Shown here: positions 1 to 64,000 of the stretch, piece after piece
Layout of the letters: every line of letters starts with the position of its first letter
Position numbering within the stretch: position 1 is the stretch's first letter
IMG/VR virus record: IMGVR_UViG_3300032236_000879
Coordinates: 19,247-83,246 of that record
Length of the DNA: 64,000 nucleotides
Strand: one strand, 5' to 3'
Source: a virus
Program-made: the position numbers and the translations under genes
The notes under the pieces: model-generated
Seen by the model: the letters and a program-made list of their open reading frames with translations, nothing else
The model's database searches: none
Told to the model about the DNA's origin: nothing

Positions 1-1867
1 TGATCGGGAAGTACAAGTTCTCCCAGACATCACGGAAAGCGAATGACAAGCCTAGGATAAGCCTATTGCGTTCGCCACGGGACAGATTGTCAAAGTCAAG
101 CTCACGGCCGAGTTCAGTGATTTCAACTGAGAGGTCATTCATGAACACAACCGTGTGAGGTAGACCGATCTTGTCAAGATAGTGCGTCAGTCGTGCGTTC
201 AGATATGACAGGTTTTGGTCGATGATCTTCTTACGAACAAAGCTATCCTTGCTTGTTAACAAGTCAAGCAGGAACTTCAAGTGATCGCCTAGCTTCGATA
301 GCTCATTGATCTTTTCAAAATTAACTTCTTGAAGTGCGTTTGCTTCCATGTCACTGATCTGATCCACATAAGGATCGACTTCAGCTACCTTCGTCTCAAT
401 CTGCTTGACTAAGCCGGCTACCACGCTGCGATGTTCAATCGCTTCTGCTTCCGTATCATAATGTGTTGCAGGCGGAGGGCCTAAGACTTCATTGGTACAT
501 GCTTCATCGATCTGTTCAGCATATGGATCAGTTTCTGCCATTTTAGTATTGATCTGATTTTGAATGTTCTCAAGTTCAGACTCATGCTTGATAGCTTCTG
601 CTTCAGTCTTGTAGTGCGTGACAGGAACCAAACCCAAATCAAATATAGAATTTTTATTTTTTTCTAACTCAGTTTGGGTTTGGGTAAGCTCATCATGTGC
701 AGCAGTAAGAAGTTCACGTTTACTGCTTACAACGGCAGTATGATTTTCATCATGAAAGTCTTGACCGCAAGCATAACACTTGTTTTCTTCAAGTGTCTTG
801 ATCTCACTTTCTAGCTTTGTGACGAGTGCCTTATCCTTCTTGAGCGTTGCTTCCAAAGAAGCAATCGTCTTGTTCAGCGAAGCAAGCTCAATCTTATTGG
901 CGTTATAAACCTTAAGATTAGAGTGAGCCTGTAACTCAGCAGCGATATCAATCGTCTTGATGTTATCATAGCTAGCCTGCAGGACTGCAACATCTGCATC
1001 TCGTTTTTGCATCCATGCAGTCTGCCTAGCAATAAGCGCATTGCATGTATCTTGCTTCTTCTTCTTTTCATTATAGATTGCTAGATCAGCATGAGCCTTT
1101 AGTTCTGCGGTGATGTCGATCTTGCTTAGTTCGTCAAAGTCACTCACAAGATTGTTGAGGTCTTCGCTGTGCTTTGCATTCCATAGTCGCTGGCGCCTGC
1201 GCAGATTCTCAATCTGTTCTTCGACTCGCTTGTTAGCTTCCTGAATAGTCTTGACCTTGAACTGCTCTTGTTCAATGGTATCTTTGTTAGACTTCATTTT
1301 GGTCTTGATCGCTTCTGCTTTCTCTGAAAGCAGGGTGATACCGAGAAGCTGTTCAATGATCTTGCGCTGCTCACCGGCACCCAATGAAAGGAAAGGTTCA
1401 GTATAGGTGTTCAATGCTACGATATGCTTGAACATATCATGAGTCATTCCTAGAGTACGCTCAATTTCTTTTTGCGTGTCCTTGTTCTCGCCTTGAGCAG
1501 TGTCTTTGTCTTCTTGTTGCTCTACACCGTTGACATAAAACTTCAGGATGTTTGGTCTACGACCACGTTCGATCTTATAGTCAACCCCCTTAGAACTATA
1601 TTCAAGCGTGATCATCATACCCTTTCCGTTGGTACGATTGATCAGATTGTCTTTTCGAATCTTGTTTATGGGTAGGTCAAATAACGCATAGGATAATGCT
1701 TGCATGAGTGAAGTTTTGCCGGTTCCATTACGAGATCCGGCTCCACCCAAATCTAGATTCTCACCTAGAATAAGAGTAAGTTCTTTGTTATCAAAGTTTA
1801 CAGCTTGTGTCACTGCCCCAATAGAAAGGAAATTACGTAAGGTTATATTCTTGATTACAATACTCAT
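1..1867 (-). CDS. gp46: Rad50/SbcC-like recombination endonuclease ATPase subunit (T4 gp46-like); 3' end runs off the window
   Basis: Not in ORF track (no stop inside the window). Manual translation from ATG 1867: MSIVIKNITLRNFLSIG...GSRNGTGKTS (Walker A), zinc hook CYACGQ near 770, ABC signature LSRGE near 80. ATGA overlap with gp47. Confidence 0.95.
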   Translation of the reverse strand, partial: MSIVIKNITLRNFLSIGAVTQAVNFDNKELTLILGENLDLGGAGSRNGTGKTSLMQALSYALFDLPINKIRKDNLINRTNGKGMMITLEYSSKGVDYKIERGRRPNILKFYVNGVEQQEDKDTAQGENKDTQKEIERTLGMTHDMFKHIVALNTYTEPFLSLGAGEQRKIIEQLLGITLLSEKAEAIKTKMKSNKDTIEQEQFKVKTIQEANKRVEEQIENLRRRQRLWNAKHSEDLNNLVSDFDELSKIDITAELKAHADLAIYNEKKKKQDTCNALIARQTAWMQKRDADVAVLQASYDNIKTIDIAAELQAHSNLKVYNANKIELASLNKTIASLEATLKKDKALVTKLESEIKTLEENKCYACGQDFHDENHTAVVSSKRELLTAAHDELTQTQTELEKNKNSIFDLGLVPVTHYKTEAEAIKHESELENIQNQINTKMAETDPYAEQIDEACTNEVLGPPPATHYDTEAEAIEHRSVVAGLVKQIETKVAEVDPYVDQISDMEANALQEVNFEKINELSKLGDHLKFLLDLLTSKDSFVRKKIIDQNLSYLNARLTHYLDKIGLPHTVVFMNDLSVEITELGRELDFDNLSRGERNRLILGLSFAFRDVWENLYFPI

Positions 1868-2880
1868 AGGTTGCGATAAATCTCTAACAGTAGCTTAGGA
1901 TCATAGAAATCACTTTCAATCTTTGTGATTTGATCAATGACGATTTGGTCAACACTTTCAAAGCTGACTTCACCGGGAGCGAGGTCTTGGGAATGTTCAG
2001 TATTCTTGATAGGAATCAGTGACATTTCTCGTAGTTTATATTGTGGAATGAGGGTTTCACGAATGAAGGTTGCTTCCTCATATGAGATATCGATATCAAG
2101 ATGAACACGAACACATGATTTAGGAAGCAGAAGCCCGTCAGGATTATCTAGAACCTCACTCAACTTATAGACACGAAACAGCGGTTGACCTGACCACGAA
2201 TAAAATTCAGGGTCACTGCCCCATTCTAGGATCATCATTCCTCGGGCATCATCACCTGCATCTGCGTAGTTATGCGGAAACGCATTCCCGATATACCAAA
2301 TGTTCTTCTTGCACTGGCGCTTGTGGAAATGCCCAGAGAACACCCATTCAAAACCTGCGACATACTCTGAATTGATTTCTCCATGATCAGGCATCTCTAC
2401 CATCGCATTCATATAGAAGTGTGGCAACTCTAGATGGGCAAATAGATACTTACCCTTCATCTTTAGTAGCTTCTTATAGTCCTCACCGACTAACCAAGGA
2501 GCAATGACTACATCATCTTGCATGAACCAATCATTCACGATTGTGACATTAGGTAGATGTGTTGCCCATTCTACTGAGTGAATGTCCCTGCGATCACGAT
2601 AGTAAAGATCATGATTGCCAGGAATGAAATATACATGATCAAATGCAGAATTTAGTTTCTCTAAAGCACGAAGACCGAACTGAAGGGTGTGCATATTGAT
2701 GCTCGCTCTATGGTGATTGTAATCACCTAGAAAGAAACAAGTCTCACACCCTTCAGCTTTAGCTTTACTGATAAACCAATCTACGAAATCAAGACAATCT
2801 TGGTTGTGCTGTAAACTGTTACTCTTTAGTCCGAAATGAATGTCTGTAAAGACAGCCGCTTTTTTGAATAGTTGTGCCAT
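1864..2880 (-). CDS. gp47: Mre11/SbcD-like metallophosphoesterase nuclease subunit (T4 gp47-like)
   Basis: Motifs TDIHFG, FLGD, PGNHD, FAH, SGHFH; adjacent to gp46. Confidence 0.95.
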   Translation of the reverse strand: MAQLFKKAAVFTDIHFGLKSNSLQHNQDCLDFVDWFISKAKAEGCETCFFLGDYNHHRASINMHTLQFGLRALEKLNSAFDHVYFIPGNHDLYYRDRRDIHSVEWATHLPNVTIVNDWFMQDDVVIAPWLVGEDYKKLLKMKGKYLFAHLELPHFYMNAMVEMPDHGEINSEYVAGFEWVFSGHFHKRQCKKNIWYIGNAFPHNYADAGDDARGMMILEWGSDPEFYSWSGQPLFRVYKLSEVLDNPDGLLLPKSCVRVHLDIDISYEEATFIRETLIPQYKLREMSLIPIKNTEHSQDLAPGEVSFESVDQIVIDQITKIESDFYDPKLLLEIYRNL

Positions 2881-2886
2881 ACTTAT

Positions 2887-2915
2887 ACTATATTGTCCTT
2901 GATTGTAAATTGCAA
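2887..2915 (-). promoter_or_regulatory. sigma70-type promoter for gp47-gp46
   Basis: Minus strand TTGCAA-17 nt-TATAGT, ending 6 nt before the gp47 ATG. Confidence 0.6.
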
Positions 2916-2929
2916 TCGGTTAGGTTACC

Positions 2930-3814
2930 TTAGTCTAGCTGCATTTTTGTATCACGCATTTGTCTCGTGAATGAAGGATTCAATCCATTCATCTCAAGGA
3001 TATCATCGCGGATATTCTGATTCCTCTTTTCAGTGTTAAGAACACGGCAGAAGCTATTAGTAATGGCTGCGGTATAATAAGCAAAAGGATTAGAAGATTT
3101 AGCTTCATTGAATCGAAGCCCGACGTAAGTTAATTGAAGGATAGCCGAATTGCGCATCTCATCGTTGTACGTGTATCCACGCCAGTTGAACTTCATTGCA
3201 TACTTCTCACACAGCATCATATACATGCGAGCTAGCTTGTTCGTGATTTTTCCGTGGTCCTTAGAGAAATGTCCGTTCTCAATGCCGCCTACCCAGTGAG
3301 ACTTACCGATACATCGCATTGTGTTGGTTTCGTCTAACTTGAAATGCTGGAAGGGAGGAAAATTAACCTTAATGTGGACCATATCATCTACGTCGTTCCG
3401 GGTGGTCTTATCTTCTAAATCTGAAAAATCTTCACTGTCGTCTTCATCAAACATGATGATATCTTTGGCAGTTTTTTTCTTAGTTGATTTTCTAGGTTGC
3501 TTCTGTGCTACAGGGATGTGATCCCAAGTCATGACCCTGAATATGAGATCAGTGACTGGGATATCTTCTGCTGAAATCTTCTCATTTAATTCTTGTGATA
3601 ATCTAACTGCTCGCACCTCTTTGGCTGATTGTACTTGTTCTGGCTTCAGTGCGTATTCTAAACTAGTTTCCACTGGAGAATCCGGCATGTCGATAATCAA
3701 GTCATAGCGATGATATTCCGGAAGTGTGAAGTAGCAGTATGAGTTTTTGCTTGTGTGTATTTCTTTTAATATGTCTTTGTTGTTTAGATAATTGATAGGT
3801 CTCTTAGAAGTCAT
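2930..3814 (-). CDS. gp55: Late-transcription sigma factor (T4 gp55-like)
   Basis: NYLNNKDILKEI at the N-terminus; FNWRGYTYNDEM and NPFAYYT motifs; T4-like gene order 55-47-46. Confidence 0.85.
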   Translation of the reverse strand: MTSKRPINYLNNKDILKEIHTSKNSYCYFTLPEYHRYDLIIDMPDSPVETSLEYALKPEQVQSAKEVRAVRLSQELNEKISAEDIPVTDLIFRVMTWDHIPVAQKQPRKSTKKKTAKDIIMFDEDDSEDFSDLEDKTTRNDVDDMVHIKVNFPPFQHFKLDETNTMRCIGKSHWVGGIENGHFSKDHGKITNKLARMYMMLCEKYAMKFNWRGYTYNDEMRNSAILQLTYVGLRFNEAKSSNPFAYYTAAITNSFCRVLNTEKRNQNIRDDILEMNGLNPSFTRQMRDTKMQLD

Positions 3815-3843
3815 TAGTACTGGTTTTCCTTTATAGTAACACT

Positions 3844-3872
3844 ATTGTACTAGTACTGTTGTATAAATGCAA
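3844..3872 (-). promoter_or_regulatory. sigma70-type promoter for gp55
   Basis: Minus strand TTGCAT-17 nt-TACAAT upstream of ATG 3814. Confidence 0.6.
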
Positions 3873-3905
3873 CAGTATTGGGTAAAAATTGGGGTTTTTC
3901 TGAGC

Positions 3906-3913
3906 GATAAATA
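3906..3913 (+). promoter_or_regulatory. T4-like late promoter GATAAATA
   Basis: Variant of T4 TATAAATA upstream of the first structural gene; motif recurs before many late genes. Confidence 0.7.
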
Positions 3914-3946
3914 CAATGTAGAGAAATATATTTATCAGAGGGAAAT

Positions 3947-5512
3947 ATGGTTGAACCAGTAACGTTTAATGCTAGCGGCGGCGGCACAATTGTTGCTACA
4001 CAAGATCCAAACACCGGACAGCCTACCTATGTTCTCAAGTTACCGAGCGGTACTGTATTAGGACCTATATCGCAATCTGATTTTAGTAGTGGTAATAAAG
4101 GTTTTAGTGATTCATTAAGTGGTAGAGGCGGCAATGTAGCAAGTTTATCATTAGGAAATTTTACTGCGTCTGATATCACTGTTCCTGCTGACATAGATTT
4201 TTTGCAAGGTTTGTATATCAATAATCAAAATATTGCAGCACAAGCACAACAAGACTTTCAAACACAAGATACTACTGCATCTAATACTACTGCGGCAGAC
4301 ACTCCGACTGCAACTGCACCTGCTGTAGCACCAGTAGTAGAAACTTCTACACCTGCAAATACAACAGACCCGTCAGTATTTCTTAATGCTGCTAGTGCTG
4401 CCGGTATTGCTAACACACCGCTTCCTAATAATACTACTATAATACCTGCACAGAGTGATCCTATAGTAGCAACCGGTTTAAATACTGATACTGTGCAAAA
4501 TTCTACACCTGAAGTAGTTGCAGTCATCGCCCCCACAGCAATCACACCAGTAACAGCAGAAACTATAAAAACACCTCCGTTAACTGATGCACAGATATTA
4601 GATATTGCTCCTCCTGTATTACCGGATGTTGGAACTGTTGCACCTTCTGCTACAGGTGGATCACAGGGTATTACTGGTGCTAAAAAATCTGCACAAAAAT
4701 CTGCGACTCAACAAGATCAAGCTAATGCAAATGCAAAAAATGACTGGAGAGTTAGACTTGCGTTAGCTCCAGGTGCAAATTATTTGTACAAAGCAGCGAC
4801 TGAAGGAACGTTATTATACCCCCTTAATAAGACAGATGGTGTGATATTTCCATATACACCTACTGTAAGTGTGGCATACGCAGCAACATATGATGCGCAG
4901 TCACTCACCCATAGTAATTATAAAGTCTATCAATACCAAAGTAGCAGTGTTGATTCGGTTACGATATCCGGAGATTTCACCTGCCAGGACGTGTTCGAAG
5001 CAAACTATTTAATGGCAGTGATTCACTTTTTTAGATCAGCGACAAAAATGTTTTATGGACAAGATAGTAATCCTAAAAACGGAACTCCTCCTCCGTTATG
5101 TTATATTTATGGATTAGGGGCATTTCAATTTGATGGTCTTCCTTTAGCAATTACCGCTTTTACATATAGTTTGCCGGCAGATGTGGATTATATTCCTACA
5201 ACAGGTGCAGCTCCTGCAGGAGTTTCTCAAACCTCAACTCCAAATAGAAACAATACATCTAATAGTTCACTTCTTTCAGGATCAGGAAGAATGATAGGTT
5301 TACGGGTTGGGGCAGGCGGAACACCCGCTCTTCCCGTTTATCCTACAACTACTTCTTCTATCAACCAAACTACTTCATGGGTACCTACAAAAATTCAGCT
5401 TTCTGTAACATGCGTCCCTGTTGTAAGTAGAAATGCAGTATCCAATAAGTTTAGCCTAAGAGATTATGCTACTGGCAACTTACTTAACCGAACAAACGGA
5501 GGATTTTGGTAA
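3947..5512 (+). CDS. Putative baseplate tail-tube initiator (gp48/gp54-like) with Thr/Ala/Pro-rich N-terminal half
   Basis: C-terminal DWRVRL...GVIFPYTP...THSNY...GTPPP domain with tube-protein character; first gene of the baseplate cluster. Confidence 0.55.
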   Translation: MVEPVTFNASGGGTIVATQDPNTGQPTYVLKLPSGTVLGPISQSDFSSGNKGFSDSLSGRGGNVASLSLGNFTASDITVPADIDFLQGLYINNQNIAAQAQQDFQTQDTTASNTTAADTPTATAPAVAPVVETSTPANTTDPSVFLNAASAAGIANTPLPNNTTIIPAQSDPIVATGLNTDTVQNSTPEVVAVIAPTAITPVTAETIKTPPLTDAQILDIAPPVLPDVGTVAPSATGGSQGITGAKKSAQKSATQQDQANANAKNDWRVRLALAPGANYLYKAATEGTLLYPLNKTDGVIFPYTPTVSVAYAATYDAQSLTHSNYKVYQYQSSSVDSVTISGDFTCQDVFEANYLMAVIHFFRSATKMFYGQDSNPKNGTPPPLCYIYGLGAFQFDGLPLAITAFTYSLPADVDYIPTTGAAPAGVSQTSTPNRNNTSNSSLLSGSGRMIGLRVGAGGTPALPVYPTTTSSINQTTSWVPTKIQLSVTCVPVVSRNAVSNKFSLRDYATGNLLNRTNGGFW

Positions 5513-5829
5513 TGTCGGGCAATCAAAGTTTATACCCTGCTACTAGTCCATATAATAGTACGAACGTGGCTAACAATTTATTTTTAGATGTTATGTTGTA
5601 TCGTCCTATACCTATGTATCCTAGTGATGTATATATGGTTCTAACTTCGGTGTATGAGTATAGACCTGATCTATTAGCATACGACTTATATGGTGATGCA
5701 AAACTTTGGTGGGTATTTGCTGCACGAAATCCAAACAGATTAGGACCTAATCCTTACTTTAATTTTACTGCTGGTACAGGGATATACATACCTAATATAG
5801 ATACATTGAGGACGGTATTAGGAATATAA
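5512..5829 (+). CDS. gp53: Baseplate wedge protein, LysM-like (T4 gp53-like)
   Basis: YEYRPDLLAYDLYGDAKLWWVFA..N motif. ATG 5512 overlaps the upstream stop and follows GGAGG, so preferred over TTG 5506. Confidence 0.8.
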   Translation: MSGNQSLYPATSPYNSTNVANNLFLDVMLYRPIPMYPSDVYMVLTSVYEYRPDLLAYDLYGDAKLWWVFAARNPNRLGPNPYFNFTAGTGIYIPNIDTLRTVLGI

Positions 5830-5830
5830 G

Positions 5831-8656
5831 ATGAGTGTAAATTCTTCTGTAACTGTAGGCGGATATACTATAAAATATTCAGCAGCTAGTAATGGTTATG
5901 TAACAATAACAATATTTTCAAATTCAACTTCAAAAACTGTAGCAATAACTCAAGGTGCTGATGTTAATACTGTAATTTCTACAGCGGTCAACCAAATACA
6001 AAGAGATGTTAAGACTGGCAGTGTAACTTCAGTAGATGCAGACACTTTAACAAGTTACTTAAATTCATCAGGTGTAACTGATCTTAATAACCTAGTAAGT
6101 CAGGCAGCTCCGACAGCACCGCCTCCAACTCCGCCGCCCCCGACCACACCTGCTACAACGCCAACGACTACCCCTCTCCCTCCGCAACCGCCACCGTCAA
6201 GTGCAAACACATTGACTGGACCGGCAAATAGTGATAGCGGATCTATTCAAAAATCTTCTTCCGGAACTACTCCGAAATCTCCTGCTGCTGTTGCTGGCGC
6301 AGGCGGAGCTACTCCAAATAGCGTGAGTGGATCTTCTACTGCTCCTAGTAAACCACAAAGTGCTTCTAGTTCTAAATTGCCTACTACTCCAAATGGGTAT
6401 CAATTTCAAGCAAGCATTGCTAGCACTCAACAAGTAGCACAATATTCTGCCCCTGGAAAACGACTAAAAAATCCATTAGGAGAGTTTCCAACATACACAT
6501 ATCAACTTAGCTTGTATATGATCACCCCTGATGCATATGAAGCATTTGTTACTAGTGGTAGAACAAAGATCGATATTTTTAATGATCTCACTAAAGGAAC
6601 CGGTGCCGGTGGAGCATTCCTTATTGCACAAAGCGGAGGGATCAACAATACTACTACAAAAAGAATGCCGGGCTTTGAATTTGATTATGGCATTGATAAT
6701 TTAGAAATCAGACAAGCGATTAATGCTAAAGCTACGCAGGATGCTAATACCATTTCTGCAATTGATTTAAATTTCCAAATATCAGAACCTTATGGATTTT
6801 CTTTGATTCAAAAACTCAAAAAAGCAAATGACTTGATTTCTGCTTATTCCGGCGGCCCCCAAAACACACCGGAGAATGGAACTAGACAATTCTTTATCTT
6901 AGGTATTAGATTTTTTGGGTACAATACAAACGGTATTCCTGCCAAACCTACTGATAAAATGTCTTATAATGGAAATGCAGCCAATCAACCCAATGTAGAT
7001 GGAATGATCGATCCTTTAGCACAGAATGGAGTATTGTTCGAACACTTTTATGATATAGTTATAAAAACTTTTACATTTAAACTTGATGGAAGAATGATAG
7101 TCTATAACATAGAAGCAGCTAATGCAGGCACTCAAGCAGGATTTTCAATAAAGCGTGGAACTATTAAAGAAAACACCCCTATTACCGCAAGTACTGTGGC
7201 AGAGATGTTAGATAAATTAATAGTTAAAATTAATAATGATCAGAAACTATTAGCTGATCAGAAGAAAATACAATATCCTAATACATGTGAAATTGTTTGG
7301 ATGCCGGGAACACAACCTATAATTGATGCTACCATGGTATCAGATGCTGATAAGGATAAATCTAAATCGCCCGGAAGCGGAGCTACCTCTACGAAAGATG
7401 TTACGGTTGCAAATGAAGTTTCTCATCAGACTGCTAGTGTGGGTGTTGCTCAGACTATAAACTTTCCTTACGGTATGAATATTATGGCAGCAATAAATCA
7501 GGTAATTGCTCAAAGCTCATATATCAATGATGCATTAAAGGTAATTTATACAACAGCACTAGAATCATCGTCTGCAACTAAATCACCGGCTGAACAAAAA
7601 AATCCACAGCCTAAAAATGTTAGTTGGTTTAGCTGCTATGCACAAATAAAAACTATAAAATGGGATAGCATAGTGAATGATTGGGCATATGAGATGCAAT
7701 ATATAATTCAAAAATATGAAACGCCTGTTGTAGATAGTGCTTATGTTTTTTCAGGAAAATCATATCCAGGTGCCCATAAGCGATATGAATATTGGTATAC
7801 CGGAAAAAATTCAGAAATTCTTCATTATGAACAAACATATGATAACCTATTTTTTAATGTAGCAGTAGCTCCTGACGAAGGTAACGGCGGCGCAAAACCT
7901 TCAGGTAGCAGCGGTGCCCCAACACCAACTAGTGGCACTACAAAAAACACAGCAATTGTTCCTGGATTATTTACTTCACAACCGCGTTTAGGAAAAACAG
8001 GGGACGGCATGGAAGCTACTAACAATTATACTACGTCATTGTATGATCCGAATTCGTATTCTCAAGTGCGTATGAGTGTTTTAGGAGACCCAGATTATCT
8101 CATGCAAGAACCATCATTTAGTGAACAAGTTGTATATGACAAAGTATATGGAACCAATGGATTTAATATTAATCCGGGCGGTGGCCAAATCTTTGTTGAA
8201 GTAGATTTCAAAGAAGCAATAGATTATGAAAATCAATTTGGTACATTAAGTATAAATGAGTCTATAAACTTTCTTAAATATCCACCTGAGATTGCTGAAA
8301 AGATAAAAGGAATTGCATTCATACTCACTGATGTCAGTAGTAAATTTAGAGGAGGGTCTTTTACTCAAGATTTAACTTTAATTCTACCTCCTTTTGCTAA
8401 TGCAAGTGCATCTAGTAGCTCAGTTGATAGTGGTAGGCCTCCGACAAATGTTACGCCTAATAATGCAAATAATGGGTCACCGCCCGGAAACACCACTCAG
8501 TCATCCGGTAGTACAGGGACAAAGGCTGACCCTACCTTTAATTCAAGTAATCCTACTACTGTAGCAACAAATACTAATAACCAGACTCCTGCACAAGGTA
8601 CTACTCCTACAGGGGCCAATGCCCAACCGGTAGCAAATGATGATTCACATGGATAA
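5831..8656 (+). CDS. Putative baseplate hub protein (gp27/VgrG N-terminal-like) with Pro/Thr/Ser-rich flanks
   Basis: Located between gp53 and gp5; VLGDPDYL and F.GG.FTQ.L motifs near the C-terminus. Confidence 0.55.
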   Translation: MSVNSSVTVGGYTIKYSAASNGYVTITIFSNSTSKTVAITQGADVNTVISTAVNQIQRDVKTGSVTSVDADTLTSYLNSSGVTDLNNLVSQAAPTAPPPTPPPPTTPATTPTTTPLPPQPPPSSANTLTGPANSDSGSIQKSSSGTTPKSPAAVAGAGGATPNSVSGSSTAPSKPQSASSSKLPTTPNGYQFQASIASTQQVAQYSAPGKRLKNPLGEFPTYTYQLSLYMITPDAYEAFVTSGRTKIDIFNDLTKGTGAGGAFLIAQSGGINNTTTKRMPGFEFDYGIDNLEIRQAINAKATQDANTISAIDLNFQISEPYGFSLIQKLKKANDLISAYSGGPQNTPENGTRQFFILGIRFFGYNTNGIPAKPTDKMSYNGNAANQPNVDGMIDPLAQNGVLFEHFYDIVIKTFTFKLDGRMIVYNIEAANAGTQAGFSIKRGTIKENTPITASTVAEMLDKLIVKINNDQKLLADQKKIQYPNTCEIVWMPGTQPIIDATMVSDADKDKSKSPGSGATSTKDVTVANEVSHQTASVGVAQTINFPYGMNIMAAINQVIAQSSYINDALKVIYTTALESSSATKSPAEQKNPQPKNVSWFSCYAQIKTIKWDSIVNDWAYEMQYIIQKYETPVVDSAYVFSGKSYPGAHKRYEYWYTGKNSEILHYEQTYDNLFFNVAVAPDEGNGGAKPSGSSGAPTPTSGTTKNTAIVPGLFTSQPRLGKTGDGMEATNNYTTSLYDPNSYSQVRMSVLGDPDYLMQEPSFSEQVVYDKVYGTNGFNINPGGGQIFVEVDFKEAIDYENQFGTLSINESINFLKYPPEIAEKIKGIAFILTDVSSKFRGGSFTQDLTLILPPFANASASSSSVDSGRPPTNVTPNNANNGSPPGNTTQSSGSTGTKADPTFNSSNPTTVATNTNNQTPAQGTTPTGANAQPVANDDSHG

Positions 8657-8662
8657 TATAAT

Positions 8663-11600
8663 ATGACACAAGACGTAGTAAAAACAGTAGGACCTATAAA
8701 ATCTTCAAAACCAGATGTCGGTGGTGCTGCTACAAAAAACTTTCCGGTGTTCGGTATTGTGAAAGATAATATTGATCCTACGCGATCAGGTAGAATCAAA
8801 GTATTGCTAGCTGATAAGATACCGAACAATTCAGATGATGCATCAAATTGGGTAACAGTTAGTTTCCTCTCTGACTTTTTCGGTAAAATAGATAGTGCTG
8901 CTGGAACAGGAAAAGACGATCACGGCACATATAAATCAAACCCTACTTCATATGGACAATGGCATGCTCCTCCTGATATCGGGACAAAGGTAATCTGTAT
9001 TTTTGTTAATGGAGACCCTAATTATGGATTTTATATTGGATGCGTTCCGGAAGCAGAGACACTTCATATGGTTCCTGCGATTGGTTCATCTGATAATATT
9101 ATAGCAAACGGCGGTGAGGCACAAAGCTACGGCGGTGCAACTAGATTACCGGTCACAAATTTAAATACTAATAATGCTTCTAATGCAGATAGTCCTAATT
9201 TCAATAATAGTCCTCGCCCGGTTCATAGTTATTCTGCTACTATCATGAACCAGCAAGGTATCTTACGAGATCCTATTCGAGGTCCTATCTCATCTTCTGC
9301 ATCACGTGAAGCAGCATCTCGGGTAGGTTGGGGAGTATCTACTCCTGGTCGTCCTATCTATGAGGGAGGATATGATGATTCTACTGTAACTCAGAACTTA
9401 GATGCAAGCAAGAATGCACAATTAAAAGTTGTTGCTCGCCGGGGCGGACATTCTATCGTCATGGACGACGGAGATATCATCGGCAGAGATCAACTTGTTC
9501 GTATTCGTACTGCATTAGGACATCAGATTTTAATGAGTGATGACGGTCAGACATTGATGATCCTTCATTCTAATGGTCAATCATATATTGAGTTAGGTAA
9601 GGAAGGTACGATTGACATGTACTCTACTAACTCAGTGAATATCAGAACACAGGGTGACTTAAATTTACACGCTGACCGAAACGTCAATATTCATGCCATG
9701 GAGAATCTCAATATCCAAGCAAAGAATCTTCAGACTAATTCTGAAGAAAATACAATGATGCGATCAGGGTCAGACTTTAACGTGTCAGCTACAGGTAAAC
9801 TTACTGGTCTTGCGGGTGGACCTGTTGCTTGGGCTGCCGGCGGCGAAGCAAGTTTGGTAGGTGGCGGACAGACATTTGTTAATGGCAGTAAAGTAAATCT
9901 CAACAGCGGTTCTCCTAGCACGACTCCTGAAGCAGTCAAGCCTATCCCGTTGGTAGCACAAACGGATACACTACATGATCAAGAAAAAGGATTTGTCGCT
10001 GCACCAGGAAAGCTACTCACTATCGTATCTCGTGCCCCAGCACATGCCCCCTGGGCTAATGCAGGACAGGGTGTTGATGCTAAAACAAATCTTGATGCAG
10101 CAAGCCAACTTCCTTCAGCAGCAAGCCCGGCAGTTCAATCAGCTACTGCGACTGCCTCTAATAATGCAACTCCGCCCGCAGTAGCTACAGTTGCATCAGC
10201 GCCGTCGAGCGTACCGGCAGTTTCTGCTGCTATGGATAAAAATACTACAGCAGCAGCACTAGGTGCAGTAGCAACTTCAGCAGCAGCAGGGCCATTATCA
10301 GCAGCAGTAACTCAGGGTGCAGCAGTGGTCAATACTGCACAGGGACCTATCGCTGCGGTAGGATCATTTGCACAAACTGCATCTCAGCTTGCTGCGGGTG
10401 GAATATTAAAGCCTGGATCAGCTACGTTGGTAACAAGTTTAGTTCAGTCAGGTGCAAACATCACACAGGCGATGCCGTCATCATTGTTCACTGGAGCAGG
10501 TGGGGTACAAAATCTTACTAGCCTAGTACAAAATACTACAGCACAGGCTACATCTGTTGTCAATACCATGCAACAAGCACAGACTGCATTAGGACAGGTG
10601 GGAGCTATTACCGGTGCTGAATCTGCCACTCAAGTGACTGGCATGGTTACCGCTGCTGCAACTGTTGGGCTGGGTTCTACTATCTCTGCTATTCAACAAA
10701 CAACCACTACAGCATCTTCAGTGGCAAGTGGAGCTATTCCAATAGCCGGTATTGTAGGAGTCGAAGGCACAGTGACAGGTGCATTGAATTCTGCAACCGG
10801 TACACTAAACAGTGCTGCAACTACATTGACTAGTGCAGCAAGTGGAGCATTAAAAAACGCGACAGGTGCAGCAGGATCGCTCGCCGGAGTTGCAAACTCA
10901 TTGACCGGATCTCTGTCGGGTGCAGCAACAGGTATACTAGGGTCAGCAAAATCTGCATTGGGTGCGATTGGATCAGGGGCAGCCGCAGCAGGGTTAGCAC
11001 AATCTATTGGTGGATTGGGCGGAATTCAAAGTGCATTGACTGCAATGGGAAATGTTCCTAGCTTAGCTTCACTTATCAACAAAGCAGAAGGAGTAGCTGC
11101 ATCAGCATTTAATGCAGTAAAAAATTCATTCAAGCCACTACAAGCAGGTGTTCCGCAAAATCTAACACAAATCGCAAAAGAAAATGCTGCATCAGCCGCA
11201 GCGGTCGCGAGCCAGACCACACAAGCAAGTAGTAATTTGTTAAACTCTGTGGGGGCTATTGCTGGAAATGGAGCAGGCACTGGTATCTTGACAGGAGCAT
11301 TATCTGCTGCTACAAGTGCTATAGGAAGTGTAACAGGCGCAGTGAACACAGTCGGCGGCGCAGTAGTAAATGCATCTGGATTAAGTTCTATTGCAGGAAC
11401 AGTAGGTGGTATCACGAAATCAGTTGCATCATTGAACAATAGTGTATCAAGCATTACCGGAGGCATTACCGCTGCTACTAACAAGTTAAGTGCAACCGGT
11501 GGATTAGGAACTGCGGTAACTTCTACTATCAATAACCTATCAGGAGTTGCGGGCAGTGTGTCTAATGCAGTGACAGGTTCAGTGTTGAATACTACGATAG

Positions 11601-12442
11601 GTGGAATACAAAATGCTGTAAACAACGTGAGTGCAATAGCCGGTGCAGGAGCTACGATTGCATCAGGTGGAACGGCTGCATTAACAAATGCCGCATCAGT
11701 AATTCAGCAAGGAGCATCTGCTGCGGTATCCTCTGCTCTAGCGAGCGGATTGAGCAATCTTCCAGGAGGAATCAATACGGTCAATAATGTTGTGAACCAA
11801 GCAGCAGGAGCAGTAAATTCTATTCCAGGAACTGGAGCATTGACTGGTGCGATCAAGACAGCACAGACCGCAGCGATGAATGGATTATCTTCATTGACAA
11901 GTACATCAGGTGCACTGACTGCTGCTACGAGTGGTATAACCGGAGCATTAGGTGGTGCAGCAAGCCAGTTAGGTGGACTGACTGCATTAGCATCTGCTGG
12001 ACTACCGGTAGGTGCAGTTGCACAGCTACAATCCTCTATTGCCTCGCTCACTAGTGGAACACCGGGGGCGATTTCTCTACCTACTGTAGGATTCAATACC
12101 ACAGACAGAGGATCAATCACAGCACAGATCACATCTACTCTAGGTGATCCAGGTATTCCAACTCCGAATTTAGTCGGGTCTATCCCTGAAGCTACTAAAT
12201 CGGCAGTTGATGATGCTAAACAAAAGGCTGAACAAGAGTATCAGGCTGCTGGTGCTGCATATGATGCAAAAACCGCAGAAATAAAAGTACTACTAGATGC
12301 ATACAAAAAACTAGATGCAACATTACCGCCGGGCGATCCTGCAATCGATGCAGCTTATAAAAAGTATCATGATCTCTATTATGGAGCAGAGTATGCTGCA
12401 ATAAAGAAACGCTACTTCGATGCGGTAAAAGCTACAGTATAA
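8663..12442 (+). CDS. gp5: Baseplate central spike (gp5/VgrG OB-fold plus beta-helix) with long Ala/Gly/Ser/Thr tail
   Basis: GIVKDNIDPTRSGRIKV, SYGQWHAPPDIGTKV, GHSIVMDD, RTALGHQILMSD, APAHAPW motifs; no recognisable lysozyme domain. Confidence 0.85.
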   Translation: MTQDVVKTVGPIKSSKPDVGGAATKNFPVFGIVKDNIDPTRSGRIKVLLADKIPNNSDDASNWVTVSFLSDFFGKIDSAAGTGKDDHGTYKSNPTSYGQWHAPPDIGTKVICIFVNGDPNYGFYIGCVPEAETLHMVPAIGSSDNIIANGGEAQSYGGATRLPVTNLNTNNASNADSPNFNNSPRPVHSYSATIMNQQGILRDPIRGPISSSASREAASRVGWGVSTPGRPIYEGGYDDSTVTQNLDASKNAQLKVVARRGGHSIVMDDGDIIGRDQLVRIRTALGHQILMSDDGQTLMILHSNGQSYIELGKEGTIDMYSTNSVNIRTQGDLNLHADRNVNIHAMENLNIQAKNLQTNSEENTMMRSGSDFNVSATGKLTGLAGGPVAWAAGGEASLVGGGQTFVNGSKVNLNSGSPSTTPEAVKPIPLVAQTDTLHDQEKGFVAAPGKLLTIVSRAPAHAPWANAGQGVDAKTNLDAASQLPSAASPAVQSATATASNNATPPAVATVASAPSSVPAVSAAMDKNTTAAALGAVATSAAAGPLSAAVTQGAAVVNTAQGPIAAVGSFAQTASQLAAGGILKPGSATLVTSLVQSGANITQAMPSSLFTGAGGVQNLTSLVQNTTAQATSVVNTMQQAQTALGQVGAITGAESATQVTGMVTAAATVGLGSTISAIQQTTTTASSVASGAIPIAGIVGVEGTVTGALNSATGTLNSAATTLTSAASGALKNATGAAGSLAGVANSLTGSLSGAATGILGSAKSALGAIGSGAAAAGLAQSIGGLGGIQSALTAMGNVPSLASLINKAEGVAASAFNAVKNSFKPLQAGVPQNLTQIAKENAASAAAVASQTTQASSNLLNSVGAIAGNGAGTGILTGALSAATSAIGSVTGAVNTVGGAVVNASGLSSIAGTVGGITKSVASLNNSVSSITGGITAATNKLSATGGLGTAVTSTINNLSGVAGSVSNAVTGSVLNTTIGGIQNAVNNVSAIAGAGATIASGGTAALTNAASVIQQGASAAVSSALASGLSNLPGGINTVNNVVNQAAGAVNSIPGTGALTGAIKTAQTAAMNGLSSLTSTSGALTAATSGITGALGGAASQLGGLTALASAGLPVGAVAQLQSSIASLTSGTPGAISLPTVGFNTTDRGSITAQITSTLGDPGIPTPNLVGSIPEATKSAVDDAKQKAEQEYQAAGAAYDAKTAEIKVLLDAYKKLDATLPPGDPAIDAAYKKYHDLYYGAEYAAIKKRYFDAVKATV

Positions 12443-12445
12443 ATA
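12438..12445 (+). promoter_or_regulatory. T4-like late promoter TATAAATA
   Basis: Exact T4 consensus upstream of gp25, followed by an AAGGA RBS. Confidence 0.7.
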
Positions 12446-12462
12446 CTACAAAGGAATGATCA

Positions 12463-12966
12463 ATGCCGCAATACGTAGGATTTAGTACTCAAAATGCATG
12501 TCTACCAAGAAGCACTAACATGCAACTCAATAGTTCTATGGGTTCTAGTGTAAGCATCAACGGACTCAACATCAATGGTTACGGAATTCCTACTGGATAT
12601 GGCGGAATCGGGAACTCATTGATTTCTGGAAAGAAGTTTACTCTAACTGATAGTCAACTAGTGATTCGAGATTTTCTAAACGCATTGAATATTCCTCTAG
12701 GATCAGTTGTCGGTCAACCCGGAATAGGCACCTCGCTCTGGTCATTCTTGTTCGAACCTAATACTATAGATGTTCAGACACAACTTGAACTTGAACTTCG
12801 CAGGGTTGCTGCTCAGGATCCTAGAATCGATCTTAATCTTGTGCAGGCTTTTCCGCAAGAAAACGGTATCCTTGTAGAAATACAATTTTCAATAGTGCCT
12901 TTCAATAATCCACAAACTTTAAATGTATTCTTTAATCAGCAAACATTAGTTGCTGCTCCGGTATAA
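12463..12966 (+). CDS. gp25: Baseplate wedge/sheath initiator (gp25-like)
   Basis: LVIRDFLNALN...P.IGTSLWSFLFEP...DPRI pattern; between gp5 and gp6. Confidence 0.85.
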   Translation: MPQYVGFSTQNACLPRSTNMQLNSSMGSSVSINGLNINGYGIPTGYGGIGNSLISGKKFTLTDSQLVIRDFLNALNIPLGSVVGQPGIGTSLWSFLFEPNTIDVQTQLELELRRVAAQDPRIDLNLVQAFPQENGILVEIQFSIVPFNNPQTLNVFFNQQTLVAAPV

Positions 12967-12989
12967 CAAAAATCCACTTTTTTGATAAT

Positions 12990-12997
12990 GATAAATA
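12990..12997 (+). promoter_or_regulatory. T4-like late promoter GATAAATA
   Basis: Intergenic, upstream of gp6. Confidence 0.7.
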
Positions 12998-13021
12998 TAT
13001 TCATATCAAAAGAGTATAATT

Positions 13022-16000
13022 ATGGCAACAAGTACTAGACAATCTGCATTATTTGGACTGAATGACTGGAAGACATTCTATCAAACATATAATCAGGCCG
13101 ATTTTCAAAGTTATGACTATGAAACCCTGCGCAAGGCTTTCATCGATTATCTACGTCTGTACTATCCTGAAACTTTCAACGACTACACCGAATCTTCTGA
13201 ATTCATCGCATTACTAGATGTTATCGCATTCATGGGTCAAGGTCTTGCTTTCCGCGATGACCTAAATGCTCGTGAAAATTTTATTGATACTGCTGAACGT
13301 CGTGACTCAGTTATCAAGCTCGCGAACCTCGTGAGTTATACACCGAAAAGAAATCTTGCCGGTCAAGGATACTTAAAAGTAATCAGTGTTTCAACAACGC
13401 AAAATATCACTGATATCAACGGCATGAATCTAGGCAATCAGACAGTTCTTTGGAATGATCCGGCTAATGCGAACTGGCTAGAACAGATGAATACGATCTG
13501 GAATGCTGCAATGATCAATACACAAAGGATTGGCAGACCAGGCAACACGACTGATATTTTAGGTGTTACTACGAGTGAGTATGCATTACAGATTCCTACT
13601 ACATCACTTCCGATCATTCCGTTCACTTCTAATATCAATGGCATGAACATGAACTTTGAATTAGTGAGCGTATCAACTATCGGTGAAGATTATGTTTACG
13701 AGATTCCTCCTGCACCTTCAGGTCGTTTCAACATGCTATATCGTAATGACAAGTTAGGATTCGGATCTCCAGAAACAGGATTCTTCTTCTACTTCAAGCA
13801 AGGTTCTCTACAGAATTATGACTTCACCCTTCAGCAACAAGTTGCTAATCAAAATATCGGTATTGGTACTATCGAAGGGGTGAACAACACTGATACATGG
13901 TTATATCAGATCAATAATAATAACACACGGACCTTATGGAAGCAAGTAGATAATATCTACGCTGATGCGTATCTACAGACTGAAACATCTGGAAGAAAGA
14001 TTTTCTCAGTAAACTCAGGATTCAATGATACTGTTTCATATATATTTGGTGATGGAGTATTTTCTGCGATTCCATTAGGAAATTATAGAGCATATGTTCG
14101 TGCAGGAAATGCGTTGACATATACTATCGATCCTAATGAGATGAACAATGTCACTATCTCGTTTACATATATTGATAGAACAGGTAAACCTCAGACCTTG
14201 ACTATCGGACTAACACTGACATTAGTTGTGAATAATGCACAGGCTCGTGAAACCCAGCAAGACATCAAGCAACGTGCACCTACTCGCTACTATACACAAA
14301 ACAGAATGGTCAATGGTGAAGACTACAATAACTTCCCGTACACGCTGTATAGTTCAATCATCAAGTCTAAGGCGCTGAATCGTTCTTCGATTGGAGTATC
14401 AAAGAACTTAGATTTACTTGATCCTACTGGCAAATACTCAAGCACTAATTCTTTTGGTAGTGATGGTGCACTATTCCAGAGTGATGTGGAAGGATTCTTG
14501 AATCTAACTATCACGAATTCTAGTGACATTATTTCATTCTTCACGAATAATTTAGCTGCGGTACTTGGACTGAATAGTGCCAATCAATATTATGTACAGA
14601 ATTATCCTAGATATCTAATCACGGATCCTGCAACAACCCCAGCATCTCAATTTGTATATTGGAAAACAAGCACAGTTGATACTAGCACAGAATCAGGTTA
14701 CTTTTATAGTGTGCTCGGTGCCCTAGAATCTCCGCTTTCGGTAGGAACATATTCTTCTACTAATCTAAAGTATATAACAACAGGAGCGTTGTGTAAATTC
14801 GTCGCTCCTATCGGTTATTACTTTGATCCTAATAATCGTTTAATCCCCGGTATTCCAGGATCAGGTGATTCTACTTATATCTGGACAACTGTTCTCAATG
14901 TAGCAGGTGATGGCAGTAATAATAATCAAGGAACGTTTGCTAATGGAACAGGCCCAATAAAGATCAGCGGGTATCTACCTGACGGTGTTATCTTGACCAA
15001 TGTCATTCCTGTATTTGACAATAATATTCCTGCTGCGGTAATTCAAGAATGTGTTCTGAGAATGGAGCTACAGCAGAACTTTACATTAGAATTTGACAAC
15101 TCATTGTTGATTACACAACAACGTTGGTCAGTAGGTAAATATAATAATCCAAATTATTTTGTAAAGTTTACATCTACTGGTGTCAATATGTATACTATCA
15201 CATACAGAGCATTAAACTATTATTTTGGTTCTGTTGCAAGCACTAGATTTACTATGAATAACAATGAGATAGTATATGATCCTTATTCGGGTAAGATCAT
15301 TCAAGATTTCGTGAATATTCTTTCAATCAATACCCAACCTAATTCAACACAAGCATTGGGTAAAGATTATAAGATAAATGTCATAGGTCAAACAACACAG
15401 AGCGATGGTTATGTGAATGATTTTGAAGTACAAGTTGCAGCTACAGATGTAAACAACAGACAACTACTATTGAATCCAGATTTTTTCAGTGAAGTGACTG
15501 GATATGTTTCAGGTGGCACCAATACAGGAATCTATGTTTTCTTTGAAACAGTCATTGATCCTCTAAATCTGTCACGCCAATACATTATTCCTACGACTGA
15601 TGTTGTCTATGTATATCCTACTTTGAGTCAGATCGAAGTAGTGAAATATGATTATCCTTTAGGACAATTGTTTTATGCATATAGCGATGGGATTTTTTAC
15701 AAGTCAGTGCAAGATTATACGGTCGTAACTCCATCTTATATTATGACTCCGCAACCACAATATTCAGTATTGCCGGGTCGTCAGGGACTATCCTTCCAGT
15801 ACAGACATAACTCTAATAACACAAATAGAATTGATCCTGTCACTACGAACATCATTGATCTATATGTGGTGACTCAATCATACTATACAGCATATCAAAA
15901 TTATATTCAAGATACTACCGGTACTGTTCCTGAACCAAATCGACCAACGATCAATGAACTTAGCCAAGACTACGGACAAGTTCAAGATTATAAAATGCTA

Positions 16001-16402
16001 TCAGATGCAGTGATCTTAAATAGTGTTGTGTTCAAGCCGCTGTTTGGTCCAAAAGCTGAACCTGCACTTCGTGGTACTATCAAAGTTATCAAGATGAGCA
16101 GTACAAGCGCAAGTGACAGCGAAATTAGAAGTGCAGTACTGACTGCTATGAATACATATTTCAATGTTAACAATTGGAACTTTGGTGATACTTTCTACTT
16201 CTCAGAATTAAGTGCTTATCTACATGCACAGTGCGGTGATTTGATTAGTTCTGCGGTTCTTGTTCCTAATGACCCAAATAAAAGATTCGGAGACTTATAT
16301 GAAATCAAATGTTTACCCTATGAAATTTTCGTGAACGCAGCAACATCAAATGATATCGTAGTCGTAGCGGCTCTTACACCCGCAGAACTTCAAATTGCAT
16401 AA
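13022..16402 (+). CDS. gp6: Baseplate wedge subunit (T4 gp6-like)
   Basis: FNDYTESSEFIALLD, RENFIDTAERRDSV.KLA..VSY.PKR, FGDG.F, IKQRAP..YYTQNRMVNGEDY motifs. Confidence 0.9.
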   Translation: MATSTRQSALFGLNDWKTFYQTYNQADFQSYDYETLRKAFIDYLRLYYPETFNDYTESSEFIALLDVIAFMGQGLAFRDDLNARENFIDTAERRDSVIKLANLVSYTPKRNLAGQGYLKVISVSTTQNITDINGMNLGNQTVLWNDPANANWLEQMNTIWNAAMINTQRIGRPGNTTDILGVTTSEYALQIPTTSLPIIPFTSNINGMNMNFELVSVSTIGEDYVYEIPPAPSGRFNMLYRNDKLGFGSPETGFFFYFKQGSLQNYDFTLQQQVANQNIGIGTIEGVNNTDTWLYQINNNNTRTLWKQVDNIYADAYLQTETSGRKIFSVNSGFNDTVSYIFGDGVFSAIPLGNYRAYVRAGNALTYTIDPNEMNNVTISFTYIDRTGKPQTLTIGLTLTLVVNNAQARETQQDIKQRAPTRYYTQNRMVNGEDYNNFPYTLYSSIIKSKALNRSSIGVSKNLDLLDPTGKYSSTNSFGSDGALFQSDVEGFLNLTITNSSDIISFFTNNLAAVLGLNSANQYYVQNYPRYLITDPATTPASQFVYWKTSTVDTSTESGYFYSVLGALESPLSVGTYSSTNLKYITTGALCKFVAPIGYYFDPNNRLIPGIPGSGDSTYIWTTVLNVAGDGSNNNQGTFANGTGPIKISGYLPDGVILTNVIPVFDNNIPAAVIQECVLRMELQQNFTLEFDNSLLITQQRWSVGKYNNPNYFVKFTSTGVNMYTITYRALNYYFGSVASTRFTMNNNEIVYDPYSGKIIQDFVNILSINTQPNSTQALGKDYKINVIGQTTQSDGYVNDFEVQVAATDVNNRQLLLNPDFFSEVTGYVSGGTNTGIYVFFETVIDPLNLSRQYIIPTTDVVYVYPTLSQIEVVKYDYPLGQLFYAYSDGIFYKSVQDYTVVTPSYIMTPQPQYSVLPGRQGLSFQYRHNSNNTNRIDPVTTNIIDLYVVTQSYYTAYQNYIQDTTGTVPEPNRPTINELSQDYGQVQDYKMLSDAVILNSVVFKPLFGPKAEPALRGTIKVIKMSSTSASDSEIRSAVLTAMNTYFNVNNWNFGDTFYFSELSAYLHAQCGDLISSAVLVPNDPNKRFGDLYEIKCLPYEIFVNAATSNDIVVVAALTPAELQIA

Positions 16403-16404
16403 AA

Positions 16405-16412
16405 GATAAGTA
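16405..16412 (+). promoter_or_regulatory. Late promoter variant GATAAGTA, 5 nt before ATG
   Basis: Occupies the 15-nt gap between gp6 and the giant gene; no Shine-Dalgarno sequence. Confidence 0.55.
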
Positions 16413-16417
16413 TATAC

Positions 16418-19400
16418 ATGGCTAGAATTAGAACACTTAATTTTCTTCCAGAGGTTTTTCAAACTCCTCCTAACGCTCAGTTTTTGGCAGCGACATTAGA
16501 TCAACTCGTAAATTCTCCCAACGTCGCTAACGTTCAAGGTTATGTGGGAAGTAAGTTTGGCACCGGCGTCAATGCTACAGATGCTTATGTGCCCGAACCT
16601 ACTAAAGCTCGTGTTGACTATCAGTTAGATCCTGCAGTGGTCTTCACCAAACCAAACGAAACGACTGCAAATGATTTTGTGACTTATCCTGGAATCCTTG
16701 ATGCTATTAAATTAGCAGGAGGAATCACAGATGATAACAGCAAGTTGTTCACTAGCCAATTTTATTCATGGGATTCATTCACTAACTTAGATCCATTGAT
16801 TAATTTCAATCAGTACTATTGGCTACCGGATGGTCCTCCTGCAGTAACAGTTGCAGCTTCTACTATATTCTCCAAAGAAGCCTTTGTTGTAACTAGTAAT
16901 ACCAATTCATATAGTATTGTAAGAGAAGGTTCTACTACTTCAAATGCTAATCCTCCGATCACCTTATTGAGAGGAGGTACATATACTTTTGCAGTCAATC
17001 AGAATACCCGATTCTGGATTCAAGGGGCTCCGGGCATATCAGGTTATAGTCCAACCCAGCCTAATCAACCGGTTCGTGATGTTTATGGTGTAACGAATAA
17101 CGGAGTAGAAACTGGATTTGTGACATTCGAAGTTCCGCTGAAGAATGCACAGGATGAATTTAATTTTCCAAATACTGTGAATGTCGATGTGATCAGTACT
17201 ACATCATTTGATAACATCAATGGTCAGTTCGTTAATTCATTTGCAGGCATCGACGGTATCACATCACTATTAGGATTGACTGTTGCATTCTACAACACGC
17301 CGCAAGAAATCGCATACATCTCTTCCTACTACGGTGAGACCTCGTATGATACAAACGATCCTGCGTTAGTTCCTCCGGCTACGCTTTCTATTGCTAGCTG
17401 TAATACGAGCGCATTCACCCTTGCATCAGGAAATACTAGTGGTTTGGTTGTAGGTGGTACTGTAACTTTCACGGGAACAGTATTCGGTGGAGTCAATCCT
17501 GGTCAAGTTTATTTTATCAATAGCATTCCTAGCTCTAATTCATTCACTATCGCAACTTCATTGAATGGTCCGACCCTAACCCTGACTGCTGCATCAGGCA
17601 GCATGACTGCAAACGTCAATCAGGGCTTGTATGAAGATGGATATAATGCAAACATTAATACAACATTCTTCACTGTAACCTATATCGGTGATCCTACTAA
17701 TCCAATCATTCGACTAGTACCGTCAGGTGCGATTCCGTCAAACACGAAGATCGTGCCCGTATATGGAGTAGAGTGGAACAATAGACCATTCTATCTAGAT
17801 GTTGCCAACAATCTAGAATTGATTCCTTATATTAGTGCTCCGCTTGATGTTCTTTACTATCAGGATGGAACTGATCCTAATAAAGTGGGAACTATTCACC
17901 TAATCGAAAGCAATCTTAATAATACTATCGACGTTGATCTACAGATCCTAGGTAAAAAGAATTATACTGCTCCAAATGGGGTTGTATTCACTAATGGGTT
18001 GAAAGTAGAATTTGACGGCGACGTTATTCCTACAAGTTATCTGACTGGACAATACTATGTTCAGGGTGTAGGTACAGCCATCGAATTAGTAAATGTAGAG
18101 ACTCTCGTTGTTCCGGAAAAGTTCAGTGAAGGTGAATATATCGCATGGGATGTAACAAGCTGGGATATCGGAAATTATGACATCAGCCTTGACATTCCAG
18201 TGCTTGCTGATTATATTGTAATTGCGCGTAATGCAATCAGCAAGAATGCATGGGCACGAAGCAATCGTTGGTTCCATATTGATGTGATCAATGCAACTGC
18301 AAAATATAATAATGATCCTACTATTGTCACAACGTATGCAACTGCTGCCAATAAAGCAGCAAGACCTATTATTGAATTCTATCCGAATCTAAAACTGTTT
18401 GATTCTGGTGCTACTGGTGTAAATCCAGTAGACTTTATTGATACTACCAATACTGATGCGCTCTCGACTGTTCCCGGATCAGTCGCATATTATCCGGATG
18501 TTCAAGTGTATTCGACTGCATCTGCTACTATTACTGCTAGCCCTACGACTCCTGTCTCTGCCGGTTCATTCGTTGTAGGAAACACCTACCAAATCAGTAC
18601 ATATGGTACAACGACTGACTGGAATGCGATTGCTGGAACTTCATATCAAAACTACGCAGTAGGAAGCAGATTTGTGTGCGTGAATGCGGGTTCTGGTAAT
18701 GGTTTTGCAGTACCATTGGCAACATCAACTACTATCACAGTTGCAGCAAGTGCACTTAATGGTACACTTGCTGATTATATGTTTATTGCTGACTCTACTG
18801 GTATATTACCTGCTAATTCACAGATCACTAATATTTCAGGAACAACTACATTAACATTGACAGTAACTTGGGCAATTCCTCAGAATGTTGTCGGAGCATC
18901 AGGCGTAATTCTATATGCGAGTGATACTACTGTCAATAACTACGGACTATTTCCGGGCGCTCGTGTTATCTTTGCAGGAGATAGTGATCCTAACGTAAGA
19001 AATAAAATCTATGTTTCTAATTTCTCTGTGATCGCACCTTCTACTACACCAACCATTACTTTGATTGTAGCAGAAGATGGTATAATCGGACCAGACACAC
19101 AAACAGTAATAACCCGGGGTTATACAAATGCTGGATTGAGTTACTGGTTTGATGGCTTATATTGGAATCAAGCACAGCAGAAAGTATATTTGAACCAAGC
19201 TCCAAAGTTTGATGTATTTGATGCGAACGGTGTAAGCTTCGGAGATAGCACAGTATATCCTAGCACGACTTTTGCAGGCTCTAAGTTATTTGCTTACGGT
19301 CTAGGGACAGGAACTAAAGACCCTGTTTTAGGGTTCCCGATTCGTTATAGTTCAGTATCTAACCTAGGGGATATCAGCTTTGATGTCTCGCTAAATTCTG

Positions 19401-22400
19401 ATACGTTTAACTACGTCTATAATAGTAATCCAGTAACACAAAAAGTAAACACCGGATATGTTTATAATTATACCAATGCAGCGACTTACAAGAGATTGTT
19501 AGGTTGGGAAACTGCAATCGCGCCTAGCCAGCAGTATCAGATTCTGGAGTTTAATTTTGTTCCAGGAACCACACAAACATCTAATCAGTTCTTGTGTGAT
19601 ATTGCACCTCTTGCTCCTTTGGGGCCACATGAAACTGGTTGGCCAAGAGTCAAGGTGTACATCAATAATGAATACCAAGATACAAATACATACACCTATA
19701 CAACAACTGATACTACCACTACTGTAATACTCAATACTCTTCCTACAGTAAAAACTGTGATTCAGATTTTGATTCTAAGTGATCAAGTGAGCAAGGCAGG
19801 TTATTATCAGATTCCGTTGAATCTAAGCAACAATCCATTCAACACTGACTTGACAGTTGTTAATACAGGTGATATTAGAACACAGTATCAAGATATCTTT
19901 ATCAATTCTCCTATCGTTACAGGAACTATTTTCGGTACAAATAACTTCAGAGATTGCGGTGATCTAGTACCTTATGGCACTAAGATCATTCAGAACAGTG
20001 CTTCACTTGTGTTGCCTGGAATGTCCCTACGTAATCCGCAATATAATCTATTCAATGCTCTGCAATTTAACTCTAATGAATACATCAAGTACAAGCAATT
20101 GATCGTAGACACTGTGCAGAACACAGATTATGTTCAGCGATATACTCCTTCACAAATTTTGGATGATGCGATCTCACAGATTGCCGCAGCTAAAAGTGAA
20201 GTAAATGCATTCTTCTGGTCAGACATGCTACCAAATCAGAATTCATATATTAGCAATACATATGTCTTTAATAATGATTTGGATAGATCACAGTATCCAT
20301 TGAGTCATGTATATAATTTCGAGAGTGCAAATTATAATGGTGTTCTAGTTTATTTGACCCGTAATATCGGTGGAATCCTTGCTGAAAGACAATTGATTAC
20401 TGGTGTCGAATATGTCATTAGTACTGATTCACCCACGTTGACCATCACTATTCCAATGTTGCAAGGTGACAATGTAACAATCAAAGAATATAATCAGACT
20501 TATGGTTCTTATGTACCAAATACTCCAACTAAGTTAGGTATATATCCTAAGTTTATTCCGGGAGTTGTACTTGATCCGAATTACACGATCCCTACTTACT
20601 TCATTCAAGGTCATGACGGATCATATACCAAACTATACGGTGATTATATTCCTGAAGCTAATGTACTAGTTGATTTCAGAGATCAGGCACTATTGGAATT
20701 TGAACAGAGAGTCTATAACAACCTCAAGTTAAGCACAGAGACACCTATCAAGCGTTATGAAGTTGTTCCTGGATTCTTTAGGACTTCAACATATACTTGG
20801 GATCAGTATCTACAAATCTATTCGACTCAGTTTCTAAATTGGATCGGTCAGAATCGAATCGATTATAAGACACAGTACTTCTCACGAGTAAATGAGTTCA
20901 CTTACAACTATACTAATTCTACAAGTAAAGTAGACAATAATCCTATCGTCCAGGGATACTGGAGAGGACTATACGAATACTACTATGATACTACTACTCC
21001 AAACACTACTCCATGGGAGATGTTAGGATTTGAGATCATGCCAGATTGGTGGACCTCTCGCTACGGTCCCGCTCCGTATACGAGTGATAACGGAATCCTC
21101 TGGGGCGACCTAGAGCAGGGACTAGTATGGAATAACGGTGAACCTTATATCAATCCTCTCGTAGCTCGACCTGGCTTATCAAAGATCATTCCAGTTGACT
21201 CTAATGGAAATCTACTCTCTCCTTATAAAGTGATCGTAGGTAATTATAATCCAAGCACATTCAATAAAGATTGGAAAGTCGGTGATGATGCTCCTGCTGA
21301 ATTGAGCTATCGTCGTAGTTCAACTTATCCGTTCGACTTGACTAGAATCTTTGCACTAACCCGTCCTGCTGAATTCTACAATCTCTGTGTTGATCTGGAT
21401 CACTACAAATATAATGTAGAGTTCAATCAGTATCTTGTTGATGATAGAAGCCATCTAGTCCCAGCAAATATCCAAGTATACGGTAATGGTATAGCAAAGA
21501 CCAGCTATCTAAACTGGATCGTTGATTTTGAAAAGCAACAAGGAATTGATTCTACTACTGAATTAACAACATCACTCAATAACCTAGATGTAAGACTAGT
21601 ATATCGTCTTGCTGGTTATAGTGATAAGTCATTGCTTCAGTTTTATGTTGAAAAACCATCACCTAGCAGTACCAACGCATCACTGTTGATTCCAAATGAA
21701 AGCTATGCTATTCTACTATATGATAACCAAGCATTTGATCGCATCATGTTTAGCGGTGTCATTGTTCAGCAGAATGATTCATACTGGACAGTATATGGTA
21801 ACTCACAGACTAATGCGTACTTCCAGATACTTGATCCAAACTTCAATGGAAATTGGACAACACTAACTACTGAAAATATATCAGTGAAGGTAGCACAATC
21901 ATACAGCACTAATGTTTCTCTAGTGCCATATGGTACTAAGTTCTACAGCACACAAGACTTAGCACAATTCCTGATCTCATACGGTAAATATCTAGAATCA
22001 AAAGGAATGGTTTTTGATGCAATCGAAAATGGAATTCATGTCACTTGGCAACAGATGGTGTATGAATATCTATACTGGGTTCAGACAGGATGGTCAATCG
22101 GAAGTATAATCACATTGAATCCTGCTGCAACAACAATGGATATCAATCAGCCGAGTGCCATCGTTCAACCATTGACGATCCAACAGCAGAATTTTGTGTT
22201 GAATCAAAATCTATATCCTATCAAGCTCAACGATCTCTGCATCAATCGTGATGGTACATTGCTTCATATGCACACGTTGAATGCAGGAGATACTATGGCT
22301 TATGCACAGTTCAACTTGAGCAATTTTGAACATGGTATCGTGTTTGATAACTATACCCTATTCAATGACACCATCTATAATTTGATAACCGGACTTTATC

Positions 22401-25400
22401 AGAATAGAATCTTTGTTCGAGGACAAAAGACTGCTGAATGGAACGGAACGGTCAATGCTTGGGGATTCATTCTAAATCAGACTGATATTCACGAATTCAA
22501 TTCTTTCACGAAATATACTAAGGGTGAGATTGTAAAATACAAAAATAAGTATTGGACTTCATTAACCATCATTGAACCATCCGGCGTCTTTGATGAGACA
22601 AAGTGGAAGCAGATCAATTACAGCAAGATTCAGCAAGGAATGTTTGCTAACCCAAGCACTCGTGCATATGAAAGCACGTTGTATTATGATGCACAGAAGG
22701 CTAATCTACACCAAGATGCTGATTTGTTATCCTTCTCATTGATCGGCTATCGTCCGCGTGATTATCTCGCACTCATTGACTTGACTGATACTGCACAAGT
22801 TCAAGTCTACAAGAACATGATTAGAAATAAAGGTACGCTCAATGCATTGAATGCATTCAAGGGAGCTAACCTTCCACAGGGCGGAATTCAGTACGACATT
22901 TATGAGAACTGGTCTATTCTAACAGGCACATACGGCGGTGTGCTAAATGAAAATTTTGTAGATTTCAGGCTTCAACAAGCAGACATGACAGGTGATCCTG
23001 CAATTGTCAGCCTAACCAACGGTAACGGTACAGCAGGAACGATGCAAGAAGTGTCGATATATGATCTATACAACTATGGCACGGAGATCACTTCACCTGA
23101 CATTCTTAGTACTACAACAGCAACACCTACACAGATTCTATATCCTAGTGCAGGATACGTCAACTTCAATGATGTCAAGATGTCAACATATTTCTATTCG
23201 GGATTGCCTACCGCAACAGATATAAATGGCAAGATCATTCCTATTCAGAATTTCTATGTCGGTGAATTCATCTGGATGGCAAACTTCAAAGAGAAGTGGG
23301 GCGTCTTTAGATGGAAGCCTATCGGTCAAGTAACCCAGGTCAGAAATAATCAAAACCAAACAGCAACAGTCACGTTCAACACTCCGCACGGATTGAGCAA
23401 GTTAGATCCAATGGCAATCATCAACTTTGCTACATCGGTTGACGGGTACTATATCGTGACTGACGTTGTTAATTTATATGAAGTCATCATTAATCTATCA
23501 ATCGTTGGTGCTAATCAGACAACTGTTCAAGGGCGTGGGCTGGGCTTCGCATTCGAATCACAGCGTGTTGCGACTCCAAGTGAGATTGAAACACTTAATT
23601 TAACTGAGAATGAATTCATCAAGAACCTAGTGTGGGTAGATGAAAATAATGACGGTGGTTGGGCAGTCTATGAGAAGAGCATCAATTACCTATATCAAAA
23701 TCAATTACAGCTTCCAGAATCTACTACATATGGTTCCGCAGTCGCATACACTGATACATCAGGATATCTCGTAGGGGATGCGGGCGCTAACCGTGTTTAT
23801 CGATATTCTTATAACAATGTATCCGGTCAATCGACACTCACTCAAACTGTTGTACCATACGGTGGATCCATTGCTACCTCATTCGGATCAAATATCGCAT
23901 ATGCTAAGAATATCTATGTGATCGGTGCTAATGGTCCAGGTGAAGATGACATTGGTAATTTTATCTATGTAATAAATGATAGCATCATTTCAACTGATAT
24001 GCTAAAATATCAGAATGATTACATCTATGCGTCAGCCGCTGACATCGCAATGTCAGATGATGCTAATTGGCTATATGTGTCTGATATTGCAAATGGGCTT
24101 GTTTTAGCATATCGCAGAGATAACATCACATTTAATGCAGGGTATTTCACTTCAGGTGAAACTTACATTATCGATAGTTTAGGCACTACTGATTTTACTG
24201 CTATTGGTGCTATACAAAACAAAGTTGGAATTGCATTTATTGCAACTGGTCCTGGTACAGGAACAGGTGTCGCAACACAAGCATCATACAAGCTAGCGCA
24301 CATCATCAACTGTGCTGATTTGGGACTGACTGCTGATAGTAAATTCGGTAATTCTCTATCAACCAACTATGATGGTAGTGTTCTGATGATAGGTGCTCCT
24401 GATGTAGCTGATACTAGTCCGGTTCTTGCTAACTGGGGTGCGGCATATGTTTATCAGCGAGCAGTACAAACATTTGAAGCTCAGTATTCGAGCGTTCCTT
24501 ATCAACCGTTCGCATTTAATCTAGCCTGGACACCCCAGACAAACACATTCCTTCCTCCGCAGACATTGACTTCGACTACTGTTATTGGAAATTACATTTA
24601 TGTTAATGATGCAACTTATCTTAGAATAAACATGCCTGTCATGTTCATCGCTGGAAGTGCAGGTGCTGGATTAAATAATAGCGGAATCAATCCATACGTC
24701 ACTTATTATATTGCAGATATTATAGAAAACACAATTGCATTAAAGACCTCACGTTCAACTAGCACTATTGTTAGCTTGATTGATGGTACAATCACATGCA
24801 CTATGTATCCGCAATATGATGTGAACGGAAGCACTAGGGTTTATGTTTCTGTTAACGGCAAAGTGGTTCAAGATAACAACTATGCATTAGCCGGAAGTAC
24901 TCTGTACTATACAGGTAATTTACAAGTAGGTGACATTGTTAACGTTAGTGGTACTGATTTCTTTATGGCGCAAGAATTTAATTCTGAGTACAACAATAGA
25001 CCTGATGTATATTTTGGTACTTCTGTTGCAGTCACAAAGTATGGATCAACTGTTCTTGTAGGTTCACCGTATGAAATCGATACAGACGGTAAAGAAGGTG
25101 CAGTATATAGTTATACAAACGGCGGTGCAAAATATGGTCTAGTGATCGGTACATCACCTTGTAATATCACATCTGCTAGAACATTATTAATTAATGGGTT
25201 TGCAGTATACTTACCTATCGGAAATGCCGCTGTAGTGGCAAATGCGATAAATGGTTCAAATATTAATAATATACAAGCAGCCGCAACTGCTGATAATAAG
25301 ATCATGATTCAGCTTATTAATAGTTCTCTGGCAGGAGTTGATAACAAATTGTTATTGACAACATTTGACAGTAATCTATTTGGTGAGCTGGGTGTGGAAC

Positions 25401-28400
25401 TATTTACTAATACTCAGATTATCAAGTGCCCGCATCAATTTGGTCCAACTGAGTTCGGGTACAAAGTAAAAACAAATCATGCAAATAGTATCGTAATCTC
25501 TGCTCCTGTTGGTACACGATATGAAGGTACAGTATTTGATTTTACAGATGACAATAATCTAGACAATGATACTGTGTTCGATAATAATGCGACTCAGTTT
25601 GTAGATACTTATCCAAATGCCGGTGCAGTATATATGTTTGAGTATCTCTCAAATTATAATGAAAATCTGGCAAATCCTGGAACATGGACTTACGCACAAA
25701 GCACAAATGATATCTCAACTGATTATGGATATAATCCTCAATACGGTGCAGCACTAGATTTCAATCAATATAATGTGATGATAGGTTCTCCGAACTTCCA
25801 ACCATATACTCTTGGTGGAGAAGTCATCGTTTATAATAATGCTACAGGCGCGAATGACTGGACAGTCTATAGACAGAGTGCACCTGTTGTAGATATCAAC
25901 AAGGTTCAGAATACACAACTGTATAGTGCTTCTACTAATAACACACTCACCAATCTTGACTACATCGATCCTCTGCAAAATAAACTTCTAGGTGCTGCTC
26001 GTGAGAATCTCGACTTTGTGACAGGAGTAGATCCTGCTGTTTATAATGTGAGCTATAACGCAGAAGCTGGCCCAGTCTGGGGAGCACCTCAAGTGGGTAA
26101 GCTATGGTTTGATACAGCAAACGTGAGATGGGTGAACTATCATCAGAATGATGTAGTATACAATAGCAAATATTGGGGAGAAGTATTCCCTGGATCAGAC
26201 GTTGCAGTCTATAGTTGGATCGCTAGCTTCATTCCGCCTCAGAACTACCAAGGACCCGGCGTTCCGTATGATGTGAATCAATTTGTCGTCAACAATACAA
26301 TGAACTCATCAAACGTTGTTGTTCCTGTTTATTATTTCTGGGTACGTAACACTAATGTAATTTTCAGCAAGACAGGTAAAACGTTATCTGATTCTGTCGT
26401 TCAGAATTACATTTCTAATCCTCGTACTTCCGGTATTCCATTCATGGCTCCGGTATTACCGAACACATTCTCTATCTATAATTCAGGTAATTTCTTCAAT
26501 GCAGATGACACGGTGTTCCATATTGGATTTGCGAATGGATCGTCACAGGATATCGTTCACAACGAATACTCATTGATCAGAGAAAATTTTGCAGATGATT
26601 TCTTGCCTGGATTCCCTAATACAAATAATGCACACAATGAATCAGGAGTTCACGGTGATATCGGAAAAGAATATATCTACGGTGCACCATCGTCGCTATA
26701 CGCTAAGATGATCGACTCTCTTGCAGGATGTACTCCTGCAGGAAATATCGTACCTGATCCATTCTTACCTTTGGCAGTTCAATCAGGTGTTCTAGTTCGC
26801 CCAAGCCAGAGCTTCTTCTATGATAGATTTGCGGCATTAGATAATTACTTGTCATATGCCAACAGCGTATTGATCAATTATCCAATCTTTGAATTACGTG
26901 AAGAACTCTCGTTCTTGTTCACATCCGGAACTTATTTTAATACTCCGGATTATTGGAGCTATGTTGATTGGTGGGCTACCGGTTATAATAATAGCACAAA
27001 GGCATCAGTGCAAGTAGCAGTGTATGCTGATCTATCCACATTGAATGTTCCGGTTGGTACTATCGCAAAAGTAAATCAAAATGGTGCAGGCAAGTGGGAA
27101 GTATATATTCAATCATACACCAATATTTGGACAAGAATTGGATTACAGAACGGAACACTTCAGTTCAGCAGTTCTCTCTGGGATTACTCGGCTGGTAAGT
27201 TAGGTTGGTCAGGAAACTTCTTTGACACAACTCCGTTTGATCTCTATCCTAGTGAAGAAACCCGAAGCATCGTTCGTGCATTGAACGAACAGATTTATAT
27301 TGGTGATCTATTGATTCATAGAAACAAGAGCTTGATCTTGCTATTTGAATACATTCAATCTGAAACAATTGAATCTCAGAATTTCTTACCTTGGTTAAAC
27401 AAGACTTCATTGGTTGATGTTGCTCACACCATCCGTGAACTGCTTCCTTATGAAGTATATAAAACAGATGATCAAGTATTCTTATCTGGATATGTCAATG
27501 AAGCCAAACCATATCGTGTTGTCATTAAGGACTTCTTATTCAAATATACAAAAACTGATGTATTTGAAGGTGACATAACTGACTTTGATCTTCCTGCAAT
27601 CTACGATTCAGTAAATCAACAATTCGTATCACCACAGTTAATCTATACAACCGATACTAGCAGCGATTATGAATTTAATACTACTAGTCAAATCTGGCAG
27701 AATGTAAACTATTCTCAGTGGTTCCAACACTACGGTCTATCAGTAACTGGACAACCTGAGTTCCCGATCACAATTTTAAGTTCATATCTAAATCGTAGAT
27801 CAACTTATATTATTGTAGATAATGCACACGGTTTCCCAACTAACGGTATCATAACAATTGGAACAGAACAGATCAGCTATTCATATGTTGATCGTGCCCT
27901 TAATATCATAGGTGGACTGACTAGAGGGGTGAATCAAACTACTCCAGTAGATCATATTCCAGGAGAACAAATCATCATTGATCTTCCTGCTGTGATACTA
28001 TTGGATGGGGGCCGTGGTTATGCTAATCCGCCTAAAGTGACAGCGGTATTCGATACTACAAAATATCCTGCTCCTAGAGAAGATGCGACATTTGAAGCAG
28101 TATTAGGAAATGGTTCTGTCGTTCAGATCAATGTCACTAATCCAGGGAGTGGATATGCAGTTCTACCTGATCTAGTAATCGAACCTGCATTGACTGTCTA
28201 TTTTGATAACACAAACATCAATTCAAGATTCCATACAATTAACGTGTATGCACCTGCACTACAAACAGGCGATCTAATTCAATATAGACCTGGAACAGGC
28301 GCTGGTGCCGGAAGACTCGCAGATGGGCAGTGGTATTATATCAACGTCCTAGAAACTAGCACGATTTCTGTCATCGGATTGTATACGACTTATAGCAATG

Positions 28401-31400
28401 CAATCAACGATCAGGATAGAGTAACAATATTCGATAATGGAACAGCCGCAGGGATGTCATTGAATCTAGGTGCCAAAGCATCTATCATTACTTCTTCTGC
28501 ACCTGTTAGAGAAAATATTGTTACACTACGTTTTGATAGAACCTCATATGGATCAAAGATTCAAGATTGGCAAGCCGATTCGTTCTATGGTGCTTATTTC
28601 GCAGGTAGCTATTATAGCGTAGATACAACATCATCTAGTTCTCCGCTTCTATTAGAAAACACAAATCCTGATATTAATACGATTACTGCTTCTGCCGATG
28701 GTGTGACGTTTGAAATTACTAGTGTTTCAAATGAAGAGCAAACCACATGGTCATCTTACACTCGATCGGTGGGTAGCACGATTGCTGCAAATAATGCTAT
28801 CAGACTCATTCCTCAAGATGGGAACAACAATCCATTAGGGGCTGAACCTAATGCATCGGGTACGACAATTGGATTCTATGTAGGAATGCCAATCAAGTTC
28901 CACGGAACTGTCATCGGTGGAATAGTACAGGATCAAGTTTATTATGTTGCACAGGTATTGAATGAGATTGATTTTACTATCTCTGCAATATCAGGTGGAT
29001 CAGTTGTCAGTTTGACAAATTCTACTGCTAATTATCCACTCTATTGCTACACAGGTGAAGTAGTCGATACTGCGCTCATCAATGTAAACTATCCAGGCAT
29101 ATTAACTGCTACTGCAACTTCAGCCAGTAACAATGCGATCACTGTTCCATTGACAGCAATAGGTACAGGCGGTACTAATGGATTCTATCCAGGATTGACT
29201 GTATTTTTTACCGGCACTGATTCACAGTTTACTGCATTTGGAAATGCGATCACTGCAAATGAAGTCTATTATGTTAACACAATAATCGATGAACAAACAT
29301 TCACTATTTCTGAATTCAAGAATCCTACATTTACGAATGTGCTGCATAATGTTACAGAAAATAACACAGTTTACCCTATCACTGCTAATGTAACACAGAC
29401 TATTGGTTCAACCGATATAGTTGTTGTAGATTCTACGCAAGACTTTAATCTACATGATCCTGTGATCTTTAATTCAATGGTTGTCTCTGGGAACCCAGTA
29501 ACAACATTCGGTGGAATCGTTTCGGGAACAGTGTACTACGTAAGTCAAATTGTCAACGGTACTGAAATGAAGATTTCCCAGACATCGACTGGGGTAACAT
29601 ATAATCTATCAGATCAAACAGGTACAGCGATTGCTACTAACCAAAGTAACGTAGTTCAGCTTACAACTGCCACTGGTCAATTGACCCTTAATGTTGCATT
29701 GCCAGTAAGCCCGGGACAAGTCAATGGACAAAAATTAAAGTTCTATCAAACATCAACCCAGTTTACTGGAATAAACACAGGTGTTATTAGCAACCTAATC
29801 AAAACAAGTGTTGATGCTACTATTGGTACTGTAAACAAGATTGCAGTTGGAACAACAACTAATTTCTATACTAATATGCCTGTGCAGTTTGAGGTTGCAA
29901 CAGGTGGGTTGCTTACAGGAACAACTTACTATGTCATAGATTATACAGGCAATGGTGGCATTACTCCTACATTACAGGTTGTTGTTTCAGCTACTTCTTC
30001 GACTGGAAATAAATTGATCTGTAAGTCTGGAACTAATACTGGTGACTTATATGTAAATATGCCATTGATATTCTCCGGTACCGGACTCGGAGGAATCATC
30101 ATCGGTGAAGTATACTACGTCAAAAGTGTAGTAGATAGCACACACTTCACGGTCTCGCTATCTCCGGGCGGAGCTACATTAACTTTAGCAAATGACTCAG
30201 GGTACATGTTAGGTACCGGGGATTCTTATATCACTGTTTCACTCACACCCGGTGGTTCTCTCGTATCATTGTCTACTAGCACAACCGCTTCAACATTAGA
30301 TCAGATTGTCACTGCTACTCCTACATTTGATATTTCTTATATACTCGGTGGATATAGAGCAATCATTGCAAACGGCGGAACAGGTTTTGCAGTAGATAAC
30401 GTGATCACTATTAGTGGTACTGCGGTCGGCGGAGTATCCCCTGCAAATGATATTATAATAACAGTTGCTGCGGTTGACACAAATGGTGCAATAACCAGTA
30501 TATCTCTTGCAGGTAATCCGCCCGACATTGAGTTGAGTTATTATGTGAAAGTAGTTTCTGCAACAGGATTAGAACTCTACCAAGATTCACTTTTATCTAT
30601 TCCAGTAAACGGTAAGACATTACCATATACAGGATTTACAAGTGCTAATGTAACTCAAACAAGTAGCACCGGAAATATTATTACAGTATCAAGTTCTACT
30701 GCATTCAGTATAAATGATGAAGTCATTTTTACTGGAAACGTGATCGGTAATATCGTATTAGGTCAACCTTACTACGTGATCTCAAAGCCATCATCAACAC
30801 AGATCAGAGTATCACAATTGCCAAATGGTTCACCGTTCAATCCAGGCAATGCAACAGGATCATGCTTAGTGACGAAGCCAGGAAGCTTTGCATATCTACC
30901 TGAACCATTCTACTTCCAACCATCTATCATCAGATACAATAACAGGCTATATGAATGCTTAGTATCAAATAATGATCCTGAGTTCGTGTTCGGTAAATGG
31001 CAATTGATTGATTCGGGTGCTCGCAATATCAATGCAATGGACAGAGTCATTGGTTACTATCAACCAACTGCAAATATGCCAGGCAAAGATTTAACACAAT
31101 TGTTCGAGGGCGTTTCATATCCAAACCCAATCTATTATGGTAATGCTTTCCAACCATCACAGCAATTCGAGCTAGATACATTATTACAAGATCAACCATT
31201 CTACCCTACCGGAGTTCAACTTACTTCAGTCGTATACAATAACGGTGAATACTATGCTGCATCAAATCTAACAGATTATTCAGCAGTATTGTATAGTACA
31301 GACAACGTAAATTGGGCATTGACTAAATTGAGTAGCGTGAATGTACACACAACTGATATCATTTATCACAATAGTGTCTATGTGATGACTTCGAATAATT

Positions 31401-34400
31401 CTGCAACACCTATCTTTAGAAGTAGCAATGGAATCGATTGGAGCACTAACGGATACTTCACTCCTTGGGGAGCAGACGGTTGGTCTGATTTCAACTATGA
31501 TATGACTTCACTGAATGTTGCTGCACTTGCATTAAACAGTGTAACGACATTTAATAACTTCTGGTTTGCAGCAGGTGATAGTATCGTGTCTAGCAATGAC
31601 ACATATGTCTGGGGCAAGGTACATTCTTATCCTTCTGCAAACGCAGTGACACTATATAGCATTGCTTCTGTTTCGATTCCTAATTTTACAGGATTGATTG
31701 CAGTAGGTAAAGGGTTGAGACTCGACTATTCTACTGGAACAACTCAGCTAGTCCCTACAGATATTATCTCAACTAGTACAGACGGGTTGATCTGGCAAGA
31801 CCTTGCCTCGCTCACTGATAAAACATTCCGCGCAGTGGCAGCTAATACAAACAGAATCACTGTTGTTGGTGACAGCGGAGTTATCTACTACTCTACTGAT
31901 GGAATAAACTTCTTAGGATTGAATGAAGCAACAGTAACTAACGTAGATGACGCGAATAACATTCTATCGTTAACCAACACTGCTGGGCTGACCGTAGGGG
32001 ATACTATTAGATTCACTACTGCATTTTCATCTATTCTAGCAGGAACAACATATTTTGTCAAGAGCATCATCAGCCCGACAAGAATAACAATTTCTGCTAC
32101 ATTAGGCGGTGCCACTAAAACATTGACTCCTTATGCTATCAATAGTCAAATCATCGCATATAAGTATGATCCAGCTAATCCAAATCCGAATGCATTGTAC
32201 AATATCATCTATGCTAATGATCTCTGGGTAGCAATCGGTGCTGCAGGAACAATCAAGACTTCTTCAGATGGTATGTCATGGACTGTACGTTCATCAGGTA
32301 CAACACATAATCTGAACGGTATTATTTGGTCAGGTACAGAATTCACAGTAGTAGGTGATAACAATACAGTAATAACTTCTACTGATGGCATCACTTGGTC
32401 GGGCTCAACGATATTCAGTGTCTTGCCTTCAACATATGATGTCAAGGGAGCAGATTTCCAATACGGATATGCACCGGAAGAACTCGTTGCAGGAAATGTT
32501 CGTGATGATCTAGCGATGACAGTAGTCACCCGTCCCGGAACAAACTGGGATGCAGCAGAATATTCAAACGTTGGATATAATGTTATATCTATTGAGGTTG
32601 CACCGAAAACACAAACACAAACTATCTATAACTTTGATCGTATTGTTCAAGTTCCAGTACAGGTATCAGTACAAGTACTAGATGCATCTACTATGTTAGG
32701 AACAACACTATCACCGACTCAGTATAGTGTAGACTGGGTGAACAAAAATATCATCCTAAACTCTCCTATCTCATTCACTCCTGACATGCAGAAGTTGAGG
32801 ATTGATATATATGAAGTTGGAAATGGGGAACAGCTAGTAAAAGCAAGTACACATAATGATCCGATCAGAACTAACGTAGATACCGGATTTAACGAGATTT
32901 ACTTAAATTGTAATTACAGTGCTAACATCTTTAATGGTAGTGGTGTGATCAAACCCGGTTCATTTGATCTAACAGTGACTGCTGTTGCAACAGATAGCAT
33001 TACCAATTCAATAACGTGCGATGATGTATCCCAGTTTTCAATTGGACAAGCGGTGACATTTACAGGGGTGGTATTTGGAAACCTACAAACCAATACCACT
33101 TATTACATCAAATCAATCAGTATGATAACTGAATCTATCACAGTATCATTATCATATGATCCTATTACAGGAATCGCAGGACCTACTACAAACTTGACCA
33201 CCGATACAGGAACAATGTCTGTTAACCTAGCATACGGTTCAGATATTCCTTGGACTACTCCTTATGTAGTTCACAATGGAACTAGACTTGTTCAAGGTTA
33301 CTCAAGTCAAGTGACAGGAACGTCTTCTATAACCAATACCGTCATCACTAATTCTACTGCTGGTATGACTGTAGGAATGCCAGTAACATTCAGTAAGAGT
33401 GTGTTTGGTGTGCTTTCTCCTATAACAAGATACTACGTAGCATCAATCATAGATAATAATAATTTCACTGTTTCTGCAACTCCTAATGGATCAACAGTGA
33501 CCCTTACTGATGCAGCAGGTGCAGCATATTATATCACTAATGATTTCGCATTTGGGTTACAGCCAAACAAAATTCAAGCAACACTCATATTTGCAACTGA
33601 TACATATACTCGTGCAAATGATTATATTGCTTACTCTGTGTTCGGGGAATCTGAACCAGCAGAATACGGATATACTGTTCCGGAAAGACAAGAATTTGTA
33701 GCGAACGGAACTACAGTAGCATTCACCTTAGGTAACTATGTCGGTGGTGATAACCCAACAAATGCAATCGTAGAGATCAACGGGATTCGTCAATCGTCAT
33801 CCAAATACACTATTAGCTTTGGTACTAATAGTGTTATATTTGCAACACCTCCTGCAAATGGTGCGATTGTCGCAGTCACGAGCTACAATGTCACTGATCG
33901 TCAATATCTAAATAGCCAATACGGTATCACAGGTAATGTTGGAAGTGCATTTGCTACTTTTGTGGTAGGACAAACTAACAACGTGACCGGAACATGGGAT
34001 CAAAATTCACCGTCCGCGCAGACATGGGATGAGAATTCTCCTTCAATTATCTCGTGGGATGAGCAACAAAATTGGTTGACATTAAGTTCAGGTACTACAG
34101 GAGTATTGCACGTAAACGATCCTATCATCTTTAGTGCTCCTACTATCGGTGGACTCGTTGCCGGACAAACATACTATGTGACTCAGATTCTTGACACAAG
34201 TAATTTTGTGATTTCTGCTACATTGGGTGGTCCGGCAGTCGTATTAACTAACGATACCGGATCAATGACTGCAAATGCGAATGCGTTGATCGTTGCTCAG
34301 ATCACTAACATAAACAATAACATTACATCTCCTATTGCAGATACAGTTGCTACTGCTACAGCGACCGGAACTAATAGAATAACAGTACTAAGCACGAGCG

Positions 34401-35920
34401 GATTTATCGCAGGTGCTACTGTTCAGTTCCGTGGTACTTCTTTCGGTGGACTTGCAACTGATGGTACTATCTATTTTGTGGGAACAATAGTTGATGGAAC
34501 ACACTTTACTATCGTTGATTCTACTAACACAACTGTTCCGCTCTCAAATGCTACTGGAACAGTAGAAGTTATCGTCGGTGGTCAGCCTGCAGTACGTGTC
34601 ATAACTGCAATTCAAACTGGATTCGCAACTAACACCTTAATAAGAATCGATGGAACTCAAGGTTCTACTCAATTGAACAACAATACATATTATGTAAGAG
34701 TGATTGATCCGTATACATTTGATCTTTATACCCAACCGTTCACTGCGGCATTGAATGGTGTTAATTATCCGGTAACTAATGTCTCAAATTATGTGTCTGG
34801 TGGATTCATATGGAGACAGGGAACATTCTATCTGATCGACACATATGCAACCGCAACTACAGCAGCTAACGGACGTATCACTGTAGCTTCGACAGCAAAG
34901 TTAGTATACGGCACTCCGGTATACTTTACCCAATCTGGATATCAGAACGGACAGACTTTGATGGGAAATCTTGTTCAGGGAACAGAATACTATGTACGTG
35001 ATATAATTGATGCTACACATTTTACGGTTTCATCAACTAGAGGTGGCCCGATAACAACAGTCACCACTGACACTGGATATATCAATGTTACACAGTGGGA
35101 ACAGGGTAATGTTGACCGTCTATGGGTAACAGTCAATGGTTATCGCGTACCTTCTTCTAAGCTAAAGCTCAATGCAGTGAATGAAGTCAGCATCTTGACT
35201 ACTATTAATCCAGGCGATGAAGTTGTGATGACCAGCATGATTCCTAATGCTACACCAAATCAAGAAATCTACTTGAACTTTGTTGATGTGTATGGTGCGG
35301 GATCAGTATATAGAGCAGGTGCTGAAACTAGAACTTGGTTGACGCAAACCTTAGGCATTCTAGATACAGTCATGTACGTCAATGATGTTACTTCTTTAAC
35401 AAAAGAAATAATACAAAATGTAACTGCTCCGACAGAAGTAAACGGATACTATAACATTGGATTAACCGTAGATAAGAGAATTCTTACTGGGGTTACAGTA
35501 CTCAACCATACAAAAAATCTGTATATCAATAGCAGCTATGTGAACGTGATACTTGTAGATTCTTCTCCTATAGTGCAGATCACTGCAGGCTCTTGGATCA
35601 ACACAGGTGATCTACTCACCGTTATCACACTTGAAGGTAATACAGTATTCATGAACGGTGAACAGATCAGATTTAGTAGCGTAGATTTTGTGACTAATAC
35701 ATTGAGTGGACTAGAGCGAGGCGCGAATGGCACGGGTGCACAACTCATAATTCCGCAATATACTGAAGTATATGGATTGTTAGATTCGGACAGATTGACT
35801 GATGTTGAATATCATCAAGTCTGGAATTCATATGTATATAACACAGTAGATGGTGACCCTCTACAGATTAGTCAGACTGTTTCTGCTACATTCTTAAGTG
35901 CTAGTGAGTATCCTGAATGA
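16418..35920 (+). CDS. Giant (6500 aa) multidomain baseplate/adhesin protein, probable gp7-like wedge scaffold
   Basis: Uninterrupted ORF following gp6; N-terminus FLPEVFQT..N.QFL.ATLDQL; FG-GAP-like propeller (~23700-25860), Asp-box S.DG..W repeats (~31200-32420), about 16 copies of a G...G..YYV..I...FT.S beta domain. Confidence 0.75.
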   Translation: MARIRTLNFLPEVFQTPPNAQFLAATLDQLVNSPNVANVQGYVGSKFGTGVNATDAYVPEPTKARVDYQLDPAVVFTKPNETTANDFVTYPGILDAIKLAGGITDDNSKLFTSQFYSWDSFTNLDPLINFNQYYWLPDGPPAVTVAASTIFSKEAFVVTSNTNSYSIVREGSTTSNANPPITLLRGGTYTFAVNQNTRFWIQGAPGISGYSPTQPNQPVRDVYGVTNNGVETGFVTFEVPLKNAQDEFNFPNTVNVDVISTTSFDNINGQFVNSFAGIDGITSLLGLTVAFYNTPQEIAYISSYYGETSYDTNDPALVPPATLSIASCNTSAFTLASGNTSGLVVGGTVTFTGTVFGGVNPGQVYFINSIPSSNSFTIATSLNGPTLTLTAASGSMTANVNQGLYEDGYNANINTTFFTVTYIGDPTNPIIRLVPSGAIPSNTKIVPVYGVEWNNRPFYLDVANNLELIPYISAPLDVLYYQDGTDPNKVGTIHLIESNLNNTIDVDLQILGKKNYTAPNGVVFTNGLKVEFDGDVIPTSYLTGQYYVQGVGTAIELVNVETLVVPEKFSEGEYIAWDVTSWDIGNYDISLDIPVLADYIVIARNAISKNAWARSNRWFHIDVINATAKYNNDPTIVTTYATAANKAARPIIEFYPNLKLFDSGATGVNPVDFIDTTNTDALSTVPGSVAYYPDVQVYSTASATITASPTTPVSAGSFVVGNTYQISTYGTTTDWNAIAGTSYQNYAVGSRFVCVNAGSGNGFAVPLATSTTITVAASALNGTLADYMFIADSTGILPANSQITNISGTTTLTLTVTWAIPQNVVGASGVILYASDTTVNNYGLFPGARVIFAGDSDPNVRNKIYVSNFSVIAPSTTPTITLIVAEDGIIGPDTQTVITRGYTNAGLSYWFDGLYWNQAQQKVYLNQAPKFDVFDANGVSFGDSTVYPSTTFAGSKLFAYGLGTGTKDPVLGFPIRYSSVSNLGDISFDVSLNSDTFNYVYNSNPVTQKVNTGYVYNYTNAATYKRLLGWETAIAPSQQYQILEFNFVPGTTQTSNQFLCDIAPLAPLGPHETGWPRVKVYINNEYQDTNTYTYTTTDTTTTVILNTLPTVKTVIQILILSDQVSKAGYYQIPLNLSNNPFNTDLTVVNTGDIRTQYQDIFINSPIVTGTIFGTNNFRDCGDLVPYGTKIIQNSASLVLPGMSLRNPQYNLFNALQFNSNEYIKYKQLIVDTVQNTDYVQRYTPSQILDDAISQIAAAKSEVNAFFWSDMLPNQNSYISNTYVFNNDLDRSQYPLSHVYNFESANYNGVLVYLTRNIGGILAERQLITGVEYVISTDSPTLTITIPMLQGDNVTIKEYNQTYGSYVPNTPTKLGIYPKFIPGVVLDPNYTIPTYFIQGHDGSYTKLYGDYIPEANVLVDFRDQALLEFEQRVYNNLKLSTETPIKRYEVVPGFFRTSTYTWDQYLQIYSTQFLNWIGQNRIDYKTQYFSRVNEFTYNYTNSTSKVDNNPIVQGYWRGLYEYYYDTTTPNTTPWEMLGFEIMPDWWTSRYGPAPYTSDNGILWGDLEQGLVWNNGEPYINPLVARPGLSKIIPVDSNGNLLSPYKVIVGNYNPSTFNKDWKVGDDAPAELSYRRSSTYPFDLTRIFALTRPAEFYNLCVDLDHYKYNVEFNQYLVDDRSHLVPANIQVYGNGIAKTSYLNWIVDFEKQQGIDSTTELTTSLNNLDVRLVYRLAGYSDKSLLQFYVEKPSPSSTNASLLIPNESYAILLYDNQAFDRIMFSGVIVQQNDSYWTVYGNSQTNAYFQILDPNFNGNWTTLTTENISVKVAQSYSTNVSLVPYGTKFYSTQDLAQFLISYGKYLESKGMVFDAIENGIHVTWQQMVYEYLYWVQTGWSIGSIITLNPAATTMDINQPSAIVQPLTIQQQNFVLNQNLYPIKLNDLCINRDGTLLHMHTLNAGDTMAYAQFNLSNFEHGIVFDNYTLFNDTIYNLITGLYQNRIFVRGQKTAEWNGTVNAWGFILNQTDIHEFNSFTKYTKGEIVKYKNKYWTSLTIIEPSGVFDETKWKQINYSKIQQGMFANPSTRAYESTLYYDAQKANLHQDADLLSFSLIGYRPRDYLALIDLTDTAQVQVYKNMIRNKGTLNALNAFKGANLPQGGIQYDIYENWSILTGTYGGVLNENFVDFRLQQADMTGDPAIVSLTNGNGTAGTMQEVSIYDLYNYGTEITSPDILSTTTATPTQILYPSAGYVNFNDVKMSTYFYSGLPTATDINGKIIPIQNFYVGEFIWMANFKEKWGVFRWKPIGQVTQVRNNQNQTATVTFNTPHGLSKLDPMAIINFATSVDGYYIVTDVVNLYEVIINLSIVGANQTTVQGRGLGFAFESQRVATPSEIETLNLTENEFIKNLVWVDENNDGGWAVYEKSINYLYQNQLQLPESTTYGSAVAYTDTSGYLVGDAGANRVYRYSYNNVSGQSTLTQTVVPYGGSIATSFGSNIAYAKNIYVIGANGPGEDDIGNFIYVINDSIISTDMLKYQNDYIYASAADIAMSDDANWLYVSDIANGLVLAYRRDNITFNAGYFTSGETYIIDSLGTTDFTAIGAIQNKVGIAFIATGPGTGTGVATQASYKLAHIINCADLGLTADSKFGNSLSTNYDGSVLMIGAPDVADTSPVLANWGAAYVYQRAVQTFEAQYSSVPYQPFAFNLAWTPQTNTFLPPQTLTSTTVIGNYIYVNDATYLRINMPVMFIAGSAGAGLNNSGINPYVTYYIADIIENTIALKTSRSTSTIVSLIDGTITCTMYPQYDVNGSTRVYVSVNGKVVQDNNYALAGSTLYYTGNLQVGDIVNVSGTDFFMAQEFNSEYNNRPDVYFGTSVAVTKYGSTVLVGSPYEIDTDGKEGAVYSYTNGGAKYGLVIGTSPCNITSARTLLINGFAVYLPIGNAAVVANAINGSNINNIQAAATADNKIMIQLINSSLAGVDNKLLLTTFDSNLFGELGVELFTNTQIIKCPHQFGPTEFGYKVKTNHANSIVISAPVGTRYEGTVFDFTDDNNLDNDTVFDNNATQFVDTYPNAGAVYMFEYLSNYNENLANPGTWTYAQSTNDISTDYGYNPQYGAALDFNQYNVMIGSPNFQPYTLGGEVIVYNNATGANDWTVYRQSAPVVDINKVQNTQLYSASTNNTLTNLDYIDPLQNKLLGAARENLDFVTGVDPAVYNVSYNAEAGPVWGAPQVGKLWFDTANVRWVNYHQNDVVYNSKYWGEVFPGSDVAVYSWIASFIPPQNYQGPGVPYDVNQFVVNNTMNSSNVVVPVYYFWVRNTNVIFSKTGKTLSDSVVQNYISNPRTSGIPFMAPVLPNTFSIYNSGNFFNADDTVFHIGFANGSSQDIVHNEYSLIRENFADDFLPGFPNTNNAHNESGVHGDIGKEYIYGAPSSLYAKMIDSLAGCTPAGNIVPDPFLPLAVQSGVLVRPSQSFFYDRFAALDNYLSYANSVLINYPIFELREELSFLFTSGTYFNTPDYWSYVDWWATGYNNSTKASVQVAVYADLSTLNVPVGTIAKVNQNGAGKWEVYIQSYTNIWTRIGLQNGTLQFSSSLWDYSAGKLGWSGNFFDTTPFDLYPSEETRSIVRALNEQIYIGDLLIHRNKSLILLFEYIQSETIESQNFLPWLNKTSLVDVAHTIRELLPYEVYKTDDQVFLSGYVNEAKPYRVVIKDFLFKYTKTDVFEGDITDFDLPAIYDSVNQQFVSPQLIYTTDTSSDYEFNTTSQIWQNVNYSQWFQHYGLSVTGQPEFPITILSSYLNRRSTYIIVDNAHGFPTNGIITIGTEQISYSYVDRALNIIGGLTRGVNQTTPVDHIPGEQIIIDLPAVILLDGGRGYANPPKVTAVFDTTKYPAPREDATFEAVLGNGSVVQINVTNPGSGYAVLPDLVIEPALTVYFDNTNINSRFHTINVYAPALQTGDLIQYRPGTGAGAGRLADGQWYYINVLETSTISVIGLYTTYSNAINDQDRVTIFDNGTAAGMSLNLGAKASIITSSAPVRENIVTLRFDRTSYGSKIQDWQADSFYGAYFAGSYYSVDTTSSSSPLLLENTNPDINTITASADGVTFEITSVSNEEQTTWSSYTRSVGSTIAANNAIRLIPQDGNNNPLGAEPNASGTTIGFYVGMPIKFHGTVIGGIVQDQVYYVAQVLNEIDFTISAISGGSVVSLTNSTANYPLYCYTGEVVDTALINVNYPGILTATATSASNNAITVPLTAIGTGGTNGFYPGLTVFFTGTDSQFTAFGNAITANEVYYVNTIIDEQTFTISEFKNPTFTNVLHNVTENNTVYPITANVTQTIGSTDIVVVDSTQDFNLHDPVIFNSMVVSGNPVTTFGGIVSGTVYYVSQIVNGTEMKISQTSTGVTYNLSDQTGTAIATNQSNVVQLTTATGQLTLNVALPVSPGQVNGQKLKFYQTSTQFTGINTGVISNLIKTSVDATIGTVNKIAVGTTTNFYTNMPVQFEVATGGLLTGTTYYVIDYTGNGGITPTLQVVVSATSSTGNKLICKSGTNTGDLYVNMPLIFSGTGLGGIIIGEVYYVKSVVDSTHFTVSLSPGGATLTLANDSGYMLGTGDSYITVSLTPGGSLVSLSTSTTASTLDQIVTATPTFDISYILGGYRAIIANGGTGFAVDNVITISGTAVGGVSPANDIIITVAAVDTNGAITSISLAGNPPDIELSYYVKVVSATGLELYQDSLLSIPVNGKTLPYTGFTSANVTQTSSTGNIITVSSSTAFSINDEVIFTGNVIGNIVLGQPYYVISKPSSTQIRVSQLPNGSPFNPGNATGSCLVTKPGSFAYLPEPFYFQPSIIRYNNRLYECLVSNNDPEFVFGKWQLIDSGARNINAMDRVIGYYQPTANMPGKDLTQLFEGVSYPNPIYYGNAFQPSQQFELDTLLQDQPFYPTGVQLTSVVYNNGEYYAASNLTDYSAVLYSTDNVNWALTKLSSVNVHTTDIIYHNSVYVMTSNNSATPIFRSSNGIDWSTNGYFTPWGADGWSDFNYDMTSLNVAALALNSVTTFNNFWFAAGDSIVSSNDTYVWGKVHSYPSANAVTLYSIASVSIPNFTGLIAVGKGLRLDYSTGTTQLVPTDIISTSTDGLIWQDLASLTDKTFRAVAANTNRITVVGDSGVIYYSTDGINFLGLNEATVTNVDDANNILSLTNTAGLTVGDTIRFTTAFSSILAGTTYFVKSIISPTRITISATLGGATKTLTPYAINSQIIAYKYDPANPNPNALYNIIYANDLWVAIGAAGTIKTSSDGMSWTVRSSGTTHNLNGIIWSGTEFTVVGDNNTVITSTDGITWSGSTIFSVLPSTYDVKGADFQYGYAPEELVAGNVRDDLAMTVVTRPGTNWDAAEYSNVGYNVISIEVAPKTQTQTIYNFDRIVQVPVQVSVQVLDASTMLGTTLSPTQYSVDWVNKNIILNSPISFTPDMQKLRIDIYEVGNGEQLVKASTHNDPIRTNVDTGFNEIYLNCNYSANIFNGSGVIKPGSFDLTVTAVATDSITNSITCDDVSQFSIGQAVTFTGVVFGNLQTNTTYYIKSISMITESITVSLSYDPITGIAGPTTNLTTDTGTMSVNLAYGSDIPWTTPYVVHNGTRLVQGYSSQVTGTSSITNTVITNSTAGMTVGMPVTFSKSVFGVLSPITRYYVASIIDNNNFTVSATPNGSTVTLTDAAGAAYYITNDFAFGLQPNKIQATLIFATDTYTRANDYIAYSVFGESEPAEYGYTVPERQEFVANGTTVAFTLGNYVGGDNPTNAIVEINGIRQSSSKYTISFGTNSVIFATPPANGAIVAVTSYNVTDRQYLNSQYGITGNVGSAFATFVVGQTNNVTGTWDQNSPSAQTWDENSPSIISWDEQQNWLTLSSGTTGVLHVNDPIIFSAPTIGGLVAGQTYYVTQILDTSNFVISATLGGPAVVLTNDTGSMTANANALIVAQITNINNNITSPIADTVATATATGTNRITVLSTSGFIAGATVQFRGTSFGGLATDGTIYFVGTIVDGTHFTIVDSTNTTVPLSNATGTVEVIVGGQPAVRVITAIQTGFATNTLIRIDGTQGSTQLNNNTYYVRVIDPYTFDLYTQPFTAALNGVNYPVTNVSNYVSGGFIWRQGTFYLIDTYATATTAANGRITVASTAKLVYGTPVYFTQSGYQNGQTLMGNLVQGTEYYVRDIIDATHFTVSSTRGGPITTVTTDTGYINVTQWEQGNVDRLWVTVNGYRVPSSKLKLNAVNEVSILTTINPGDEVVMTSMIPNATPNQEIYLNFVDVYGAGSVYRAGAETRTWLTQTLGILDTVMYVNDVTSLTKEIIQNVTAPTEVNGYYNIGLTVDKRILTGVTVLNHTKNLYINSSYVNVILVDSSPIVQITAGSWINTGDLLTVITLEGNTVFMNGEQIRFSSVDFVTNTLSGLERGANGTGAQLIIPQYTEVYGLLDSDRLTDVEYHQVWNSYVYNTVDGDPLQISQTVSATFLSASEYPE

Positions 35921-35926
35921 TAAATA
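35919..35926 (+). promoter_or_regulatory. T4-like late promoter GATAAATA
   Basis: Overlaps the stop of the giant gene, upstream of the leader-bearing genes. Confidence 0.7.
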
Positions 35927-35967
35927 AAAGAACACATTCTTTGAATGTTTAATTGGAAACGGAATAC

Positions 35968-36720
35968 ATGAGTAATTCAGACGACTTTAGAAAATTGATG
36001 ACTCTCCTAGAGTCGATTGAACAGGGAAATCAATCCCAGCAGCTGGATGAGATTTTTGGTATTCCTGATCTTCCGGATTGGGTTCCTGGCAGTAAAGCAA
36101 ATAAAAAAATGAAAGCTGATGAAAAAGCTAGTGAAGAAAAATATAAGAAAGAATCCGAAGAAGTTGATCGTGTTTGGGATAATATTAAGGCAAGAAGCCA
36201 ATCTATTCCGGTGTGGATGTATTTCTTTTGGCAGCCAAGCCAAACAATGGATTCATTAAAAGAAGTTGCTCAAACGACTGGAATCTTAGAACCTTTTTTT
36301 GTTGATGCTAGTTATGACCCGGTTAAAGGAACAGGCAAAGCTTCAAATCCGAATGCTGATGCATCAGGAATAATAGGTTCAATGTTGGCGGGTATGTTAG
36401 CAGTAGGGATAGTACCATCTAGTTATCTTGTATACCAAGGTAAAATATTGAAAAGTCCCTTAACAGGTCATAGAGCTATTGTTCATAGTCCGGGTATGTT
36501 TCCCGGTATGAGTGATTTCGGCAATCTTGATCATCCGGATACTGCAAGTTCAAAAAATAAGATAATCGATATTGTAAAACGTTGGACAGGACGGGGCGGG
36601 CCTCCTAATGGCGGCGGTGAAAGAACAACTGAACCTCAAAAAACTACTGTTGCACCTCCGGGCGGACAAGGAAGCAACGTGATTCCCCTTAGACCGGTAG
36701 CTAATAGAAGAGCAGCATAA
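35968..36720 (+). CDS. Putative internal head (cargo) protein 1 with conserved N-terminal leader
   Basis: Start moved to ATG 35968 by alignment with the two downstream genes; leader MSNSDDFRKLMTLLESIEQGNQSQQLDE. Confidence 0.6.
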   Translation: MSNSDDFRKLMTLLESIEQGNQSQQLDEIFGIPDLPDWVPGSKANKKMKADEKASEEKYKKESEEVDRVWDNIKARSQSIPVWMYFFWQPSQTMDSLKEVAQTTGILEPFFVDASYDPVKGTGKASNPNADASGIIGSMLAGMLAVGIVPSSYLVYQGKILKSPLTGHRAIVHSPGMFPGMSDFGNLDHPDTASSKNKIIDIVKRWTGRGGPPNGGGERTTEPQKTTVAPPGGQGSNVIPLRPVANRRAA

Positions 36721-36730
36721 AGGACAACAA

Positions 36731-37168
36731 ATGAACTCAGACGACTTTAGAAAAATGATGACTCTACTGGAGTCAATTGAAACCCCGACACATCAGATAG
36801 ATGAAGGCAAAGAACATCATGATGTATCATCAGGTAAATGGGCTGCTAGCGTTCCTGAAGGTCAGAAAGCACTCAATACTGCTTCAAACATAGTTTATAA
36901 TAAACCGTTTGAACAACTTGACCCAGCTATTCGAAAAGTATTAGTTGCTGCTATAACTGCTGCTGCTACAGTAGAAGAATGGTGGAAAACTGATTGGTTG
37001 GGAAACATTAAGGAACATTACTCACAGTTTATGTGTCCTAAACCCGAAGATGTCATCAATCGTCTTCGTTCTGAATACCCTGAAATCATTACAGACAACA
37101 AACTTAATTCCGCAGTTAAACAAACCGTTAAAGAGTGGCGTAAATATCACCGCACCGCGGCTCAATAA
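36731..37168 (+). CDS. Putative internal head (cargo) protein 2
   Basis: Leader MNSDDFRKMMTLLESIETPTHQIDE; AAGGA RBS; body unrelated to its neighbours. Confidence 0.6.
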   Translation: MNSDDFRKMMTLLESIETPTHQIDEGKEHHDVSSGKWAASVPEGQKALNTASNIVYNKPFEQLDPAIRKVLVAAITAAATVEEWWKTDWLGNIKEHYSQFMCPKPEDVINRLRSEYPEIITDNKLNSAVKQTVKEWRKYHRTAAQ

Positions 37169-37204
37169 ATCTTTATACACAAATAATGAAAAAAGCAGAT
37201 AAAA

Positions 37205-38014
37205 ATGAACTCAAATGACTTTAGAAAAATGATGACTCTACTAGAGTCGATTGAGCAAGGGCGCCCAACACACCAATTAGATGAGATTTTTGGTATATTT
37301 GGTCGTGGGGATAAGCAGGGACAACTAGCAGACGAAATCAAGAAAACTGAAATCATACTAAATTCAGCCATACAAGCTAAAGAACTTTGGGAAAAGCTTG
37401 AAGGAGAAAGCCAATCTGCTCCGATCTGGTTATACTTCACAACAGATCAACACACTTCCCCCGGTGTAGTAAGTAATATACGAAGAGCCGCTGCTATCAG
37501 TAAATTTAATACCTTTTTCGGAGAGTATTCATTCGCTGACACACCATATCAACAGACTGATCTTAGAATAAATCTTGAACGTTGGGATAATATAGCTCAA
37601 CCGTATGATCTTGAATACGGAGGGAATGGATTTTATTATGGTAATGCTGTAAAGTTAATACAAGTTTATAAGTGTTATAACTTTAACTTTCCTACTAGTT
37701 CTATTCTATACAAAGGAAAGGTTATAGAAAGCGGTAATTATTCTGGAGCAGGTAAGACTACGTTTGTTCATACACCTAAAGCTACTGCTAGTGGTAACCT
37801 TCAGGATGAGAATTGGAGAGATAATCCAGACTCTGGACACTCTTTTGAAAGAATAGTTGATATTGTGAAACAGTATTGTAATTGGGAAGACGGTCATTCT
37901 ATTGGTTCCTTCCCACCAGAAGGTGTATCGTTAGCCCCTGATGGTAACGGATTGGATTGGGGAATCAATCACTTTAGCGAAAAACTAGATGAACTTAGAA
38001 AGCAGCGTAGATGA
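37205..38014 (+). CDS. Putative internal head (cargo) protein 3, paralog of protein 1
   Basis: Leader MNSNDFRKMMTLLESIEQGRPTHQLDE; shares DEIFGI, SQS.P.W.YF, Y.GK...S and I.DIVK with 35968. Confidence 0.6.
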   Translation: MNSNDFRKMMTLLESIEQGRPTHQLDEIFGIFGRGDKQGQLADEIKKTEIILNSAIQAKELWEKLEGESQSAPIWLYFTTDQHTSPGVVSNIRRAAAISKFNTFFGEYSFADTPYQQTDLRINLERWDNIAQPYDLEYGGNGFYYGNAVKLIQVYKCYNFNFPTSSILYKGKVIESGNYSGAGKTTFVHTPKATASGNLQDENWRDNPDSGHSFERIVDIVKQYCNWEDGHSIGSFPPEGVSLAPDGNGLDWGINHFSEKLDELRKQRR

Positions 38015-38145
38015 AATCGAATAATAAGAACAAAGTCACTCCTAGAAAACCGGATGAGGTAGGTGGAATTTATTTTTCTTCTGCTATAAAGATTTTTGAT
38101 CCAAAGACAGGTGAGATAATTTTACATAAAAGAGGAGACGGATAA
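38011..38145 (+). CDS. Small hypothetical protein (44 aa), probably virion-associated
   Basis: Below ORF-track cutoff: MKSNNKNKVTPRKPDEVGGIYFSSAIKIFDPKTGEIILHKRGDG; ATGA overlap upstream and abuts the next ATG. Confidence 0.6.
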   Translation: MKSNNKNKVTPRKPDEVGGIYFSSAIKIFDPKTGEIILHKRGDG

Positions 38146-38424
38146 ATGCCAAACATTTATCTGACCGAAAACCTATTTAATAAGGCATTTGGAATATTAC
38201 CATGGCGATATATAGGTAGTGAAAAAAATAATAATGCATTAGTATGGACATTGACTACGCCGAACGGTGATATTATAACAGTATCCGGACTTCGTCATTG
38301 GGCAAAGAGTAACGGACATAAGTATCAAGATATATATAATAGCAAGAACGGATGGAATGCGGTAAAGCATGGCTCTGGTCGCGGCGGCGGAAGAAAGAAA
38401 AAGGAACATAACAGTGGAATTTAA
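38146..38424 (+). pseudogene. Internally deleted GIY-YIG-type homing endonuclease remnant
   Basis: NIYLTEN...RYIGS start joined directly to a NUMOD-like W.LTTPNG....GLRHWAK..G tail; only 92 aa. Confidence 0.55.
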
Positions 38425-39040
38425 TATAAAGGTGTTTATAAAGGGACACATTACTATTACAGATGTTACTGAACCTGACAATCATATTGTTTTAGTTGAC
38501 AAGGATAACCAAATCAACTATGAAAACATGTCAGAGGCTATTGCAGACTCTCTGAGCAGCCGTGGCTACGGTCAAATCTATGAAATGGCATTTGGAAACG
38601 GTGCGTCGTCTATCGATGAGACCGGGGTGATCACCTATCTTCCTCCGAACACGACTGGACAGAATGCTGCTCTCTACAATCAGACATATGCGAAGATTGT
38701 AGATGATACGAGCGTATTCAATCTAGACCCAACCCGAAACAAAATGACAGTGCTCCATAGTGCAGGTAACTTGTACACTGATATTCTAGTACAGTGCTTG
38801 CTTGACTACGGTCAGCCTGCAGGACAAGCAGCTTTTGATAATAGCACTTCAGTCACATCAGATTATATCTTTGATGAATTAGGATTGCTAGCTAATTACG
38901 GTACGGATGCTAACGGTAATACAATCACTAGACTTTTAACTCACGTAGTATTTCACCCTGTACAGAAGTCTTTGAATAGACAGATTCAAATAGATTACAC
39001 TGTGCGGGTGCAGTCACTTACCAATTTGGTGACTATATGA
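38414..39040 (+). CDS. Conserved virion structural protein (baseplate/fibre-attachment region)
   Basis: GTG 38414 with AAGGA RBS preferred over 38369; motifs INYENMS, MAFGNG, FDELGL, LLTHVVFHPVQKSLNR.IQIDYTVR. Confidence 0.6.
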   Translation: MEFNIKVFIKGHITITDVTEPDNHIVLVDKDNQINYENMSEAIADSLSSRGYGQIYEMAFGNGASSIDETGVITYLPPNTTGQNAALYNQTYAKIVDDTSVFNLDPTRNKMTVLHSAGNLYTDILVQCLLDYGQPAGQAAFDNSTSVTSDYIFDELGLLANYGTDANGNTITRLLTHVVFHPVQKSLNRQIQIDYTVRVQSLTNLVTI

Positions 39041-39168
39041 ACGATAAATTCGCCCCTACCTGGTTGATGATTAAACGCCACATGCATACAGGCGTGCTGT
39101 ATTTCTGTAAAACTACTAGGGCCGATCCATACAAATATAACGGAGTGCATAAACAGTGTCATATGTAA
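39037..39168 (+). pseudogene. Truncated N-terminus of a Seg/GIY-YIG-like homing endonuclease
   Basis: Not in ORF track: MNDKFAPTWLMIKRHMHTGVLYFCKTTRADPYKYNG then stop; resembles the F.PTWLYIK.H..TGL.YFGKT..DP..Y.GSG start of phage endonucleases. Confidence 0.6.
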
Positions 39169-41690
39169 TTTTAAAAAGCGATGGTACAATACTAACGACT
39201 ATTGCCGACGGCACTATCAACACGACCAGTACTCCTCTAGGGCTACCGGGTAGGCTCTATCCTGGCTACGGTCAGGTAATCGACACTGACGTTGTACATC
39301 TTCTTGAGAATTTCGCAAACAGCTCACCGCCGACTGCTGCTCTTAGGGGGCAGCTATGGTTCAACACGACTAACAGTACACTCAATATAGCACCGAGTGA
39401 TTCACCTGCTGCTAGCGCATGGTTAACTATCGCTACTACAGGAAGTGATGGTGTTTTTGGTAATCTCACTATTACCGGCAACATCACTGCTAATAATGCT
39501 GCAATAAGCAACAATACTACATCTAATACAATCACTGTCAATTATGCAACAGTCAATGTGAGTGCGAATATCACTAACGCGAACGTGACTGGTAATTTTG
39601 TTGCAGCTAATGTTCTAACTAACTTGATCAGCACTGGTGCACAAGTACTACCGGGACAGATGATTGGAACTTGGACTGTTTCAGGCGGACAGAACGGTAA
39701 TTCATTATATGTTAATGCCGGTAACCTTGTGATCAGTAATGCAGGTTATGGTATCAAGACTGACTTATACATGTACGCTAATGGTCAGCAAGTAAGTTTT
39801 AATGGTACATATACTAATTCAAACGTAGCTGCATTCTTACCGGTATATGTAGGTGATATTGGATTAGTAGGCGGCGGCGCTAACTTGAACGGCAATGTAC
39901 TTAATACTGGTTCTTCTACTAATCCAGGAACTATCATAGGTAACTGGACTATTCAACCTGGTTCAAATCTCACTGGTCTTACTAATGTTCCGGGTTCAAT
40001 CGTTACTGGTATTGTTGCTAATGCTAATACATCATTGTATACTGTGAATGTTTTAGGCATCAATCAGCCTAATATTGTTTCAGTCGGTACTTTGACTTCA
40101 CTGAATATCAGTGGATCATTGACTTCAGGCCAAATAATATCTACTGTTACTACTGGAACTCCTCCGCTGACTGTGTTGTCAAATACTAAAGTTTCAAATC
40201 TTAATGCTGATCTGCTTGATGGATACACTACTGACGTTGGTCCTACTGCAAATACTATTGCAACCAGAGACGCTCAAGGAAATGTTTCAGCTAATTACTT
40301 CTTAGGTAACGGTGCTCTTCTTACTGGCATCAATAATTTTACTTCTAACATATTCAATGGTACTTCTAATATAAACATTGCAACTCCAAACGGTAATATT
40401 GTTGCGTCTGTTAACGGAACAAGCAATATACTAACTATTTCAACAGTTGGTGCCAATATTTTAGGAACAGTGACTGCTACTGCATTCGTGGGAGATGGTT
40501 CTAGACTTACCAATATACCTGTAGGAAATATTAGCGGCACTATTTCAAACGCAAACTATGCGTCATATGCTGGTAATATTATCAATTCTTCTCAACCAAA
40601 TATCACTTCAATCGGTACGCTCACTTCGCTTAACATTAGCGGAAATCTGAATGCAGGTAATGTAATCAGTTCATTCTTCGGAAGCGGTGCAGGGTTAACT
40701 AACATCCCAGCAGGAAATATAATAGGAACAGTTAGCAGTGCTGTATCTGCTACTAGTGCTTCGACTGCTGGTTCCGCCACAACTGCTGGTACAGTAACAA
40801 CTAATGCTCAACCAAATATCACAAGCGTAGGAACACTAACATCACTTAATGTTTCCGGTAGGGTAAATGCAGCTTCATTTGCAGGCGACGGCTCTGCTCT
40901 AACGAATCTTACCGTAGGTAATATTAGCGGTACGATTTCAAATGCAAATTATGCAGCATATGCCGGTAATATTATCAATTCTTCTCAACCAAATATCACT
41001 TCAATCGGTACACTCACTTCACTTAATGTTACCGGAAATATAACAGGTTCAAATATTTCTGGAAATCATTATGGCAATGGATTTGCGCTGACCAATATAA
41101 ACGGATCTAATGTCAGCGGAACAGTAGCTCTTGCGGTATCTGCTGGTACAGCAAATACTGCTAGCACTGTCACTACTGCGGCACAGCCAAATATCACAAG
41201 TTTAGGAATACTATCTGGATTGGGTGTTGTTGGTACAGTAAATGTTACCGGAACTATGACAGTAAGTGGTAACTCGTCATTCGCAACTGGAACACAACAA
41301 GTTAGAGATATAATCGAACAAGTTAATCTTTCTGGATCAGCTATTTCAGGGTCAATCAATGTCAATTTGATCGGCCCCTCAGTCAATTATTTTACCACTA
41401 ATGCTGCAGGAAATTGGGCTATCAATTTTATAGGAAATAATTCTGTAACCGTTAATTCTTATCTAGGAGTTGGTCAATCTGCAACTACGACAGTGCTGGT
41501 TACGATAGGTTCAAGTGCATATTATCCGTCTGTGTTTTCTATTGACGGTGTATCTGTTACTCCTAAATGGCTGGGTGGGTCCGCTCCTTCTTCCGGTAGT
41601 GCTAACAAGGTTAATGTTTACACATTCACTATCGTAAAGACCGGTTCTTCAGCTTTCACGGTATTTGCTTCAGTGTCAAATTACGGATAA
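39156..41690 (+). CDS. Tail fibre protein
   Basis: GTG start after GGAG; N-terminus paralogous to 42679; repeated QPNITS.GTLTSL units; C-terminal PKWLGG.AP...VYTFTIVKTG domain. Confidence 0.75.
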   Translation: MSYVILKSDGTILTTIADGTINTTSTPLGLPGRLYPGYGQVIDTDVVHLLENFANSSPPTAALRGQLWFNTTNSTLNIAPSDSPAASAWLTIATTGSDGVFGNLTITGNITANNAAISNNTTSNTITVNYATVNVSANITNANVTGNFVAANVLTNLISTGAQVLPGQMIGTWTVSGGQNGNSLYVNAGNLVISNAGYGIKTDLYMYANGQQVSFNGTYTNSNVAAFLPVYVGDIGLVGGGANLNGNVLNTGSSTNPGTIIGNWTIQPGSNLTGLTNVPGSIVTGIVANANTSLYTVNVLGINQPNIVSVGTLTSLNISGSLTSGQIISTVTTGTPPLTVLSNTKVSNLNADLLDGYTTDVGPTANTIATRDAQGNVSANYFLGNGALLTGINNFTSNIFNGTSNINIATPNGNIVASVNGTSNILTISTVGANILGTVTATAFVGDGSRLTNIPVGNISGTISNANYASYAGNIINSSQPNITSIGTLTSLNISGNLNAGNVISSFFGSGAGLTNIPAGNIIGTVSSAVSATSASTAGSATTAGTVTTNAQPNITSVGTLTSLNVSGRVNAASFAGDGSALTNLTVGNISGTISNANYAAYAGNIINSSQPNITSIGTLTSLNVTGNITGSNISGNHYGNGFALTNINGSNVSGTVALAVSAGTANTASTVTTAAQPNITSLGILSGLGVVGTVNVTGTMTVSGNSSFATGTQQVRDIIEQVNLSGSAISGSINVNLIGPSVNYFTTNAAGNWAINFIGNNSVTVNSYLGVGQSATTTVLVTIGSSAYYPSVFSIDGVSVTPKWLGGSAPSSGSANKVNVYTFTIVKTGSSAFTVFASVSNYG
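40521..41027 (+). repeat. Intragenic direct repeat (~115 bp, offset 393 bp)
   Basis: 47-bp identical core at 40572-40618 and 40965-41011. Confidence 0.85.
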
Positions 41691-41695
41691 GTCAA

Positions 41696-42643
41696 ATGAC
41701 TAGGTTATCAACATTTAGTGCAGATAGTTATAGAGCGTGGGTAGGTCCAGCTGCATCTACGGACACACATTGTGCTAATAGTGGATATACCTTTCCTCTA
41801 CTAATACCTAACTCATCTGATGGATACACACTGTCACAATTAGGTACACCTCAGTATAATGCACATGCATGGACTATAAACACAGGATATATCAAATACT
41901 TGATCAATGGTCAAGGAAGAGGTATTTTTGGAAACGGTACTATCGGAAACACAAGCCCGTCGGAATATATGTTGCTATATGATCCTACTGGGAAAGGCAA
42001 CTACACCTATGGTCTGTTCGATGACTGTTTTCAACCTGGTACACCCCATGAAATGGGTATTTTTAGCATAGACGATGCTGTATTTTTAGGGGGCGGAAAT
42101 GAACCAACCTTTGGAAACAATCCTGCCAATGGAACAGTTTTATCCTGGCAAGTTTCTGATGGTAGAATCGTAGTTCTAATGGGTAGCACTACTTGGGGAC
42201 ATGCAGTCTTTCAATATTTTTCTTATCCAGGTGAATCTATAGTCCGTATGCAAATGTCGTACACTAATACAACTTCATCTAACCATTTTATACTGGCGCA
42301 ACGCGGCGGCGATTGTGATTTCGATCAATACCCCACTTTCAATGATCGGGGAATTTCACCGACTGCACCTGCTAATGTAGCTTATTCTATCGGTCAGTTA
42401 ACAACAAAATCAGTGTGTCTTTATACTCCGGGTAATTCATATACATGTAATACATCAGTCATTGCTGATTGGCCATTGTATGATCCTGGACAAGTTCTAA
42501 CTGGAATTAATAACGGAATCGGAGATTATTCGATTTATAGTGCATGGAATTTAGGAACAGTTTCTCCGGGTCAGACCGTATATGTGACCTGTTTTTATAT
42601 AGTAGGATTAGGGTTATCCGAATTCCCTACTTATATATGTTAA
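41696..42643 (+). CDS. Hypothetical protein, probable fibre tip/receptor-binding partner
   Basis: Directly follows the fibre gene; starts MTRLSTFSA; beta-rich Gly/Tyr/Thr composition. Confidence 0.45.
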   Translation: MTRLSTFSADSYRAWVGPAASTDTHCANSGYTFPLLIPNSSDGYTLSQLGTPQYNAHAWTINTGYIKYLINGQGRGIFGNGTIGNTSPSEYMLLYDPTGKGNYTYGLFDDCFQPGTPHEMGIFSIDDAVFLGGGNEPTFGNNPANGTVLSWQVSDGRIVVLMGSTTWGHAVFQYFSYPGESIVRMQMSYTNTTSSNHFILAQRGGDCDFDQYPTFNDRGISPTAPANVAYSIGQLTTKSVCLYTPGNSYTCNTSVIADWPLYDPGQVLTGINNGIGDYSIYSAWNLGTVSPGQTVYVTCFYIVGLGLSEFPTYIC

Positions 42644-42648
42644 GAAAT

Positions 42649-42656
42649 GATAAATA
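42649..42656 (+). promoter_or_regulatory. T4-like late promoter GATAAATA
   Basis: Intergenic, followed by a GGAG RBS. Confidence 0.7.
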
Positions 42657-42678
42657 AAAATAACGGAGTGATTGAACG

Positions 42679-43905
42679 ATGGCATATACGATTGTAAAAA
42701 CTGATGGTACAGTATTGACTACCATCGCAGATGGTACTATTAATACAACTAGTACCTCTATTGGATTACCTGGTAGAAACTATGCAGGTTACGGACAGAC
42801 ATTGGACACAAATTTTGTCCATACACTAGAAAACTTCGCTGCATCTACTCCTCCTGCTAACCCATTGAGAGGTCAACTTTGGTTCAATACTAATAATAGC
42901 ACATTATATGTTTGCCCTGCTGACGGTACTACATCTGCCTCATCTTGGTTATCACTCACTTCAACTGCTTCAGGTGGTTCAACTACGTTCGGTGCTGTCA
43001 ACGTAACAGGTAATGTTCAATCAAACAACCTAGCTGCAACTAATGGTGTTTCTGCTAACGTAGTCACTTCTAACTATCTCACCATCAGCGCAAATGCAAC
43101 AATCGCTAATGCGTCAATTGCTAATGCAAATGTAACTACCCTATTGACTGTTGCAAATATCACTTCAGGTGGCCAGTCAGTCCCTGGCAACTTGACAGGC
43201 GGATGGACAGTAAATGGTTCTGTCACTGGCAACGCTCTTATAATCACGAACGGTAATCTAGCGGTAAGCAATTCTGCTGGTGCTAACCTGTACGGTATTC
43301 TCTGCGACAGATATATGTATGCGAACGGTACTCCAATCAGCTTCGCAGGTACATATAGTAACGCAAATGTTCAAGCATATCTTCCTACTTATACAGGTAA
43401 CGTAGGAACAACTGGTGCAACGTTCTATGGCAACGTACTAACGACTGGGGCAAACACTACTACAGGTGCGATCACAGGCAACTGGTCATTGACAACTGGT
43501 TCACGACTCAATGCTACTTACGCTGACTTGGCTGAGCGTTTTGCGGCTGATGATGTATATGATGCAGGAACGGTTGTTTCTCTAGGCGGAGAAGCAGAGA
43601 TCACTGCTGTTAAATATGAACTCTCAGAAGATGTATTTGGTGTTATCTCTGACACTGCTGCGTATTTGATGAACTCGGCCGCAGGTGATGATACGACACA
43701 CCCTGCTGTAGCAGTTTCGGGGCGTGTTCCTGTTAAGGTTCTTGGATCCGTCAAGAAGGGTGATCGTCTAGTCAGTGCAGGAACTGGTCTTGCTCGTGCT
43801 GCTAAGGGCGGAGAAGCTACTCCATTCAACGTGATCGGCAGAGCATTAGAAAACAAGACTGATATTGGTGTCGGATTTGTCGAAGCCTTCGTATCGATTA
43901 AGTAA
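42679..43905 (+). CDS. Tail fibre protein with C-terminal intramolecular-chaperone/autocleavage-like domain
   Basis: ATYADLAERF..D..Y.AGTVV..GG..EIT...VAVSGRVPVKV.G.VKKGDRLVS motif; N-terminus LPGRNYAGYG...NFVH.LENFA...P..PLRGQLWF. Confidence 0.75.
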   Translation: MAYTIVKTDGTVLTTIADGTINTTSTSIGLPGRNYAGYGQTLDTNFVHTLENFAASTPPANPLRGQLWFNTNNSTLYVCPADGTTSASSWLSLTSTASGGSTTFGAVNVTGNVQSNNLAATNGVSANVVTSNYLTISANATIANASIANANVTTLLTVANITSGGQSVPGNLTGGWTVNGSVTGNALIITNGNLAVSNSAGANLYGILCDRYMYANGTPISFAGTYSNANVQAYLPTYTGNVGTTGATFYGNVLTTGANTTTGAITGNWSLTTGSRLNATYADLAERFAADDVYDAGTVVSLGGEAEITAVKYELSEDVFGVISDTAAYLMNSAAGDDTTHPAVAVSGRVPVKVLGSVKKGDRLVSAGTGLARAAKGGEATPFNVIGRALENKTDIGVGFVEAFVSIK

Positions 43906-43917
43906 TAAGGAACACAC

Positions 43918-44874
43918 ATGAGTTACGCACAATATGGTACAGTCCAGGCAACAGACTTTAACGCACTAGCGGGCGGTAACCCTACTACGACTGCTAATAC
44001 ATTGAATGCAGTATGGGCAACAGGTGGAACCAGTGCAGGTTACGGTCAGCCTGCACTATCAAATGTCGCTGCTGGACAGACAGTTGCTGCAACTTCACAG
44101 TGGGCTACCCTAGTGGCAAATACAGCAAGTGCAGCAACTCACCAAGGTTCAGCAATCACTGCTGTTACCGCACCGGTAGCTGGTGGCACAATAACATACT
44201 TGTCAGCTATTCCAACTAACCTAACTACGATTTATACTAACAGGTTAAATGCTGCTTCACAAGGTTCAACAGGTACAACCTCAGCCAACCGTGCATCAAC
44301 ATGGTCAAACAACTTAGTGTTTACTCTGTCGGCTACATTTGCGAACGGTGATGCTGCTCGCTATTTCTTTAATGCCGGCGGACAACTCAAGATCACATTC
44401 AGTCATCCAACTGGTACAACCATCGACAACTCATTGAACGCACTTGCTACTGCTTGCGGAACTGTTGTTCTTTCAGCACCGACTAGTGGTACGATTACTG
44501 TAGCATCTACTTCATATAACGGTGTAACTAAGATTGGTGGTAGCGGAACAGTAAATGCGATTTCTACCAACTCAGGATATTATGCTTGGACTACTGCAAA
44601 CACTCAGGTATTCAAACAGCTAGTTGCTTCTGCACCCGTCGGATATACAAATACAAACATCAATTTGAATGTAAAGACCAATGGTCCAGTTGGTACAAAC
44701 GGTGACGTTGGTAACGTGATCACAATCTACGCAAACTGGGCAGAACTTACTTCAACAGGACTAACCGCATCAGTAGGTTCAAACACAATCCTTACTGTGG
44801 CTTATCCAGAGACAACTAATATATCAAATACATGGGGAGCAGTAACTCTGGCTGCTTCAGTAACAGGCGCTTAA
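43918..44874 (+). CDS. Virion structural protein (fibre-associated)
   Basis: Thr/Ala/Gly-rich; GYGQ and ARYFFNAGG motifs; AAGGA RBS. Confidence 0.55.
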   Translation: MSYAQYGTVQATDFNALAGGNPTTTANTLNAVWATGGTSAGYGQPALSNVAAGQTVAATSQWATLVANTASAATHQGSAITAVTAPVAGGTITYLSAIPTNLTTIYTNRLNAASQGSTGTTSANRASTWSNNLVFTLSATFANGDAARYFFNAGGQLKITFSHPTGTTIDNSLNALATACGTVVLSAPTSGTITVASTSYNGVTKIGGSGTVNAISTNSGYYAWTTANTQVFKQLVASAPVGYTNTNINLNVKTNGPVGTNGDVGNVITIYANWAELTSTGLTASVGSNTILTVAYPETTNISNTWGAVTLAASVTGA

Positions 44875-44900
44875 TTTTTTAATCGTACAGGGGTATCCAT

Positions 44901-44907
44901 CTAAATA
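44901..44907 (+). promoter_or_regulatory. Late promoter variant CTAAATA
   Basis: Upstream of the AGGAG RBS of 44921. Confidence 0.5.
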
Positions 44908-44920
44908 CTTCTAGGAGCAT

Positions 44921-45229
44921 ATGATGGATACCAAAACCTTACTTACAGAGGCGCGGGCTAGATTTAATCACAATTCAGCTAAAGCCTATCTCAAAGAAAA
45001 ATATGAAGCCAAACTGCTTATCGCAGAACAGGGAGGGTTATGGAAGGCTGACCAACAAACAATTGCCTTTCTGACATCTTCACTTGAAGACCATATGGTT
45101 CTAATTGACACCTTCGGCAATCCAGTAAAAGTAAATAGGTATGATTTGGCTACTAAATTAGAGCAGACCTATTCTATTGTAATGGAAGAATGGTATCAAG
45201 AATGGAAAGAACTTGAGACTAAAAGATGA
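44921..45229 (+). CDS. Hypothetical protein
   Basis: ORF with AGGAG RBS, coupled to the downstream glycosyltransferase-like genes. Confidence 0.6.
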   Translation: MMDTKTLLTEARARFNHNSAKAYLKEKYEAKLLIAEQGGLWKADQQTIAFLTSSLEDHMVLIDTFGNPVKVNRYDLATKLEQTYSIVMEEWYQEWKELETKR

Positions 45230-46038
45230 CACGTGGAGTAATCCTGTTTGCATTTAACACTGAGAAGTATAATTACTACGAGATGGCGGAATATACTGCT
45301 AGACGTATTAATTATTTTCTTAATCTACCTGTAACTATCATCACTGACGAAGATTCATATCCTGACAACCCTGAATATTCCTGGGATAATGTGATCAAAG
45401 TAATTCCGGACAAGAACAATACCCGTGTATGGGGAACATGGATCAATAAAGGTAGATGGCAAGCATATGATTTGACTCCATATGATGAAACCTTATTGAT
45501 TGATGTAGACTATGTTGTTAATTCTAATAAGCTATCAAAGTTATTTAATATCTATGATGACTTCATCTGCCATAATACTATTGACTTTCTGATGCAGCCC
45601 AACTCTGAACAAGAAAAGATCAGTTTTTATGGTTATAATTCTTTGTGGGCAACAGTAATCATATTTAAGAAGACTGATTACTCTAAGCGTATTTTTGAAT
45701 GTATGCAGATGGTACAGAATAATTATGAGTACTACATGAATTTACATTCGTTCAATACTGGTATCTATCGTAATGATTATGCATTGACTATCGCAATGGA
45801 TATTGTTAATGGACATTTGACTTCTAAGAATGATTTTATTCCTTGGAATCTAATACATATTGGAAGTAATACCCAGATTTATAAAACTAATGACGATGAA
45901 TTGGATACTGAATTCACTGTAACATTTGACAACTGGCAGCGAGGAAAAATACGTAAAGAATATTTGACTATCAAAGACTTAGATTTTCATGTCATGGATA
46001 AAGACCTCTATGTGGGGATCATAGAAAATGGAAAGTAA
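45226..46038 (+). CDS. GT-A fold glycosyltransferase-like protein (GT8/mannosyltransferase-like)
   Basis: TPYDETLLIDVD (DxD), LWATVIIF.K, YRNDYA motifs. Confidence 0.6.
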   Translation: MTRGVILFAFNTEKYNYYEMAEYTARRINYFLNLPVTIITDEDSYPDNPEYSWDNVIKVIPDKNNTRVWGTWINKGRWQAYDLTPYDETLLIDVDYVVNSNKLSKLFNIYDDFICHNTIDFLMQPNSEQEKISFYGYNSLWATVIIFKKTDYSKRIFECMQMVQNNYEYYMNLHSFNTGIYRNDYALTIAMDIVNGHLTSKNDFIPWNLIHIGSNTQIYKTNDDELDTEFTVTFDNWQRGKIRKEYLTIKDLDFHVMDKDLYVGIIENGK

Positions 46039-46789
46039 TAGAGGTTTTGTCATCATGGCACAGGGTGATGATTATGTCAAATGCGCCCAAGCTCTAGAAC
46101 TCAGCATCAAGCGAGTGATACCTGATGCCAATGTGACCATCGTCACGACTGGTATGCTACCGCACGGCGATCAATGTCCCAACACATTGTGGAAGTTACA
46201 GAATGACTGGCAAGTCTATGAAGCGAGTCCGTACGAGTACACGATCAAGCTAGAAGCAGATATGTTTCTTCCGCGTCCAATCGATTATTGGTTCGATGCG
46301 CTACAAGATCGTGATGTAGTTATCTGCACTCGAATGAAGAACTTCATGCAAGAAGATTCTACTATTACTTTCTATCGTAGATTCATTATTGAGAATAAAC
46401 TTCCTGACACTTATAACGGTATCACTTACTTCAGAAAGTCGCCGCTCGCACAGCAGTTTTTTGAGATGACTAGGACTATCTGGGAGAATTGGGAAGAGAT
46501 TCGTAAGACGATGAAATGTAACGTTGATGAACTAGCTACCACTGATTGGGTATACGCAATAGCATCTCATGTGATAGGCGTTGAGAAAACAACTTTACCG
46601 CAATTTGAGCCGATGGCAATGGTGCACATGAAGCAGTACATCAACGGGACACCCACAGAAGACTGGACTAAGACGTTCACTTGTGAGTTACTACCGCACA
46701 CGATCAGGGTCAACACGATTCCTCAGTTGTATCCATTTCATTATCACATGAAGCATTTCGCTGACATTATTCTGGAGAAACTCAAATGA
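46028..46789 (+). CDS. GT-A fold glycosyltransferase-like protein, paralog of 45226
   Basis: SPYEYTIKLEAD (ExD), LPDTYNG.TYF.K, MVHMK, PFHYH motifs. Confidence 0.6.
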   Translation: MESNRGFVIMAQGDDYVKCAQALELSIKRVIPDANVTIVTTGMLPHGDQCPNTLWKLQNDWQVYEASPYEYTIKLEADMFLPRPIDYWFDALQDRDVVICTRMKNFMQEDSTITFYRRFIIENKLPDTYNGITYFRKSPLAQQFFEMTRTIWENWEEIRKTMKCNVDELATTDWVYAIASHVIGVEKTTLPQFEPMAMVHMKQYINGTPTEDWTKTFTCELLPHTIRVNTIPQLYPFHYHMKHFADIILEKLK

Positions 46790-47127
46790 GTGATAATAAT
46801 GAAGAAATGTTTATTTGGGAAGCTCCGGTAGTTCAAAAGCCGGAATTCCGGCTTTATTATGATGACTTAGGCAATGTTATCTGTTATACTTGTGAGAAGT
46901 TAGAAGGAAACTTCATCGTTATCGATGCATCAACCTTCGCTGAGAGTAGGCCTGATGTCAGGGTCATTGACGGTAGAATCATTAGGGATGCACCTAACGC
47001 TACTATTGTGAGATTGATACCTAGCACAGAAGGAACTCTCTGTGCAATAGAAGACTTGAGTGTTATCGTCAGTGAAGATGATGACATTGAAAAGCAATAT
47101 TGGAAACTGAAAGTATATGAACTCTAA
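46786..47127 (+). CDS. Hypothetical protein
   Basis: ATGA-coupled ORF; EFRLYYD..G motif. Confidence 0.6.
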   Translation: MSDNNEEMFIWEAPVVQKPEFRLYYDDLGNVICYTCEKLEGNFIVIDASTFAESRPDVRVIDGRIIRDAPNATIVRLIPSTEGTLCAIEDLSVIVSEDDDIEKQYWKLKVYEL

Positions 47128-47150
47128 AGCTTTTATTGAAAGCTCAAGAC

Positions 47151-47158
47151 GATAAATA
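47151..47158 (+). promoter_or_regulatory. T4-like late promoter GATAAATA
   Basis: Intergenic, followed by an AAGGTG RBS. Confidence 0.7.
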
Positions 47159-47174
47159 TAACATAAGGTGAAAC

Positions 47175-47348
47175 ATGATTAGTATTAATTTTTCTTTTGA
47201 CACGCAATATGGAACTTTTAGTGATGCTCTGTGGCTTTCAGAAAATCACACCTTTACCGATGCAGAAATTGAAGAAATGAAGCAACAAAGATTAACTGAT
47301 TGGTTAGCCTTCATCGAACAACCTCAGGTTAATGTGAATGGCCAATAG
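47175..47348 (+). CDS. Small acidic hypothetical protein (57 aa), possible chaperone/partner of the downstream fibre
   Basis: Below ORF-track cutoff: MISINFSFDTQYGTFSDALWLSENHTFTDAEIEEMKQQRLTDWLAFIEQPQVNVNGQ; RBS AAGGTG. Confidence 0.65.
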   Translation: MISINFSFDTQYGTFSDALWLSENHTFTDAEIEEMKQQRLTDWLAFIEQPQVNVNGQ

Positions 47349-48972
47349 ATATTGGGTAGGCGGTTCTGGAACATGGAGTACGTCTTCTACAACTAACTGG
47401 TCTGCCACTTCAGGCGGCACGAGCGGTGCATCTGCTCCTACTGCCGCTGATTCTGTGTTCTTTGATCAGGCAGGCACGTACACTGTTAGTGTTAGTGGAA
47501 CAGCACTTTGTCTAGATTTAAATATCTCGGCAGGTACTATTACATTTACTTCCGGTACAGGTATTACTATATCTGGTAATGTATCAATCACAAATGTAAC
47601 TCCAACGTGGTCAATCGGAGGATTGTTCACTTTCAACGCAACAACAGCAGTAACTATAGCATCTAATGGTTCAACATTTAATACTACCCTGTCATTTACC
47701 GGTGTTGGTGGATCCTGGCAGTTATTGAGTGCATTAAGAACTACCTCTCAAATCAATCTCCAAAATGGAACATTGAATTTAAATGGGTTTACTTTTACTG
47801 GTAGCACCTTCATCTCTTCCTATGCTTCTGCAAGAACACTTGCGTTTGGAACCGGAAATATCACGTTGAATGGTTCAGGTACTATATGGAGTACAGCAAC
47901 CGTCACAAACCTTACGATTACAGGAACTCCGGTGGTAAACATTTCTACCACTACTACTCTTACTACAGCACTATCTTTAGGTTCTCTTTCTGAAGCTAAT
48001 GCAATATCTGTTAATGTTACGTCAGGAACTTATGCCCTAAATATTTTCACTGGTAGCAGCGACACAGTGAAAGACCTAAATTTCACCGGGTTTGCCGGAA
48101 CATTAAACGCAATAACAACTACTGCTTCTATATATGGAAATTTAACTTTATCTAGTGGTATGACAGTAACAACAAGCGGTGCAACAGGTACACTACTATT
48201 TGGTGCTACTTCTGGCATTAAAACAATAACTACAGCTAGTAAATCAATTCCATATGCAGTTCAAATAAACGGATTGGGCGGTACTTGGCAGCTTCAAGAT
48301 ACATTTACCTCAACTTCAATCACTGGTTTAACGCATAGTAACGGTACGCTTGATTTAAACGGCAAAACACTTACTTTGGGTTCTGCTTATACAACTGGTA
48401 CAGGTACTAAAAATTTAACTTTTAATGGTGGAACATTGGTTATATCGCTTGCTTCACCTGCTGCATTTAATAATGCCGTTCCTACTGGATATACGACTAC
48501 TGCCGGTACTGGCACTGGCACGATTTCTATGACTGCTGCAACTGCTAAAACTTTTGTAGGAGGTGGTTCTACATTCAACTGTACGTTAAATCAAGGTGGA
48601 GCCGGAACGCTCACGATCACTGGTTCAAACTCATTTAATAATATCACAAATACAGTACAGCCTGCATCAATCTTATTCACTGCTGGTACAACTAACACGT
48701 TCAACAACTTCAATCTCGGCGGTAACCCCGCTGGCTTTATCACTATAGGAAGTGCTACTGCTGCCACCCATACCCTATCCAGTCCTAGCACAAGTATTTC
48801 AGGTAATTATCTATCTATTAGCTATTCCGTTGCGACTGGAACAGCAACATGGACTGCTAATAATAGTATTAACGGCGGCAATAATACTGGTTGGATCTTT
48901 CCGGCTATTGTACCGGGAGTATTTGTTCCATCCGGTGTTACAATAGCCGGCGGTGTAACCTTCTCCTATTAA
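47338..48972 (+). CDS. Beta-helix fibre/adhesin-like virion protein
   Basis: MANRYWVGGSGTW...W...P...D.V.FD start; repeated G.GG.WQL, NGTL.LNG units. Confidence 0.6.
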   Translation: MANRYWVGGSGTWSTSSTTNWSATSGGTSGASAPTAADSVFFDQAGTYTVSVSGTALCLDLNISAGTITFTSGTGITISGNVSITNVTPTWSIGGLFTFNATTAVTIASNGSTFNTTLSFTGVGGSWQLLSALRTTSQINLQNGTLNLNGFTFTGSTFISSYASARTLAFGTGNITLNGSGTIWSTATVTNLTITGTPVVNISTTTTLTTALSLGSLSEANAISVNVTSGTYALNIFTGSSDTVKDLNFTGFAGTLNAITTTASIYGNLTLSSGMTVTTSGATGTLLFGATSGIKTITTASKSIPYAVQINGLGGTWQLQDTFTSTSITGLTHSNGTLDLNGKTLTLGSAYTTGTGTKNLTFNGGTLVISLASPAAFNNAVPTGYTTTAGTGTGTISMTAATAKTFVGGGSTFNCTLNQGGAGTLTITGSNSFNNITNTVQPASILFTAGTTNTFNNFNLGGNPAGFITIGSATAATHTLSSPSTSISGNYLSISYSVATGTATWTANNSINGGNNTGWIFPAIVPGVFVPSGVTIAGGVTFSY

Positions 48973-48998
48973 TTTATTCTAGCATACCATATCCAGCT

Positions 48999-49004
48999 TA
49001 AATA
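48999..49004 (+). promoter_or_regulatory. Late promoter core TAAATA, 5 nt before ATG
   Basis: TTAAATA-taagc-ATG; no SD. Confidence 0.55.
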
Positions 49005-49009
49005 TAAGC

Positions 49010-49951
49010 ATGGATGACATTATTGATGTTGCAGACTTAGATGTAATCTATCTAAGTTATGATGAACCGCAGAAAGAAGAATTCTGGCTAAAGATCAAGA
49101 ACATGGTTCCTTGGGCTGTTCGAGTCGACGGAGTCAAGGGTTCGGATGCTGCACACAAAGCAGCAGGTGAAGCGTCCACAACAGAACGTTTTATTCTGAT
49201 TGACGGGGACAATATGCCCGATGAAGAATTCTTTAATCTGCAATTAGATTTTACAGGACTTGATCCTAACTACACATTAGCACAGTATCGTTGGAGAGCA
49301 GTTAACGCTATTAACGGTCTGCGTTATGGCAATGGCGGTATGTCTTCTTGGACTAAGACCTACGTTGCTAATATGAAGACCCATGAGACAAGTGATGGAA
49401 GCGATGCTACGGCTGTGGATTTCTGCATGGATTCTTCTGATAATCTATACTGGGCGATGCATGATTGCTACTCAACGACGTATCCGAATTATACTCCCTT
49501 TCAAGCATGGAGAGCAGGATTCCGTGAAGGTGTCAAGATGGTGCTTGATCGGGGTGCAAAACCTAGTATAGATGATTTTAAAGAACGAGCATCAACCCGC
49601 AATCTAAACAATCTTACCGTCTGGCATAATGTAGGCTTAGACGTAGCGAACGGTGATTGGGCTATCTATGGAGCAAGGCTCGGTACTTATATGACTCTGC
49701 TCACTGACTGGGATCACAGAAACGTCATGTGGTTTGACAACTTCCCTGAACTTTGGGAAAAACACAAGACGAATCCCATTCATTATGCAGAAGAAATAGG
49801 TGAAGAGTTAGAAGCTAAGTTAGGTCTACCTATCTGTACGCTGACGCCTGCTCAAAGCAAATTCTTCAAGCGTCATTATAATGCAGACAAATATAATATG
49901 GGTCCTCTCGTCAAAGAGATGGACGTTATAAGACAAATTGAAGGTTGGTAG
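49010..49951 (+). CDS. GT-A (GT2-like) glycosyltransferase
   Basis: YLSYDEP, RVDGVKGSDAAH, FILIDGDN (DxD), NGLRYGNGG, FQAWRAGFREGVKM motifs. Confidence 0.7.
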   Translation: MDDIIDVADLDVIYLSYDEPQKEEFWLKIKNMVPWAVRVDGVKGSDAAHKAAGEASTTERFILIDGDNMPDEEFFNLQLDFTGLDPNYTLAQYRWRAVNAINGLRYGNGGMSSWTKTYVANMKTHETSDGSDATAVDFCMDSSDNLYWAMHDCYSTTYPNYTPFQAWRAGFREGVKMVLDRGAKPSIDDFKERASTRNLNNLTVWHNVGLDVANGDWAIYGARLGTYMTLLTDWDHRNVMWFDNFPELWEKHKTNPIHYAEEIGEELEAKLGLPICTLTPAQSKFFKRHYNADKYNMGPLVKEMDVIRQIEGW

Positions 49952-49957
49952 GGCCCT

Positions 49958-50476
49958 CTATTTCTTAACTCTACAATTAACGCCGTGGTAGCGAGTATAG
50001 TTAGACTTGCCTAGCCCTTCTTTATTACAGTGCGGGCATTTCCATTTAACTTGTGAATGATGGGTTCCGTTTTCTAAATGTCTTCTGTGATGTGTTCTTT
50101 GTATTTCGCCCCCTAAAAAGGGATGAGTACCGTTCTGAGAACGCAATAAGTTATTTTTAGATTGCATTCCGCTCTGGAATATGTGATTGCCCCTTTCAAG
50201 CTGTTGTCTATTACGCTTAACCGCTAATTCAGATATTAACTCAGGAGATAATTTCATTCTCTTTGCGATTAAAAAACATGCAACCCAGTCTTCTTGTTGA
50301 TAATGAATATCATAGTGTTCTTGAATAGTAACTGCTTTTAAATTACTAGGGTCAATGTTGTCATGATTCCCGTCAATGTGATGAATGTCACATCTTCTAC
50401 CATGCTCATCTTTAGGAATAGGACCGTAGTGACGCTCGTAAATTTTGCGGTAGTTGTTGCCAGTGTAAATAGTCAT
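49958..50476 (-). mobile_element. Free-standing HNH homing endonuclease inserted antisense
   Basis: DIHHIDGNHDN.DPSNL......EH...H; GTHPF-type repeats; C-terminal CPHC...YHG.NC zinc finger. Confidence 0.85.
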
Positions 50477-50545
50477 GCTGATTGCTCCTTCATAGCATTA
50501 GAGTAGTTGGGAATCCCCATTCCGCGAACTACACTTTTATTTATC
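50474..50545 (-). promoter_or_regulatory. Late promoter plus structured 5' leader of the HNH gene
   Basis: GATAAATA (50545-50538), hairpin GTAGTT-CGC-GGAAT-GGGG-ATTCC-C-AACTAC, then ATGCT...AAGGAGCA...AGCATG pairing around the RBS/start. Confidence 0.65.
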
Positions 50546-50560
50546 TTATAGGAACAAATT

Positions 50561-51958
50561 GTGTCAGAATCAGAAGTTGATAGAATTAAGCGTATTAGAG
50601 ATTATATAGATGTTGATGCTACTAAGACTTTCTGTTTAGCAAAATGGCATCATGTTACTATGTATTTACAGAGCGGCGAGACACACTCTTGTTACCATCC
50701 GCAACCACATAAAGTTCCTTTAAGCGAACTTGCTGAAAACCCGTCTGCATTGCATAATACTATGTATAAGAAACTTGAGCGCAAACAGATGCTAGCAGGA
50801 GAGAAGCCTTCTGGGTGTCAGTACTGTTGGAATGTGGAAGCAATGGGTCCTGATTATATCAGTGACAGACACATTCGTAATAGTTCTATCTTCACTGAGG
50901 AAAGATTCAATCAGACCGCTAACGGACCTTGGCATCAAAATATTAACCCGGAATATCTTGAGATCAACTTCGGCAACGAATGCAATTTCAAGTGTGGTTA
51001 TTGTCATCCCAAGTATTCGACTTCTTTTTTCAAAGAAATCGAGAAGTTCGGTCCAGTCACCGGCGTCAAAAATCATCGATGCGATGTTGACTGGATGAAA
51101 TTATATCAACGTGAAGAAGAAAATCCTTATGTTGATGCGTTCTGGAAGTGGTGGCCAGAACTACGCAAGACTTTAAACATCATGCGTGTTACTGGGGGAG
51201 AGCCAACATTGCACAAGTCTACTTGGCAATTGTTAGATAAAATCGATGAAGACCCGATGCCTTGGTTAGAGTTGAATATCAACTCTAACCTCGGTACTAA
51301 GAATATTCTGATTGATCGCCTAGCAACTAAAGTAAAGAAGCTGGTAGATGAGAATAAGATTCGTTCATTCAAGTTATTTACTTCTGTGGATACGTGGGGA
51401 CCTCGTGCAGAATATATTCGTACTGGGCTAGACTTACAAACATGGGAAGAGAACTTCCACACTTATCTGCAAAAGTCTGACTCTGCTATTACCTTCATGA
51501 TCACGTTCAACATCTTCTCAGTTACCTCTTTCAAGTCTCTGTTAGAGAAGTTCCTTGAATGGCGCAAGCAGTATGGTTGGTTCGAGGATCGTAAAGAACA
51601 CAAGGTTCGTTTTGACACTCCATATCTACGTGAACCGATTCAGTATGATATGAACATCTTGCCTAAGGAAGAGTTCATGCCCTACATGTATGAATCGCTA
51701 CAGTTCATGAAGGATAATCTAGACGATAATCGTCCTGACGCCTTCTCGACAATCGAATATGAGAAGTTCAAGAGAGTCGTTGACTACATGGCTGAAACCG
51801 TCTATACTGATGAGAAACTGATTGAAGGTCGCCGTGACTTCTACAATTGGTTCAACGAACTGGATGATCGCAGAGAGAATGATATGCTCTCAGTCTTTCC
51901 AGAGATGATGGATTTTTATAGGCTATGTCAAGAAATCAATATTACCAACCCTCTATAA
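50561..51958 (+). CDS. Radical SAM protein with auxiliary Cys-rich (twitch/SPASM-like) N-terminal region
   Basis: CNFKCGYC (CxxxCxxC), VTGGEP, N-terminal FC.AKW...HSCYH and GCQYCW. Confidence 0.9.
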   Translation: MSESEVDRIKRIRDYIDVDATKTFCLAKWHHVTMYLQSGETHSCYHPQPHKVPLSELAENPSALHNTMYKKLERKQMLAGEKPSGCQYCWNVEAMGPDYISDRHIRNSSIFTEERFNQTANGPWHQNINPEYLEINFGNECNFKCGYCHPKYSTSFFKEIEKFGPVTGVKNHRCDVDWMKLYQREEENPYVDAFWKWWPELRKTLNIMRVTGGEPTLHKSTWQLLDKIDEDPMPWLELNINSNLGTKNILIDRLATKVKKLVDENKIRSFKLFTSVDTWGPRAEYIRTGLDLQTWEENFHTYLQKSDSAITFMITFNIFSVTSFKSLLEKFLEWRKQYGWFEDRKEHKVRFDTPYLREPIQYDMNILPKEEFMPYMYESLQFMKDNLDDNRPDAFSTIEYEKFKRVVDYMAETVYTDEKLIEGRRDFYNWFNELDDRRENDMLSVFPEMMDFYRLCQEINITNPL

Positions 51959-52188
51959 ACTCGTACGTGACAAGCATGGCCGTTTTCAATGCTATTGACG
52001 ACGGGTGGTCTATGATTGGTACGCACATGCCTACTAGCCAAAAGGTATATGCAGTCAGAAATGATATAGCCAGATGGATAGAAACACAACCACCTCACAT
52101 GTGGAAGTTTTATGATGTAGATAATATGCTGAATTGCTACCTGCTTAGTGAAGAATTACTATCATGGATGATATTGAAATGGCGATAG
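51925..52188 (+). CDS. Hypothetical protein (start possibly ATG 51977)
   Basis: ORF track; Trp-rich, ends WMILKWR. Confidence 0.45.
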   Translation: MSRNQYYQPSINSYVTSMAVFNAIDDGWSMIGTHMPTSQKVYAVRNDIARWIETQPPHMWKFYDVDNMLNCYLLSEELLSWMILKWR

Positions 52189-52254
52189 AGTTCTAGAAAC
52201 CTTTTGGCATCATTCAGCAGAATTAAATAGATTTACAAATTTAGGAGAATAATC

Positions 52255-52524
52255 ATGACCGTAGTAAGCAGCGATAATTTTATTGATCATGATACTGGAA
52301 AGAAGGTATCTAAGATCATCGAAAAGTATATGGACACTGAACTGTCTGAAGAAACATGCGATCTAGTTCTAGAGGATATCCGAGAAACCTTTAGTCAGAA
52401 TCACTTTGCAGAAGTATCTGTTGACACAGATACCGGTGAGATCGCAGTCATCATTGAAGATAAGAATAACCGACTACTGAAGTGTACATCACTTCAGATA
52501 TTAGAAACAAAGAATGATCGATAA
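52255..52524 (+). CDS. Acidic hypothetical protein
   Basis: AGGAG RBS; TAAATA at 52224-52229 upstream. Confidence 0.6.
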   Translation: MTVVSSDNFIDHDTGKKVSKIIEKYMDTELSEETCDLVLEDIRETFSQNHFAEVSVDTDTGEIAVIIEDKNNRLLKCTSLQILETKNDR

Positions 52525-52576
52525 AACACAAATTGAAAAACCAGGAATAGATATTATCACACTGAAGTTCCATGTG

Positions 52577-52584
52577 AATAAATA
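52577..52584 (+). promoter_or_regulatory. Late promoter AATAAATA, 5 nt before ATG
   Basis: AATAAATA-aaaac-ATG; no SD. Confidence 0.6.
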
Positions 52585-52589
52585 AAAAC

Positions 52590-53903
52590 ATGTCAGAACA
52601 TGTCAAAATTGTATATAGTTGGATAGGACCTAGGGGTCCTATATGGAACACTGAACTCCCGAATATATTAACACTTGCTCATGCTAGTTATGATGCACAC
52701 TTAGAAACCCATCGGGTTTGGACAGATCAATTGTATCATAAACTATTTAGGAATTGCAAAGAAAAATTCCAACTTTCTTCGACTGTTGATATCACGAAAG
52801 ATGATCTATTCATCTATCCTTTTTCATTGACCTGGAGAATAAATTTTGAGAATTACTTCCAACCGGATGAAGGAATACTTGAATTCTCACACACTCCGAA
52901 TAGCATCATTGATGCTGTAAAGTATGGTAAAGGATTCTTCTTGATCGATCACTCACTTGAGTCATTTGTTCAGTACAATCATCTAAGCAAGATGCATTTT
53001 TATTTCAGTAATGCAGGTATTCCGTTAAACAAAATTATATATGTTACTGGTTGCATGAATGCTGATGAAGCATATCACTATTTCTTGCAAGCATATAATC
53101 TCTCAACTAATCCCAAAGATAAATTAAATCTAGTTTCTTATCCTACGCATCAAACTAATATGTACCGTGTTATACATCGTACAAGACTTGATCCAGTTTA
53201 TGATACCGAAACTGTTCCTTCAAAGTTATTCTTGACCTGGAATAGGAGATTTAGGTCGCACAGAATCAATCTCATGCTAGGTCTAGAAAAACTAAATCTT
53301 GTAGATCGATCTTTTGTAAGCATTGGGATAGTCGACCCCGAACAAGCACATCTCACTTTTGCACAAGTTGCAGGAGACGGTAATCCTGCATTAGGTACCG
53401 ATCGTTCGCACGTGGAGAGATTTTTTAGTAGGCTACCGCTTGAACTAGATCATGAAACTAGCCTGCCAGATATGTGTTCTGACATGTCGGGCAAGACTAG
53501 AAATTTTTATTCAAATAGCCTTCTCAGTATCGTGACTGAAACTAATTATGAAGCAAGAGAAGTCACTACTACAGAAAAGACATTTAAGCCGATGATACAT
53601 CGCCATCCCTTCATCATGGTAGGTGCTGCTAAAACGCTAGCTTCACTGAAGATTCTGGGTTATCAGACATTTGATAGGTGGTGGAGTGAAGATTATGACA
53701 ATATTAATGATCCAAACGAAAGAATGCAAGAAATATTGCGGGTGTGCGAAGAAATAGGAACTTGGTCACCCGAGAAAATTTTGCAATTCAAAAGAGAAGT
53801 GAAGCCAGTACTTGATCATAACTTTAGTGTTATGAGTAAAGATATTGCCGAAACAGTGGCTATAAATATTGATAAAGTTGTTAGACCGACAGATGGATTA
53901 TAG
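52590..53903 (+). CDS. Putative GT-B glycosyltransferase, GT10 (fucosyltransferase)-like, paralog 1
   Basis: FLTWNRR.R.HR and SIVTET...TEKTFKP...HPFI...GYQTF..WW.E.YD block shared with 55452 and 58376. Confidence 0.5.
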   Translation: MSEHVKIVYSWIGPRGPIWNTELPNILTLAHASYDAHLETHRVWTDQLYHKLFRNCKEKFQLSSTVDITKDDLFIYPFSLTWRINFENYFQPDEGILEFSHTPNSIIDAVKYGKGFFLIDHSLESFVQYNHLSKMHFYFSNAGIPLNKIIYVTGCMNADEAYHYFLQAYNLSTNPKDKLNLVSYPTHQTNMYRVIHRTRLDPVYDTETVPSKLFLTWNRRFRSHRINLMLGLEKLNLVDRSFVSIGIVDPEQAHLTFAQVAGDGNPALGTDRSHVERFFSRLPLELDHETSLPDMCSDMSGKTRNFYSNSLLSIVTETNYEAREVTTTEKTFKPMIHRHPFIMVGAAKTLASLKILGYQTFDRWWSEDYDNINDPNERMQEILRVCEEIGTWSPEKILQFKREVKPVLDHNFSVMSKDIAETVAINIDKVVRPTDGL

Positions 53904-54495
53904 TCAATACCAAGAACAAGAATATATTCTAGAATATTTTGGTTCTAGCACGGGTACTTTTCTAGATGTCGGAGCAGCAGACGGTATCACATTTAGTAAT
54001 GTTTATCAATTACTATTGAATGGTTGGTCTGGAATATCCGTAGAACCTGAAACTCGGACTTTTAGAACTTTAATCCATAACTACAAGCGATTTGGATCAC
54101 GCTCAGAGTTAGTAATGTCCGTGATAGATAAGCAAGAAGGCTTTGTAACCTTCTATGAAAACGGACAACTTAGTTCTACTTCGACTGAGCATATGGTTAA
54201 TTGGGAATGGCATAGGCTTAAGAATGGATATGAATGGAAACCCGTTACTCACTATGCAATCACGTTTGATACTCTGTTAAAGAATTATTCTGCTCGTAAT
54301 TTTGACTTCATCAGTATTGACCTAGAAGGACAAAATAGTAGCATAGTTCTTTCCACTGACTGGAATCTCGCACCTGAATGTAAATTGATTTGTATCGAAC
54401 ATGATCAAAATTGGGATCCAATTATTAGTTATCTAGAGCAATATGGTTTTAAGTTCTATCAAAGAACCCCTGTTAATATATTAATGAGTAGATGA
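53893..54495 (+). CDS. FkbM-family SAM-dependent methyltransferase
   Basis: FLDVGAADG, W.G..VEP, DFISIDLEG motifs; ATG 53893 preferred; TATAAATA at 53861-53868. Confidence 0.85.
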   Translation: MDYSQYQEQEYILEYFGSSTGTFLDVGAADGITFSNVYQLLLNGWSGISVEPETRTFRTLIHNYKRFGSRSELVMSVIDKQEGFVTFYENGQLSSTSTEHMVNWEWHRLKNGYEWKPVTHYAITFDTLLKNYSARNFDFISIDLEGQNSSIVLSTDWNLAPECKLICIEHDQNWDPIISYLEQYGFKFYQRTPVNILMSR

Positions 54496-54496
54496 T

Positions 54497-55459
54497 ATGA
54501 AAAACATATTAGTATGCGGCGCCGGTGGATTTATTGGATCACACCTAGTAGAAAGCCTAAAAGTACAAGGACATTATGTAGTAGGAGCTGATCTAAAGTC
54601 TCCGGAATATTCTGATACTAAAGCGAATAGCTTTTATATAATTGACCTACGTGTTGCTAATAATGTGAATACATTATTTGATTATCATAAATTTGATGAG
54701 GTTTATCAATTAGCAGCAGACATGGGTGGGGCTGGATATATTTTTACAGGCGAACATGATGCAGATATCATGCACAACTCTGCTATAATCAATCTAAATG
54801 TCCTAGATGCTATGAAAAAGTACGGAGTAAAGAAGGTGTTCTATAGCTCAAGTGCTTGTATGTACCCATCACACAATCAAGAGGATCCGGACAATCCTCT
54901 ACTAACAGAAGACAGTGCTTACCCTGCTAATCCAGACAGCGAGTATGGTTGGGAAAAGCTATTCAGTGAACGCTTGTATATGAGCTATGCACGTAATTAT
55001 GGAATTGAAGCTCGCATTGCACGTTTCCACAATATCTTTGGCCCGCTCGGATCATGGAACAATGGTAAAGAGAAAGCACCGGCTGCACTATGTCGCAAAG
55101 TAGCAATGGCTGAAGACAATAGTGAAATAGAGATTTGGGGACCCGGTAATCAGACACGTTCATTTTTATATATTGATGAATGTATTGAAGGCATACATCG
55201 TATTATGGAAAGTGATTGCACCTTACCATTAAATCTCGGCTCAACAAGAATGATTAGCATCAACGATCTAGCCTTATTAATAGCGAGTCTCACTAACAAG
55301 AAAATCAAAATTAAGAACATAGATGGACCGGTTGGCGTTATGGGTCGCAACAGCGACAACACATTGATTAAAGAAATGATTGGCTGGGCTCCCGGTGAAG
55401 ACTTGGAAGCAGGATTGATCAAGACTTATCAATGGATATCAGAACAACTCAATGTTTGA
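54497..55459 (+). CDS. NAD-dependent nucleotide-sugar epimerase, GDP-mannose 3,5-epimerase-like
   Basis: GAGGFIGSH, LAADMGG.G, SSACMYP, YGWEK, RFHNIFGP, KEKAPAA.CRK, QTRSF motifs, as in GME-type extended SDRs. Confidence 0.85.
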   Translation: MKNILVCGAGGFIGSHLVESLKVQGHYVVGADLKSPEYSDTKANSFYIIDLRVANNVNTLFDYHKFDEVYQLAADMGGAGYIFTGEHDADIMHNSAIINLNVLDAMKKYGVKKVFYSSSACMYPSHNQEDPDNPLLTEDSAYPANPDSEYGWEKLFSERLYMSYARNYGIEARIARFHNIFGPLGSWNNGKEKAPAALCRKVAMAEDNSEIEIWGPGNQTRSFLYIDECIEGIHRIMESDCTLPLNLGSTRMISINDLALLIASLTNKKIKIKNIDGPVGVMGRNSDNTLIKEMIGWAPGEDLEAGLIKTYQWISEQLNV

Positions 55460-56561
55460 TTCGATTGATTTTCCTCTAGAGGAATGGATACATGTTTATT
55501 GTAATGCTGGTCTATCTCCATATCCACTTCTGTCTGACGCTGATAAAATAATAGAGGAAATAAATCTTAATCCTAATCGTAATAAGATTATATTCATGGC
55601 ACACGGTGACGGGTTCACTGTACACTTTAATACATTTAGTGAGATCGCACGACGCATAATGAATGGCACTGGCATACCATTAGAGAACATTGCGATAGTG
55701 ATCGGCTCTCAATGCACGAAAGAAACAATCGAGTTATATAAGAAATATATAGAAGAATATAATTGGCTTCCGATCAGATTGGTTCTCAGTAATACATGGG
55801 AGTATTCATCCGGTAAACGTATTAGAGCAAACCCCGAATCATATGATCAATTCGATACTACGCCTAGAGTCAAGGATCATCTTTTGTTATGCTATAATAG
55901 AGGACAGAAATTTCATCGATGGTATGTAATTGCTGAATTGATTAAGCGTAACTTACTTTCACGTTCGTTCGTATCTGCATATCACACAGTAGATGAATTA
56001 GATCCTTACACTATTGAGGATCGTGTGGGGGCAGGTCTCACTGAAGAACTCTACGATATACTATGTGAACATAAAGATATTTTTCCATTGAAGCTATCAA
56101 TGAAGGACTTCGCTGAAGCAGGTGAAAAACAATATTCACCTTTAGGTGACGATGTAGCATACTTTAATAATAGTTATTTTAGTCTGATTACTGAAACACT
56201 ATACTACGGTAAACAGTTAAATGGTTGCGGTCATATACCCTCGCACTTTCTAACTGAGAAGACGTTCAAAGTAATCGCAACCAAGCATCCGTTTATTCTT
56301 TTGCAATGGCCAGGCACACTAAAATCTCTTAGAAGAATGGGATATAAAACGTTTCATCCTTATATCGATGAATCATATGATGTGATAGAAGATGACGTTC
56401 TTAGACTAAATGCTATCATGGATGAAGTAGAACGATTATCTAAGTACACAGATGAACAGTGGTTGGAGTTCCAACACAACATAGAGTCAATTCTTCTTCA
56501 TAACTTCAATGTACTTCAGGCTTCGAAGCAACAACATTTAACTTTTAAGGATTTTATTTAA
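55452..56561 (+). CDS. Putative GT10-like glycosyltransferase, paralog 2
   Basis: LCYNR..KFHR; YFSLITET...FLTEKTFK....HPFI...GYKTFHPYIDESYD. Confidence 0.5.
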   Translation: MFDSIDFPLEEWIHVYCNAGLSPYPLLSDADKIIEEINLNPNRNKIIFMAHGDGFTVHFNTFSEIARRIMNGTGIPLENIAIVIGSQCTKETIELYKKYIEEYNWLPIRLVLSNTWEYSSGKRIRANPESYDQFDTTPRVKDHLLLCYNRGQKFHRWYVIAELIKRNLLSRSFVSAYHTVDELDPYTIEDRVGAGLTEELYDILCEHKDIFPLKLSMKDFAEAGEKQYSPLGDDVAYFNNSYFSLITETLYYGKQLNGCGHIPSHFLTEKTFKVIATKHPFILLQWPGTLKSLRRMGYKTFHPYIDESYDVIEDDVLRLNAIMDEVERLSKYTDEQWLEFQHNIESILLHNFNVLQASKQQHLTFKDFI

Positions 56562-57199
56562 TGTCAGATATCAGTTTAAAATGGTTAGTCGAAAACTTCC
56601 CGGAGAAGTGTAATTTTTTTGACATTGGCGCTGCTAATCTTAGCGACACCGTTACCTTCAAACAGCTTATGCCGAACAACACTTATTATGCATTTGAGTG
56701 TTCAGATATATGGAAAGAACAGAACATCATTACTGCTGAACGGTATGGTATTAATTACTTTCATCTAGCAATGTCTGACACATCAGACGTAGTGCAGTTT
56801 TATCCGTCAATAAAAAATCATGAGGGCAACGATTGGCCATGGTCAGGTAGCATATATGCACCCGGCACTTATCTAGCTACGACAGGGTTAGAATTTGGAG
56901 AAGGGTATACGGTGCCAAGCATTACACTGAATGAATTCTGCAAAGAACATCCGGCTCCAGATTTTATTCATATTGATGCTCAGGGTGCAGAGTACTCTAT
57001 TTTTAAAAATATGGAAATAAGACCATCTGCAATATGGGCTGAGATTTCTGCCTTCCATCTATACGATACTTCGGTGACATATCAGCAGTTTAATGATATG
57101 ATGTTGAGCTATGGCTATAAGCAAGCATATTTGGATAATAATGATTCCTTATATATACGTAGCGACTTAATTTTTACTGACTACCCTAACAGCAAATAA
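56561..57199 (+). CDS. FkbM-family methyltransferase
   Basis: FFDIGAAN, YAFE, PDFIHIDAQGAE motifs. Confidence 0.85.
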   Translation: MSDISLKWLVENFPEKCNFFDIGAANLSDTVTFKQLMPNNTYYAFECSDIWKEQNIITAERYGINYFHLAMSDTSDVVQFYPSIKNHEGNDWPWSGSIYAPGTYLATTGLEFGEGYTVPSITLNEFCKEHPAPDFIHIDAQGAEYSIFKNMEIRPSAIWAEISAFHLYDTSVTYQQFNDMMLSYGYKQAYLDNNDSLYIRSDLIFTDYPNSK

Positions 57200-57202
57200 A
57201 TA
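57195..57202 (+). promoter_or_regulatory. Late promoter AATAAATA, 5 nt before ATG
   Basis: AATAAATA-tcagc-ATG; no SD. Confidence 0.6.
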
Positions 57203-57207
57203 TCAGC

Positions 57208-58398
57208 ATGAGAAAAGTAGCAATGATCGGCGTAGGTAAACTAGGCCAAGACTGTGCCGAAGTAATGGCAGAACATTATGATGTTGTAGGATACGATGTG
57301 GAACCTCGTAGTCCAACATTTCCCATGCGGGCTTCTATTAAAGAAGCAGTAGAAGATAGAGATATAATCTTTATCGCAGCTCCCACTCCGCATGATCCTA
57401 AATATGGAGGAGAGACTCCTACTAGCCACTTAAATCCAAAAGACTTTGATTATACTATAGTCACTGGCATTCTAGAAGAAGTTAATAAGTATGTTACGCA
57501 AGATCAACTAGTTGTGTTGATCAGTACAGTACTTCCCGGTACAGTACGTAGATTATTACGCCCGTGTATTACTAATGCACGTTTCATTTATAATCCATAT
57601 CTTATTGCAATGGGTACGGTAAAGTGGGATATGGTTAATCCTGAAATGATTATTATTGGTACAGAGGATGGTAGTGAAACCGGAGATGCGGCAGCATTAT
57701 TTAAGTTTTATAAACCACTTATGAAGAACCGTCCTAGGGTAGAGATTGGTACTTGGGATGAAGCAGAAGCTATCAAGATTTTCTACAATACATTTATTAG
57801 CACTAAGGTTGCGATTGTTAATATGATTCAGGACGTTGCAGAGCGTAACGGCAATATGAACGTTGACGTAGTGACTAAGGCTCTTGCTAACTCAACATAT
57901 CGTATTACTGGCCCGGCGTATATGACAGCAGGGATGGGTGATGGTGGCGCGTGTCACCCTAGAGATAATATTGCACTGCGATACATGGCTGAAGAGCTTG
58001 GTTTGGGCTATGACTTGTTTGATGCTATCATGTATGCAAGAGAACAACAAGCAGAAAACATGGCTATGAAGATTCTACAATATGGTAAGAATGTTACGAT
58101 CATCGGGAAAGCATATAAGCCGGGTGTACACTATACTAATGGTAGTGCAAGTATGCTAGTTGGGCATTACGTTGAAGCCCTCGGTGGCACTGTCAACTAC
58201 TATGATGTGCATACTGGTGACACTGATCTTAAAGAAGGATGGACAGAAGTATATCTAATTGGATATTGGGACAAATATGTTGAGGCATTAGAGTTCCGTA
58301 TTGATAATATTGCTACAATTATTGACCCATGGCGCAAGTTTAATAAAAACAAAGCATCGGGGCAAGTGATTCATTATGGCAATACACGACAAGTATAA
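57208..58398 (+). CDS. UDP-glucose/GDP-mannose 6-dehydrogenase family
   Basis: IGVGKLG, AAPTP, STVLPGT, AE.IKIFYN.F...K, GGACHPRD (catalytic Cys), G.AYKP. Confidence 0.9.
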   Translation: MRKVAMIGVGKLGQDCAEVMAEHYDVVGYDVEPRSPTFPMRASIKEAVEDRDIIFIAAPTPHDPKYGGETPTSHLNPKDFDYTIVTGILEEVNKYVTQDQLVVLISTVLPGTVRRLLRPCITNARFIYNPYLIAMGTVKWDMVNPEMIIIGTEDGSETGDAAALFKFYKPLMKNRPRVEIGTWDEAEAIKIFYNTFISTKVAIVNMIQDVAERNGNMNVDVVTKALANSTYRITGPAYMTAGMGDGGACHPRDNIALRYMAEELGLGYDLFDAIMYAREQQAENMAMKILQYGKNVTIIGKAYKPGVHYTNGSASMLVGHYVEALGGTVNYYDVHTGDTDLKEGWTEVYLIGYWDKYVEALEFRIDNIATIIDPWRKFNKNKASGQVIHYGNTRQV

Positions 58399-59545
58399 TC
58401 AACCCCAGGATTATCAATTATCAATAGATGCTCGTCTAGATTCAATATGGGTTGATATAAAACCATACAAAGACTTGTGTTGTTTTATATACGCAGGTGC
58501 TCATCAAGAATATGATATTAGAAATAGAACTGCTAGCAATATACTGACTCAATTAGAAGAAGAAATTGATAGTGGAAAACGAAACATATTCTTTGACTGT
58601 GCAGGAGAAGGTATTCCTATTCCTCACATATTATTTGTTCATGAAATCATAACAAAAGCAAAGACTCGCTTTTCTGATATTAATTACTTTTTCATTACTG
58701 GTGCATCAGACGGTGATTCTGCCTACAAGAAACTCTGTGCTGATCTAAGGATAGAGCCATTAATGGAAATAGTTTCATGTAACTTTTTTGAATTTCACGC
58801 TAGATTCTATGCTGTATACACAACTGAATATAATCCCGTTATTAGAAACAAAGACTATGTATGTTTGAATAGAGTATTAAGATGGCATAGGGTAGCATTA
58901 TTGGATAAGCTGTTGAGTGAAAATCTAGTGACAGATAAATGTTATTACTCATTCTATAACACCTTAGAAGCTGATGGCGGAATCGGTGCTATAGTCAACT
59001 CTGACATCTATTTTTATCCTAACATAATAAACAATATTGATTTAGTAAAAACACTACGCCTTAATCATGATCCAAACAGAATTAATCCAGTCGATTTACG
59101 ATTGGAAGATTTGCATATGCACAATGATACATACTTTTCATTAATAACTGAAACTTTGTATTACGCTAAACCTTCATCGGACGACACAGTTGGCTTTCAA
59201 GATTGTATTTTCTTCAGTGAAAAGATATACAAGCCAATCGCAGCATTACACCCATTTATACTTGTTGCAAGACCTTATTCTATTGCAAAACTTAACGAGC
59301 GCGGCTTCAGGACTTTTCACCCATATATAAATGAGAGTTATGATACTATCGAAGATGATGAGGATAGGTTAGATGCTATTGTTACCGAGGTTAAACGATT
59401 AACTAGTCAGACACCAGAACAATGGGAAAATTGGTGCAATAACATTAAATCTATTGTCGAACACAATCAGCGTATCCTATTCAATGAAAACAATGGATAC
59501 ATAATAAATGCTAAAGATTTAATCGGTCACTTGGTAGGTGTCTAA
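58376..59545 (+). CDS. Putative GT10-like glycosyltransferase, paralog 3
   Basis: VCLNR..RWHR; YFSLITET...FFSEKIYKP....HPFI...GFRTFHPYINESYD. Confidence 0.5.
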   Translation: MAIHDKYNQPQDYQLSIDARLDSIWVDIKPYKDLCCFIYAGAHQEYDIRNRTASNILTQLEEEIDSGKRNIFFDCAGEGIPIPHILFVHEIITKAKTRFSDINYFFITGASDGDSAYKKLCADLRIEPLMEIVSCNFFEFHARFYAVYTTEYNPVIRNKDYVCLNRVLRWHRVALLDKLLSENLVTDKCYYSFYNTLEADGGIGAIVNSDIYFYPNIINNIDLVKTLRLNHDPNRINPVDLRLEDLHMHNDTYFSLITETLYYAKPSSDDTVGFQDCIFFSEKIYKPIAALHPFILVARPYSIAKLNERGFRTFHPYINESYDTIEDDEDRLDAIVTEVKRLTSQTPEQWENWCNNIKSIVEHNQRILFNENNGYIINAKDLIGHLVGV

Positions 59546-59553
59546 ATATCAGT

Positions 59554-59895
59554 ATGCACTTTAATCTTATTCCGCTAACTAACAAAAACACTGCCCCCAA
59601 AACAAAACCTACAGAAGATATCTCGGGCAATCGTTCACTACTCACCTGTCATATCATAAAGGATAAAGTAATGACATCAAGCGAAGACACAAGTTCCGCT
59701 CATTTACGCCAGTCATTCTGGAGGAGCTATCTTCTGAATATTTTGATATCCCTTATAGCCGGAATAACCCTAGGTATATGCCAATCATCATTACTTGTAG
59801 GCATCCTGACTTATTTCCTGCTATTGTTTATATTAACAGGACTTCTAGTATTCAGACTGACTCGAAAGCTAGCTCAGGAATTAAACGACTACTAG
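59554..59895 (+). CDS. Small membrane protein (two predicted TM helices)
   Basis: Hydrophobic stretches LLNILISLIAGITLGIC and LLVGILTYFLLLFILTGLLVF; CTAAATA 5 nt before ATG; alternative start 59672. Confidence 0.5.
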   Translation: MHFNLIPLTNKNTAPKTKPTEDISGNRSLLTCHIIKDKVMTSSEDTSSAHLRQSFWRSYLLNILISLIAGITLGICQSSLLVGILTYFLLLFILTGLLVFRLTRKLAQELNDY

Positions 59896-59912
59896 AACAT
59901 TGGTATTACAAC

Positions 59913-62900
59913 ATGTTGAGAGATGTATTTTACTACGGCGCTAAACCAAACGTCCATCCACGAGAAAGATTTGCGGAATCACTAGCAGATGCTAGGCAAA
60001 AATGCACAACAGATAGCTTTTGGATAATCAATGAGTTCTGTGATTATCGTGGTTTTGATTGGGACTTTGATTTTGAGTTCCTACCGGACGAAGATGTATG
60101 GGCAGAAGAACACAACAATGTCTGGCCAAGTCAACATCAAAAAGATTCAGGTACATGGTTGTGTCCTAAAGAATTTAGTGCTGTCATCATTTATCGCGGT
60201 GACGTAGAACCTGTTCGTCGTAAAAATCTAAAGTCTGACAACTGGGCAGAACTAGACTTAATTGACCCGTCATTTGATTTCTCATGGCATCCTGATCCAA
60301 CTGCACCTCCTTATATCTATAAGTGGGGATGTAAATTCTTTCCTGTACAGCTTAAGTCTGTGCTAGAATATCACACTCCGGGTGCTACTGAAATCAAGTA
60401 CATGACTTCTATTGTCGAGTTATTGCCTGAAGAAGATAAATGGGTCGAAGCACAGTCAATCGATAAACATAAGTTTGATATGTCGTGGAGACCTAATCCA
60501 CTTGATCCACCATTCATCTACGTATGGGGAAACAAGTGGATTGATGGCACTCTAAAGTCTACTCTAGAATATCATGCGCCGGGTGCAATTGATAGAAAGT
60601 ATATGTCTGAAAAGTTAGAAATTCTACCTGAATGGGATAAGTGGGTAGAAGTACAGAAGGTCGATCACACGAGATTTGATTTCTCATGGAGACCTGATCC
60701 CAGAGAACCTGCGTATATCTATACTTGGGGTAATAAATGGATCGCTGCTGAAGAACTACCTACATTAGAATATCATATGCCGGGTGCAATTGATAGAAAG
60801 TATATGACCAATGATGTTCCTGTCCTTCCTGAATTAGATAGATGGAAGATACTCAAGAAGATTGATGAATCTAGTTTTGATTTCTCATGGAGACCCGATC
60901 CTAGAGAACCTCCTATGACCTATGTTTTTGGCAATCAGTGGTATGATGCAGGTAAGATGCCTACTATCATGTATACAATGCCTGAAGGTCATGATATCAA
61001 GTATATGGATACGTTCAAAGCTAAGCTAGCAAATGATTCTAGTAAGTATGAACATCTTGAAGCTGCATTCTTGGATGATTATTCTTGGGTACCTGATCCT
61101 GATTCACCCCCGTACATCTATGCATGGGGAAATCAGTGGAATAAACCTGAAGATAAAATCAGCATTCAATATACTGTGCCCGGTGCAACTGAATACAAAT
61201 ATATGGAAAAACGAGCAACTCGTCTACCTTCCATGAAGAATTGGTTGATTCCTGATAATATAAACATTGAAGGGTTTGACCTTTCATGGGAACCTGATCC
61301 TCATTCTCCTCCTTATATCTATCAATTTGCTACACTATTAGATGATATATGGGTAGATGATGGGCCTAAGTATATCACTCCTGGCAATGATGGGGTTGTT
61401 GTTCGATTAGAAAATTCTATTCTACACACCGAAAAAATAAGCTATCCAAAATATATGATAGAAACTACTCTAGCTGATTTAATAAAAGAACATCCTACAG
61501 AAATGTTCTGGGCTCTAAATAAGAATATCAATTATGATGAGTTTGATTTTAACTGGACACCGAAAAAGGAAGATTTGTTTAATGTGACAGTTTTTGGTTC
61601 ACCGGAGAGTGAAACGACTCACACATACTTTGTCAATGCAAAGTATTATTTAGAAGGATATACCGGATTTAAATTTATTGAAGAAGATATAACCGCGGAT
61701 GATTCTAAGTATCTAGCTAAACTTTTTAAAAAACCAGATATGTTCTATGTTGATAGAAGCAATCCTGAATCATCAGTTAGATTTGAACAATTAAAATCAA
61801 GATTTGGAAATAAAATACAGAAGACTCGTTACCTAAATAGTTGGGTAGATACTATTAACCGCTGCATCAATCGTTCTACTACTGATTTGATTTGGATACT
61901 CAACTCAGAACTTGATTATTCTGATTTTGATTTTGACTATTATCCTAATCCTTGGCAGATGGAAATGGTACATGTATTTGGTACACAGTGGTCACATTGG
62001 GGAACTACCTTCATGGTCAATCGTGAAACTTTTCCGGTTGATACAAAATACATCAAAATTGTCGAACATCTTTCCAATCTCAATTTTGTCAAACATATTC
62101 GTGCTAAAGCTACAGCATGTGTGCATGATGTCATCATGATTGACCACGGTAATACAGACTTAAATGTAATAACTAACCAGATAGAAAGAAAGACAGGTAA
62201 GTCTGTTGTCACAACAATAAAATATGATGAAAGTTATCTGAATACCTTTAGAAATTTTATCAAGAAGTTACCGGATAAAAAAGAACACTATCTCTGGGCC
62301 TGTTCAAGTATATGTGACTATGCACAGTTTGATTTCACGTATATATGTGATCCTTTTGCCAAAGATAACTTGCATGTATTTCCTAGCGGAGCACAAAAGT
62401 TTGGTGATACATTCTTGATCGATGTGAACAAGACTAAAGCAATCATCGATCAAATGGAGAAGCTAGAAGAATATGATAAAGTTAATTTCAATAGCACGAT
62501 CAAGACTGAACGCCTTCCGGAACCGATCATCATCACAATGGATGACACCCATGTCGATGCTATCAATAAGGTTACTGACTTCCCTTATGCAACCATTCTC
62601 ACAAATGATAATGCAGGCATGGACAAGACAGTGATTGAACCTATGAACCTGTGGTCATCTGATACGAAAAACATTATAATCACGAGCACCGGTGCAACAC
62701 GTATTGTTGTGCCACGTGAGGCTAAAGAACACATAAAGAATGAACTCTACGATTATCCATATATCAAACGGGTAGCAAAGCTAACCAAGAGCAGACCGCT
62801 TGATATCATATTTTTGAGCAACGGAGAAACAGGTGCAGATGAAAATTGGGAATATCTGCAAAAAATAACCAAAGGATTACCTAATAGAGTAATCAGGGTA

Positions 62901-63461
62901 GACGGAGTAAATGGACGCGTTGCTGCATATCATGCAGCAGTAACTGCTAGTGAAACCCCGTGGTGCTTCACTGTGTTTGCTAAGTTACATATTAGTGCAA
63001 AGTTTGACTTCAATTGGCAACCGGATCGAATGCAGATTCCAAAGCATTATATCTTCCATGCAAAGAATCCGGTGAATGGTCTTGTTTACGGTCACCAAGC
63101 AATGATTGCATATAATAAGAAACTTACCCTTGCTAATGAAGGTCGAGGGCTAGACTTTACACTAGATGATGCACACGAAGTTGTTCCTCTGATTTCAGGT
63201 ACAGCAAAATATAACACGGATCCGTTCTCTACATGGCGAACAGCTTTCCGTGAAGTATTAAAGTTAAAGGCAGATAACAGCGAAGTATCCCGTGAACGAT
63301 TAGATGCTTGGTTGAACAAAGCTGAAGGTGACTATTCTGAATTTAGTATCAAAGGTGCATTGAATGCCGATGAATACTACGATGAGGTAAATGGTGACTT
63401 TGAAAAACTTAAGTTGAGTTATGAATGGGCATGGTTAAGGCAACGGTTCGACCAAATTTAA
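59913..63461 (+). CDS. Large multi-repeat GT-A-like glycosyltransferase
   Basis: ATG 59913 preferred (avoids a 118-nt overlap); C-terminal domain paralogous to 49010 (FLSNGE, RVDGV.G, NGLVYG, FSTWRTAFRE.LKL); Trp/Pro-rich repeats. Confidence 0.65.
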   Translation: MLRDVFYYGAKPNVHPRERFAESLADARQKCTTDSFWIINEFCDYRGFDWDFDFEFLPDEDVWAEEHNNVWPSQHQKDSGTWLCPKEFSAVIIYRGDVEPVRRKNLKSDNWAELDLIDPSFDFSWHPDPTAPPYIYKWGCKFFPVQLKSVLEYHTPGATEIKYMTSIVELLPEEDKWVEAQSIDKHKFDMSWRPNPLDPPFIYVWGNKWIDGTLKSTLEYHAPGAIDRKYMSEKLEILPEWDKWVEVQKVDHTRFDFSWRPDPREPAYIYTWGNKWIAAEELPTLEYHMPGAIDRKYMTNDVPVLPELDRWKILKKIDESSFDFSWRPDPREPPMTYVFGNQWYDAGKMPTIMYTMPEGHDIKYMDTFKAKLANDSSKYEHLEAAFLDDYSWVPDPDSPPYIYAWGNQWNKPEDKISIQYTVPGATEYKYMEKRATRLPSMKNWLIPDNINIEGFDLSWEPDPHSPPYIYQFATLLDDIWVDDGPKYITPGNDGVVVRLENSILHTEKISYPKYMIETTLADLIKEHPTEMFWALNKNINYDEFDFNWTPKKEDLFNVTVFGSPESETTHTYFVNAKYYLEGYTGFKFIEEDITADDSKYLAKLFKKPDMFYVDRSNPESSVRFEQLKSRFGNKIQKTRYLNSWVDTINRCINRSTTDLIWILNSELDYSDFDFDYYPNPWQMEMVHVFGTQWSHWGTTFMVNRETFPVDTKYIKIVEHLSNLNFVKHIRAKATACVHDVIMIDHGNTDLNVITNQIERKTGKSVVTTIKYDESYLNTFRNFIKKLPDKKEHYLWACSSICDYAQFDFTYICDPFAKDNLHVFPSGAQKFGDTFLIDVNKTKAIIDQMEKLEEYDKVNFNSTIKTERLPEPIIITMDDTHVDAINKVTDFPYATILTNDNAGMDKTVIEPMNLWSSDTKNIIITSTGATRIVVPREAKEHIKNELYDYPYIKRVAKLTKSRPLDIIFLSNGETGADENWEYLQKITKGLPNRVIRVDGVNGRVAAYHAAVTASETPWCFTVFAKLHISAKFDFNWQPDRMQIPKHYIFHAKNPVNGLVYGHQAMIAYNKKLTLANEGRGLDFTLDDAHEVVPLISGTAKYNTDPFSTWRTAFREVLKLKADNSEVSRERLDAWLNKAEGDYSEFSIKGALNADEYYDEVNGDFEKLKLSYEWAWLRQRFDQI
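60273..61330 (+). repeat. Six tandem ~201-bp (67-aa) coding repeats
   Basis: FDFSW.PDP..P.YIY.WGN.W units start at 60273, 60474, 60675, 60876, 61074 and 61275. Confidence 0.9.
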
Positions 63462-63483
63462 TAATTTTGGTTGGATAAACCGC

Positions 63484-63512
63484 TTGACTTACATGAATAA
63501 GATAAGTATATT
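63484..63512 (+). promoter_or_regulatory. sigma70-type promoter with an overlapping late-type GATAAGTA
   Basis: TTGACT-17 nt-TATATT; GATAAGTA at 63501-63508. Confidence 0.65.
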
Positions 63513-63539
63513 TGACATAATGTTTTTAGGAGATTATGA

Positions 63540-63875
63540 ATGAAGAATCTATTAGCAGCAGTTGCAGCACTCTTATTGGTCGCTACCCCCGCATTTGCTG
63601 ACGAGCACCATGAATATCGTGAACATCACGAGTACCGAGAACATCATGATCGCGGAAGCTGGGCAGTGCCTCTTTTAGGTGGTTTGATCGTAGGTGGAAT
63701 TATCGGAAGCCATTATAGAGAAGAACATCCGCACCCGGTATATGTTGCTCCTCGTCCCGTATATAATCCCGCTACTGTGTGTGAGAATTATTATGTGCGT
63801 GATGAGTATGGAAATTATGTCGTTGATCAGTATGGACGTGCTGTTATTCAGCAGCGTTGCTGGCAGCGATACTGA
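63540..63875 (+). CDS. Small exported/membrane protein with His-rich repeats
   Basis: Signal peptide ending AFA-D; HHEYRE x2; Gly-rich hydrophobic segment; AGGAG RBS. Confidence 0.7.
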   Translation: MKNLLAAVAALLLVATPAFADEHHEYREHHEYREHHDRGSWAVPLLGGLIVGGIIGSHYREEHPHPVYVAPRPVYNPATVCENYYVRDEYGNYVVDQYGRAVIQQRCWQRY

Positions 63876-63879
63876 GTAT

Positions 63880-64000
63880 TAGTTGTTGACGTAGACTGAA
63901 AACTAGGCAAGACGGGAGTGCGATTCTCCCCGCCTCCACCATCACTTTCTTATGGGGGCGACCAGTATCGATTGATAGATAATAGGGAAGCCGAGACTAA
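63880..64000 (+). ncRNA. ssrA: Circularly permuted (two-piece) tmRNA; coding piece truncated by the window edge; 5' boundary approximate
   Basis: T-arm GGGAG-TGCGATT-CTCCC plus CGCCTCC-A-CCA (63914-63941) lies upstream of GGGGGCG-ACCAGTATCGA (63954 onward); the two form a 7-bp acceptor stem with G3.U70. Confidence 0.85.

Follow-up and report, generated by a model that had tools for sequence, protein, structure and literature searches.

A short N-terminal leader on unrelated proteins of an uncultured giant phage as a candidate capsid-targeting propeptide

Results

Three adjacent genes (g1, g2, and g3; Table 1) in a 64,000-nucleotide stretch of viral DNA, hereafter the window, open with a common peptide, M(S)NS[DN]DFRK[LM]MTLLESIE, as the initial annotation had noticed, and this leader is a separable module, being present on 18 distinct proteins with unrelated bodies. 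Judged from its sequence, it has about an even chance of being a T4-style capsid-targeting propeptide; a capsid-loading tag that is later cut off is a mechanism already known from phage T4.

Table 1. Leader genes and associated features of the window
Feature	Position	Strand	Remarks
Late-type promoter box GATAAATA	35919..35926	+	49 nt before g1 ATG; overlaps stop of 6500-aa ORF
g1	35968..36720	+	250 aa; leader and family-1 body; conserved C-terminal tail SNVIPLRP
g1 leader core MSNSDDFRKLMTLLE	35968..36012	+	15 codons; predicted amphipathic helix; L-L-E candidate cleavage motif at end
g1 second motif, L-D-E	36043..36051	+	residues 26-28; opens body unit QLDEIFGI
Leader-to-leader repeat unit	36729..37254	+	52-nt direct repeats at both ends, 474 nt apart
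g2	36731..37168	+	145 aa; leader and unrelated, probably helical body; strain-specific cassette
g2 leader core MNSDDFRKMMTLLE	36731..36772	+	14 codons
g2 I-D-E motif	36797..36805	+	residues 23-25
g3	37205..38014	+	269 aa; leader and family-1 body, without SNVxPxR tail
g3 leader core MNSNDFRKMMTLLE	37205..37246	+	14 codons
g3 L-D-E motif	37277..37285	+	residues 25-27

The list of open reading frames enters g1 as 35953..36720 from a TTG; the leader begins at the ATG at 35968, which gives the 250-residue product. Position 35919, from which the feature had been drawn, is not coding and is the first letter of the GATAAATA box. The description of the genes as late agrees with the presence of this late-type box ahead of g1: each of the 10 GATAAATA sites of the 83-kb record has a same-strand start within 122 nt downstream, which is true of only 4.5% of strand-positions. 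The three genes are flanked on one side by a gp6-like wedge gene and the 6500-aa ORF and on the other by fibre-like genes. The record comes from an uncultured giant T4-like phage, a jumbo phage of the PA5oct/Rak2-like capsid lineage.

The leaders are alike at the DNA level, as had been claimed, with a 52-nt repeat present at 36729-36780 (the reference copy), 35969-36020 (83% identical to it), and 37203-37254 (92%). In a protein alignment of g1, g2, and g3, 18 of the columns that cover g1 residues 1-28 are invariant, and over their whole length g2 and g3 are 24% and 33% identical to g1, respectively. The degenerate back-translation of DFRK[LM]MTLLE has three matches in the window versus 0.00 expected (100 shuffles), and a leader profile run against the whole 83,246-bp record finds the leaders of g1, g2, and g3 only. 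Judged by the substitution rates of the window leaders (dS 0.62, dN 0.03-0.05), the leader is under strong protein-level constraint and its conservation is old; the DNA likeness in this genome arises from this purifying selection. Recent homogenisation, considered as another cause of that likeness, does not account for it.

Behind the leader, g1 and g3 are indeed distant paralogs (23% identical past residue 32, 48/209, E 1e-9), and the body of g2 is, as had also been proposed, unrelated (hhalign probability 0.2% against the family profile). The abrupt divergence reported after the leader holds for g2, past about residue 25, but not for g1 and g3, which remain similar up to the end of QLDEIFGI (about residue 32) and have more common blocks beyond it, and are therefore full-length paralogs. 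A second conserved motif, [LIV]-D-E-[IA]-F, comes after the leader, and family 1 keeps a C-terminal tail, SNV(I/V)P(L/F)R. The homology search returned no homolog of g2 beyond itself, no payload matched defence families, anti-defence families, or known folds, and no body matched fibre or spike families. The predicted mature payloads have pI values of 5.0-9.4 and net charges of -16 to +5 and are not generally basic.

The leader-profile check on this genome and its relatives gives three leaders in the record and 18 distinct carriers overall (one of them weak), a total that combines the homologue search with the leader-profile search and that covers about six unrelated bodies on several uncultured phage contigs. 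Among 1.84 billion representatives, 9 of the 10 proteins at E ≤ 1e-3 have the leader at residue 1, and the tenth, P0014, keeps a family-1-type body with a different 200-aa N-terminus in place of the leader. P0011 has two body copies behind a single leader, and the second copy starts from the L-D-E motif without a leader. Of the 15 proteins retrieved with the leader profile, 14 scored E ≤ 3.9e-9. P0018 consists of the leader and phrog_12635 (E 3.5e-9, profile positions 4-60 of 67), a family that is otherwise without the leader, and the bodies of g2, P0015, P0017, P0018, and P0022 have no detectable homology among them. The IMG/VR contig L006 carries an array of three leader genes surrounded by replication-type genes, and L009 carries two tandem leader genes surrounded by other genes; the L009 leaders differ by one synonymous and one non-synonymous change over 32 codons and then diverge abruptly. 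Late-type boxes precede L006a, L006c, and L009a, as they do g1. No cultured phage was found with the leader protein family, and published virion proteomes are therefore not transferable.

The leader repeats had been suggested to permit the shuffling of cassettes, and they do bound one, g2 being present in one strain and absent from another. In a metagenome contig of a 97-98% identical strain, g1 is joined directly to the g3 ortholog, so that g2 is a present/absent cassette between leader repeats, a result drawn from metagenome contigs of one study. In X2 record 10, position 36780 is joined to 37327 with 63 other letters in between. Taking out the leader-to-leader unit yields the g2-less form of the other strain.

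The leader ends, as had been recognized, in an L-x-E, a kind of motif that T4-type prohead proteases cleave, and the 83-kb record itself encodes one of these proteases (Peptidase_S77, T4 gp21-type; E 1.2e-27, 97 bits versus a cutoff of 27). The fit to L-x-E alone is weak evidence because the motif is common (130 sites in the 27,063 aa of the record). Residues R7, L12, L13/M13, and E14 are invariant across the leaders, and the E of L-[LM]-E is residue 14 or 15 in 17 of the 18 proteins and, when counted from an internal ATG, in P0017 as well. The hydrophobic moment of the leader is 0.50-0.64, versus 0.45 for the T4 IPIII tag. The record also encodes a gp23-type capsid protein, a T4-type portal, a scaffold-like protein, and an acidic gp67-like protein; in an alignment, the T4 gp23 site LTE↓A falls on QLLAE↓SS of the capsid protein. 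The tetrapeptide LLES, in a test picked after the motif was seen and thus post hoc, occurs at six sites versus 0.5 expected in the 60 ORFs of the record: in the three leaders, at residue 5 of the capsid protein, and at residues 19 and 308 of the scaffold, and nowhere else in those ORFs, the 6500-aa ORF included. The scaffold N-terminus, MNSN...PLLES, resembles the leader, MNSN...TLLES. PA5oct retains the scaffold site near residue 308 as DLLESV, and this site could be a structural helix instead of a cut site. In L006, a 12%-complete fragment, no protease was found by a search that also missed the family in all 14 of its control genomes.

Discussion

The first 14-17 residues of the g1, g2, and g3 products would serve as a capsid-targeting propeptide of the T4 type, in the form of a short amphipathic helix at the N-terminus. 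The proteins, probably made late, would dock through this tag onto the scaffold or core of the assembling prohead, and the gp21-type (S77) protease would cut after L-L-E, perhaps with a second cut after L/I-D-E about 12 residues further on. The mature payload would remain in the DNA-filled head and probably enter the cell along with the DNA. Docking, cleavage, packaging, and injection are putative steps, and the anti-defence role suggested for the payloads is equally hypothetical. Because every cargo gene bears the same tag, recombination between tags could add, remove, or swap payload cassettes.

An amphipathic helix would suit any protein-protein docking, and the leader might instead be an uncleaved docking helix for a common partner other than the prohead core, such as a site on the baseplate or the adjacent giant wedge protein, a phage chaperone, or a host protein, the payloads being virion-surface or cytoplasmic accessory proteins. 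The location of the window genes between the wedge and fibre-like genes, the nonbasic payloads, and the family-1 tail, which suggests a second contact, are in keeping with this, but we consider it rather unlikely, since the genomic context varies between the window, L006, and L009 and a tag of this length is far below the size of known fibre or spike anchor domains. It would also leave unexplained why an invariant L-[LM]-E stands at a set distance from Met1 and why LLES is otherwise restricted to the capsid protein and scaffold.

It is less probable still that the N-terminus has no address function and is a remnant of tandem paralogs kept by gene conversion or translation-initiation constraints. 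Although g1 and g3 are true paralogs and the L009 leaders look like the outcome of recent conversion, the substitution rates of the window leaders point to old conservation at the protein level, the leader stands on mutually non-homologous bodies, and P0014 and the second P0011 unit have the body but no leader. That the peptide is incidental to an RNA or DNA element in the 5' coding stretch (a regulatory hairpin, or a recombination or endonuclease site) appears very improbable. All three leaders contain the inverted repeat GACTCT-NNN-AGAGTC, and RNAfold predicts a 14-bp hairpin from the DDFR to the LES codons, with z = -2.68 for g3 but just -0.73 for g1 and -0.41 for g2; moreover, the L006 and L009 leaders keep the peptide and not the hairpin (-1.8 to -7.8 kcal/mol), and synonymous changes hit stem and loop alike.

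The capsid-targeting propeptide has its closest model in the CTSs of T4, described in PMC9026906 and PMC3012670 as 10-19-residue propeptides common to otherwise diverse internal proteins. They are carried by IPI, IPII, and IPIII (and Alt) (Mullaney and Black 1996, as described in PMC9026906, PMC3012670, and PMC5694885). In both systems a short N-terminal propeptide (10-19 aa in those accounts of T4, 14-17 here) is borne by unrelated proteins, ends in (L/I)-x-E, and occurs in the same genome as a gp21/S77 protease, a gp22-like scaffold, and a gp23-like capsid protein. The tag likewise resembles the scaffold N-terminus in T4 (gp22 MLKEQLIAE↓A versus IPIII MKTYQEFIAE↓A), some of the genes are neighbours (ipII-ipIII in T4), and the proteins make up a diverse set that varies from one related phage to another. 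However, the leader has no detectable similarity to MKTYQEFIAE (0 matches in the T4 record at E ≤ 1) and is followed by [LIV]-D-E-[IA]-F. Its payloads are not related to IPI-III, nor are they generally basic, whereas T-even internal proteins are described as basic. The host phage also differs from T4 in being uncultured and in belonging, as a jumbo phage, to the PA5oct/Rak2-like capsid lineage.

The SPN3US paralogs gp53 and gp54 (phiKZ gp93 family) are 34% identical overall with identical first 15 residues, and these residues hold protease motifs that the authors read as CTS-like (PMC5694885). The situation of g1 and g3 is similar, with 33% identity overall and near-identical first 17 residues. 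The SPN3US sites are A-x-E or S-x-E with propeptides of >100 residues, the tag there is not reported on unrelated bodies, and processing there is backed by mass spectrometry, whereas here it is a prediction.

N-terminal anchors common to the tail fibres or tailspikes of one phage are folded domains of roughly at least 100 residues with fibre or beta-helix bodies. They share with the present genes a conserved N-terminus and variable bodies, and the window genes lie in the tail region; the leader differs in its 14-17-residue length, its variable genomic context, and its lack of a fibre or spike body. A further likeness is to the polymorphic internal-protein loci of T-even phages, at which recombination was the subject of original work: g2 is present or absent between strains and is flanked by tag repeats.

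The Leader and Its Distribution

Three co-oriented genes, g1, g2, and g3, follow directly on a 6500-aa open reading frame in the window and share both a 52-nt direct repeat (83–92% identity) and the N-terminal peptide M(S)NS[DN]DFRK[LM]MTLLESIE...Q[LI]DE. A degenerate pattern for the leader core has exactly three sites, these in g1–g3, versus 0.00 expected, and a leader profile run over the whole record likewise finds g1–g3 only. Beyond the leader, g1 and g3 are full-length paralogs (family 1; body identity 23%, E 1e-9), and the body of g2 is unrelated to family 1 (hhalign probability 0.2%) and has no homolog but itself among 5.8 billion clustered proteins. The repeat, the peptide, the pattern, and the hhalign comparison together confirm the initial annotation in describing three adjacent genes with a common leader, two of them paralogous and one unrelated. 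A conserved C-terminal tail, SNV(I/V)P(L/F)(R/K), ends six of the nine family-1 proteins in alignment A6, including g1, and is absent from g3, its ortholog P0002, and P0012; it may serve as a further signal for docking or processing.

Among 1.84 billion representatives, a profile search returned 10 proteins at E ≤ 1e-3, nine of which begin with the leader or a variant of it (MSTEEIRKIINLLES, MSTEYFRNLINLLES), and a leader-only profile returned 15, all but one at E ≤ 3.9e-9. P0022 is a weak member by E-value (3.2), yet shares FRKMMTLLES exactly. There are in total 18 distinct leader proteins with about six unrelated body types, represented by family 1, g2, P0015/P0019, P0017/P0021, P0018, and P0022; the body of P0018 belongs to phrog_12635 (E 3.5e-9, profile positions 4–60 of 67), a phage family that is normally without the leader. 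The family-1 body also occurs leaderless, behind an unrelated 200-residue N-terminal domain in P0014 and as the second of two tandem body units that follow a single leader in P0011 (423 aa). This second unit begins at an [LV]-[DN]-E-F motif, which implies that the leader proper is about 17 residues long and that QLDEIFGI is part of the body unit. Wider scans gave one relative among viral contigs (L006, from IMG/VR), with three leader genes within 2.5 kb amid replication-type genes, and a metagenome contig (L009) with two in tandem; the genomic context of the leader genes on both differs from that in the window. P0003 and P0008, each listed on a 301,853-bp ENA contig, are probably from the same contig. 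Judged from the sequences, the leader can be separated from the bodies that carry it, which upholds the modular reading: the portable leader on variable bodies that had been proposed is borne out and, rather than being confined to g1–g3 within a folded domain, the leader was found on unrelated bodies by the profile searches.

The payloads themselves resemble little that is known. Apart from phrog_12635 in P0018, g1–g3 and their relatives have nothing significant in Pfam or PHROGs. Searches for their folds gave no robust match among PDB sequence profiles and no usable match in the ESM Atlas, whose own models have a pTM of 0.22 for g1 and 0.59 for g2. A thioredoxin/NAP-like fold for the family-1 body was considered and rejected, the matches obtained with alignment A5 (NAP1L1, E 0.14; YbbN/chaperedoxin, E 0.8) having disappeared once the cleaner alignment A10 was used (none at E ≤ 10). 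Searches of 50,697 phage records with the region, g3, and P0009 (blastn/tblastn) found no match in cultured relatives, P0014 gave only chance matches (E ≥ 0.5) in phage records, and the T4 and PA5oct records contain no family or leader match.

Genome Context and Late-type Boxes

The record, of which the window represents bases 19247–83246, is rated 23% complete by CheckV, which for 83,246 bp puts the whole genome at several hundred kb. The window encodes gp46/47-like proteins, a gp5-like hub, a gp6-like wedge, the 6500-aa ORF, fibre-like genes, and a sugar-enzyme island, and the 19 kb of the record upstream of it (L005) contain a head module of the T4 type (see the table), so that, in the window's own record, g1–g3 share a genome with genes for a scaffold core, a gp21-type protease, and a gp23-type shell. 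Identity of the capsid protein is 67% to its counterparts in Vibrio phage 2.275.O and Pseudomonas phage PA5oct and 63–64% to those of Rak2-like jumbo phages; in a synteny comparison, the Rak2-like phage 7t3 does not share the g1–g3 slot. The portal gene contains one in-frame TAA (...CMKLD*EFKLF...), and its two parts match positions 2–340 and 368–433 of the Portal_T4 model; the TAA could stem from an error in sequencing, from splitting of the gene, or from read-through.

Upstream of the g1 ATG, at a distance of 49 nt, is a GATAAATA box, and similar boxes are found upstream of the leader genes L006a (CATAAATA), L006c, and L009a. Each of the 10 GATAAATA boxes of the record precedes a same-strand start by no more than 122 nt, as only 4.5% of strand-positions do. 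The frequency of the box in the window is not above chance (7 versus 5.3 expected). The late promoter consensus of T4 is TATAAATA, which is rare in the window (2 sites versus 7 expected); it is the G-variant that carries the positional signal. By analogy, the GATAAATA box is probably this phage's late-promoter variant, its tie to late transcription being drawn from the T4 consensus. The runs listed as containing the g1–g3 region are three DNA metagenomes from one study, with no RNA run among them.

Features of the window, its record, and related contigs
Feature	Location	Strand	Description
g1, 250 aa from ATG	window 35968-36720	+	leader + family-1 body
g2, 145 aa	window 36731-37168	+	leader + unrelated body
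g3, 269 aa	window 37205-38014	+	leader + family-1 body
6500-aa ORF	window 16418-35920		single ORF, placed after gp6-like wedge gene
Family-1 tail in g1	window 36690-36720		SNV(I/V)P(L/F)(R/K)
Inverted repeats	window 36000-36014, 36759-36775, 37234-37248		GACTCT-NNN-AGAGTC, one inside each leader
GATAAATA boxes	window 3906, 3929(-), 12990, 35919, 42649, 47151, 50538(-)		all just upstream of same-strand gene starts
Portal	L005	minus	head module; PF07230
In-frame TAA in portal gene	L005:7582-7584	minus
Acidic 286-aa protein	L005	minus	head module; gp67-like
Prohead protease	L005	minus	head module, at L005:5240-5878; PF03420 Peptidase_S77, E 1.2e-27, 97 bits vs cutoff 27
Scaffold-like protein	L005	minus	head module; phrog_10922
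gp23-type capsid protein	L005	minus	head module; PF07068, E 1.9e-97
Paralogs of 398 and 532 aa	L009:3444-6231		adjacent, just upstream of leader genes
494-aa ATPase-like ORF	L006:14065-15549	minus	long insert apparently inside P-loop

Selection on the Leader and Its Cleavage-type End

The leaders of the window have a dS of 0.62 and a dN of 0.03–0.05, and therefore the leader peptide itself is under strong selection. The same dS led us to reject recent gene conversion as the source of their DNA likeness. We likewise rejected an RNA or DNA element as the principal cause: the three copies have hairpin z-scores of −0.73, −0.41, and −2.68, and the hairpin is absent from the leaders of L006 and L009. 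The inverted repeat within each window leader was marked as resembling a terminator on the minus strand and, as an RNA hairpin, is not significant in two of its three copies.

R7, L12, L/M13, and E14 are invariant across the leaders, whose amphipathic segment has a hydrophobic moment of 0.50–0.64. In 17 of the 18 leader proteins, the invariant L-[LM]-E has its last residue at position 14 or 15, as it does in P0017 when counted from an internal ATG. At the level of sequence only, this places an (L/I)-x-E prohead-protease motif at the leader end, a fixed short distance from Met1, in agreement with the suggestion that LLE would fit such a site. In the public T4 records, the corresponding N-termini or sites are MKTYQEFIAEA (IPII/IPIII), MLKEQLIAEA (gp22), and ...FLTEAEIGG (gp23), which according to the T4 literature are cut before the final alanine in the first two and between FLTE and AEIGG in the last; the gp23 site aligns with QLLAE/SSAG of the capsid protein of the window phage.

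LLES occurs six times in the record versus 0.5 expected (60 ORFs, 27,063 aa), a comparison that is suggestive rather than formal because the test was picked after the motif had been seen. The sites are in the three leaders, at residue 5 of the capsid protein, and at residues 19 and 308 of the scaffold, with none elsewhere in the record, so that the three non-leader sites fall within two proteins representing about 3% of the residues. The N terminus of the scaffold, MNSN...KPLLES, resembles that of the leader, MNSN...MTLLES, which parallels the likeness between the N-termini of gp22 and IPIII in T4.

Turnover of the Cassette

Logan contigs of the three DNA metagenome runs (X1–X3) were aligned to positions 35800–38100 at 80% likeness. 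A 579-nt contig from X2 (record 10), 97–98% like the window, contains the end of g1, a 10-nt spacer, and a leader copy at the position of g2 (36622–36780), followed by 63 other letters and then the body of g3 (37327–37519). These 63 letters agree with P0002, a g3 ortholog (87% identity) whose linker is three residues shorter; the joint and the linker therefore indicate that the X2 strain has g1 directly followed by g3, without g2, the difference from the window form being a 474-nt leader-to-leader unit. In a contig from X1 (record 3; depth 150, 83–86% like), a g1-type leader is followed by 608 other letters and g3, leaving no room for g2; the depth of the window's own form is 26–30. It should be noted that the contigs with g2-less joints come from one study and that repeats can mislead assemblers; a further joint, linking 36109 with 36731 (side 30), is too weak for use. 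The two leaders of L009 are nearly identical in DNA over 32 codons and then diverge abruptly, a pattern that suits recent gene conversion. The g2-less joints and the L009 leaders both fit recombination at the leaders, which lends weight to the earlier idea that the DNA repeats permit cassette shuffling.

Discussion

[quoted passage not shown] The 18 leader proteins follow the same pattern as the T4 CTS system, a short N-terminal segment, here a putative propeptide, on otherwise unrelated proteins, but neither the leader nor the family shows detectable similarity to the T4 CTS, IPI, IPII, or IPIII (no profile match at E ≤ 1 in the record of T4), and inspection by eye reveals no more than the general pattern in common. 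A close precedent is provided by gp53 and gp54 of SPN3US, paralogs that are 34% identical with their first 15 residues identical (PMC5694885). With these precedents in T4 and SPN3US, the leader system would add to the known T4 internal-protein principle rather than be a new kind; no description of the leader was found in a search of a limited literature collection that included the leader motifs as text.

The most likely mechanism, to which we would give about equal belief and doubt, is that the leader acts as a T4-style capsid-targeting propeptide that would be cut by the S77 protease, with tag-mediated exchange of the cassettes. The fixed position and L-[LM]-E end of the leader, its motif type, the head genes in the same record, the distribution of LLES, the late-type box, and the selection on the peptide point towards such a role, whereas the lack of detectable similarity to the T4 CTS, the frequency of L-x-E (130 sites in the 27,063 aa of the record), the conservation of the scaffold LLES near residue 308 in PA5oct as DLLESV, and the finding that the payloads, taken together, lack a basic character count against it. 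The residue-308 site may be structural; the portion of the PA5oct paper available gives no cleavage sites. The main rival, that the leader is a docking helix for another partner, seems to us less likely. An anchor module for a tail fibre or tailspike was rejected, since the tag is only 14–17 residues long, the bodies show no match to any family of fibres or spikes, and the neighbours differ between the window and the other two contigs. The payloads had also been put forward as injected, IPI*-like anti-defence effectors; no anti-restriction or anti-defence homology was found for g1–g3 in Pfam, PHROG, PDB, or ESM Atlas searches, and an anti-defence role is pure conjecture.

A broader version of the capsid-targeting proposal, tentative and on balance doubtful, is that an uncultured clade of jumbo T4-like phages may possess a tag of its own, M-x-x-x-x-[FIM]-R-[KN]-x-x-x-L-[LM]-E, unrelated to the T4 CTS, that would load at least six unrelated cargo families into the capsid for co-injection, with tag-to-tag recombination swapping cargo between strains in nature and family 1, the dominant cargo with a conserved C-terminal tail of its own, representing a new kind of injected effector. 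If the leader does work as a capsid-targeting tag, the T4 principle of one short propeptide serving many unrelated capsid cargoes would reach beyond the T-even phages to the PA5oct/Rak2-like jumbo lineage of large, mostly uncultured phages. The tag would then allow candidate injected proteins to be listed straight from metagenome sequence and, at 14–17 residues, could be tried as a means of loading foreign proteins into capsids of this type; g2, which is polymorphic between strains, would be a natural case of cargo turnover at such a locus. The capsid-tag reading would overturn nothing and would appear plausible rather than surprising to the specialist.

Two minor observations concern the related contigs. 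The adjacent large paralogs upstream of the leader genes in L009 consist of repeats with a recurring NPS..Q..AV......I..I.NP.P.IQ.AA motif. In L006, the insert in the ATPase-like ORF (GESG/C...SSHN/SGKS, with slashes at its boundaries) looks like an intein from its sequence.
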